This document shows positions 1 to 64,000 of a stretch of 64,000 nucleotides of DNA, one piece after another. The notes under the pieces were generated by a model that worked only from the letters and a program-made list of their open reading frames with translations, had not been told where the DNA came from and did no database searches. The stretch is from Macrostomum lignano. Taxonomy: Eukaryota. The first letter of the stretch is position 1. Every line of letters starts with the position of its first letter. The stretch is taken from the NCBI GenBank assembly GCA_002269645.1, contig NIVC01001982.1, positions 152,295-216,294 on the forward strand, in the 5' to 3' direction. The position numbers and the translations under genes were made by a program.

Positions 1-1884
1 ATTTACTGCTTTACAAGCTTCCGTAGTTCCTCCCCCGAAGTTTTTGAGGACTATGAGGCGATCGGATTTATTTTTCTCTCCAGATCTTTTCTCCCATTCT
101 TATGGAGGATTTGAATAGCAATTCTATACTATATTGCCAGCTGTTGTTTTTGCGGCGTAGGGATTGTGGGTCAATTCTCGGGATTAAATACGCGTGCGCG
201 CACTCGCGAATTACCTGAAGGGGGCAGAAACAAAGCCAGTCACGTAGTATAGAGCTGACTGCAGAAGCAACAGCTTGTGCGAAGCGGCGGCATTGCGGCA
301 CGCTTAGGCTTGGCGTCCTCTGGCAAGATAGTCTTCCACAATGCGCACAATAAGACTAAGACTTTAATGTTCAAACTGTAACTTTATAGTAACTGGTCTT
401 TGGGAAAATAACTATGAATTTGATTCACTGTGTCGTACTCACTTATAAATGTTGAATGAGAGTTGTTGGTAGAGACGCTTGAGAATCACGTGATCGGAAA
501 CTGGATTAGAAGAGAGAAATACGCTTTGTCAGTCAAATCTCTATTCAGTCTGGAGTGAACGGCGTGCAGCCTTGATGTGAGCGAGCGCTATAGCTGAGAC
601 AGGCGCACGGACACAACTTTGAAGGCCGGGTCTGTCGGTCTACTAAAGCTGCGTCCGTGACCCCAACCTCTTTCCACCATCTTTCCTCCGTCCCGCTCTC
701 ATTGAATCGGTCGCCGCCTCTCTGTTCACTAATTACAAATGCACACTGAAGAGCCGCGTCACGAAAACGGTGTGCGGTTGTGACGTTTTCCTGTCACACA
801 TTAGCGTATAATTGACACAGAGATGACGTTTGGTCTAGAATTGCGGTCGCAGCACAATTATGGCTGATAATAAACGTGCCAGCAATTGATTTTAGGAAAA
901 TATCAATCAGCTGACTAAAATGGTAATCTTTTTTATAAGCTAGATTTTTCTGTTGCATTGTATGAAGTGAGTGGATTTAAAAGAAAGTAAAGTAATGAAA
1001 AACGCATACTATGTACGACTTAAAATTAATCTTTGATTTAAATTTCTTTTAATATTGTGCAGTTTCATGTTTAAACACGATTGAGCAATAATGTGATTGT
1101 TTACGTCTTAAAAGTATTGTTTAAATTTATCCATAAAGATACTATTAAAACAAACTAATCATTCTGGCCGCTGCGCATTTATTAGAATAATTTACCTAAA
1201 GAATGCAACAAGCGGTTCTATAATTATACTGATATCAACCTATACTACTAATTAAAAGTAGAGTTAGTCACCCGGTTTAAGTTAGAAAGGAGAAGACACC
1301 CATCGTACGAGTTCGTAGTACGTTTGGCGTAACGTCGTTCATTCTGGACGGACAAGCTGCTCTTTGTTTGTTGGGCTGCCGAGACAGGCGCACGGATGGT
1401 CCAAGCTACAGCTCGTCCGATGGTCCAAGCTGATGCTCGCCTGATGCTCAACGGCCGTTTACAACTCACCCAGAACTACGAGTATGTCCAAATCCTGGCG
1501 GGCATAGCTGTCCTGGCTCGACGTCATCCAGATGACGGACAAACAGTCAAACCCCAGCGAGTGTATGAGGTAGTCGCGGACATTGAGGCTGCACTTGTTG
1601 AACACAACAATTACACATGCTCTGAATCAAATTGACTATTTAGAGTTTACAAACCATTTTTAGAATATGGACATGTTTAATTATATAGATTATATCTTTA
1701 TAGAGTTCAACAGGATTTGCTATATTATTTTATTGACTGACTGAACAATATACCAATATTGATAGGCTGCAGAGGGCAGAAACGAGCTATAACGCCGAGG
1801 CGTGTAGCACCGAGGAGTGTTGGCTCGTTTCTGCCCGATGCGGCCCATCCATATTAGTGTTATAGTTAGCGGGCGAGAAACCGC

Positions 1885-2075
1885 GTTTCACGGCCCGCTG
1901 AGACTGTCTATGGTAAAATCCCATTTACTCCAATGCATTCAGTCGGTTTCACGGCCCGCTGAGACTGTCTATGGTAAAATCCCATTTACTCCAATGCATT
2001 CAGTCGGTTTCACGGCCCGCTGAGACTGTCTATGGTAAAATCCCATTTACTCCAATCCAGTCAGTCGGTTTCATG
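1885..2075. repeat. Tandem repeat, 61-bp unit, about 3 copies
   Basis: GTTTCACGGCCCGCTGAGACTGTCTATGG... restarts at 1885, 1946, 2007 and partially 2068. Confidence 0.95.
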
Positions 2076-2273
2076 GCAAAGTCTATGGCAAATTCTATGA
2101 AAATGTCTATGGCAAAGTCAGAAGAAAGTGGGGTCAAATGGCGCTGAGCCTCCTTGCGGGGGTGTTGGGGCGGAGCCCCCACATTAGCACACCAGTACTC
2201 TAGACAACGAAAGAAAGAATGAAGTCTAAAAAGTTGTCTATGGCCAAAACTCCTTTATTTTGCGAAGAAAATA

Positions 2274-2470
2274 TATAGCTTTTTGCATTCTAGTTTGGAC
2301 TGCGGGCTTTTAATTTGGACACAGAGTTGAGCAAAGCCCAGAGAATGCTGGCTAGTCTATGGCACAAATCAGAAGCAACTGACGGGCTTTTAAATTCGAC
2401 AGCGGGCAGTTTGGAAACTCTGTGTCCAAATTAAAAGCCCGCAGTCCAAACTAGAACGCAAAAAGCTATA
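2274..2470. mobile_element. MITE / foldback element with 55-bp terminal inverted repeats
   Basis: 2274-2328 is the reverse complement of 2416-2470 with one mismatch; ends TATAGCT...AGCTATA, compatible with a TA target. Confidence 0.8.
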
Positions 2471-3741
2471 GTAAGTGATACTAAGCATTATGAATCAGTA
2501 CTAAGCTTTACTTTCAAAATATAACAATTAGTAGAAACATTAACTAGATATAATACTTATATGCATACGAGTTTTTTTACTTATTGAAGTTGGCCATAGA
2601 TAATTGCAGCGGGCGGGATGCCTGCGTTTCACCCCGTTTGTGCAATGTGCATTCTTTTAACCCCCCCCCTTTGTGCTTTTAAGCATCAATTATTCATACG
2701 TTTGTTTTTACCAAAAATATAAATATCGACTTGTGAGCTTCAGAAACTCGAATTTTTTATTTCTCGCACTAACAACTATAGTGTTGTTTTAGCCAGCACC
2801 GGAGATACTGGCACCAGCGCCAGCAGTATAATACCTACAGTGCAAGTCCCTTTTGATAAAAACAGTGTGTAACCGGCTATTCAATACCGACAGGTCCAAG
2901 TGTGATTGCGAAGCAAATAACCGTGAATACGACACATTAACTTTAAGCACCAATAGCTAGATGTGGTTTGAAAAGTTTCAATTAGAAAGATTTTTGTTTA
3001 CCACCTGAAAGAGACTGTTTACTGTCTCTTTCGCGGTAGTCGGTAAGTATTCCTGTTAATTACCCATAAGAGGTTGTCCATGTTTCACCGTCCTCCCGCA
3101 GCTATATGCAGCAAACGATTACATAATCGGGTTAGATAGCGTGAAGCACACAGCAGAATGTCAGAGAATTTTCGCTTTATTGATAGATAACAAAATTCTC
3201 AAGTTAGAGCTCGGCTTGCAAGTTGACGTGTTAAGTTGAAAATTTGGTTGTTTGTTTTAATCCGCAGATTTTAACTGATTATTTTTAAAAAAAATGATTT
3301 CTAGGAAATTCTATCAGAAAGTCTTAACATTTCGATGCCAGGGTTAGTGATATAATTTGCAGTTTTGCTAGCAATAACTGCTGCTATCAGTTTATTTAGG
3401 TTTATAAAATATTCAATAAGATTGAACATAAGAGGAGAATTTCTTCAACAATAGTTAGTCTTGGTTTAATTTCAAACTGAAAAAAACTTTATAAATATTA
3501 GGGCAAATTATTAATTATATATATATTCATACGTGTACACTTTTAGGGCGAGGCGGTTAACTAGACATACGAGTAATTCGACTTGTGTAGATACGAGGTA
3601 TATTTGTCATACTTATAAGTAGTGTCTTTGGTTTTAGGCTCTGTTAGGTTTTTTATAGTTGCTTTTGGACTTCAAATTGTCTCAACATATCGAGTGTAAA
3701 TTTCTGCGATCATCAAAATTTGACTGACTTTGAAGTCGAAT

Positions 3742-4934
3742 TCAGCCGTTTGAGCACAGCAGGTCAAGCTGGTGAAACTCGTCCAGGCTGAGAGCTCCAA
3801 GGCTGAAACCGTAGCAGAACATTGTGCCGTTCAGGCAATTTGAGTCTGTCGATGACCGTCCCAGATTCAGTATCTCAAATCGATCTACCGAGTAGACGCT
3901 TGATTCGCGTTCAACCGAATCAGCTAAAATCAGGGAGCCGTTAAAGTAAAATTGGTGCACGGCGGTTCCATTGCAAGCGAATCCCGTTGACATCACTCGC
4001 TGGGCTACGTCAGATGGCAGGATTGGGTGCGACTTAGAGCGAATTTTTCTATTCCCATTTACGTCCGGTTCCACCTTAACAACGTCGTAGATTTTTCGCT
4101 CTTTCAAATAAAACGAATTTCCTAACTCGGAAATGTTGTTCGAAAACTTTTGATAGAACTGGACACTAAAATAGTGAAAAGATTCTGCAAGTCTTGGTCG
4201 TGGTCAGCCACTACATTTAACTCTTAAATGCAATATTCACGCCTCAGCTTACAGCGAATCGTAGAACAAGTGCCGAACTCGAACGAATGCAGAGTATTTT
4301 TCACCGAGCTTGAAGTATCTCCAGAATCCGGGAGTCGCTGTGCTCAGGAATGAGGCAGAATGACCATCAAAGTGAGCACCTACTGAGTCGACTTTCACAT
4401 TGCGAGACTTCAGACAGAACTGTCTCGGGTTGACTTCATTCCTGAGACCGCTCCTCGAGAACTTGTAGAACAGCTTCAGTTTGAGCTTGGTGAACTCGGG
4501 CTTGGGCAAGTCTGAAACAATATTTGAGTACTCGATCAGCTCATTTGAGACGGAATAAATGAAAATTTCAGTCCAAATACGTACGAGCTGCTGTGCAACT
4601 CACCGCAGTCTCTGCACAGCACATCCGTGTACTTGTACGAGTCGCAGTCGCCTTCGTCAGTCCATTGCTTGAGTTCTGAGCACGCGTCTCCATGGTAACA
4701 CTGGCCAGTGCCAATTTTGAAGTGGAATGCGTTGCAGGTGGGCAGTCGGGAGCAGGCGGCGGCGCACTGCAGCTTGCTGGTCAGCTTTTGCGGCAGCAGA
4801 GAGGCTTCTTCGGTGGGACAGCCATGGAACTTCTCGAACGACAGCTTAGAGGCGGAGGCACCGGCTGCTGAGCTCCAGCCTAGCAGTGAGAGTATCAGTG
4901 ACAGGGATAGGACCTTGCTAATCCTTCTCATCAT
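3742..4934 (-). CDS. Secreted PAN/Apple + LamG/pentraxin-like protein, copy 1 (exons 4934-4604, 4511-4253, 4165-3742)
   Basis: Signal-peptide-like N-terminus; PAN-type CAAACSRLPTCNAFHF...CYHG; GT-AG introns that keep frame; C-terminal FYFNG...LNLG...LNG...ALSLDEFHQL resembles a ConA-like/LamG fold. Confidence 0.75.
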
Positions 4935-5699
4935 GGTAGGTGTTGCAGTAATTGCACTACGCCTGCTGCTGATAGCTCACTGAATGGCAAGATGGCTCGA
5001 GTTTTTAAAAGCTCGAGACAAGTCTCCACACAAGCCACTGCATTATGGAACGGAAGTATTCAGTCGCCTAAATTGGATTCCATTACTTATGCCATTGAGA
5101 TGCCATTAGTCGCCATAATGGGATGAAATATTGGAATTTCTTCCATTTCCTATAGGCGCATCAGCTGTGTTTCCTGCTTGCAAACTCTGTTGGCGCTAAG
5201 CGTTTTTCGGTAAGCAAATGTGAGCGACTAACTGTCTTTGCATAGGCTCGGACGGTGCCAACGATCCCTGGTCTAAGAATTGTTTTAATGTGACAGCAAT
5301 ATTGCTGGCTTTTAGCCATTGCAATTAGGGTGGCTGGCAGTTTACATAGGAGCCTTAGTTGCAAGGTGTTTGCATTAGCTTGCTGAATATTTTTTTCGCG
5401 ATTTTTGTTAACAGCACTATCTGTCGGACCGGAGCCCGCACGCGAGTGAAACAATATCAATTAAACAGACAGGAGATTATAGACATTAAAAGGGTCTTAT
5501 AGGGATATGAAATATATATTTAGAATCAGATTATTTAACGGCATCGATGCCAACTCAATATTGAAGGAAATGTCAAATAGATACTTATAACATTTTTATG
5601 AGATTTGCTACATTTTGGGGAATGCAAAATACCATAGGCATCAAAGCTGTGTACCAGCTTAGAAGCGATCATTTTGCGAGAAACGACGCGGCTGCATAG

Positions 5700-6038
5700 A
5701 CAAGGGCTACTCAAGTAGAAGGACTGGAAACGACACTTCTTGGAAAATTTTAGAAGGCCGGAAAAATATATATTACGGAGAATGGAGGCTTTTATTAGTG
5801 TAACTGTGTAAGAAAATGTGTAACAGAATGATGAAATAGATTCATAAAACCAATGAGTCGAGCTGTGCCATTTTTATGGGATGAACATTGGATCAGCCTC
5901 CTATCAAAAGCAATAACCATTTTTGCGCTGAAAAATTGAAAGCCTTCATTCTCGGTAATGTATTTTAAGGCAAAACATGCCTCTTAAAAACTTTCCAAGA
6001 GACGAAGTTTCCTGTCCTTCTACTTGAGTGGCCCTTGT
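5700..6038. mobile_element. MITE with long imperfect TIRs
   Basis: ACAAGGGCTACTCAAGTAGAAGGACTGGAAAC (5700-5731) vs GTTTCCTGTCCTTCTACTTGAGTGGCCCTTGT (6007-6038); weaker inverted match continues inward. Confidence 0.7.
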
Positions 6039-6258
6039 TCATAAACTGGAGTGGATTCGAGATATTTAGACGACGGCTTAGTTGGTTGTCTGAAATTACA
6101 TCTTTTTACAGCATCAGAACCTAAATTAACCTAACTGCTTCACTTTAATTTTCAGCTTAAAATTATTAAAGCGTTATAAGAATCTCTTTGTAATTGTTAT
6201 TGCCTAAATTAATTAAGTAAATTTTATTATCAACATTTGACTGACTTCGAAGTCGAGT

Positions 6259-7426
6259 TCAGTCATTCGAGCACAGCAGCTCGAGTTGGTGAAAGTCATC
6301 CAGGCTGAAAGCTCCAAGACTGAAACCGTAGCAGAACATTGTGCCGTTCAGGCAACTTTGAGTCTGTCGATGACCGTCCCAGATTCAGTATCTGAGATCG
6401 ATCTACCGAGTAGACATGGTTTGTGGCGCTTGTCACGACACAACAATATGAATCGACTGTAGCAAGGGAGCCGTTGAATTAGAAGTGCTGCACAGCGGTT
6501 TCATTGAAGGTGAATCCCGCAGAAATGACTAGCTGATTTCCATCAGATGACAGTATACGTGCCGATGTGCAGTGACTTTGAAGTTCGAATGAGATTTTGC
6601 CTACCTTAGCAAAGTCGCGTATACGGCTACGTGATGAAAAGGATGAATTGCCGTAAGAGCCACTCGCCGATTAAAACCAGTGATAATTCTGATTTCTGAA
6701 ATGGTACAATTTTTTCTGAATACAATTTCTAAAACCGAGTTTAATTGAAACAAGATTAACGCATGCAATATTCACGCCTCAGCTTACAGCGAATCGTTGA
6801 ACAAGTGCTGCACTCGAACGAAAGGAGAGTACTTTTCACCGAGCTTGAAGAATCTCCAGAATCCGGGAGTCGCTGTGCTCAGGAATGAGCCAGAATTACC
6901 ATCAAAGTGAGCACCTACTGAGTCGATTTTTACGTTGCGAGACTTTAGACAGAACTGTCTCGGGTTGACTTCATTCCTGAGACCGCTCCTCGAGAACTTG
7001 TAGAACAGCTTCAGTTTGAGCTTGGTGAACTCGGGCTTAGGCAAGTCTGAAACAATATTTAAGTACTGGATCAGCTCATTTGAGACGGAATAAATGAAAA
7101 TTTCAGTCCAAATACGTATGATCGAGCTGCTGTGCAACTCACCGCAGTCTCCGCACAGCACATCCATGTACTTGTACGAGTCGCAGTCGCCTTCGTCAGT
7201 CCATTGCTTGAGTTCTGAGCACGCGTCGCCATGGTAACACTGGCCGGTGCCAATTTTGAAGTGGAATGCGTTGCAGGTGGGCAGTCGGGAGCAGAGAGGC
7301 TTCTGCGGTGGGACAGCCATGGAACTTCTCGAACAATGGCACTACTGCAATAGCGGCTGCTGAACTCCAGCCTAGCAGCAAGAGAATCAGTGACAGTGCT
7401 GGGAATTCGCTAATCCATCTCATCAT
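6259..7426 (-). pseudogene. PAN + LamG-like gene, copy 2, disrupted
   Basis: 44-bp deletion in exon 1 relative to copy 1 (frameshift near 7294) and in-frame TAA early in exon 3 (CAC TGG TTT TAA where copy 3 has CAC CGG TTT CTA). Confidence 0.75.
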
Positions 7427-8330
7427 GATCGGTGTTGCTGTATTTGTAGCTGGTTTGACATTCAATTCAAGACTTTCGCCTCCTGCTGATAGCTCGAATT
7501 TTTAGAAGCTTTAGACAAGTCTTGTACTCGTAAAGAGTTTGCATTATCGAACGGAAGTATTCAGTCGGTAAAACGCGATTCAATATCTCATTTATCCTAT
7601 TTCTTTGACACATTAACTTAGTTTCCTGCTTGCAGACTCTCAAGCTTTGCAGACTATCAAGCTTTTCTCGGTCTCGAAAGCAAATGTTGATCGAGTAACC
7701 ATGTCATTGCATAGGCTCGGTGCCATTTCTATTTTCTATTTTCTATTTCTAGAATATTTCGCTATTTGTTTCAATAGCGCCTTCTACCGGTATATTGTGA
7801 AGGAAGCGTCTCTTCTGTAAGTTAGCTTTTAATAATCTGTCGGAGAGGGAGCTAGAACACGACTAAAATAATAAACAATTTAGTAATATTACAGACAGAG
7901 ATTATAGACCTCAAAAGGATCTCATTAGGATTTGAAATGTATATTTAGAATCCGGCTGTAACAGCCTGGATGCCAACTAATTATTAAAAGGGAATATCAA
8001 ATAAGTTATTATATGTTTTAAGAATACATTCAATTGAGTTCGAAGTTTTATAGGGATCAAAGCTGTTTCCCTAAAACGCGATTGTTATTGTTTCTTCTGA
8101 AATTATTCCTTCAATTGAAGAGTTGAGTCAGGATACGCTTGTCATTCGACGACTGATTGATCGCGATCGGTTGTTTGAAACGTATTTTTATAGCGTCAGC
8201 GCATAAAGCATTCTTTCCAAAACTTATTAGAGTACTGATATTAAAATCTCTTTAGAGTTCTTACTCCCTATATTAATTGAGTAAATATCTCTTCTACTAT
8301 AACAACCGTTGACTGACTTTGAGGTTGAAT

Positions 8331-9503
8331 TCAGTCATTTGAGCACAGCAGCTCGAGCTGGTGAAACTCGTCGAGGCTGAGAGCTCCAAGGCTGAAACCG
8401 TAGCAGAACATTGTGCCGTTCAGGCACTTTGAGTCTTTCGATGACAGCCCCAGATTCAGTCTCTCGAATCGATCGACAGAGAAGGCACTACTCTTACGTT
8501 CAGATGAATCGACTGTAGCGATGGAGCCGTTGAAGTAGAAGTGCTGCACGGCGGTTTCACTGAAGGTGAATCCGGCAGACATGACTAGCTGATCTCCGTC
8601 AGATGGCGGGATGAATGCCGATGTGCAGTGGCGTTGAAGCTCAGATGAGACTTCGTTCACCCTACCAAAGTCGCAAATCCGCCTACCTGATGAAAAAAAC
8701 GAATTGCCGAAATCGCCACTCGCCGATAGAAACCGGTGATAATTCTGATTTCTGAAATTGTACCATTTTTTCAAATTAAATGTCAAGAAAACGAGTTTAC
8801 TTAAAACAACCCTTCAAAATTCAGGTCGCAGCTTACAGCGAATCGTTGAACAAGTGCTGCACTCGAACGAAAGCAGAGTACTTTTCACCGAGCTTGAAGA
8901 ATCTCCAGAATCCGGGAGTCTCAGTTCTCAGGAATGAGTCAGAATGACCACCAAAGTGAGCACCCACTAAGTCGATTGTCACGTTGCGAGACTTCAGACA
9001 GAACTGTCTCGGGTTGACTTCATTCCTGAGACCGCTCCTCGAGAACTTGTAGAACAGCTTCAGTTTGAGCTTAGAGTACTCGGGCTTGGGCATGTCTAAA
9101 ACAAATAATTAAGTACTCGATCAGCTCATTTGAGACGGAATAAACTAAAATTTCAGTCCAACTCACCCCAGTCTCCGCACAGCACATCCATGTACTTGTA
9201 CGAGTCGCAGTCGTCTTCGTCAGTCCATTGCTTGAGTTCTGAGCACGCGTCTCCATGGTAACACTGGCCGGTCCTAATTTCAAACTGGAAAGCATTGCAG
9301 GTGGGCAGACGGGAGCAGGCGGCGGCGCACTGCAGCTTGCTGGTCAGCTTCTGCGGCAGCAGAGAGGCTTCTTCGGTGGGACAGCCATTGAACTTCTCGA
9401 ACGACAGAACTACAGTAGCGGCTGCGGCTGCTGCTAGGCACAAGCAGAGCAGCAAGCTGAGAAGCAGCAGAGCTGATACTTGTAGTTTATCAATCCTCTT
9501 CAT
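8331..9503 (-). CDS. Secreted PAN/Apple + LamG/pentraxin-like protein, copy 3 (exons 9503-9167, 9095-8837, 8751-8331)
   Basis: Same exon structure and phases as copy 1, GTGAGT/GTAAG donors, open frame throughout. Confidence 0.75.
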
Positions 9504-10310
9504 CGCACAACTACAATGGCTAGCAGTTTTTTGAATTGATCCTCGCGGAGAATGCGATGTCGCGCAAAACGTTTTGAGTTTCCGATATACTGACTGTTTA
9601 AATGTAGAAGAAAAAAGAAAAATTTGTTTGTTAATCGCTCGGCAAATATCAACTTGGCAAACACAAAACCTTTTAGTGTCAATCTGTTTTTTTGAAAACC
9701 GGTTTAGAAGACGCGACGGAATCGTATAGACTGGATTTCCAAGAAGAAAGCTTTCTCTTGCCTCATTCGTTTGTCAATTTCTTTTTATCTTCCGCCGCAG
9801 AAGCACGCCACGTATATTTTCTGTACGCTTGCTATAGATATTTGAATAAGGCTTCAGCAATACTCATCTTCTGATTTCAGACTAATAGTCAGCAGATCTT
9901 GCCAGGCACAGTGGGTCGCTAGGAGGACGGTGTGAGCCTCAGAGCAGACTCAAGAGGTCTGGGTTTAGGATGACAACTGAGTCAGCAAAATTGGAGAACT
10001 AGGGCAATTGCAGAACTGGAGAGAGAACAGAGCTAAAGAATCCTTGATTGGAAAACAAGGCTTGAGAGGGCTCGCATTTATAGGCAGGAAATATTGCACC
10101 ATTACGCGCGAGACCCCGATTTTTCCTAATTTTTACACGGTCACCAATCTTGATTATACAGTATCTCTATTTTGAACCTTAATGTAAGAAAAATGAACAG
10201 TGAGCTCTTAAGGATGCGCGAGGGTTAAAGCGAATGCGTGCAGTTATTATAGATATAAACAAGGCAGCATAAATAAGGACAAGGTAGGGGCCTAAGCCTA
10301 TTCTAATAAA

Positions 10311-10932
10311 CTAATAAATAAAGCGACTCCCCTGTTTGCACGAACCGGCGGCGTCTGCGTCGGCGGCGCCTGTGGGAGGATTGGGGGACGGGGGCGTTAG
10401 CGGCAACTGTTCCATCGGCGGCGTCTGCGGCACCGGCTTCTGCACTGGCGGCGCTTGCGGGAGGATTGGGGGGGGCGGTGATGTTGGCGGCAACTGTTGC
10501 ATCGGTGGCGGTGGTGGGGGCTGCTGTAACTCTGCCAGCTGTCGTTCCAGCACCGCAACTCGTGGATCCTCCGCCGGTGCCGGCAGTGGGTCTGCCAGTG
10601 CTGGCGGCGGGTGCTGGATTCCGTCATTTAAAAGGACACGCCAGATCTGCTCCATATGCCTTTGGGGATTTCCGACCAGGCCATGCACAAAGAGTGCAGT
10701 TCGTAGGCCTGGTCTGAAATACAGCGCCGAGTTTTGCCCCCTAAAAACTCTGACACCGTTCGAAATTCCGCTGCTGTGCGAGCTCGCTCTGCGCAAGCAT
10801 GGGCACAGCGCTGTTCTTAAGGAGCTGCCGGGTTGTCCTCGAGGTGATTGCTTCCGGGCAAACTTCCATCGGTTCCGCAGCATCGGCGTTGCCCTCTACT
10901 ACTAGATCCTCCAGAAGCTGAGCGAAAGACAT
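10311..10932 (-). CDS. Unassigned ORF (~205 aa) with proline-rich C-terminus; one frameshift in a T run near 10743
   Basis: ORF 10932-10741 (MSFAQLLEDLV...CQSF) joins ORF 10883-10311 (FRGQNSALYF...PPPPPP) if one T of TTTTT is removed. Confidence 0.45.
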
Positions 10933-11835
10933 AGTTGCCGCAGATGAGTTTGATGAGACGAGACGACGTTAAAAATCTGAGAATTGCGACGGGGAGGCAG
11001 ATTCTTGAAAGCCCAACTCACACACACTTAAGGAATACGAATACGCGATGTGGCCATAGACACTCCACTAAATTGCGGTTGCAGCCCAGCATTCAAGTCG
11101 TAAGCACTGCTGTCAAAGTCGCGTAATTTTAGCCAGCCTTGGAGGATAAATGAGGCTCCAGAATTGGAGCCTCGAGCTCCAATACTAGATAGATGTGCAG
11201 TATTCGACGTGCAGTTTAGTGCTAGACAGCTCAGTGGCTGTCGTAGTTGTCGTCGCCTATTTGCGGCGGCATTGACGACATCTCCAATCGAATTCAGTCC
11301 ATTCTCGGCAGGTTTCTTATCATCGCCTCTAAGCCTATTTCGTCTTCTTGTGGTGCAATTGTAGCATATAACGGACTACTGCTGATTACGAACACTCAGT
11401 ACATCCCTGTGCGTCAATCAGCACTGCGCCTTAGTGCAGCCTTGCCAAGTCTCCAAATTTCATCAGCACGTCGACCTCATGTGTCTGCATCAGCTCTGAC
11501 ATTGTTAGTCACTGGCCTTCTCCCAGACGGAGCTTCTGGGCCTTCAACAGGTGGCACCAAGTGACTATGGACACGTTGTTGCAAATTTCTCCTGTTTCGA
11601 TGATCAAGCCCCGACAGTGGGCAAACTTCAACTGCTAGGTATCTTCAGCTAGCTAAATAATGGGTAGTATGCCGAGACAGGCAGAATGATGAAGCTCCCT
11701 TGAGCAGGAACGCTACTCCATGGGATATAGCGAATAGCTGATACCCTGCTACCCAACGACATAATGCAGCCACTACAAGTGACTTGTCTAGTAAAGATCC
11801 GGCTACTCTTCTGTTGCCAATGACTTTTATTGACT

Positions 11836-12130
11836 CTTAGTGACTCTTAGTGCCTCTCAGTGACTCTTAGTGAATCTTAGGACTTTTGCTGACATTTAGT
11901 GACTTTTAGTGACTTTTAGTGACTTTTAGTGACTTTTAGTGACTTTTAGTGACTTTTAGTGTCTTTTAGTGACTTTTAGTGACTTTTAGTGACTTTTAGT
12001 GACTTTTAGTGACTTTTAGTGTCTTTTAGTGACTTTTAGTGTCTTTTAGTGACTTTTAGTGACTTTTAGTGACTTTTAGTGACTTTTACTGAATGTGTGT
12101 GACTTTTAATGAGCCTTAGTGACTCTCAGT
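11836..12130. repeat. Tandem repeat, 10-bp unit GACTTTTAGT
   Basis: Direct inspection; more than 20 copies. Confidence 0.95.
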
Positions 12131-12248
12131 GATTTTTTTAGTGTCTTTTGTTTCTAAAAAGCCAAGACCCTGGGAATCTACCATAGTCGCCGATTGGCTT
12201 GTGAATTGGGGTTTGGTTTTCGCTGCTCTGTATTGGCTGATAGCTAGG

Positions 12249-13272
12249 TCACTCGTATTCTGTCTGGGGTCGTCCCCCGTTTATATTTGGCTCGCTGATA
12301 CCGACATAGCAAGTGTGGGGATAGCCCAATAACTGATTAAAAACGCCCAATAAGATTCTGTTCATTCGATCTGGAGAGTGTTTTTCTAAGTGTTGCCAGT
12401 CTGTTGGGTTTTGTTTCTTATATTCAGCTACTTTCAAAGGGTCTAACTGCTCGAGTTGACTGAGTACTTGTTCTTCTGTGGAATTTTGCTGCTGTAGTTG
12501 TGGTTGTTGTTGTTGTTGTTTTTGTTGTTGTTGTTCTAGATATTTTATGACTTCCGCCTGATCTGGCAAATCGAACCATTGTTTAAAGTGTTTGTACTTT
12601 TTAATCTAGTCAGGTTGACACCGTTATCATACATAAGTCTCAGGACTTCTGGGGCCTTTAGTATTTCTATATCTCTAGCAAGAGCAAAAGTCACTAGATC
12701 TCTATAGTTCTTTAGCTGTTTGTCCGAGATTCTCTCTTGGTTCTTGGTCATAAAATTCAGTAAGGTTTCTGTGAAAGGAATGCTCTTAGTTTCCGAGCCT
12801 TTGACAACAGAAATATGTTTCTTATTTATGTCGATATAATATTCCACTGGTTCATTGTAAATATTTTTTCTCCACAAATACTTATTCCAAATACATATTT
12901 CCCATCATGTTCTACACGCTCTACTGGTCCAAAAATGTTATCTGTCACTTTTAGTTGTGGTTGTGGTTGTGATTGTTGTTGTTGTGATTGTTGTGGTTGC
13001 GGTTGTGTCTGTGGTTGCGGCTGTATCTGTGGTGCTTCTGGAATTTTGCCCAATGCCTTTTGCACCTGGGTTTCCTGTATGTCGTCGATAGTTTCTTTGA
13101 CCTGATCAATATTTTTCTTAGCTTCTCCATACCCGGGCTTATGAAACTCTGTGGCTGCTTGGACAAACTCATTGTAGGATTGTTGCTCCTTTTTTATTGA
13201 CCCGGTAACTCGTTTCTCTGCTTGTGCTAGCTTCTCCAATTCAGATATCTGCTGTGTACTTTTTCGCTTCAT
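12249..13272 (-). CDS. Virus-associated unassigned ORF (~340 aa, Gln-rich tracts), two frameshifts (~12860, ~12570)
   Basis: Three overlapping ORFs (13272-12826, 12877-12545, 12569-12249) chain into one; DNIFG...DGKYVFG...TETLLNFMTKN...LKNYRDLV loosely recalls a conserved Maverick accessory ORF. Confidence 0.55.
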
Positions 13273-13302
13273 TTCTTATTTTATTTTATTTTTAGTTAAA
13301 AA

Positions 13303-14463
13303 ATGAACGACCCACTGACACCAGTTTTCTACAAAATTAACAAGCCTATTTTAAGTGATGATGGCACAATCAAAGCGACTCAGGTAAGAGTTCCCAGTCA
13401 GGAAAATCAGAATGAAACTAATCTTGATCCTGGTCAAACACTGACATTTACATACAATGGATGTTCGTCTTTGGTTAGTGTGCACACTGCACAGTCTTAA
13501 GAGCGGCTTCCATATGACATTTGAATTCAAGACAAAGGGTGGTGCGGATGCGGCTCGTGCTAACGTTGACAAGCATGATGCGGATGTGGCTCTGATTAGT
13601 AAATTTTGGGCGTACATGTTCGAGGAGTTTAGTGTATCGAATGGGAGCACTGAGTTGGAGCGAATCGCCAACTTTGGAATTGTCTATGACGCTCATTGTT
13701 TGATCGAGAATCCTGATTTTATTCAGTTGGGAAGTGGTGCGGGTTTTATTGCAGATGAAAAAGAAGGAGACATCAATGACAGTGGCTATAAAAATAGGAA
13801 GAAGAGATACAACTATGCATTGCAAGGTGCTGATGATGCTGCTAAGAACCCGCTGTATCGGTCTGTTGATGTATTTGTACCATTGAGATTCATGAGTGGA
13901 TTCTGTAATACATTTAATCGACTGACTAGTAACTTTAGCTACACATTTATACTGACTAGAGATGATCGCCTACATGTGTCGAGATGAGCGAAACGAAACT
14001 AGAACAAACATCTGCATCAAAGAGGGATCATGCAGCAATCCAAGGTATATTATTATTAACATGAGAAACCCAAATAGCATTATACGCTACATGCATGGAG
14101 ACGTGCGGTCCATTCAGCATGAAATCAGTGATAATCTTTACCCTGCACTGCCACAAAATGGAGATTTCAGTCAGAACAAGATTGCAGATGTTTCTCAAAA
14201 TTAGCAAATTTTACAGCGAGTTGGTCGACTTGGCTGTGAAAGAGAACAATGCAATTGCTATCACTGCTCTTCAATATGGAACTCTATATCCGATGTTTGG
14301 CGCTGATGTGTCTGCCAGACAAATGCCTACTGATAACAGCCCTGTGAATATCGTGACTAACATTGAGAGGATTGTCGCAACACCCGTGGACCTGTACATT
14401 ATCTATGCATTTGAGAGGAAGGTGAAGCTTAACATGATCAACAATTCATCCAGTAAAGTTTAA
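13303..14463 (+). CDS. Maverick/adintovirus-type major capsid protein (double jelly-roll), frameshifted, probable internal deletion
   Basis: Segments KPILSDDGTI...LDPGQTLTFTYNG / LERIANFG...FVPLRFMSGFCNTFNRL...FILTRDD / NPRYIIINM...YPALP...DFSQNKIA / YGTLYPMFGADVS...LYIIYAFERKV occur in the order I recall for Polinton MCP; frame changes near 13455, 13980, 14195. Confidence 0.75.
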
Positions 14464-14487
14464 ATATTTTTTTTGTGGGTGAAAAAA

Positions 14488-15379
14488 ATGGAAGCGATTG
14501 CTGAAAGACTAAATAATATTATTTCGCACTCCAAGGAGAGCATTCCTATTACAATAACTGGGCGAATTAATGACTCAAACGGGATATTTGTTCAAAAATT
14601 AGAGCAGGCGATTAGCCTGGATCCAGGTGCTAATTACCATGTCTATCTTAACGACTTCACTGGTTGGTCAAACGTTCCCAATGTGACGGCAGCAAATTTA
14701 TTATAAATTTATAATAATTTATTGTAATCAGTTTTATTACAAATGGAAAGGTGCAGCAGCAGAACCTGTAGTATTCCCTGTGAGCACGCAAACTGTGGAT
14801 ACTTACAATTACTTTCTAGAAAACGTCTTTACTAAAAGAGGCCATTTTGAGACACCTGATCTGATTAAGCCAGAGAAAAAACTGTTCCCTGTCAAACTAG
14901 CCTATGATCTCACTGTAATGAGAGTGGTCATGCAAGTTCACAAAGATGCGGAGGTTGAGTTTAAAGATGACACTTGGTATAGGGAATTGGGATTCGAGAA
15001 GAAAGTTTATAAGGCAGAATCCACGGCGCGGACCGCCACTCAAACGTCGGGGGCCGTTAGCATGGCCCGGGAAAATGTAAGCGGTTTGTTCTTAGCACCC
15101 AATATTGCAGACATTGTAAAGGGTTTGAATATTCTAATCAGAAGCAATCTTAGTCTTGATTGGGTATTTAAGGGAAAGCGAACGAATATTTTGTACAACA
15201 TCTCCAACTCTGTTGCTGGAGGACAGATGGTGGTAGAGAAACCAAATCCAGTGAAAAGAGTTGTATTGAGTAATAAGGAGATTCACGAGATTGTGCTACA
15301 GTTTGAGACTGAAGATGGGGTGGGTGTTGATTTCAACGGTGAAGAGTTTGTATTGACGTTAATCATTGAGAGAATGTAA
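14488..15379 (+). CDS. Maverick/adintovirus-type minor capsid (penton) protein, interrupted by a 28-bp insertion
   Basis: AISLDPGANYHVYLNDFTGWSNVPNV at N-terminus and GQMVVEKPNPVKRVVL...IHEIVLQFETEDG..VDFNGEEFVLTL at C-terminus resemble Polinton penton; directly downstream of the MCP. Confidence 0.7.
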
Positions 15380-15383
15380 GAAA

Positions 15384-15623
15384 TCACAATTGCCTAATGA
15401 TTTCTGCAAAGTTATAGTAGCTGTCGTAATCTTTTACGTAGGTTACTCCATACTTATGAAACCAGTGTCTTTGGAGAGCTAGATTAATATTAGGGACATT
15501 GATATCAACGCCGGGCCAATATTTTCTCATGTACTCGCTGCATTCTAGTTTGCATCGGTACTTACTCTTGTAATTAGGCTCGTGCGCTTTGTAATAAGAA
15601 CCTGGGGAGACAACTGGAAGCAT
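15384..15623 (-). CDS. Small Tyr/Lys-rich unassigned ORF (79 aa)
   Basis: AAAAATG start at 15623; stop 4 bp from the penton stop (tail-to-tail). Confidence 0.45.
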   Translation of the reverse strand: MLPVVSPGSYYKAHEPNYKSKYRCKLECSEYMRKYWPGVDINVPNINLALQRHWFHKYGVTYVKDYDSYYNFAEIIRQL

Positions 15624-15789
15624 TTTTATTGAGAATTTAATTTTTTTCAAAGGGTAAGGACCCTGCGCTGATGATTTAAAGTTTTAGGGATGTGGTAGCA
15701 CGTTGCGGATTGAATGTGGGGAGAAGAATGCAGATTATTTTCTGATTGTTTCGAAGATGCTATGGGTGGATGTCAGTGGATTATGTAGG

Positions 15790-16290
15790 ACACCTGTTAT
15801 GCTCTGATTCTGTCGTGGAGGAAGGAGGATAGGTTAGGATTATGGATGACGTTTTGTGAGCGAGTGCGACACCTGTTATGCTTTGATTCAGGGATAATAT
15901 GGATGGATTTAGGAGGATTATGTTCGAAGTTTTTGGAGCAAGTAGGACACCCGTTATGCTCTGATTCTGTCAGGGACAATATGGATGGATTTAATGGGAT
16001 TATGGAGGACGTTTTGTGAGCCAGTGCGACCCCCTTTTTTTGTGATTCTGTCGGGGATAATATGGATGGATTTAATGGGATTATGTTCGAAGTTTTTGGA
16101 GCAAGTGCGACCTCCCTTTTTTTCTGATTCTGTTGGGGATAATATGGATGGATTTAATGGGATTATGGAGGACGTGAAAAATTTTGTCCCAGAAGCCCCC
16201 TCATGCATTCTACTCATTGGTGTTTTGACCCCCATGTTTTAACATTGGTGTTTTGACCTCCTCATGTTTTAACATTGGTGTTTTGGCCCC
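15790..16290. repeat. Complex tandem array: ~82-bp units alternating two variants, then three 28-30-bp units
   Basis: ATATGGATGGATTT at 15897, 15979, 16060, 16142; CATTGGTGTTTTG at 16215, 16243, 16273. Confidence 0.85.
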
Positions 16291-16469
16291 TAAGTGGAAG
16301 AACTCTCATCATCGGAATTCTGAAGGGGAAGAATTCCCATCAGCTAAAATTCCATCACTTGAATCCCATCTTCCAAATCGTGTCCAAATCATGTACAACG
16401 CCTTTCAACTAACCATATATCTTGTTTTCACTGTTTCCAAAAACTCGCTGGCATTGTCCAGACTCGGAC

Positions 16470-17150
16470 TCTCATGTCTCTGCTCTCATTTCTCATATCT
16501 CATATCTCATATCTCACCCTCTCCTTTCTTATCTCCCATCTTCTTCTCTTTTCTACCATCTCCTGTCTCATCTATTCTCTCTTTTCTCTCCTCTCCATTC
16601 TCTCTTCTCTCATCTCCTTTCTTTTCTCATATTCTACTCTCTCTTCTCTAATCTTGAATCTCTTCTCTCTCTTATTTTCTCACACTTATCTCTTTTCTCA
16701 TTGCATCTCTCATCTCTCCTCTATGCACTCTCAGTCTCATCTTTACCCTCTTCTTTCTCATCACTACTTTCTTCTCTTACCATCTATCATCTCTGATCTT
16801 TCATCTCTCTTCTCTCTCCCATCTCCTATCGCTTCTCTCTCCTATCTCTCACTTCATATCTACTACCTTATTTCTCTCTTCTCCCTCCTACGTCTTTCGT
16901 ATTTACTCTTTCCTCTGTCCGCTCCTCTCGCATCTCTCATCTCTAATCTCTATTCCTTTTCTCTCTCTTCCACTCTCCCTTTGCTTCTATTCCTCTGTAC
17001 GCTCTTATCCCTTTCCTCTCTATCACATCTCATCTCTTTTGTCTCCTCTCTGCTATCTAATATCTCAATTAGAGTGAAAGGAGAAGAAAGGAGAGATGAT
17101 AGAAAAGAGGGAATGAAGTGGGAGCGAGAAGAGAAGAGGAGAGAGGAGAT
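16470..17150. repeat. CT-rich low-complexity tract
   Basis: About 600 bp dominated by C/T, ending in a short GA-rich tail. Confidence 0.9.
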
Positions 17151-17162
17151 CTGAGCCGATGG

Positions 17163-17532
17163 CACAGCCGATGGCAGAAGTGTGTGCAGCACAGTGGTGA
17201 CTATGTGGAGAAGCCTCAGGACAATGTTGATGATTAACTTTTGACTGTTCTTTCCTCAGCTTTCATGTTGCGGACGTTTTGTTGATTCGTTGAATGTTTC
17301 TTTTCGTGCATCAGGTACAAATCTTTGGTCTATGGCAATTTGTAGAATTAGTAGCACAGGGGGTGGGGCAGAAAAGTGCTCATATCTCAAGAATGCCAGC
17401 AGATACAGAAATAAACAGAAATTCATTTTAACGGGCAGATAATTCTCTTTCAACTGAAACAGACTTAATATTTCTGATCGGTCAGAAAAGGCTGTAGTAA
17501 AGAAAGTGCACCAACTTTTGGGACACCCCTCG
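17163..17532 (+). mobile_element. 3' end of a mariner transposon
   Basis: Encodes RWQKCVQHSGDYVEK (mariner transposase C-terminus) and ends AACTTTTGGGACACCCCTCG|TA. Confidence 0.7.
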
Positions 17533-18081
17533 TATCTGCGTATCTAATTTAAAAGTAAACAGGTTTATATTTGCTTTATGTCTGCTGGATTTGTATTATA
17601 GTATTCGTATTGTATTTATCCTTTATACTATACATTTTACTGTATGTATTTATGTTATTTTGCATAATAGTTTTTAATGTAGCTTGTTTTAATGACCAAT
17701 GTTAATTTATGTATAATAAATTGTCAATTAATCACTCGTGTCGTAAGACTTCGCCGCTCTGATTTGGCACTTTCGGATGAGAAATCAAATGAGGCTCCTC
17801 GGCATCAATTTTATTACTGGTGTAGCTTTTAAAAATAGCAACTTTAACAGAAAGTTAACAAAAAACAAAGCAATAAATGTTTCAGGAGTTATAAAAAAGT
17901 GACTTAAAGTCCTAAAAGCGTACACAATGTACTTTCTATTTTAACTTTTATCGATAACTCAAATAATCGCTTTATACCACTTCGTATTTAAACAATTGCA
18001 TTTGGTTTACTTCGTTGTAATTTTTTACTCAGTTCGCTGCTTATCGTTCAAACTAAAACAAGTCTTGTCTGCGTCGCGTCA

Positions 18082-20107
18082 ATGGCGTCGCAAGCAGCTA
18101 GGATCCAAGAAGAGACACAACAGAACCCAGACCAAGTAGAAGCCTGGATTCTGAGCTTTGCTGCCAATGCTCGGATAATGGAGGATATGAATTTCGAAGC
18201 TATAAAAGAACTGATAACTGCCACCATCCGTCCCAAGCGGCGCCTTGATTGACGGTCTGGCTACGGCAGAGCACAGGCGCAGGTTGCTCGAAAGGACTCA
18301 AGGTGCTGAAGTTCTGCTTCTCGACATTCTGCAAAGCTTAGAACAACTCGAGCAAATACAAGAATACATACAGTGTGGCCCCGACACAACCGCAGCAACT
18401 GGAGATAGCCTTCGCCAGACGTCAGTCCAAGTCCAATGCTTCATCAAAGTGCTCATACTGCGGGGGTAGTCACGCAAAAGGAAGCTGCCCTGCTTACGGA
18501 AAGAATTGTGCGAACTGCAACAGGCGCAATTACTTTGCCTCTGTCTGCCAATCAAAGACTGTCCATCAAGAGTCACTTGAACCCCAGGTCAGCGAACAGG
18601 AACCACAGAAGGCTTCAAGCGACGCCCACAGTGGAGCATCAAACAGATTCGTTGAATCCAAGGGCTGGTGACAGGGGCCTTTTCCAGTCAGTTCGCATCA
18701 ACGGTCGGCCGCTCCGGATGCAGCTTGACACAGGTGCAGAGATAAGTCTCATCCCCAGCAACCACTGGGAGCTGCTCGGCCGTCCCCCGCTCCGCAAGAC
18801 CAGACGAATTCTGCGCCAGTTCGATGGGTCCATCATAACATGTCTAGGTGAATTCACAGCCACATGGGAGACACAGTCGCAGTTTCGCACTTTAGACTTG
18901 GTTGTCACTGCCGCTCAAAAGTCCCACGGACTCTTGGGAATGGACAGTCTCAGCTTCGACCAGAACCCGTCCATCACGACACTATCAGCTTCGATCGCTG
19001 CTGTGGAGCAACATCCGCACCTACGAGGATTCGACGCCAAGATCAAGCTGGTGGAGGGAGCCAGGCCTTTCTATTGTGCTGCTCGATCCGTGCCAATTCA
19101 CCTTCAAGACAGCGTAAATGCTGAGCTAAGAGGGTGGAAGCCGAGGGGACCATCGAACCTGTTCCCCCCCCGGTGGGAGCGAGTGGGCTTCCCCCATTGT
19201 GTGCGTCATGAAACCTAACTGGCGAGTTCGAATCTGTGCCGATTTTAAAGCCGGCGTCAATCATCAAATCTGCGATGGCAGTTGAAACCATCCTCGCTGA
19301 CATCGCCGGTATGTCCTACATGTATTTCGCCACTCTTGATCTGTCCGACGCTTATTTGCAAATAAGATTGGAAGAGTGGAGCAGAACGGTTACTACGGTG
19401 GCCACGCCATTGGGCCTGTTCAGATACAACCGGCTTGTTCCTGGTCTCAAATCGGCCTCTGCTATTTTTCAAAAGGCCATGGAATCGACGCTGTCCGAGG
19501 TAAAAGGAAAGGTTGTCTACCAAGGTGACATCCTGCTCGGTGGACGCTCACGAGCAGAACTGGACGCCAAGGTCAATCGGAACGCTGACGTCCGCCGGGA
19601 TGACCGTCAACTTGGATAAGTCCAACCTGGGCGCCGCGGAGGTGAGCTTCCTGGGCTACAAGATCAGCGCTGCAGGCGTCTCTCCCGATTCAACGTTGGT
19701 TGAGAGAATCCAGGCAATCAGTGCGCCCAAGGACCGTCGCCAATTGGAGTCCTTCCTAGGCTTTTGAAACTTTTCGGGAGATTCGTGAAGAACTATTCCA
19801 GCATCTTTGAGCCGTTGAATCAGTTAAAAGGTAGAAGCACTGAATTTAACTGGGGTGCAGATCAGGATCGGGCGTTTCACCATCTGAAGGAACTCTTAGC
19901 CAGCAGACCCATTATCCGTCCTTAAGATCGAAAAAAGGAAACAACGCTGACCACGGATGCCAGTGAGCGTGCTATCGCTGCGGTTCTCACCCAAGATGGA
20001 CATCCTGTGATGTACTTCAGCAGGAGATTAAGTGAGGCTGAGTCTAGAGCGAGAGGCTCTTGCGGTTGTCTGGGCGATGGAACGAGCCCGCCAATTTCTG
20101 CTGGGAA
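18082..20107 (+). pseudogene. Gypsy A gag-protease-RT-RNase H
   Basis: Motifs as above, with several frameshifts and stops. Confidence 0.85.
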
Positions 20108-20109
20108 CC

Positions 20110-20995
<886 letters not shown>

Positions 20996-21168
20996 CCCCG
21001 CCCCCCAAAAAAAGAAACAAAACGATTGACAGATAAACGCGTAGTACCATAATCACCCGCCACCACAAAAGATAATGCTGTTGAACAAAAAACATGACGC
21101 TAGGCATGGCCCCAAAAATCGAATGATGAGACAATAAATTACAAAAAGGGTGATGCAAAGTCTGTCAC

Positions 21169-21820
21169 TCAAAGACTAACGCTGACAAGGGCCAAAAAAT
21201 GACGCAAACTCTGAACGGTCACTTCAGGCAGGGTCCACTCGCCTCCCCCGGTGGTGTCCGAGCACAAACTGTCGTCCGCAGCGGCGGCCCTGTCCCCGGG
21301 CCGGGTCCAGCGTGGGCGTCCGCACCGGCCTCGGGTCCGTCCTCGCTCCGCTCCGGAACCGACCACCGCCTCGTCCCAATCACCTCGGTTACCCCCCTTC
21401 CCTAACGACCCGTAACAGCACCACTTTCCGGGAACGCGAGCCACCACAACTGACAACCCTCAAGGGCACCTGCCTGCCACCCCGCCAGCACACCCCACGC
21501 TCACACCCTACTAGCACTCGCACGCCACCACTCGAGCACACCAGCGCAGCAGCCTCCTCACGTGACCCGGCTTGCAGCAGATCGTACTGCTCAACCACCG
21601 CGTTCACCATTCTCACCGCCTTTCTCAAACGCTCCACCTTCCAACCCCGTTGTCGACCGCGGCCCTTTGACCACGTTACCGACAGATCACGCCGCAATAA
21701 CTTCAGCACCTGAACTAGCGCGGCCGTGACGTATCTTCGGGGCTCTTCCCCTCGCGCTACGAACATCTCCCACGGATGCCTCACCGCCTGCCAAATCTCC
21801 GCCTCACTCCGCCACGGTTC
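21169..21820 (-). pseudogene. Extra ORF between pol and the 3' LTR of element B
   Basis: ORFs 21784-21389 and 21456-21169 join by removing one G from a G6 run near 21395; stops further upstream. Confidence 0.45.
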
Positions 21821-22169
21821 TAACTACGCCTTCGCCAGCCTCAGTCACGCCACTTCTACAGTCTGATCGAGCTCTCACCACGAGCACCGCCACCGTACGT
21901 TCACCGCCATCACTTCATCACCATTGCCTCAGACTCATCGACCCACTCTGTCTTCTACCATCTAACTTATTGTTGCGTAGCCACCAGTGCATCGCTTACG
22001 AATTCGACTAGTACTTTGACCTATCTCTGTTGACAATAACAAACGTTACAATAAAAAAAGTCTGCGGCCATTGCCCGCATCGGTCGCCTTTATTGCCAAG
22101 TGCTACCGCTACGAAATTGCCTCTGCCGTATTTGTCTTCGTGATTATTTTCGAGGCCGCCACTTTATCG

Positions 22170-23320
22170 TCACAGTGGCCTGCATGTGCCAGCTGGAGCA
22201 CCGTCCGACGTAAGCTGCTCGGGATCACGATCAACGAGCTCCGTAGTAGCACGCCGTCATGTTCTGAAAGCTCCTGCTGCAGGCAGGACAAGGACTGAAG
22301 TTCTCTGTTCTGCTTGTCCCATTGACCAGTTCGTAGAGCTGATAGAGCTGCTTGGATTGTGCCGTCTGACTTTGAAGCGTCCTGAATCGTTGCAAAGTTC
22401 AGTCCTTTCGGAGTAGAGCTGATGGCGACTGCGTTGATGAAGCGTCTGTCCAGGAGTTCCCCGGGGTTGTCCTTTGTCTGCATTTCAGGTTGTCTACTGA
22501 GGACATCCGCTGGATTCTGTGGCCCCGGCTGGTACATGGTAGATAAGCTTGAATTTGCGGTGGTGCTGCACTCTTAAAGCCACCCGTTCAATCCTTGGTG
22601 GAGGCCTGGAACCAGGTTGAAAAAGCGAGACTAATGGGCGGTGATCAGTGATGACTGTGAGATCTGGGCAGCCGCTGAGGTAGTGCTCGAAACGTAGGCA
22701 CCCGAATTTCACCGCAAGCGCCTCGCGTTCAATTTGGGCGTATCGCTGCTCAACTGGCGTGAGCGACCTGCTGGCGAAGGCGACCGGTTTGCGAACGCCT
22801 TTTCCGTCCACCTGGCTGAGAATGGCTCCCAGACCGACTGGCGAGGCGTCCACGTGAACTTCTGTTGGGAGATTCACGTCAAAGAAGGCCAGGACGCTCT
22901 CCTTGCAGATCGCTGCTCTTGTTTGCAGGAATGCTTCTTGTTGCCTTTCTGACCAGCACCATTTATGACCCTTTTTTAGCAGTTCTCGCATTGGCTGCGT
23001 CAGATCTGAGAAGTTCGGAACGAACCTGGACAGGTAGGAGGCCAAACCGAGGAATGAGCGCAGCTCTGACACATTTGTTGGCTCCTTAAAGTCTTCGAGG
23101 GCCTTGATCTTCTTGGCTGCAGGCTGGACGCCTCGTGCGCTGATGCACATACCAAGAAAATCGATGAAAGGCTGCGCCAGACGACACTTGTTCGGGTTCA
23201 AGTGTGATTCCATGGTCTTATAGGCGCTTGAAGCACTGTTTTAGTCGGATGTTGTGCTCTTCCATCGTGCTCGCAAAGACGGTGATGTCATCGTGTGCCC
23301 ATCGGACACCGTCAAGACCG
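22170..23320 (-). pseudogene. Gypsy B RT C-terminus, RNase H and start of the integrase zinc-binding domain
   Basis: WAHDD..., NPNKC...FIDFLG, VHVDASPVGLGAIL, QIEREALAV, TDHRPL, LAHAGH. Confidence 0.9.
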
Positions 23321-24722
23321 CGAGGCAATTACAGCGCCTATCCGAAACCAGCGAGGAGGACGCACGCATCGTGCACTGGACAGGCGGAGCTGTCCTTCCC
23401 TGGCGCGAACTGGCCGATGAAACCTTAAAAGAGCGCCTACTGGTTGAAATTGCGACCCGCATCGTGAAAAACTGCTGGTCCCAACTGCTCTCCGGCTGAA
23501 CGCCCATTCAAAGCTATTCGTCATGCTCTCGCTACCAACGAAGGCGTGATCTGTTATGGGGACCGGACAGTCATCCCAACCTCACTACGGAGGCGAGTAC
23601 TCGCGCTGGTGCACAACGACACTCATCAGGGCGCAAATTCAACCCGGTCCCAGTTTCGCAACTCGGCATGGTGGCCAGGCTACTGTGGTGACGTGGAGTC
23701 GTTTGCCCGTGCCTGTTCAACATGCGCCAGGCTGCATCCGAGAGGTCACAGCACCGTGCACCGCTGGCCACAATTGAGAACGGTCCATGGTGCCGCGTTC
23801 ATATGGATCACGCACACGTGCCAGGAGTCGGTCTCATCCTGATTCTCGTGGACGCCATGTCGGGCTGGCCAGAAGCCGTGCGAGTTCCAGATAGAATCGC
23901 AGCAACCGTTGAGCGCGTGCTCCAGGACGTTTTCTCTCGCAACGGAGTCCCAGACGTGCTGGTAAGCGGCAACGCGGCAGAATTCCATGATGCTGAACTG
24001 ACCGGCTGGCTCGAAAGAATCGGTTGCTGCCCTATCAAGACCCCGCCACTGCATCCTCAGTCGAACGGCATCGCGGAACGAATGGTTCAATCTATCAAGA
24101 AGGCCTCTCTAGGCTATGGGATCATCGGGAAACGTACAAGAGCTTCCTGGCCAGGCTTCTACTAAACTACCGCTGCATCCCGCATGCAAGACGTCCGCAC
24201 AGCCCATCGGAGCTGATGGGTCGGCAGCTGCGAAATCCCATTACCATGCGCACGCCGACCGGATCGGGCATCTGGTACGTCCCCGCCGCCGGACTGCCCC
24301 CTGAAAAGGCGGAGTTTCTTCTGCAGAAGGGCTCGAATACCGCCCTCATTCAACGAGGATCCGGGCGTCTCACATTGGCGCATCAGGATCATATCCAACC
24401 GTTGATCAATCCCGAAGCGAGTCAATCGAGCACAAAAGAGGCAGAGAACAACGCTGCTGCTCCGTTACCAAGACATGACGGGGACGCTGTTGCTGGCCTG
24501 ATCGGCGGCTCTGCTGAGCGGCACAGCGCGGACGGTGACGATGACGCGCACACTGAACAGGCAGCGGAGACGGCGCCGGATGTTGCGCTCGACCTGGCGT
24601 CGAACGCTGAACTCGACGCGACGCCGGAGCCACATCCGACTCACCCTGGTGGCATGTTAGGATGCTACCCCTCGCGCTCGAATAAGGGAGTGCCCCCTCT
24701 ACGATTCGGAGGGGGAAGATGA
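23320..24722 (+). pseudogene. Gypsy A integrase
   Basis: HNDTHQG...WWPG...CSTC zinc finger; PWCRVHMDHA, VDAMSGWPEA, PDVLVSGN, HPQSNGIAERMV core. Confidence 0.9.
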
Positions 24723-25007
24723 CGTGTTGGGAGGTTGTCACTGACTATTGACTGGCTAGCTATAAAACTGACTCACTTTGTGCCCTGCTCACCATGCCAA
24801 GCGTGCACCCCACCCATGCGTACATCAATGCGTACATAGCGTACTTTCTACTCTAAATTTTATTAATAACTCAAATATCGTTTTCTGCCACTTCGTATTT
24901 AAATAACGATATCCTTCTTTTCTTCGTAGTAAATTTATTACTCAGCAAATATATCAGTTCGCTGCATTATTGTTCAAACTAAAACAAGTCTTGTCTGCGT
25001 CGCTTCA
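24720..25007 (+). repeat. 3' LTR of Gypsy A (288 bp, TG...CA)
   Basis: Follows GGAGGGGGAAGA tract; 3' part matches 17917-18081. Confidence 0.8.
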
Positions 25008-25199
25008 CCCTTCACACCTAGATTTATCAATACCGGGACCAATAATTTATAGTACGTTGTAAATGTATCTATAATTATTACTGAAATATTATATTACACA
25101 GTATTATAGTAAACAATAAATTTAATAGAAATGTAAGTGTATTATTTTTATTTACAAGCTTGTGTATAAAAAAACTTTTGTTTGTTCCTTTATGTAGTT

Positions 25200-27000
25200 G
25201 CTCACGGCACATGCGTATCGATTGGCAGCAGCGGCATGTGTAGTGGGCTTCAGGGATGTGGGCCATCCTCAGTGGAGCTCCAGCTGCTGACTGCGGTTTC
25301 ATAACGATCGGCACAACTGCATCGGGCTGGTCACGGGCTCTTCCCTGATTGTTGGGTTCTCCAATAGGTAGTCGCGCTAGCCTGTCGCTGCAGTTGACGG
25401 GCATCTGCCTTACCGCCTTCGGCCGTCAGCAGCTTCTCAACGCTCTCAAAGAAGCAGTTGCCCAGGTGAGCAACGTCTCCCAAATTAGCAGTCTATAGGC
25501 TTGCAGAGAATGACTTAAGGACGGCGATGGCATCCACCTGCTTGTCTGCCAGCTTTTTTCGACGTATCCGCAGCTTGTCCTGGCGAACGACCTTCCGTGC
25601 TCGGGATGCCTGCAACTGATTCCTTCGTCGTTGGTTTCGGTTTCGAAAATAAAGTAGGTTGATTTGCTGGTTAGGTTTGAGTGTGGGATCTCCTGGACGA
25701 CTGGCTTCCGTCGTCAAATCAGTTTTGAAGCCTTGCGTCGGTGTCCGACTGCCAGCATGTCTCTGACCGCGGCACTGCAGGCGTCCCACACGGATGAGAA
25801 CGGTGAGAAGTGTTCTGTTGAATTACGAGTATTTAAAAGCGTGAGTATTGTGCATCTAACTCATATAAATCTTGAAAGCTATAAAACTTATGACAAAATA
25901 GCAGACTTAAAGGGAGAATAGAAGGCACGGGAAAAGATGAAGAGCAAATGATGAGACGAGAGATGAGAGGATAAGATCAGATCATGCAGAGGATGAGATG
26001 AGAGAGCAGTGGATGCAGAGGGTGAGATGAGAGACCAGAGGATGATAGGGTACGGTGGACATGTGAGTTGGGTGATATGCAAAGAGAGGGATGCAGAGAA
26101 GGTAAGAAGACATTGATCGGAATGCATATAATTGCTCAATTACTCATAATTAGCTATCTCGGCTTATAGGCCTACCTTTTGACTGGACTGAATCCGTCTC
26201 CATCCTCTCTCAGTCGGTCATGGGCTGAGTGTCACAGAGTCATCCATCATGCCCGGAGCTCTCGGACTGCTGGAAGTCGGATGAGTCGGGCTCACCTGTG
26301 GTGCGACAGAGGAGAGGGAGACACGTTCCTGTCAGCAATTCGAGCAGATCCTTCCACGGACGGTCGGAAGCTGTCACAGGACCTGTCTTGAGCTGCTGCA
26401 GCTTCTCAAAGCCCAGGACCCGCTTGAAGCAATGCTCGACGGAGCAGCTCATTGTTTGGCAGACCCGATTAGATCGCTCCTGCCCCTGTCGGTGGCTGTT
26501 AGTCTCAGCACAGCCAGAATCGTCGGCTGCTGTTCCGGCTGAAGCTGGCACAGGAGCTTCGGGGAAGTACGTCAGCTTGTCGAAGGCCAGCGCGTCCGGG
26601 TTTCAGGGATAGATGCCGGTCTTACTGAATCCTGACTGGATGTTCTCCGCCGTTGATCTCTACTGTGTGCGACATCACGGAAAGAGACGCACGAACTGCA
26701 GCCTGCTGACTGTCTCGCTGACAGCCGCATGACGTGGTCGCTCGGCCAGGAGATCACGCCAACCACCCTTCACTGATCGAAACACAGCCAAGTCTAGCGG
26801 CTGCATGACGTGGGTGGCATTGGGCACCAGGCCGTACAGCACGATCCGCTCTTCCCTCAGCAGCTCGAGAACTTCAATGGACAACCGGGACTCATGCAGG
26901 TCCGTGAAAAGAACAACCGACCGACGGATTTTCTCCTGTAGCAAAAAGGGAATGAAGGTTTTTCAATGAATTCTTGCAAAACGACTGCCATCATCCAGCC
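25200..27000 (-). mobile_element. Degenerate pogo/Fot1-type (DDE_1) transposase, 5'-truncated, with GA-rich insertion at ~25860-26180
   Basis: GWMMAVVLQEFIEK...VLFTDLHESR...LVPNATHVMQPLDLAVFRSVKGGW...NIQSGFSKTGIYP. Confidence 0.8.
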
Positions 27001-27017
27001 TGATGGAGACACTGAAT

Positions 27018-27308
27018 AGCGGAAGGAGCAGGGGGAGAGCGGAAGGAGCAGGGGGAGAGCGGAAGGAGCAGGGGGAGAGCGGAAGGAGCAGGGGGAGAGC
27101 GGAAGGAGCAGGGGGAGAGCGGAAGGAGCAGGGGGAGAGCGGAAGGAGCAGGGGGAGAGCGGAAGGAGCAGGGGGAGAGCGGAAGGAGCAGGGGGAGAGC
27201 GGAAGGAGCAGGGGAGAGCGGAAGGAGCAGGGGGAGAGCGGAAGGAGCAGGGGGAGAGCGGAAGGAGCAGGGGGAGAGCGGAAGGAGCAGGGGGAGAGCG
27301 GAAGGAGA
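27018..27308. repeat. Tandem repeat, 20-bp unit GGAAGGAGCAGGGGGAGAGC, about 14 copies
   Basis: Direct inspection. Confidence 0.95.
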
Positions 27309-27527
27309 ATGGAAGGAGTGCGGAAGAAATGGGCAGAAAGAAGAAGAAAGAACTCTTTTTTCTTATTTCTTTCTTTCTTTTTTCTAAGAAAGAAAACTTA
27401 ACATTTTGTTAAAAGTATAACTATATGCAGTTTTATATTTAAGGATTCATAAAAAATTTTTTATCGAAACAACAAAAGTTAAAATTGCCAAATAAAATTG
27501 ATTATGATTCTATTTTTTATGCAATTA

Positions 27528-27821
<294 letters not shown>

Positions 27822-28370
27822 CTATATATGAATAAATCTAACAATGGATGCATTAATGAATGAGGAAACAAAAGAATAAGAGGACAGCTATCCAAACATT
27901 CCGAGAACCAGAGAACAGAATAGAACCTGGCAAAGCATTGATGGCAGCAACTGAGCAAACTCTGTAGGTGGATGAATCGGATGTTTTTGCCTCTTCTGTT
28001 GTGCTACAGGCCGGATCACTACCCTGACTATCACAGTGAACGAGCCGAAGATGGCGTCAGTCAACTGGCCGGACTGACTTCGGACTCTGAGCGGGGGATC
28101 GCGTCAGGAGACTTAATCAGCCCGTCCCTATTGCACAGATTAATTCCCACCAGTCCCTCAAATAAGAAAGACACGCGACTGATCACTCTGTTTCTTCCGG
28201 TAACAGCGGTGGCGGCAGCAGGGGTGGCTTCTCTCAATGTTCTCTCTTCAGTCTATAGAATAGACAGGTATCTGGATTGCAGTATTAGACTTATAGCTGT
28301 GACTTGCACAATTAAACCAAGGAAAGAGATGCCTCTCCTACTGCCGCTCCTGCATTTATTTATATTTGTA

Positions 28371-28406
28371 CTAGCTGGTTAAGCCCTGGGGTATCGCTAC
28401 CCCAGG
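28371..28406 (-). mobile_element. Helitron-like 3' terminus
   Basis: 9-bp-stem hairpin CCTGGGGTA-GCGA-TACCCCAGG, 10 nt, then CTAG followed by T on the minus strand. Confidence 0.5.
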
Positions 28407-29041
28407 CCCAGCTAGCCAAAATTACGATCGTCTTATCCAACAAGGAAAAAGTTACAAGTCGGGGTCGCGATTGGAGGGGAGAGGCAACAAACCGATTGGC
28501 TGGACCACCAGCAAATTGCAGGGCGAGAGGGGGCGCACTGGGGCCGCAGCCAGCCAAAGCCAGCTGGCCTAACAGGCAGTGGGGCGATTGCAACTGGAGG
28601 GGGGTTGACGCAGACAGAATGGGGGATTTGACGCAAACAGAATGGCAAACAGGGTTGGCGCAGGCACGCGGCCGGGGGGGGCTGGAGTGCAGTGCCGGGC
28701 ACACTTGACCGAGAGCCAGAGATTGCGAGCTCATCGGTGCAAGTGCACCCGGGCACAACACTTCTTTTCGACCATTTTGACTCCCAGAAGCCAATGCAGT
28801 CTACAGGTCCCCAGATTCACAACTTTGCCATTGGCAATGTTAATTAGAGCAGTTAGACAATGCAGCTAATTAGCTAACCAGTGTTGACACTCCACATTGT
28901 CCGAAGGAAAGCGATATACAGGTATTGGCATTGCAATTGCTTTTTGGATTAGACTCAATTCATGATGGGTTGATGGTCATTTCGTCAGCTGCCAGTTTGT
29001 CTGCCATTCTTTTGTCTGCAAAAATACAATGTTGTCATTTT

Positions 29042-31665
29042 TCAGTTCGGCGACAAGCCAATTCAGCGACAACCGATTCGGCGACAAGTCAGTTCGGCGA
29101 CAGCCAATTGGGCGAATGCTAAAGGCTAAAGCATTAAGCTACTACAACTCGTTGAATTTTAAATATCTATGCGTATACACTGCCATTCGCCCCTGTCATT
29201 CAATATAGAAAAATTGTTTTAATAATGCCATATCGCACGTTTTCAAAAATGTGTGCGTATGCTTGGGGATACGCATGGCCATGTATACCAGTTACCCACC
29301 TGACCCAAAATACTGGGCCTAAATACTTTGATGGTTATGATGAGGACGCACTTTTTCCCAAATCCCGCGCTAGCACATGGGCTCTAAACTTACTTGCCTA
29401 CTAACAGTGGGCAATGGGCACTTTTATCCTTTTTCTGCGAATTTTCATAGAATCTATACTAGATATAATGTCTGGCCATACTAGTAGTCATAATAACATA
29501 GGCGCAGCTTTTTGGGTCATAAATCATCGCTTTCAAAGTTGGTCTGACAGCCACCTGCGCCTCACTCAGTGTTGAAGCGGGCGCCAGATGGTCTGAGAGG
29601 ATGCGGGCGGTAGCTTTTTTCTCATCATTTTGACAGGCCATCAAGATTTATGAGGTCAGCGCCTATTGTTCGTGTTCACTCAAGCGTGTGACAGCTTTGA
29701 CAGCTATGCGTTTTACCCCTAAAAGTACTTTGGGATTAGCGATTAGCGATTTCTCTTCATTATCTTCACTTTCTATTTAATAAGAGCTTTCTAATGTATA
29801 TTTTTTTCATTAATTTCCGTCAATCCTACGCGAAAAGTCATAAATCATTTTGTTGCGATTTTGAGTGATTTATGGCCGCACCTGTCATCTTTTTACGACC
29901 CTGTGGGAACTGATAGGATCTCTCGGTCACGTGATTCTGGGTAGCAACAAGCTTAGCCAATCAGAAAATTCGGCGCTCATTTTAACAAAACGGCTCAGCC
30001 AATCAGAATCGACGTGTTTCATTATAACAAACTGCGGTCCAGTTGGCGGCTATTTAAACCGGAGTTTTTGGCCCGCTCGGACTCAACTTTGGCTCGGGCC
30101 CAGCGCGCAACTTCTGGTTCCCGGAGCACGACCGTCGTTTCTTGATCCCCGGATTGCGACTTCCCCCCCATCATCATCAAGGACGAGTCCCCCGGTCATC
30201 AGCAGCGAACATCAAGTTAAGAGCATCACCTGCTAGCTAACAGCGAAGATTGTGACAGCATCATCCCGAGTCTACAGCTGCAGAGCATCGAGCCGATTCG
30301 GTCACTGTGGATTACCTGGTCTCCGGCTGTTGAGTTTCTGATTGGTTGGGTGAGAGGCTACCTAGACTTGCTTGATTGGGTGATCCCTTTTCTGTCCCCT
30401 GTTGCAGTAGCTGAATTAGGCGCACACTTTTGCTCATTTTGTTCAGTAGTGCTGTTGCTGAGGCAGGAATCATTCAATAATACTGCTAGTAGTCTAAGAC
30501 TCCAACAATCTGAAGTGTGAAGTGAACTAAGGAGAAGGATAAATCTAACAGTTATTTTTATCGGTTTTATTTCTTTGTTCGCCGATGGCTCAGATGAGTA
30601 GCTAAGCTAGTAGGCGCCGGTCACAGTGGACCAATGGCAAGGCAGTTCTCAGTCGATCAATCTATCAAATCAGTTAGCGAAACTGCCAGGAGTGCAGAAT
30701 CGGCGCCAGAGATGTACCCTGTGCACTCTAGGTTAGCCAAGCGGCTCCGGTAAATGAATCATGCGGTCTCTGAAGTTCGAGTTAGTCTATCATCAGCGCT
30801 ATGAGAGGCTAGTTGGCGCGTTGAAGGCCAAAAGTACATATCCTCGTATTTAGCAATGTAATAGTACATGTAGCTACCCCATAGACTCGCCACCGCAAGA
30901 ATCCCCTGCACAAGTCCCCTCTGTACCTGCATGGCCAATGCGATCTAGTCCCAGCAGTGTCCCTTATCATCGGCTATGACTTCGAGATTGACAGCAAAAA
31001 GACACTAGTTGGCAGGTAAGTGCAAAGCCCCTTCTAGTCGGAAGCCCGATTTCGAGAGTCCCGGGTGGTGAGCCAGGGCGCACGGGCTGGTGGCAGCAAG
31101 TTAGTTGATCTGCGGATTAGCTAATTTCTACTTTCAAAATTCTCCCTGCTCGTCTCTCGCTGTCCCTCTCTTAGCTATAGGACCTAGACTGCTCGCCACA
31201 CGATCAAGCTACCATGGGGCTGACCATCTGACAGGAGTGGGGGGCCAGCTAGGTCTCTAATTGATTTATTTCTGAGCCTGAGGCCCGAAGGCTTCCCTAA
31301 CAAGGAGCCCGAAGGTCGAAACCCATCAGTTATTTAGGATTATTATTATATTTTAGATTTACTACACACGTACCATTAGGGTTAATATGATAATTCTTAC
31401 GGTGTTAGAATTAGGTCACGTAGGTGTATCAATGCTTCGCGGCATTTGTCGAGAAAAAAATCGCCACTAAATTGCTAACGATCGCCAAAGATTCACTGGC
31501 GGCTTTCTGCTGGGAGGGACGTTGTTATTACTTGTTGCTTCTATCTCAACATTTGTTTTACTGAAATACGTTTGACATTTAAAACAGGCAAAAAGCGTGT
31601 GCACTTAACCTCGTCGGTCGAACTCAACTTTGTCGACGAATTGACTGTCGCCGAGTCTACCTGAA
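29042..31665. mobile_element. Possible DNA transposon bounded by inverted clusters of TTCGGCGACA-type boxes
   Basis: 4-5 boxes at 29042-29117; inverted related boxes (GAATTGACTGTCGCCGAG) at ~31615-31665; ends not identical. Confidence 0.35.
29926..30058 (+). promoter_or_regulatory. Pol II promoter-like cassette: E-box, two CCAAT boxes, TATA-like box
   Basis: GTCACGTGA 29926, AGCCAATCAG 29955 and 29997, TATTTAAA 30051. Confidence 0.5.
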
Positions 31666-33689
31666 TAAACTGGTTCCCATTTTGTCTGCCACAAAGACTA
31701 AGTACGATGCCAGCAGTAGGCCTTTATATAATATTGATATATTATATAATTTGCTTTACAAAGTTCTATGTAGCTTTACTTTTAATTTAAAAAAAAGTAA
31801 TTTTATAATAAAATTTTATTTTGTATTATTATTTATATTATTGTTTGGCAGGCTGAAAAATGAAAAATTAGATGTCACTAGATGTCAATGAAAATTTTCA
31901 TTGACATATAGGGATTCTAGGCCCTAGCTGCTGGCAGACAAAAAGGTGACAAAACAAACTAAATGATTGCAAACTGAATCATAGTGTGTTAATCAGCCAA
32001 AACCATGTACTTTCTCATCATGGCTGGAAGATGCTCTTGCTAACTAAGCTCTTTATATTAACAAATACACATACATTGAATTTGAAATCAGCTAGCCCCC
32101 ATATTTTTTACTCACTAAAGCCAAGTTTTCAGTCAATTTTGTGCTAGTGTATACTTTTGTTAACTACTTTTACTATTATTTGTGCCTGATAAAATGCTTA
32201 TAATTACCTTTACAATTCATACATATAAAATAGCCAATTAATAACCATGTTAAATTCGCGTGCAAACTAGAAACTAATTTTAGCCTTTGTTTTACTATGC
32301 AAAATACTATGCGAAATATTATTGGTAATTATTTTTTTGTTATAAATGTAGCCATCTAGACAGAATATATATGAGCCAATTTTTGCCCAAATAAACCCAA
32401 CTTGCTAAACTTGCTAACTTGCTGCTTGCTTTTAGTTCATTTGTTCTATATTCTTCGATAAACTTTGAAACCTTATTGAGTTAGTCATTTTAAGGAAAGA
32501 GGGAGTTACAGTGCTTAGAAAATTGCTAAGAGAAGGGATTCCGAGATATACAAAGGAAATTCAAAGAGTTGCGCTATGACCCTCTAATCCTGGTGAACAC
32601 CCAACTAGGACAATCTAATAAGTTCATGTACCAGTACTAGACCACTTAGGCAATACATAAGACGCTACCAGACTAGCCTAATACATAAGATGCTAACAGA
32701 CTAATATATAAGACGCTACTAGACTAAAACATAAAACACTATCAGACTAATACATAAAACGCTACTAGTATATTCAAATGAAATTCTAAGAAACAGTTAA
32801 AGAGTAAAAAAAGAAGTGCAATTAGGATAAACTTTAGTTAGCAAACAGGAGCAACACCTGTACAACTTGGTGGCATTTAGTGGGATTAAAATTGATAAAG
32901 TAGGAGGTAAAAGCCCTGTTATAATTTCTTTTTGTTTTTGTGGTAAATTTTAAAATTTAGGCTATATTGTACAAGTATATGACTCCTTAGCAATAGCCAA
33001 TAAGTGCATGATTGTTCATTTATGATGCCAATACCCAATATAAAAAAATCAAAATAAATTAAATTGCAGTCATTAGGCCCTTAGCTAGGCCAAACTACTT
33101 TTATATTTAATGCTAGGCCTAGGCCCCCTAATAGCCTTTTAACTAGGCCTAAGCCAAAGTTATTTTATATTCTAATCCAATGCAAAGTGGCTAGCACCAA
33201 AGTGTTTTGTATTCAAAATTCAATTTTGTATTCAAAGTGTTTTGTATAAAAAGATGCAGTTTGCACTATTCAATGCAAAACATTCAGAACTTTAGGTCTC
33301 TAAGGTTAAGTTGTATTATTTAAAAAACTTCCATTTTGTTAGTGCAAGAAAAATACTTTACAACCCTTTAGGCCATGTAAACATGTAAACATGGAAACAT
33401 AACCTAAAGGGTTAAAAATTTAATTTTTAATTAAATTAAAAATGAAATGGTTACCCTTAGGTGATAATTAAGCAAAAGAGAGTAAAATTAACTTATCTAC
33501 AGAGCAGAAAATTGCTATGGCAAGCTGTATAAAAATAGCACTTTGTATGACTATAAAACAAAAGCAAAGTCTATTACAAGTATACATCAGAGCTATAGCT
33601 CATTTCTCAGATAGTTTTGACTTTAAAATGTTTGTGCCTCATCCTCGCAGCAATGCATGGCATTCTCTCGCTGAGTCTGAGCAGATGTC

Positions 33690-33965
33690 ATTGTGGTAGG
33701 TCACTTCTAAGGAACAGTTTCAATGAAATAAGATGGCATGTTTGGAAAGATACTTGGTATGGCATCAGAAGTCAACCAGCTAATGATTTTTTAGCTTCTC
33801 TGCTTGTCCATCTGTATATGAAAATGTGGAGTGCTTATGGATAGAGTTGGAGTCCTGAGAGTTTGTTACAAAGAACCTTTCCAAAAAATGCAGCAAGTAG
33901 ATACAGTAGTTGTGCTTTGGATCACAGCGCAACTTCTCTATCTCTGTTGCTATCCACTTTTGGGG
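33690..33965 (-). pseudogene. Degenerate THAP domain (P-element-like transposase N-terminus)
   Basis: KWIATEI...PKHNYCIYLLHFLE...LTSDAIPSIFPNMPSY with stops and frameshift resembles THAP W...C..HF...DAVPTIF. Confidence 0.5.
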
Positions 33966-36707
33966 AATTGCAGAGATCTATTTTCCAGAAGCTCTGGCTA
34001 TGTATATATTCTTTTTCCAGTTAGAAAGCTATGAAATATAAGAGGTATTACAAAACTTCGCATATAAACTGCTCTAGCAAGAAATCAATAAGCAGCAGCA
34101 TCATTTCATTCTATACTATTCCCCTAAACTCGTATAGCAGAGTGGGGTGGGGTGGGTGAGTGTCCCTTCCTGGGGAGTGCAGCAACCATACATACGCAAC
34201 AGTCGGCCAATCCAGCCGACTGATTTGGCGGCCAACCGCCGCAGTTGCAAAAATGCCCACCCAAAAGAATACTAAAGTAGTAGTACTAAGTAGCTGACAA
34301 GGCATTTTGAATTAATAAGACAGTCATAGTTATTCCTGCCATTTACTCAAAATTGGGTTAATTTTGCATTAGGGTTTTTTTACATGTAAGTCGCATTTTT
34401 GGCCAAAAACTATGTTGCATTTTTGTTAAAACTAAGTCACATGGCCAACCGAATTTTGGAGGTTGCGCATGTATGGCAGCAACCATAGAGGCTTCCCTAC
34501 CTAGATATTTGCTTTTTATTTAGGGTTCAAATCAAATACTAGAAATATGCAATGAATAGGCCTATTCCAACTTTGTGTCATATTTCTCTAATATTTTCAT
34601 TGCTTAAAACAAAGGTAGTATTCATTAAAAATATTGTTTGATAGGGCTTATTGCTCTCGACTTTGGCTTGGGTTCATGGATATAAAAAGTAGGCCTAATT
34701 ATGACTATAGCTGAGCAGATAAAATTAAAGTTAATGTTACAGGGTTGATTTGCTTTCTGTTAAATTCCACCACTGTCACCAAAATGTTACAGGCTTCTTA
34801 GCACTCTATTGAAAATCACACTGCTACTACCAAATTGTTGTAGGGGATTCTGGGAGAATGTTCAATTCCAACTACTAAAAGGAGTAATCCTGAGGTTGCT
34901 CAGTCCAAGGGAAGGCTTTGCAATGGATTGGAGTTGCCTGGGAAATGGAACACACTAATGGGGAATTTCTTGTGACTAATAAGGAATGCTAGCATAGAGG
35001 TAATACTTAGTAATAAGTAGACAAAATGTTTAATAGATCATTAGATAAGAAGGCAGTATGCCTAATAGATATGGGAGATTTCTATAGGGAAGGGTAGGGA
35101 TGCTTGGGGGCAAAGACCAGACAGTATATCTGTAAAGAAGGTTAATGCTATAGACCTATGCAGACAGAATGTTTACAAAAGGAGGGAGGGAAGGAAAGGC
35201 AGGCGCCTGTTCTGCTAAAAAAGAGGGATAAGCAGTTGCTCGGGTTGGACTACATGTCCTTGGGAGGAATGGGAAAGGGAAATGTTGTATGCTTCTAACT
35301 GTACAAAGCTTTGTGGGAGAGGGAAGGCAAGATGCCTTTAAAATGACTAAGGCCAATTCAAATCTATTTTTCGAACAATGTTCACTTAAAACTGCAAAAG
35401 AGGTATGCCAAGACTGAAGTCTAAATCTGGCAGGCAGAGGTGGAGTATGAGTTCTCCTTCATCTATTTTATTCACTTATATAGGATAAAGAATAAAAATG
35501 ACATATGTATTAAAACAAGTATTATTAGTATCAGACTTTATACAGCTATTAAAGATATTATTTATTACTAAAAACAGTACTAAAACATATTTAATAGGCA
35601 CAAAAGAATTCTTTGACTTTCATGGATAGGAAAATATTTGTAATAATTAAGGTGGAGTATATTTGTAAAGCAATTATAAGGCATATGCAGAACTAAACAA
35701 GAATGAACAATAGTAAACATAGGATTTTGGTATAAACTAATGGTTTAAGACTATAAAAATTACTACTCTCTCATTAATATTATAAAGTTAGGGCCTAAGT
35801 AGCAAGATTGATATTTGAAAATGTTTTATTTTGTTAATCTCCTAATACTTAATCTCTTATTTTGATCAAGTAAGAAATCCTCAAGACAACTATCTTGAAT
35901 AGTTGTTTCTATTACACTTATCATATTTTAATAAAAAAACTATTAATTTGTAGCTTAAAGCATTCAATATTAGGTCTAGCTTCTAATAGAATCCTATTCA
36001 AAAATAGAATTAATCTAAAAAACCAAAACTTAGTAGCATAACTTAATAGGAGGCTAAGCAGCTCAATGGTAAAAGTATCCAACTTATACTAGGATAGGCC
36101 TATACTATAATCTTTAGCTCAAAAATAAAGGCAACTGCATTATAGACAAAGTTTTCTAAGTCACGAGGTTATTATATAATTGTTCATACCTATAAGTATT
36201 AAAGGCAAATCTAGACATATAGCAATTTATATAGCTGGCAATTAGAATGTGTATGCATTATAATATCCATGTGATTTGTCTATACCACTTTTACTGTTAA
36301 CTCACAACCATTTTTTATTTCTATTAATTAATATTTATCATTATTATATAAATCTTTAGCATGAAATAAAAGCATATTTTTATTGTTAAAGTATATGAAA
36401 ATCTTATTGATAATTTTTTTCAGCAAAAAATTCTTAAACTAGCCATAAAAAACAATGTCAGAATTTAAAGATAATAAAAGTGAGCATGGCCTACTAGATA
36501 ATGTTCTAAGCAGGTCAAAGCAATTGGAGGTAAGCATTGTCTGTTAGGTCAGTTTGTCACTTGATATTTTGGCTCACTCAGTATTCAATATTGATTCTTT
36601 TATTGATCCCTAGTAGAATCTACAGTGGCCATACTTTATCTTTCTCGCGATTCCCTATTGTCTTAGCAGATTCTACAATCTCATTTAGTGATTCTCTTAT
36701 CTCTTAA

Positions 36708-36972
36708 GGAGTGTAGCCCAGTGGTTAGAGCATTTTAGACTCACAACTTAAAGGTTGGGGGTTCGATTCTTGACTCACTTGGAACAATTTGTGTTCTTGA
36801 GCAAGACACTTAACTCTACATTACTTCAGTTCACCCAGCTGTAAAATGGGTGCCAGCATTAGCTGGGGTAATTGAGGGTGTTTGTGGCCTGTGGCGACCC
36901 ACCAGTCCTTGGACTGAACAGCTGTATGCAGCCTTCAGATGCATTGAGGAATAGGGCATTAGGGCAGGTGTA
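36708..36972 (+). mobile_element. tRNA-derived SINE
   Basis: A box GTAGCCCAGTGGTT, B box GGTTCGATTC, body TTGAGCAAGACACTTAAC...; second copy at 50612-50863. Confidence 0.85.
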
Positions 36973-37221
36973 ATAAATTATAATTTATTATCTAACTGTA
37001 GATTCTCTAATCTCACCTGTGGATTCTCTTATCTACCTGTAGATTCTCTTATCTCACATGTGATTCTCTTATCTACCTGTAGATTCTTTAATCTCACCCT
37101 GGATTCTCTTCTCCCTAGAAATCATCTATTCTCATCTATGAATTCTCTTATCTCAGCCTAGATTCTTCTGTATTATTCTCTAAACTAAGAGTGACTCTAA
37201 ATTACGACCTCACGCCTTCAG

Positions 37222-40200
37222 GCCTTCAATCATCACTGTCAACTGGAGCAGCTGCCAACCGAGTTGCTAACCAGGATTTTATCCGAGCTAGACCAGGCCA
37301 CCCTTGGCCGATGTGCTCAGCTGAACAAGCGATGGCGTCAGCTCACTGCTCAGCCCCTTCTATGGCGCAACAGTATTCGAATTCGAGCTCAAACCATTAT
37401 TGACAGTCCAACTCCGGTTAACCAGCTGTCGTATTGGACATCTTTCTGTTCATCGGCCAGTATTCAACAGCTGCATTTTGAGTTATGCAGCTTGGACGCT
37501 GAGTACAACAGGCGCAGTGTACAACTGCTCAACACGTTTCTCAGCAACTCGCCCTGTCTGCAGGCTCTGACTATCCAAGGATTCGATGGAATGCCTACTG
37601 AAGAGCAAAATCCGCTAGTAGTTCTGGGGCAATCCTGTTCTCAGCTTTGTACTTTAAAATTGATTCGCTTTGGCAGAGATCTGCTGACTGAGGAATCCGT
37701 GACCGCTTTAAACGAAGGCTGTTTGGAACTTGTCGATTTGGAATTTCGTCAGAGTGTCCTAGCTGGACCGGACTCCAGTCCACTGCCGCTACCTCAGCTG
37801 GCATCTCTGTTTAGCCGGTTGACGCGGCTGAACTTTCTGCATGAAGCTACGTTTCCTTTGTTTCTGGACGAAATGGTTGATGGTACTAGTATTCGCGAGC
37901 TTGTCTTGAATGCCAGCGATCTGTGCTATGATGGTTGGTGTTAATTGCTATTTTTTCATTACAAATGCTTTATGAGATTTTCTAACCTAGGGTTTTTTAA
38001 ACTAATGTACTCTTATATGATCATTATCATATATTATCATACCCTCGATCATAATCTAGGGAATTCCTCATCTGGCAGCTCTAGGATTTCCTATCGGGAA
38101 ATTTCCCACCTAAGCGATATCCCATCTAGGATATTTTTTCACCTAGGAAATTTCCTACCTCTTGGATTTCCAACTAAGGGATTTCCCATCAGGGATTTTC
38201 CACCTAGGGGATTTACAACTACGGGATTTCCCACCTAGATGATTTCCCACCAGGGATTTTCCATCTAGGTAATTTCCCACCAGGGGATTTCCCACCTAGG
38301 GGATTTCCCACCAGGGATTTTCCACCTAGGTAATTTCCCACCAGGGGATTTCCCACCTAGGGGATTTCCAACGAAGGGATTTTCCACCTAGGTAATTTCC
38401 CACCAAGAATTTTCCACGTAGGGGATTTCTAACTAAGGCTAAGGGATTTCCCACCTAGGTGATTCCCACCAGGGATTTTCTACGTAGGGGATTTCCCACC
38501 TAGGGGATATTCCACCTAACCTGTATGATTTTTCACTTAAAGTATTCCACTTACGGAACTTCCCCTCCAGAAAATTTCCCACTTGGGGGATTTCCTATCT
38601 CTGGGATTTCGACCTAATGGATTTCCCACCTAGGGGATTTCTCACCTAACCTGTATGATTTCTCATCTAGGGGATTCCCACTTAGGGGACTTCCCCTTTA
38701 GGAAATTTCCCACTCGGGGGGGGGGGGTTTCCACCTTGGTAATCCCCATTTAAGGGATTTCCCACCAAATGAGATATTTTTGAGAAAAAAATATATTCCC
38801 TTAACGCAGAAAATTTGCACCGGCTGCTGTCTCTGGCTCCCTACCTGACGACTCTGAAGCTTCAATTCGGCGAGTTCACCGAAAGTCACGCGGGTCCTCT
38901 GGCTTCCGGCTGTCCGAATCTGCAGTCTTTAGTGCTGAAAAATGTCTCGCTATGTATGATTAGCGCAACCGGTTTTGTGGAACTGCTCAATGGCTGTCCC
39001 AAGTTGCGGCGACTCAAGATATCCAGTCATGACGAGCTGGACTCAGAGTGCTATCGCAAAATTGTTGCTAATCTACCTTCGGGCATTGAAGATTTGAAGC
39101 TGCCGAGTTTTCGGAAACTGAGACAGCCGGACTTACAATCGCTACTGCCGCGATGTCTCAAGAGATTTGAGCTGCCAATTCAAGAGCTTAAACATGGCTG
39201 TATGCGGGGCTTGCTGGTTGGATTGCGACCATGCTCTGGTGAGTAGATTTTTCCAATTTCTCCTATCTCACGCTAGATTCTCCCATCTCACCCTAGATTC
39301 TCCAATATCACCCTAGATTCTCCAATATCACCCTAGATTATCCTATCTCACGCTAGATTCTCCCATCTCACCCTAGATTCTCCAATATCACCCTAGATTC
39401 TCCAATATCACCCTAGATTATCCTATCTCACGCTAGATTCTCCCATCTCACCCTAGATTCTCCAATATCACCCTAGATTATCCTATCTCACGCTAGATTC
39501 TCCTATCTTACTCTTGATTCTCCTATCTCACCCTAGATTATCCTATCTCACCCCAGATTTTCCAATCTCACTCTAGATTCTTTTATCTCACCCTAGATTT
39601 TTAATCTCACTCTTGAGTTCTCACATCCCACCCTAAATTCTCCTATCTCACGCTAGATACTCCTATCTCACCCTAGATTCTCCCATCTCACTCTAGATTC
39701 TCGTATTTCACGCTAGATTCTCCTATCTCACGCTAGATACTCTTATCTCACCCTAAATTCTCCTATCTCAACCTAGATTATCCTATCTCACCCTAGATTC
39801 TCCTATCTCACGCTAGATACTCTTATCTCACCCTAAATTCTCCTATCTCACCCTAGATTATCCTATCTCACCCTAGATTCTCCAATCTCACTCTAGATTC
39901 TTCTATCTCACTCTCGATTTTTAATCTCACTCTTGAGTTCCCACATCCCACCCTGAATTCTCCTATCTCACCCTATATTATCCTATCTCACCATAGATTC
40001 TCCAATCTCACTCTAGATTTTCCCATCTCACCCTGAAATTCATTTATCTAAACGCAAAGATTTGGGAATCGCTGGCTCACCCATCGCGCAAAACCCTCAC
40101 TCGCCTACTTCAGACCTGACCAGTCTGAACATCAGCGACTGCGATGACAAACTGCTGTCCGATTTGCTCACCCTGCTGCCCCGCCTGCGTCGCCTCCGCC

Positions 40201-40553
40201 TCACCAACTGCAATCGCCTGAGCGGCAAAGTGTGGGAAAATCTGCTCAAACGTGAAGCCACTCAGCCACTGCCTGAGCTGCACGAATTCGCGGCATTGAA
40301 GTTTAGCGATGCCAGTCTAAATGACGAATTCGTGGCGGAACTGTGCCGCACTCCGGTTGCTAGGGGCCTCCGCAGGCTAGAGCTGAGCGACTGTCGCAGC
40401 CTCACTGACTCTGCCTTGGTCAGCATCGCCGGGGCCTGCCCGCATCTGACTGACCTGAAGCTGTCGGGTTTACAATTTGACAATTTTGCAAACGGATTGG
40501 ATCAGTTTCTGAACTCGTATGGAGGTCGGCGAGTGATTGATTCTGGCGTTTGA
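37222..40553 (+). CDS. F-box/leucine-rich-repeat protein (exons 37222-37933, 38810-39238, 40114-40553; first exon not located)
   Basis: F-box LEQLPTELLTRILSELDQATLGRCAQLNKRWRQL; repeated CPxLxxLxL-type LRRs; splice phases consistent. Confidence 0.85.
38050..38760. repeat. Intronic imperfect minisatellite (GGGATTTCCCACCTAG-type)
   Basis: Direct inspection; fills the intron. Confidence 0.9.
39245..40040. repeat. Intronic minisatellite, 20-bp unit TCTCCTATCTCACCCTAGAT
   Basis: Direct inspection; related degenerate units also at ~36640-37180. Confidence 0.95.
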
Positions 40554-40829
40554 CTGTGCTGGGCGATCTTTTTTGCTCAAATTATAATTACCTTTTTTAT
40601 GCGTTTTTGACTGTGAACTTTTGTAACTGGCAGTTTTACGTATTGCTGCATTTCTTGTACTTTGTGTGATCAATAACTGACGCTTTGTTGTTTCTCACGA
40701 TTATACCCGGAAGAGGGGCGATTTTTCCAAAAATCGAGAGGGAGTGATTGAGTGATTGAGAGGGAGATTGTTCCAGACATTGTGGTTGAATAGCGATTTT
40801 TCCTTGAGATGCTTAGGGGCATTTTTTCT

Positions 40830-41140
40830 AAGATAGTTGTTTAAAGGGCGATTTTTACCCAAGATGGTTAGTTAAAGGGCGATTTTTCCCCAAGATGGTT
40901 AGTTGAAGGGCGATTTTCCCCCCAAGATAGCTAGTTGAAGGGCGATTTTTCCCCAAATATAGCTAGTTGAAGGGCGATTTTTCCCCCAAGATAGCTAGTT
41001 AAAGGGCGATTTTTCCCCAATATGGTTAGTTAAAGGGCGATTTTTCCCCAAGATGGTTAGTTCAAGGGCGATTTTTCCCCAATACGGTTAGTTAAAGGGC
41101 GATTTTTTTCCAAGATGGTTGGTTGAAGGGCGATTTTTTC
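40830..41140. repeat. Minisatellite, ~31-bp unit AAAGGGCGATTTTTCCCCAAGATGGTTAGTT
   Basis: Direct inspection. Confidence 0.9.
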
Positions 41141-41854
41141 CACAGGTCAGAAGAGCAATCTTCCCAAAATTACCAATAATTTTAGACTTTTACCAATAAA
41201 GATTAAAATAGCGATTTTCCAAGAAAGAGTCGAGTTTTTTTAGTCAGTGACAAAGCATTTTTCTGTTGTGCAAGGGCTACCGTATTTTGGAAGTGATCTG
41301 AGCCTGTGCTCTAACAAATGAGGGTCTGATTTTGCGCGCAAAATTGTATTTTCTTTTACATACTACTTGTCGCACCTATTCTCTCAAGTAGTATGATCGC
41401 ATTTGTATCCTTTAATTTCGATAATTTTCAGTATTTTATGCACCAAATAGAACTTAAATAAATGAAAATGGTAACAATATAAAAACCAGCTTTCAATATT
41501 TTCGAATAAACATGCACAAAAGACATCAGGAAAGTTTTTTAAACTTTTTTTCTTCAAATTAATACCACTTTGAAATTGCATGAAAGGTCGTTGCACCGTT
41601 GCGTTAGATGATTAATAATTCAACACTTCAACACTTATTTAACAATATTTAGAAAATCAAAAAGTGTCAAGCAAATGTATCAATAAAAATCAATTTTTTA
41701 GAAACAAAAATTCAAGCTTGAAGCAAGCAAACAGAAATTTCTGCGGATTAATGAAATTACAGACAAAGTGGAGATCTTTCGTTTATTGACAATTAGAAAC
41801 TATAAATACGGGACATTGTCTGGAGTAAATGGAGAATACTCTGGAGCGTGCAAG

Positions 41855-42975
41855 ATTGACTCCCAATCAATAATTGGTGCAAGATTGACTCGCAATAAAT
41901 AATTGGTGCAAGATTGACTCCCAATAAATAATTGGTGCAAGATTGACTCCCAATAAATAATTGGTGCAAGATTGACTCCCAATAAATAATTGGTGCGAGA
42001 TTGACTCCCAATCAATAATTGGTGCAAGATTGATTCCCAATCAATAATTGGTGCAAGATTGACTCCCAATCAATAATTGGTGCGAGATTGACTCCCAATC
42101 AATAATTGGTGCAAGATTGACTCCCAATCAATAATTGGTGCAAGGTTGACTCGCAATCAATAATTGGTGCAAGATTGACTCGCAATCAATAATTGGTGCA
42201 AGATTGATTCCCAATCAATAATTGGTGCAAGGTTGACTCCCAATCAATAATTGGTGCAAGATTGACTCCCAATCAATAATTGGTGCAAGATTGACTCCCA
42301 ATAAATAATTGGTGCGAGATTGACTCCCAATCAATAATTGGTGCAAGATTGACTCCCAATCAATAATTGGTGCAAGATTGATTCCCAATCAATAATTGGT
42401 GCAAGGTTGACTCCCAATCAATAATTGGTGCGAGATTGACTCGCAATCAATAATTGGTGCAAGATTGACTCGCAATCAATAATTGGTGCAAGATTGACTC
42501 GCAATCAATAATTGGTGCGAGATTGACTCGCAATCAATAATTGGTGCAAGATTGATTCCCAATCAATAATTGGTGCAAGATTGACTCCCAATCAATAATT
42601 GGTGCAAGATTGACTCCCAATCAATAATTGGTGCAAGATTGACTCCCAATCAATAATTGGTGCGAGATTGACTCCCAATCAATAATTGGTGCAAGATTGA
42701 CTCCCAATCAATAATTGGTGCAAGGTTGACTCGCAATCAATAATTGGTGCGAGATTGACTCCCAATCAATAATTGGTGCAAGATTGACTCCCAATCAATA
42801 ATTGGTGCAAGGTTGACTCGCAATCAATAATTGGTGCGAGATTGACTCCCAATCAATAATTGGTGCGAGATTGACTCCCAATCAATAATTGGTGCAAGGT
42901 TGACTCGCAATCAATAATTGGTGCGAGATTGACTCCCAATCAATAATTGGTGCAAGATTGTTTCCCAATCAATAT
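41855..42975. repeat. Minisatellite, 29-bp unit GATTGACTCCCAATCAATAATTGGTGCAA, about 38 copies
   Basis: Direct inspection. Confidence 0.95.
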
Positions 42976-43519
42976 TTTGGAATTCGGTATTTAAAACAGT
43001 TGAATTATTACGAATAATAAATATGATTTACGAGCGTAGCTAGTGCATTAAATCCAGTTTTTTAAAATAATTAATTTACACCAAACAAAATAACAAAGCG
43101 GACAGTTAAAACAACAACTAAACGCACCAAAATAACAGTGAGCACATACACAAAAGAGTTCTCTTATACAATTTACTAATTAGCAATAAGAATAACAACA
43201 TGCTTAATTAACATCTAATTATCCTTGTTCTTCACATGTATAAATATTGCATTTTGTAAGCTTTTGAATTGCAATGTCAAGAAATGGAACATTAATAAAA
43301 TGGTGACGTCATGCAGACAGGAGGGGGTAAGGAGAATTAATGCAAGCAAATCAATATTTCAGTAATTAATGAATGTGTTCTCCCCATGACAACTTCAGGC
43401 TACTGAATAACAATAATTTTTACACGCATGTACTCACAATGAGACACTCAGATATCGTAGTGCGCTAAAATCAGAAACAATTTTATACAGTGGTACATTC
43501 TACTTATTGATGGGGAAGC

Positions 43520-44280
43520 TTCAGTAGATTCTACTACAGATTCAATAGTTCATTGGGTAGATTCTACTACAGATTCGGTAGTTTAGTGGGTAGATTCTAC
43601 TACAGATTCGGTAGTTCATTGGGTAGATTCTACTACAGATTCGGTAGTTTATTGGGTAGATTCTACTACAGATTCGGTAGTTTAGTGGGTAGATTCTACT
43701 ACAGAATCGGTTGTTCATTGGGTAGATTCTACTACAGATTCGGTAGTTTAGTGGGTAGATTCTACTACAGAATCGGTTGTTCATTGGGTAGATTCTATCT
43801 AAAGATTCGGTAGTTTATGGGTAGACTCCACTACAGAATGGGTAGTTTATGGGTAGACTCTACTACAGAATGGGTAGTTTATGGGTAGATTCTATCTACA
43901 GAATGGGTAGTTTATGGGTAGACTCCACTACAGAATGGGTATTTTATGGGTAGACTTCACTACAGAATGGGTATTTTATGGATACTCCACTACAGAATGG
44001 GAGTTTATGGGTAGACACCACTACAGAATGGGTAGTTTATGGGTAGACTTCACTACAGAATGGGTAGTTTATGGATACTCCACTACAGAATGGGTAGTTT
44101 ATGGGTAGACTCCACTACAGAATGGGTAGTTTATGGGTAGACTCTACTACAGAATGGGTAGTTTATGGGTAGATTCTATCTACAGAATGGGTAGTTTATG
44201 GGTAGACTCCACTACAGAATGGGTAGTTTTATGGATAGACTCCACTACAGAATGGGTAGTTTATGGGTAGATTCTATCTA
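43520..44280. repeat. Minisatellite, 32-33-bp unit in two sub-arrays
   Basis: ATTCTACTACAGATTCGGTAGTTTAGTGGGTAG grading into ATGGGTAGACTCCACTACAGAATGGGTAGTTT. Confidence 0.95.
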
Positions 44281-44400
44281 CAATGCATGAAATATATTAT
44301 TACCACTTAAGCTCGCACAAAACTATCATAATTCAGTAATGCTTAGCAAACATAAAAAGCAATTCAACATAACAAAATATCACACATCTTAAGCAATCGA

Positions 44401-46640
44401 TCAGATATAGTGAGGAGCCTCCTGCCCAGTCAGCAATCTGAAGATCGATGTCGGCATGGTTTTCATGTGAATCTCGCCAACCCCGGAGGCCAGCATAGCA
44501 ACAATGCGGTCGTGCGGAGTGGCCACCACAGACTGGCCGTTAATCTCGATAATCCGGTGCCCGACTCGAACCCCGCCCCGCTCGGCAATGCCGCCTCTCA
44601 GCAGGGAACAAATCACGCCATTCTGAACGCTGAATCCCAACTGGAATTTCACATCCGGCCGTCGAATGAGGACTTCAACAACTGGCGGGCAGGACACCAG
44701 GCGAACTTTTACAGCCGTGTTGGATTTGCAAGCTCGAACATGCTGCTGGCACGTAGCCAGGGGCAGGCCAACCAGACTGACTCCGTTGATGGCAAGCATC
44801 TGGTCGCCAATGTTCAGCTGGCCGCAGCGAGCGGCAGGACCGGAGGGCTGCATGTTGGCCAGAACCACAGTGGGCAGCATGGAGCCCCAACCGCTCTCCA
44901 CTATCACTACGCCCAGCGGTTCGCCTTTGGTTTTGGGCACTACAACTTCTTTCTGGGTTTCAGATCGGCTGAATAGAGCCAGTTCCTCGCCAATGATGTC
45001 CTGCTGGTTGAGCACATCTTGGTAGTCCATGTCTCTGAGCTGGTAGCCGGGGTCTTCGATGCCGTTGGCGCGTAGGAATTCCATGTAGGCCACTTGGAAG
45101 GCCTGGCCAATCGATTGGGCAACCAGCTGGGCCTGCGAGTTGTTTTAAATTTGGGCCAGGTAATTTGGTTGTCAATATGCGCTGACTGCACTACTGATAG
45201 GGGCAAAGAGGGGTTTTGTGCTTATTTTTATTGGCAAATGCTGAATATTTTTCGGAAATTTTGAAAATGTTCTTATTGTAAAGGGCAACTGAGGATCTGG
45301 GAGACTGGCCCAGAAACTGAGGGTCTGGGGGACTGGCTTAGCATCTGAGGATCTGGAAGGCTGGCCCAGCAGCTGAGGATCTGGTAGGCTGGCCCAGAAA
45401 CTGAGGGTCTGGGAGACTGGCTTAGCATCTGAGGATCTGGGAGGCTGGCCCAGCAGCTGAGGATCTGGTAGGCTGGCCCAGAAACTGAGGGTCTGGGAGA
45501 CTGGCTTAGCATCTGAGGATCTGGGAGGCTGGCCCAGCAGCTGAGGATCTGGTAGGCTGGCCCAGAAACTGAGGGTCTGGGAGACTGGCTTAGCATCTGA
45601 GGATCTGGGAGGCTGGCCCAGCAGCTGAGGATCTGGTAGGCTGGCCCAGAAACTGAGGGTCTGGGAGACTGGCTTAGCATCTGAGGATCTGGGAGGCTGG
45701 CCTAGAAACTGAGGATCTAGGAGGCTGGCCCAGCAACTGAGGATCTGGTAGGCTGGCCCAGAAACTGAGGGTCTGGGAGACTGGCTTAGCATCTGAGGAT
45801 CTGGGAGGCTGGCCTAGAAACTGAGGATCTAGGAGGCTGGCCCAGCAACTGAGGATCTGGTAGGCTGGCCCAGAAACTGAGGGTCTGGGAGACTGGCTTA
45901 GCATCTGAGGATCTGGGAGGCTGGCCCAGCAACTGAGGATCTGGGGGGCTGGCCCAGCAACTGAGGATCTGGGGGGCTGGCCCAGCAACTGAGGATCTGG
46001 GGGGCTGGCCCAGCAACTGAGGATCTATGGGGCTGGCCCAGCATCTGAGGATCTGGGAGGCTGGCCCAGCAACTGAGGATCTAGGAGGCTGGCCCAGCAA
46101 CTGAGGATTTGGGAGACTGGCCCAGCAACTGAGGATCTGGGAGTCTGGCCCAGCAACTGAGGATCTGGGAGGCTGGCCCAGCAGCTGAGGATCTGGGAGG
46201 CTGGCCCAGCAACTGAGGATCTGGGAGGCTGGTCAAGCAACTGAGGATCTGGGAGGCTGGCCCAGCAACTGAGGATCTGGGACCAGAATCAAAACGCACC
46301 ATAAAACCAATCAGGCTAAACACACACAAAAAGTCATTCACCTCGTCAGTCTCAAACACGTGGCAGACAATTTTTGTCTGTCGCCGTTCGCTCTGCTGCA
46401 CGAAGCGCCGCCTGGCCATGAACACCAGCACGTTGCCGATGTCGGCGATGTAGGAGATGGTCTTGAGCGCATGGTCCATCATGATCTCCTGCAGGTTGGT
46501 GTTCAGCACCATGATCTTCTCGGTTGAGATGAACAGGTCGACTGGGACGCAGGGCTGATGCTCCCCGTCTGGTGCCTGCGGGACGGTGCGCGCGGAGGAG
46601 CTCCGTGAGCCTCACAGCATTGCAGCAGTAAGGGAGATGC

Positions 46641-46721
<81 letters not shown>

Positions 46722-46722
46722 C

Positions 46723-46773
<51 letters not shown>

Positions 46774-46776
46774 GGC

Positions 46777-46817
<41 letters not shown>

Positions 46818-46842
46818 GGCAGACAGACAGACAAACAGACAC

Positions 46843-46901
<59 letters not shown>

Positions 46902-46902
46902 C

Positions 46903-46957
<55 letters not shown>

Positions 46958-46960
46958 GGC

Positions 46961-47013
<53 letters not shown>

Positions 47014-47014
47014 C

Positions 47015-47085
<71 letters not shown>

Positions 47086-47294
47086 GTCAGACAGACAGAC
47101 AGTCAGACAGACAGTCAGACAGATAGACAGACAGACAGACAGTCAGACAGATAGACAGACAGACAGAGACACATACACACAGACAGAGACAAACACACAG
47201 ACAGACACACAGACAGAGACAGACACACAGACGGACAGACACAAAGACAGACAGACAGGCAGACAGACAGAGACACATACACACAGATAGACAC

Positions 47295-47337
<43 letters not shown>

Positions 47338-47340
47338 GTC

Positions 47341-47373
<33 letters not shown>

Positions 47374-47414
47374 CAGACAGACACACAGACAGACACACAG
47401 ACAGACAGACACTA

Positions 47415-47461
<47 letters not shown>

Positions 47462-50400
47462 TAGGCAGACAGACAGTCAGACAGACAGTCGGACAGATAG
47501 ACAGACAGACAGAGACACATACACACAGACAGAGACAAACACACAGACAGACACACAGACAGAGACAGACACACAGACAGACACACAGACAGACAGACAG
47601 ACAGACAGACACTAAGACAGACACACAGTTAGTCACACAGACAGACACACAGACACACAGACAGTCAGTCAGTCAGGCACACAGACAGACTCACCTTAAT
47701 CCGGCCCACAGCCTCCTGAGCCTGGGCCATCCTAGTAGACTTGCTGGGCTGTCCCTCCGAGAGCAGCTGAGTGGAGCCCAGGTACAGGGCCCGAAACAGC
47801 AGGCCCTCAATAAGCACCGTAGGCTGGTCCGGGTGACGCACGGCCACTGTGGGAGGATGAGAAGAGTAAAGTGTAAAGTACGAATACTATCAGCATATAT
47901 TAATAAGCCTTTCTATTGTGTTTTATTGCAAAGACGAACAGTTTATCTCAGCCGTCTATATTACGTAATAAGGCAACATACAAAAACAAAGAGTTTAAGG
48001 ATGCAGGATATTGCACACAAGTACTGACTGTGACACAATTATACGGCAGCGGTGAAGGCAGTGTGGCACCAGAAACAGGGGGTGCATAGAGGTACCGCAT
48101 CACAAGCATAATCAAGTTCCGCATAATGCACAAAGACCATATTCCTAGTTAATGGTAGAAAGGCAACAAGGTGTTTACAAAGATCATTAATAACACGGAT
48201 GCACAACTTTTAAGCTGATTTTTGTGACACTATACCCACCATATTTTGTTTGTCTAGCCTTTTAAGCTACTGATTTTTTGAAGTAAGTAGTATCATTAGA
48301 CTATTTCTATAACATTGATTGCCAGCTTAATGCAGAGAGAAAATCGTGTAAACAGCCAATATAAAAAACTTTATATAAAAAACTTACTCTCTTGATTGGC
48401 GAATGTTGAGATAAAAGCAAACGTTGTGTGGGTTTTAAGAGAGGGTCGGGGTAAAATACTAAGAAATAAATGAAACAATATGTTAGTTTATGATGCTACT
48501 ATGTTAGTAAAACATTTAAATAACAGAAAAATGTTGCATGCATATTAAATGTTAATAATTATGTATTATTTATTATCAAATAAATTATTTCTAGCTTCAA
48601 GTATCAAGACACGACTACTCACCTTCTCTGCCTCTGTCTTTGCGCTGATCTTCAAAGCTGCGCTTGTCAGCCTGCAATTCGGGTATTTCAACCCGCCTGT
48701 CGGATTCGTATTGCTTCTGCATCAGGCCTTCCGTGTCGCCATCGCTGTCGTATTCTGTTTGATGAATTTCAATTTTAACAGATTTGCCGGATTATTGAAA
48801 TATTCGTTTTGTATTATTTGTAAGGTAGTTAGTTGTTTAGTTAGTGAGTCAGTGAGGATATAGACAGTCATGCCTATTTATTCCACTTTTATGAAGAAAT
48901 ATAAGTGACAATCTGACAATTCCTTCCTCTTGTCATATTCTTCAACCATAGGGTAGGGCCATAGACAGCCTAAACTACTGTATAACATGGAAAAGTAGAA
49001 TGAACACAACAGGGTCGAGGAAGTACTTGTTGATGGACGAGCTGATTTGTTATGTCTATGGCCCTAAGATGGGCAAGGCTAGGCTATAAACACTTAAATG
49101 ACAAATTAAATATGTTATATACTATTTAACAGTAAGTAGCTAAACTACTTTAATACAGTGGGTGTAGATACCGTAATTTCTAAACAAAAATTAATAAAGC
49201 GTAAAAAAACAGACACAAGCTACTAAAAGTAGTATATAATAACTCAAAAGGACACAACGCTACTAAATGATAAAATAAAGGTGTCATGCATCACACTAAA
49301 ACAAACAGTACTCATGCTAAATAATAAAACACTCAGAGTATAATTTATTCAATTTCGAAATATTATAAATAGGCAATAGAAAGTAGAAAATGAGAATAAG
49401 TAACGGCTGTTCTGAGGCATTCTATCCTTTCTCTCCTTAGCTAGCTAGCTAGAGCAGGAGTCTGTCAATAAATGGTGGGATTAGACTCCGAAGATTATTA
49501 ATAATCCCCTCACACCCGCCCACGCGGCAGGACGGAGCTAATCCCCACGAAAAAGCCCTCTATTTTGTTCTCTTTTCCTCAATCTAAGACAAGAAAATTG
49601 AGCTGTTGAGCTAGACTAGTATTCTTGGCATAGTATGACAGATGGGCTTTGCTCAGTAAAGTTTTATATTATTATTACTACACTTTATTAATATACATAT
49701 ATAATGTGACCCATAAAGTACACGACGTACTTGAAACGATTTTAATGTAAGTTTTCTGCGAGAATAGTCTATATTAACATTGGAACATTAGAACTGGGGC
49801 CGTAGCCTAGTGGCCCAGAGTGGTGCCAGCGGCCCAGGCTCGATTCCCAGTGCAATCACATTAATTTGGGGCTAAATTGGAATCTCGGCTTGGCTCTGCT
49901 CGTGCAATTAAGGCGGCTTTGAGGGCCAACCCACAAGGCACAGTGAAGTGTACATGCCTCTCAGATCTTACTTACGCTTGTATAGTTTCATATAATATGG
50001 CTAGTGATCAGTTAATTGCTAATTAGGACGCATGTAAACAGCATTAAAGACTTATTTTAATTTAATTTTAAATAGACACCAGTCACTATTAATTGTTAGT
50101 TTCTAAACGAAGATGATGTTTAAATCAAATAGCATCCACATGAAAGCCACCCCCTGGCTGATGCCCATTAATCCATGGCTTAAATCCCGGATATACCTCG
50201 TATCAAGTTCCCATTGAATCATATAAATCCCCCAAATATAATAAATCAGTATATAAATATAACGGTTAAATTTATATCCTCATTGGAATGAGATTAGAAA
50301 AGCAAACAGTTTGCTATTAGAGGTTTCAGAGGCTCGAGAAGATAAAAAATCAATTAACTATACATTAAAGTAAACTTTTTTGGCAAAAATGCAAAAAACA

Positions 50401-53400
50401 CTACACAGAGTTAAGTAAATAGGTAGAATATATATATATAGGAATATAAAATAGACACACAGTGAAGGTCAGAAGGCCCAGATCGAGAGCCAAAGGGTAA
50501 CCGAATCTTTGCCAAACCCTTCCACTTTCAGACAACTGTAGAAGGCTGACTGCGGGTTCTATTTTTAATGTAAACACACACAAAAATTATAACCACAATT
50601 CTTAATTTTGATTACACCTGCCCTAATGGCCAGATATGCAACCGACAGCTCAGCCGCGCTATTGCGCGGCGCATCTGAAGGCCGTCGCCACACACCCTCA
50701 ATTACCCCAGCTAATGCTGGCGCCCATTCTACAGCTGGGTGAACTGAAGCAATGCAGAGTTAAGTGTCTTGCTCAAGGACACAAATTGTTCCGAGTAGGT
50801 CGAGAATCGAACCCCCGACCTTTCAGTCGTGAGTCCGACGCTCTGACCACTAGGCTACAAGCCTGCAGTGCGTGTCTGTGCGTGTTGTCCGAAAGTGGCC
50901 GGGATTTGGCTAGAGAGTTGTTAACCCCATCAGTGCTCTGCATGTTGGGCCTCCTTGCTGGGATAGCATAATAGCACAAGCACTACAAACAGCATGCACT
51001 AAGCTAATTACAGGCAGGACAAACAAACAGGATCTCTCTTCAAAACCATACTGACTACCTGCTCGATTACTAGTAGTAGCAGCAGTAGTAGTTGACTTGC
51101 TTTCGTTACAGCCAGACAGCTGACTACGACTAGTATGCCCATATTTTTGTTTGTGTTGCTGTTGTTTCTGCTGCTGCTGCTGTTGCCAACCAGACGGTGA
51201 ACTGCGAGATCGCGAGATGCCTTCGCCGCTATCAGCGCCGCAACCTGCCGAGGACTGCGGCAACCTCAAGTACCTGCCGCGACGTTTACCGCTACTACCA
51301 GCCAGCAGAGCCGTAAGATAGCGCCTGCCACCTTCCAGCTTGCTTACAACGCCGCTATTGCCGCTATCATCGGAATCCTCTCCAGCATCAACAAAATCCT
51401 CAGAATCTTCATCATCATCATCCTCATCATCGTAATCGAACTCATCCGAGTCGCCATTCTCTTTTGCCGATAGTTTCTGCCCATTGCTGCGATTTCTACG
51501 AAACCTGCTGTTACCGCTGGCGCCAACTGTTGATGGCGGGAATCGCCAGACTTGAGTCTCAAGTCCGGCTGGATTTTTCATTGTAGAGTTTGAACGGGCA
51601 AAACCTGATTGAATTCACAGTGCAGTTTTGTGTTCAATGCGAATTGCGAATACTAACGATATGTAGTGATGCTTTCGCTTCGCATTATCAATAAGTCAAA
51701 CTGAGTCAAATTGGAGCGCGTTATAAAACGAGTCGCATTAGGTCATAAAAATGCTCGAATAAATTAGAGGAAAACTGGGTCATATCATGGCCTCAAAAAT
51801 GGGTCTTATCCTCAATAAATACATCATATCATCATGGCCTCATTAAATGGGTCATATCATCATGGCCTCATTAAATAGATCATATCATCATGGCCTCATT
51901 AAATGGGTCATATCATCATGGCCTCATTAAATAGGTCATATCATCATGGCCTCATTAAATGGGTCATATCATCATGGCCTCATTAAATAGGTCATATCAT
52001 CATGGCCTCATTAAATAGGTCATATCATCATGGCCTCATTAAATAGGTCATATCATCATGGCCTCATTAAATGGGTCATATCATCATGGCCTCATTAAAT
52101 AGGTCATATCATCATGGCCTCATTAAATGGGTCATATCATCATGGCCTCATTAAATAGGTCATATCATCATGGCCTCATTAAATAGTTCATATCATCATG
52201 GCCTCATTAAATGGGTCATATCATCATGGCCTCATTAAATAGGTCATATCATCATGGCCTCATTAAATGGGTCATATCATCATGGCCTCATTAAATAGAT
52301 CATATCATCATGGCCTCATTAAATAGGTCATATCATCATGGCCTCATTAAATAGGTCATATCATCATGGCCTCATTAAATGGGTCATATCATCATGGCCT
52401 CATTAAATAGGTCATATCATCATGGCCTCATTAAATAGGTCATATCATCATGGCCTCATTAAATAGGTCATACCATCATGGCCTCATTAAATGGGTCATA
52501 TCATCATGGCATCATTAAATAGATCATATCATCATGGCCTCATTAAATAGGTCATATCATCATGGCCTCATTAAATAGGTCATACCATCATGGCCTCATT
52601 AAATGGGTCATATCATCATGGCATCATTAAATAGATCATATCATCATGGCCTCATTAAATAGGTCATATCATCATCGCCTCATTAAATGGGTCATATCAT
52701 CATGGCCTCATTAAATAGGTCATATCATCATGGCCTCATTAAATGGGTCTTATCATCATGACATCATTAAATAGGTCATATCATCATGGCCTCATTAAAT
52801 GGGTCATATCATCATGGCCTCATTAAATGGGTCTTATCATCATGGCATCATTAAATAGGTCATATCATCATGGCCTCATTAAATGGGTCTTATCATCATG
52901 GCATCATTAAATAGGTCATATCATCATGGCCTCATTAAATGGGTCATATCATCATGGCCTCATTAAATAGGTCATATCATCATGGCCTCATTAAATAGGT
53001 CATATCATCATGGCCTCATTAAATAGGTCATATCATCATGGCCTCATTAAATAGGTCATATCATCATGGCCTCATTAAATCGGTCATATCATCATGGCCT
53101 CATTAAATGGGTCATATCATCATGGCCTCATTAAATGGGTCATATCATCATGGCCTCATTAAAAGGGTCATATCAGGACATCACTAAATATCATAAAAGT
53201 GACGTCATAAAACGTCATAAAAGTGACTGCAAGCGGGCCATAAGGACTTTAAGTAAATTAAATCGTTATTGCATAAAAACTGGTCCACCAAGTGCTTCAA
53301 AGAAAGATATTTCGTAAAATTGAATTATAAAAAATCAGTACAAAAACACAATTTTCTACTTGCATAGAATGATAAATTTCAACCACCGTGTTAATATTAG

Positions 53401-56284
53401 TAACACTTCTTAGAGAAAAATATTTTTAATCTTATAGAAAACAGTTACAAGATTACAAATTTCTTTTAACATCCTGTTAAGCTTTTCTTCTCTTCCTTAC
53501 TCTCTTTCTACCGCGTCGTATACTCGTATAGCAGAGTTATAAAAACCCGCTACACGAAGGCCATCACATTATAACTACGCTCGTATGTTAATACCTCTAG
53601 CTAGAACATATTGAAATTTGTAGCAGAAAACTATATCATGCCATGTAGCAGCTATCATTTATAAAGTTATTGGCACTCTGGCATAAATTATGCATAAATT
53701 TAACATGCAGATTTCCTAATGTTTCTGAAGTCTACTGAAGTAAAAATATGTGCACTCACAAAATAGCGAGTATGTTAAATTTAACTCATTTGGCATCTTG
53801 CCAAACGCTGTTAGAATTGAAATTAATCATAGTGATCAGATTTCTGCTACATGAATACCTCTAATCATATCCTGTAACTCTAGGCTGCCTATCCCCTTAA
53901 ATCTATCCCCTACCTACCTCTCCCCTTGCCTACCTCTCCCCTTGCCTATCTCTCCCCTGCCTACCTCTCCCCTGCCTACCTCTCCCCTGTATATCTCTCC
54001 CCTGTCTACCTCTCCCCTGCCTACCTCTCCCCTGTCTATCTCTCCCCTGCCTACCTCTCCCCAGCCTGTCTCTCTCCTGCCTACCTCTCCCCTGCCTACC
54101 TCTCCTCAGCCTGTCTCTCTCCTGCCTACCTCTCCCCTGCCTTACCTATACCTTATCTACTTCTTCCCCTTGCCTACCTCTATCCCTGCCTACCTCTCCC
54201 CTTGCCTACTTATACCTTATCTACTTCTTCCCTATCTACCTCTCCCCTGTCTACCTCTCTCATTTCTACCTCTCCCCTGTCTACCTCTCCTGTCTACCTC
54301 TCCCCTGTTTACCTCTCCTGTCTACCTCTCCCCTGTTTACCTCTCCAGTGTCTACCTCTTCTATAACTAGTGTCTACTCCAGTGTCTACTCTCTACATCT
54401 CCCCTGTCTACCCCTGACCCCTCTACCCAGTCCCCCCTCTATGTCAAGGTTTAGAAAACAAAAACTTTCAGAACATGATCATCCACCATATTTAACAAAG
54501 CAATAATTATATTGATTAAATCACTGAGACAGAACCAGACAGACCCAAACAGCACTCACCGCCAAACCGATTGTCTGTTGTCGACACTGAACGACTCAAA
54601 CTGTCTGGAGAAGCTGCAGCCGCCGGTGCTACTGCTGCGGCAGCGGCGGCAGGACGGCTCCCAGCCGACTGAGTCGAATGGCCATTGGACGCACCGGTAG
54701 CTGTTGGTGCAGCAGAGTAGCCAGTGCTACTATAAGTAGCATTGCCGCTATTGCCATAGAACGGATGAGAATGTTCGTAGAGTCCGGTTGATGGAATCGG
54801 AGGACTTGAGGGCTGATGAGTCTGTTGCTGCTGCGCTTGCGATGAGGTGGACTGTGGGCTTCTGGGAATAGTAGAAATCACAACAATATTATTAGGTTTT
54901 GATAATCCTTAATGTTTTTGATTCAGCTAATACCTAACCTTTTATGACTCAGCTAATCCTTAATCTTTTATGACTCATCTAATCCTTAATCCCTTATGAC
55001 TCAGCTAATCATTGCTCCTTTACGACTCAGCTAATCATTGATACTTTACGACTCAGCTAATCCTTAATCTTTTACGACTCAGCTAATCCTTAATCTTTTA
55101 CGACTCAGCTAATCCTTAATCTTTTACGACTCAGCTAATCCTTAATCCCTTATGACTCAGCTAATCTTTAATCCCTTATGACTCAGCTAATCATTGATCC
55201 TTTATGACTCAGCTAATCCTTAATCTTTTACGACTCAGCTAATCCTTAATCTCTTATGACTCAGCTAATCATTGATCCTTTATGACTCAGCTAATTCTTA
55301 ATCTTTTACGACTCAGCTAATCCTTAATCTTTTACGACTCAGCTAATCCTTAATCTTTTACGACTCAGCTAATCCTTAATCCTTTACGACTCAGCTAATC
55401 CTTAATCTTTTACGACTCAGCTAATCCTTAATCTTTTACGACTCAGCTAATCCTTAATCTTTTACGACTCAGATAATCCTTAATATTTTACGACTCAGCA
55501 AATCCTTAATCCTTGGTTATTCTGCAGTTTAAATAACATTTGCAAAGTCCTAAATATATTAAATAGCTACTCACGGCATGCGAACCCACACTCCGTCACT
55601 GGGATCGCTGGTCTGTTGTTGGTCCGCCCTCCCACCGCCACCTCCATTGCTGGAACCGCCGCCGCCTATTCCAGACTTGACCGAAGGTAGCGGCCTCCTC
55701 TGTTGAGCAATTGCCCGTTTAATATCCCGGATATCATTAGCAATGTCAGCTACCACATTCGGGTTTAGCAGTCCTCCCCCTCCTACAGCACCAGAGTAGG
55801 ATCCACCTGTAGCTCCACTGTCATCATCAAAATCATTATCGCAGTTTTGATTTTCATCATTATCGTAGGCGGAATATTGTTCAAAACCAGCTGTAGCAGC
55901 GCTAGTACTACTGCTAGTAGCTGCTGCGCTGGTAGTTGGTTCGGAAGCGTCAAGAGCAATATCGGTTAATTCTGTATGAAACTCTGGTGCACAAGTGTAA
56001 GCTGATCCAGCGCGTTGAGATTGGTTGCTAGGCAACCGACTCGATGATGGGTAGATAACTTCCTCATTGTCATAATTGTATTTGCCATTGCCATTGTCAT
56101 TTGGTGGTATTGCATTAAGAGACTCGCTAGATGATGAAGAGTTTGCTAATCGCATGCCAACATAAGCATCTGGTTCTGGTGGTGGTGCTTGAGGAGGCTT
56201 TGACTGCTGCTGCTGACCCTGGTCAGATGAAGCAGCCATAGACAGTAGGTGAGGCTGCAGACTATAGTCATTAGTCAGATCCAT
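44401..56284 (-). CDS. APBA (lin-10): X11/Mint/LIN-10 family adaptor, PTB + 2 PDZ (exons 56284-55575, 54861-54560, 51568-51059, 48754-48623, 47846-47695, 46575-46342, 45132-44401; 923 aa)
   Basis: [14 protein letters not shown]...ISYIADIG...[12 protein letters not shown]; [18 protein letters not shown] and [36 protein letters not shown]; exons sum to 2772 nt. The exon 3 donor is the least certain boundary. Confidence 0.93.
45288..46280. repeat. Intronic minisatellite, 28-bp unit with 84-bp higher-order repeat
   Basis: Three 28-bp variants cycle in fixed order at ~45290-45910, then a simple monomer array. Confidence 0.95.
46638..47690. repeat. Intronic (GACA)n microsatellite, about 1 kb
   Basis: Direct inspection. 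Confidence 0.97.
49796..49975 (+). mobile_element. Short tRNA-derived SINE, second family
   Basis: GGGGCCGTAGCCTAGTGG A box, GGCTCGATTCCC B-box-like, CTTA-repeat tail. Confidence 0.55.
50612..50863 (-). mobile_element. tRNA-derived SINE, same family as 36708-36972
   Basis: Head GGCTTGTAGCCTAGTGGTCAGAGCG...GGTTCGATTCTC; shared body and GGGCAGGTGTAA end. Confidence 0.85.
51780..53160. repeat. Intronic minisatellite, 28-bp unit AAATAGGTCATATCATCATGGCCTCATT, about 49 copies
   Basis: Direct inspection. Confidence 0.97.
53905..54410. repeat. Intronic CT-rich repeat (CTACCTCTCCCCTG-type)
   Basis: Direct inspection. Confidence 0.9.
54940..55510. repeat. Intronic minisatellite, 26-bp unit GACTCAGCTAATCCTTAATCTTTTAC
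   Basis: Direct inspection. Confidence 0.95.
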
Positions 56285-59200
56285 TGTGCAATGCAGATCT
56301 ACTGCACCAGCATTTAATAAGCAATTGTTTTATACTTATTGCTTCTATGTTAAAGTATAGAGTGCACAAAGAATGTACACTTATACACACTAATTTTAAT
56401 TAGCTATATACTTGACAGTATTTTTTCTTGATTTTAAATCAATATTTAATTACATAAATTGAGATACAACAGAGAATAGTCAATTTTTAGCTTTAAATTA
56501 TAGTTGAACCTAAAATTAAAGATGGTTGCATGTGATCAACTTTCAGATTATAAAAATCAGGATCCTAATTTTTACTCAGAATTGCTAATAAAAAAGCCAA
56601 TTTTTTTAGAAAACTCTTATATTCAATATAACTAGAAAATATTTAACTTGGCATTAATATTTTAAGTCCTAAGCAACTCTTATTGAACAAGTTAGAAAAT
56701 AAAAGAAATGAAGTCTATTTAGCACTAATTAGATAATAAAGCATCATTAATATATATTATATAATAGCAATATATAATTTTTAATTGGCTTTAATAAGTA
56801 TAAGCAAAAAAGTAACGTCTATATCTGAAACATATGAAAATAATATTAATAATAAAAAATTATATTTGTTATAAATGTTGCTATAAAACTATATAGAAAC
56901 AATTTTTGCAAAACAACAATTTTTTCTTAAATTCAAAAGGATTTAAATTGTTAGTGATTTGAAATAGAAAGGATTCTAGGAATACAAAAAAATTCAAGAA
57001 AAAATCCTAAGACAATTATGTATTGATATTTAACCCTTGTATATTGGGTAATTCTAGTGTTCATTTTGCCTTCTGATCTATGGTGCTAGGTTTTATTTAG
57101 CTAGGGCCTAGGTTTATTTTTTATATAATATAGATGCTATAGCATCTTGACTTTCAAAATTGCAGTTTTGGTTCCACTGGTTTCTAATTAGCTTATTCTA
57201 TCTGTAGTCAGTATAGATATTGCATGTATATTGTAAATAGTTAGTTAAAATTATAGAACCCAGAGCATTTAAACAATATTAACAAAGACATTATTAAGTG
57301 GCGTCCTATCCTTTTCCCTATCCTATCCCAATTTCTAAATAGATAAACAGTTGTAGAAGAAAATGCTTTTTATCCACTTAGCAGAAAAACTATTAGCAGA
57401 CAAATGAACTATTATAGAAACCTTGGCAGCAATGCAGTGTCATATGGTTATCTAGCTAAAAATTAATGTTGATTATGTACAATAACTATAGCATAGTACA
57501 TATATTTGGTAAAATAAATAATGTATTTCTATTTCTCCTTTTATGTATCAACATTGCCAACTAGGCCAAATTAGGCCTATTAATATATTCGTATATATAA
57601 TGTTACATTTATACATCACAAAGTATATTGCATTTTTTACAAAGCCAAATTAAAAATTGTTTGCACTACCTTTGTTGTGAAGTCTATAGCCAGTAGTATT
57701 AACTAGCAAAGAAAAATTTAGCAAAGTATCAAAAGCAATAATAGATTCTATTAAAAAATATAATATAAAAACCAGGACTTTAGTTTATTTACAAAGTCAA
57801 AACTTGAATCTTTAAAAGTTCAATTGAATAGCATTTATTTGCATCTTTAAATGGCAGTTAAACAACACTAATTCACATTAGCTTCTTCTCTTCAGTAATT
57901 TTCAATTTTGTTGTACACCTTCACTTTTTTGCTAAGTGAACTCTGACTATTGCACCAGTGATACAGGGAATTCTAACAAACAATTTAGCCATTACCCTTG
58001 TGTAGCATTCATTATGATTTGAGACCAAGCTGTGTGTGTGTGAGAATAGCAAGAACAATGGGAAAGAACTTTTCTTGCAGCCATTGACCTCAACCCTTAC
58101 AAAATAAATAGCTATCTATTATCATGAAGGTATGCTCTTTTTGATAGACTATAGATAAGACAAACTGCCTTTTGAGGATGACCAAGTTTCTAGTTCTATC
58201 CTTTTTAGCTATAGAAAGTATATCACTTCTAAACCATTAACTTTCAATGCTTACTAGCATTCTTTGCACTTGCACATAGATTTGAAGAGTTTAAAAAAGC
58301 AACTAGGCCTAGCCCCTAATGTAAATGCATTTCTTGCTCTTAATAATGCCAAATATACTAACTAGTAATTTGTGAGCTTTCTTAATTAGTGCAATGAAGT
58401 CCACTTAAATTAGATCATTGCCTTATAACCAAGGACTCTATGTATTTGCACTTGTAGCTAGCTACTTAACTTGGGCCTAAAATTTGCCTAGCAGAATGTT
58501 GTTATCATTCTTGCAGTTGCTATTATCTGTAATTGACAACCTAATAGCCAGTTAAGTTGAGTTAACAGACAAGGATTGCAAAGCTCCCATGGCTTCTTAG
58601 CAGTCATATCTATTATTGAAACTGTCTTTATACTTCTAAAAAAATTGCAAGTAGGCCTATAGTCTAATGATATTTTTTTCTTGAATGCTTTTTATTAAAT
58701 TGTCAATTTTTAGCATTCTGAGTAATTTCTATAGATGATTTTGTCACTTGCTCTAACTTTATACTTTAGCAGTGGTTAGGCCCTACAATGCCTTAACCTC
58801 ACTTTCTATTAACTTACCCGTAACTTGCCCATCTTTTATAATCTATGGCTAGGTCTAGTTATATATATAATATTTGTCTATAGATGTGCTTACAACAATT
58901 AAGCACTAAGGGAAGTGACTTCATTTGCAAAGATAAATGAAGGGCACACTCATAGGGCCTACCCTTTCTAGTCTACCCAAAAAAGAGAATGGGAGTAATA
59001 TATATATCCTCTGCTAAAATATATTTATAGGCCTAGTAGGTCCTAAGTGAAGTGCCATTTGCAAAGTCATCTAGGATAAACAAACATGGCTAAGTGCCAT
59101 TTAGCCTACTTAGTTTTACTTAGTTTTAGGAATCATGCAGTGCATTGAAAAAGTTTTGAATATTTTAAAATTGGCTAAAATTAAATAAAACATCAAGATT

Positions 59201-59647
59201 TACATGCGACATTAATAACTCCTAATCTATTGATCCCTCTCTAAGTTAACTAGACCTAAACAATGGTTTTAGGACTGTTTTATTTTAAACAGTCAGTAAA
59301 ATTAACTATCTGAATTGACTGAATAAAATTATGTTATTATGTTTATAATTTTGTGCCTATTTTTAAAGTCAAAAAATTAAATTATTCAAATCAATTTTAT
59401 TACATTAGCTAGGCCTAGGCCTGGTTAAAAAAATAAATACAGATGCCTGAATGCTTGAATGAATTGAATGCTTGAACCTCAATACCAACATTTTTTATTG
59501 TATTTTTAAACGGAATGGTATAATTTTTCTAAGAACACCCCTAATCAAATACAATACATTTTATACAAAAAATTTAGTACTGACTAAAAAGTGCTAGACT
59601 TTTGTTTCTTTTCACTAAACTTATTATTGCGCATCTGTGTAACTTAC

Positions 59648-59830
59648 TTGGCTTTTGTTATTTTTGCCTTTGCCTCTAGATATATAACAAATATGTAAAT
59701 TCGCGCAAATTCAAGTTTAATAGTTTCGTAGAAAATATTCATTTTAATGCAACAACAGCAGCCTACTACAGCCAAGTCAAGGGCCGCCAAGCCAAGGCCA
59801 ACAAACAACGATTTTTAGTTCTTTTAGTCC
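59648..59830 (-). other. Candidate non-coding first exon of the APBA gene
   Basis: GC-richer island ending in consensus donor CAA|GTAAGT (59647); an acceptor (GTGCAG) lies just upstream of the APBA ATG. Confidence 0.4.
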
Positions 59831-59942
59831 GCTCACTGTCCATTGTCTTTGTATGAACTCAAAATTACTATAGAAATATTGCCCAATTATTAAGTTATTT
59901 TAAACAAATGTTAGCCATAGTTACTATTTTTTACGGTCTGCG

Positions 59943-59997
59943 GTCATTTCGTCTGCCGCCTTTTCGTCTGCCAAAGAATTTTAGCAGACGAAACGAC
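59943..59997. repeat. Small inverted repeat (14-bp arms, 13/14 match), possible mini-MITE
   Basis: GTCATTTCGTCTGC ... GCAGACGAAACGAC. Confidence 0.6.
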
Positions 59998-60069
59998 TTT
60001 TTTATTTATGTTTATTTTGGTTCACAAAAAGTTTCACAAAAATATTGAAATTGAGCCTCTTCACGGCAA

Positions 60070-60400
60070 TCGGTTCTAGAACCAGAATAAATTCGAGTTC
60101 TAGAACCAGAACCAGTGTGAAATGAGGAGCTTAGAACCCATTTCATGTTTGACAGTCTACAATTTAATTTTGTCATTCTTTGACTTTGTTTCCTCTTGGA
60201 TATGACAAAAAAGGAATATTTATATAACAATAATAAAAAATTGCCGATTTCAAATATGTTTACTGGTAAAGTGTAAACATGACAACGGTTCGAGAAAATT
60301 TCTTGAACCATATTCTAGAACCAGAACCATGTTCCAGAACTGATTCTGTTTTTCGAACCATTGATATGAAGAGCGTCAAACTGGTTCGGAACCAGTTCTG
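60070..60400. repeat. Cluster of GAACC/GGTTC motifs, possible transposon subterminal repeats
   Basis: Repeated TTCTAGAACCAGAA and related motifs in both orientations. Confidence 0.4.
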
Positions 60401-63201
60401 TTATCAAACCGGCGATATAAAGAGGCTCAAGGATATATAATTTTTTTTGTAAACTCAAGTCAAAGTTCTAGTTTTTTATTCTTTGATTCTTTGACAGTTT
60501 CTTTCTTTCTTTCTTTGACATAGGTTCTTTGATAATTTTTTTATTCTTTGACATATACAGACTTAGGCCTACTTAGTTGGTGGCTCAGTGCTAACACAAT
60601 AGGGGTAGGCCTAACCAACCCTAGCCATAGTTTAGAAGAAAACATGTATAATATATAATATTTATAATAGGCCTATCTATATATAGAGATTCTAGTTAAT
60701 CTAGCAACAGGACAATCCAGCAAGAGATGATTTGGTGATAGTCAAAATGGTAATAGTCAATCTGAATCTGGCAACAAGGTGTAGTAAAAAGCTATTAAAT
60801 CGGCTAGGGGCCTATTTGATATTTAAACAGATTAGAGAGCTTTTATCTGTATAATTATAATTATTTGAAATTGTTATTTATAGTTAGGGCCTATTAATAA
60901 TCATTATATTATTTTTTAATAAAATAAGGGTATATGTTAGAGTTCCATATATTGAAATTTAGTGGGTAGTGGGTTCAAAATCTTTGGGTTTTAATAGCGT
61001 TTTTTCTTAGGCCTATATTGATAATACTGCTATAAAAAGGGAAAATACATTGAATAATTGATATGTTATTTATTTTTACTAAGGGACAGGACACACATTA
61101 GTTAGGCTATATAAGCAAATGCCAAACCACCTAGTAGTTCCACATTGTAGCTTAATAGAAATATCAATTGGAAGTTAGAACTAGATAGATAGCTCTAACA
61201 ATTGTTACATATAAAAATTAGTACTATTATAATATTAAAATATTTTGATATGATGTACTAAACTATATTAGAAGTATAGCCATAATGTTCAATATTTTTT
61301 TATTACAAAGATACTATCCTAATATGAATTCTTTATATAAGCCTATATAAAATTAAAACTCATGTTAAATTTTGTTTGTATCTTAAATCTATATAAAATT
61401 TATAATATAAAATATATTGCTAGATTGTTATTGCCATTGCCTATTTTGAATATTGTCAGATTATCTGTTGCTAGATTGTCTTGTTGCTATTTTGATTGTC
61501 ACTAGATTGTCTATTGCCAAATCGTCTTATAGCTAGATTGACTAAAAGCCATAAGTACATTAGGATTTCCTGATTTACAACAAGGATATTTCCTAATTTT
61601 CAACCTATATCCACATATATTTTTGGCATACTACATATATGATGCAGTGGACACATTGTGTCAATGACAATTTTTTTTTTAATGTATAAATGAGGTCTCA
61701 TAATTTTTTCTAGCATTAGACTTGGGGTATACTAATAGGCCCACAATTTGAAGAATGGGTAACCAGTCCTTTTGGTTACAATTGTCAATTGTCAATGACT
61801 CAATATCTATACACATGTACTATAGCTATAATATCTATTGTTTATAGAATAAAAAACCTTTGTCATTGTTTACTAACAAATTAGCACTGAAATCTTTAAT
61901 CTTATTAAAGCATCTACTACTGTATATACATTGTCAAAGTCTTAAAGGTAAATGAAATTAGGTCAAAGGTCAGAACAAAAACATCAATAAATATTTGCTA
62001 GATCAAAGCTTTTTATAGTTGTTAGCAATATACATTAATTCTAGATATTTGATTCTACTTTATTATTATTATACTAAAGCCAATTTTTTATATAGCAATA
62101 ATTGTGTCCTTAGTCAAGTGCTACTTATAAAGCATTATATATGTGTGCATATGTTATTTCTTTATAAGTATTGCCTAAGCCTAGGCCTAAGGAACTTTTT
62201 ATCATCTACACAAACTAGAAAATCTATAATATAGGTCTATTTTAGCTTTAGAACTTAGAACTTGAACTATCAGTTTAAAAATTATAGGCCTTATTTCTAT
62301 TATTTTTGTGCTTATACAATTTTTCACTAATTTCTATGGCAAAATTATTTGCCAACTAAGGAATATAAAATCTTTAGTTTTGCCAAGCCTAGGATTCTTT
62401 CAATCAGGATATCCCAGACTTAAAAAATCCTAGGATTCTCAAGATTGAGATATTCCAGACTTTAGGTTTACAAAGGTTTACAAAGAAATATAGGTTTAAC
62501 TGTTTACAAATTCATCTTATCTGGTTTTAAAGGGCCTTCAATAATAAAATTACAATAAAATAAAATATTTTACAAACAACAAACTAACAGTGAGCTGTAA
62601 ATTAGAGTGTAATGTATGGGCTGGCCTAATAGATGTGCTTTTTTGTATGCCAGTATTAGCTTAGGAAAATCATACTTGATTATGATGTAACTTAGGGAAT
62701 GATACCTTATAGAGATATGGTCCATGGTAATGATATCAGGGTAGAGGGGCTTTAAACCTCACCCCGGACAATATTTTCTGAATCTTTGTATCTTAACTCT
62801 TTTCTATTATGTTTAACAAATATTTGTTTGTTTAGAAAAGTTATTGCTTAGTCTAGAAAATCTAGAAAAGTTATTGCTTAGTCTGCAATTAATTATTGAT
62901 ATTTCAATAGTTGTGGCTAAATAAAACTAAGTATGTTAGAAAACTTTTCAATATTTTTCTAAACTGGATGATATTTATTTGATTTATTTCAAAGTAGAGT
63001 TAAAATAATTCTAGAGTCTGGGGATTTCTGCAACTGTTGTGGGTCTTAGAGGCTTTGCAATATGAAGTGATAAGATAGAGATAGGGGTTGCATTTTAATT
63101 GGTATTACATTTTTTTCAAATTCCTGTTCTGACATTGGTTCGACTTGATTAAAGTTAACTACTTTGGTTTAGTTATTTAGTTGAAGACTCCAGTTGTTTG
63201 C

Positions 63202-63801
63202 ATGGCTGAAGGCGCAGAGAGACTGGCCTCTTCTGTCCAGCAGCTGCAGCTTGTAGAGGACGCACCTCTGGATCAGCCATCCTTGGTCGATTGGTCAAAA
63301 TTCTCGTTGCGTAATGCTGAACTTTGCGCACAGTGGCACGGCACCTTCGGCCGTGTCATGGTCATCCGAGAGAAAAACACTGATGAATATTTTGCGCTGA
63401 AAATTCTAGTTATTGACGATGTGATGCGATTGAAGCAGGTGGAGCATGTCAAGAATGAGAAAGCTATATTGAACACCGTGAGTCACCCATTCCTAGTGAA
63501 GCTGTACTGGACCAATCACGACATTAAGTTTCTCTACATGGTGTTCGAGTTTGTCTGCGGCGGTGAGATATTCTCCTATTTAAGAACATCGGGTACTTTT
63601 TCTAATGCTGCCACGCTGTTCTATGCTGCGGAGATTCTGTCAGCTATCATGTACCTGCACGACATGTCAGTTGTGTATCGGGATCTGAAGCCGGAGAATC
63701 TGCTACTTGATGCTCGGGGTCATTTGAAGATCACGGACTTTGGTTTCGCTAAAGTGCTGAAGGATAGGACTTATACTATGTGCGGCACGCCGAGTATCTG
63801 G
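63202..63801 (+). CDS. PRKX: PRKX / PKA-C3-like Ser/Thr kinase, first visible coding exon (partial gene)
   Basis: GTFGRV, ALKIL, RLKQVEHVKNEK, LVKLYWT, YRDLKPENLLLD, TDFGFAK, DRTYTMCGTP; donor GTGAGT at 63802; small homopolymer deletions. Confidence 0.85.
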
Positions 63802-64000
63802 GTGAGTTCTGGTAGCCTATTTTTTGAGTTTCCATCCCAAATCCCCGATCTCCATTTTCTCTCAGTTTTAACCGGGGGGGGGGGTTGATTCTGAAGCAGG
63901 AGACTTCAAAGTACAAGCTTTTTGTTTTGCGTTAAATATTTAGCAAAATTTTTTCGGTGACTAAGCCGGAGAATCGGCCTTGGTGTCGGCTACTGCAGTA

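Follow-up and report, generated by a model that had tools for sequence, protein, structure and literature searches.

A capsid-gene stretch of the Macrostomum lignano genome is very probably the decayed right end of one copy in a young and numerous Maverick/Polinton family

The locus lies in a 64-kb stretch of the Macrostomum lignano genome (764 Mb), C1982:152295-216294 on contig NIVC01001982.1. This whole analysed stretch is called the window, and coordinates given below without a contig name are window positions. Comparison with copies fetched from the rest of the genome (blastn, coverage) placed the right-hand remnant of a Maverick/Polinton at 12354-16214 on the plus strand, that is about 3.9 kb of an element of about 15-16 kb. 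ORF-A, a conserved gene of about 400 aa, occupies 12354-13272 on the minus strand and is spread over three frames, with breaks near 12876 and 12603 (tblastn against unbroken ORFs). It starts at 13272 and is cut at 12354, which leaves it about 106 of 400 codons short (about the last quarter), and it received no Pfam, NCBIfam or Atlas assignment. The major capsid gene, predicted to encode a double jelly roll (13303-14463, plus strand), is broken into four frames near 13480, 13968 and 14180, and tblastn against unbroken ORFs of other copies showed that about 150 bp are missing near 13968. A likely minor capsid (penton) gene follows at 14488-15379 on the plus strand, in two frames with a break near 14696. 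Finally, ORF-D (15384-15623, minus strand), a whole gene of 79 aa without a family match, sits in the inner portion of the terminal repeat; of nine copies tested, four have it at both element ends. A first-pass annotation had described this stretch as four tightly packed ORFs. Four packed genes are indeed there, but those of ORF-A, the major capsid and the penton are not open and ORF-D is the only intact one. The integrase, polymerase, protease, ATPase, PLA2-like and pX-like genes of the family were absent from the 64-kb window and from 10 kb to its left (tblastn), in agreement with the earlier remark that no PolB, integrase, ATPase or protease could be recognised.

Pfam searches with the window's own fragments returned a weak capsid hint (E 0.1). 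In another copy, the unbroken 428-aa major capsid ORF matched PF21738 with E 2e-5, just under the cut-off, and the same family was matched by 10/10 alignment members of the major capsid. The major capsid of another copy was modelled with a 97-sequence alignment at a pLDDT of 92.5, against 31 when it was folded without alignment. Foldseek placed the capsids of Sputnik, PBCV-1, an iridovirus, mavirus and PRD1 at the top ranks for this model (best E 2.4e-18). The modelled fold of the major capsid gene family is thus a double jelly roll, and the Maverick/Polinton/adintovirus identity proposed at first pass held in this jelly-roll check, which returned the Sputnik capsid (E 2e-18). PDB sequence searches with the capsid and penton profiles gave nothing useful. 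The penton-like gene had neither a Pfam match nor a PDB sequence match. Its window fragment reached an Atlas feature score of 0.97 to viral clusters; one of these, at rank 17, is a Sputnik V18/19 minor-capsid cluster in which 59% of members carry PF21507. These features and the position adjoining the major capsid suggest that the gene is likely a minor capsid (penton) gene. The adjacent, co-oriented pair announced by the first-pass annotation is therefore retained, the major capsid by its fold and the penton as likely.

On its right side the remnant ends in a terminal inverted repeat (15386-16214, plus strand) that contains a tandem array of about 82-bp units at 15785-16175 and terminates with CTACT at 16214. 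The module had been delimited as 12249-15623, which missed this repeat and placed the left limit at a stop located in host flank common to the sister contig C2769; the limits have to be corrected to 12354-16214. The next six bases, CATTGG (16215-16220, plus strand), would be the 6-bp target duplication, and they have no partner because the left element end is gone. An empty site with a single CATTGG was not found among 40 scored of 1692 candidates, nor was a long inverted repeat pairing two ends found inside window 8000-19000. The left breakpoint falls inside ORF-A, at 12354-12355, where comparison of the junction letters revealed one common base and no longer microhomology. In blastn comparisons, 18 of the 19 fetched copies align leftwards with the remnant as far as roughly this point, or else to a break of their own. 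Both halves of the junction at 12354 occur together in the window alone (40 scored of 275 candidates), and the junction with the right flank is unique too (40 scored of 1692). The sequence to the left, 11821-12353, is made of a 10-bp satellite and low-copy sequence, is common to C2769 and lies outside the element. Further left, a frame at 9153-9773 (minus strand) has a weak PAN-domain match (E 6e-4, under the cut-off) and may encode a small host protein that is secreted. A different high-copy repeat, whose tail is CT-rich, begins immediately to the right of the element (16292-17067; 1692 candidates).

C2769 is collinear with the window over 1-12354 and again from 22175, mostly at 92-99% identity, and lacks window 12355-22174. 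C2769 carries 1.8 kb of different sequence instead, part of which is the remainder of a retroelement integrase that resumes at window position 22175. The comparison therefore indicates that a composite block of 9.8 kb (12355-22174), which consists of the Maverick remnant, other repeats and Gypsy-like pieces and cuts genes at both of its edges, replaced 1.8 kb. A donor locus for the block was not found (40 scored of 1692 candidates). The broken Gypsy-like pieces, with aspartyl protease and reverse transcriptase matches, extend over 17915-26460. Elsewhere in the window, a 33-bp satellite and adjacent sequence (43524-44996) are single, and C2769 has about three 2.4-kb units of them.

To describe the family, the genome was searched with 13290-15400, which gave 469 candidates, of which 40 were scored (89-97% identity); 19 copies were fetched with their flanks and 7 more were chosen by paired ends. 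Complete copies measure 14.7-16.8 kb, have the ends AGTAG...CTACT and carry terminal inverted repeats of 254-870 bp. Their 6-bp target duplications match in 12 of the 15 checked (7/8 and 5/7). An integrase (rve, E 2.2e-9), an adenovirus-type protease (Peptidase_C5, E 1.5e-4) and a packaging ATPase (Pox_A32, E 7.2e-7) all scored above the cut-off, and PLA2-like (E 2e-13) and pX-like (E 5e-7) ORFs were also recognised. Protease and ATPase are present in 18/19 fetched copies. Integrase, polymerase, protease, ATPase and both capsid genes are covered at 75% or more in 12/19, and three of the seven copies that fall short stop at a contig end. The family is young, with copies about 2-3% apart and terminal repeats often 97-99% alike.

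The polymerase assignment is more indirect. By eye, a large ORF of the family shows motifs that we take to be those of a B-family DNA polymerase. This ORF had no polymerase match in Pfam, NCBIfam, PHROGs or PDB and was never a single open frame in the 19 fetched stretches. In the C958 copy (L044:4846-7089, minus strand) it contains an endonuclease VII/HNH-like domain (E 4e-4 in Pfam, under the cut-off, and 3e-5 in PHROGs). It is from the motifs that the ORF is named a likely protein-primed B-family polymerase. An HNH insertion is described as specific to oomycete and nematode pPolB2 (10.1101/2023.08.22.554363). Some variation between copies was also seen: terminal repeat length differs (about 0.25-0.87 kb; L050, L031) and the repeat may include ORF-D; in C1076 it also takes in the end of the penton gene; and in C958 and C1684 the protease-ATPase stretch is duplicated internally or in the flank, by real duplication or assembly error.

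Copy numbers were estimated with exact words of 18-19 bases, those for the three genes being present in 18/18 copies compared. Genome-wide, 230 integrase, 250 polymerase and 229 major capsid matches were counted, the 19-mer at the element terminus was matched exactly 486 times, and control words gave 0 matches in every case. The integrase:polymerase:capsid:terminal repeat ratio is thus about 1:1:1:2. The Maverick family is present as a few hundred genome copies, and its capsid genes are not in excess over integrase or polymerase. Of the first 100 listed among the 486 ends, 46 stood alone and the others formed 27 facing pairs, a count that may have overlooked partners with a mismatch or at the end of a contig. 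One-ended remnants are therefore common in the family.

To evaluate decay, the capsid-penton sequence of the window copy was aligned with those of 16 fetched copies, the full 19 without C633, C180 and C3216. The four breaks in the window capsid and penton genes (near 13480, 13968, 14180 and 14696) are multi-base and private, occurring in 0/16 other copies; the single-base gaps of those other copies resemble sequencing error. Both frames are open at full length in 10/19 copies. On average the window copy is 2.9% from the others, which is inside their own range of 2.1-3.1%. When variants were scored against the commonest codon of each column, pN/pS was 0.15 for variants shared between copies versus 0.31 for private ones (Fisher P 0.015). 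The capsid genes of the family show purifying selection, which is in keeping with a lineage still dependent on its capsid. The private substitutions of the window copy, 10 replacement and 3 silent, agree with the site ratio of 3.73 expected under neutrality (P 0.74); because 13 is a small number, they leave neutrality unrejected rather than established.

Taken together, these results make it very probable that the window copy is simply a decayed remnant, truncated on the left, of an element from a young Maverick/Polinton family of adintovirus type with many copies. Most other copies examined keep the genes that are missing here, which argues for ordinary decay and against a capsid-only system. 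The first of the two options left by the first-pass annotation, a deleted remnant, is the one favoured by the single end, the unique left junction and the broken genes. Full-length copies elsewhere and a ragged end unique to this place, the combination that it had associated with a plain decayed Maverick, are both observed. Autonomous Mavericks have two ends and genes for replication and integration; the window copy has a single end and none of those genes. A whole element of about 15-16 kb would likely have been inserted at CATTGG by the integrase of the family. A later break-and-repair event most likely removed the left 12 kb or so, and the remaining right end, inside the 9.8-kb block, would then have become attached to the flank now seen there. 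The reading frames would afterwards have been broken by multi-base insertions and a deletion in the absence of selection. In all likelihood, the window copy makes no capsid and cannot move alone.

The left junction could instead be an assembly join, by which the remnant of a longer copy located elsewhere was stitched in here. The region is repeat-rich, the 9.8-kb block is entirely absent from C2769, each of the block edges interrupts a gene, and the error-like single-base gaps of other copies point in the same direction. Sequencing error, however, does not usually produce multi-base private breaks such as those of the window copy. The right junction of the remnant is likewise unique and the two contigs are collinear on either side, so we consider an assembly join very unlikely. 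Whether the left junction is real or an assembly join, the conclusion stands that there is no capsid-only system here.

Rearranged elements with two ends do exist elsewhere in the genome. Facing pairs less than 12 kb apart made up 7 of the 27 among the first 100 listed ends, and all seven were fetched. C544:473028-476600 is a 3.6-kb element with both ends, the duplication ACATAC and capsid and penton genes only; both frames are broken and its junction is single-copy (40 scored). C633:134497-147607, one of the 19 copies fetched first, is a 13.1-kb palindrome with 4.8-kb arms at 99.3% identity and the duplication CCACTG on each side. Its arms carry ORF-A, capsid and penton at both ends, with protease and ATPase in the centre, no integrase and almost no polymerase, and its junction is also single-copy (40 scored). 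A second, independent palindrome, C276:289398-300645, measures 11.2 kb, with arms at 99.6-99.9% identity and a matching duplication. Both palindromes have arms of 4.7-4.8 kb, doubled capsid genes, no integrase and little or no polymerase. Transposition of the C276 palindrome to three sites was considered and rejected, since C276, C3945 and C1652 have common flanks and a common duplication and are therefore sister copies of one insertion. In C1652 the central part of the palindrome has the opposite orientation with respect to the flanks, through a flip-flop between the arms or an assembly ambiguity. Elements of 0.64-0.87 kb made of terminal repeat only were found at C124:22982-23697, C289:58541-59180 and C32:1150965-1151833, the first two of which have the common duplication ACCAGC and are likely one insertion.

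All these derivatives can arise in place after insertion, and no evidence of movement was found for any of them, those tested being each at one insertion site. C633, C276 and C544 might alternatively be products of defective-interfering genomes spawned by the family, formed by extrachromosomal template switching and then integrated in trans by a helper with fresh 6-bp duplications; we regard this as rather unlikely. Even if it were true, the window copy would still be only a fragment.

The window copy gives no support to the second option of the first-pass annotation, a capsid cassette that is non-autonomous, satellite-like or retained by the host, because this copy has one end, a unique left junction, broken capsid genes and neutral-looking substitutions, and because capsid genes show no excess. 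A satellite-like capsid element mobilised by full-length helpers might be suggested by the two-ended derivatives without integrase or polymerase (C544, C633 and C276) and by the mobile polymerase-less polintons reported from butterflies in 10.1101/2025.02.07.637071. A mobile derivative would have both ends, a target duplication and one internal junction at several sites; the window copy has one end only, a single-copy left junction and broken capsid frames, capsid genes are not in genomic excess, and each derivative tested maps to one insertion site. Such an element is thus highly improbable at this locus. A capsid cassette domesticated by the host, for which the one argument is that capsid genes are present and replication genes are not, is scarcely credible here: domesticated genes would have open frames, purifying selection and fixation at the locus, whereas the capsid gene is spread over four frames with a loss of about 150 bp, the penton is in two, the private changes look neutral, C2769 does not have the locus and the mean distance to mobile copies is just 2.9%.

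The window locus itself is of little weight, one-ended remnants being common in the family. The family is of modest use, being young, present in a few hundred copies and endowed with capsid genes under purifying selection. Its two-ended derivatives offer material on Maverick replication and on whether defective genomes integrate in trans. A description of the family was not found in the literature listings searched, and it may already be catalogued, for example in Repbase.

The capsid of the family resembles those of the virophages Sputnik (3j26) and mavirus (6g44) and PBCV-1 Vp54 in its modelled double-jelly-roll fold (Foldseek E 2.4e-18 to 1e-16, TM 0.55-0.65). At 8-12% identity these capsids are relatives by fold alone, and no virophage life cycle is claimed. 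In 10.1101/2023.08.22.554363, Polintons are defined by a length of 13-25 kb, terminal inverted repeats of 100-1500 bp and a target-site duplication of 5-8 bp, and the complete copies fit all three ranges. They also resemble the Polintons/adintoviruses of Starrett et al. (PMC8502044) in having an integrase, an adenain-type protease, an A32 ATPase, a capsid, a likely penton and PLA2-like and pX-like genes. The same paper presents PLA2X of adintoviruses as one gene, whereas the PLA2-like and pX-like domains are here in two separate ORFs. The family further differs from Polintons in its polymerase-like ORF, which has no Pfam polymerase match and contains the endonuclease VII/HNH-like domain, and the window copy differs from them as a one-ended fragment. 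For butterflies, 10.1101/2025.02.07.637071 describes mobile polintons that lack a polymerase and forms with capsid genes inside the terminal repeats. C633 and C276 are similarly polymerase-poor, with the capsid gene in two terminal-repeat copies. The butterfly forms are argued there to be mobile from repeated insertions, in contrast to the derivatives tested here, each of which is at one site, and to the window copy, which is no such form. Polintons without polymerase and with capsid genes in their terminal repeats, as that source reports them, therefore provide a precedent for the derivatives of the M. lignano family.
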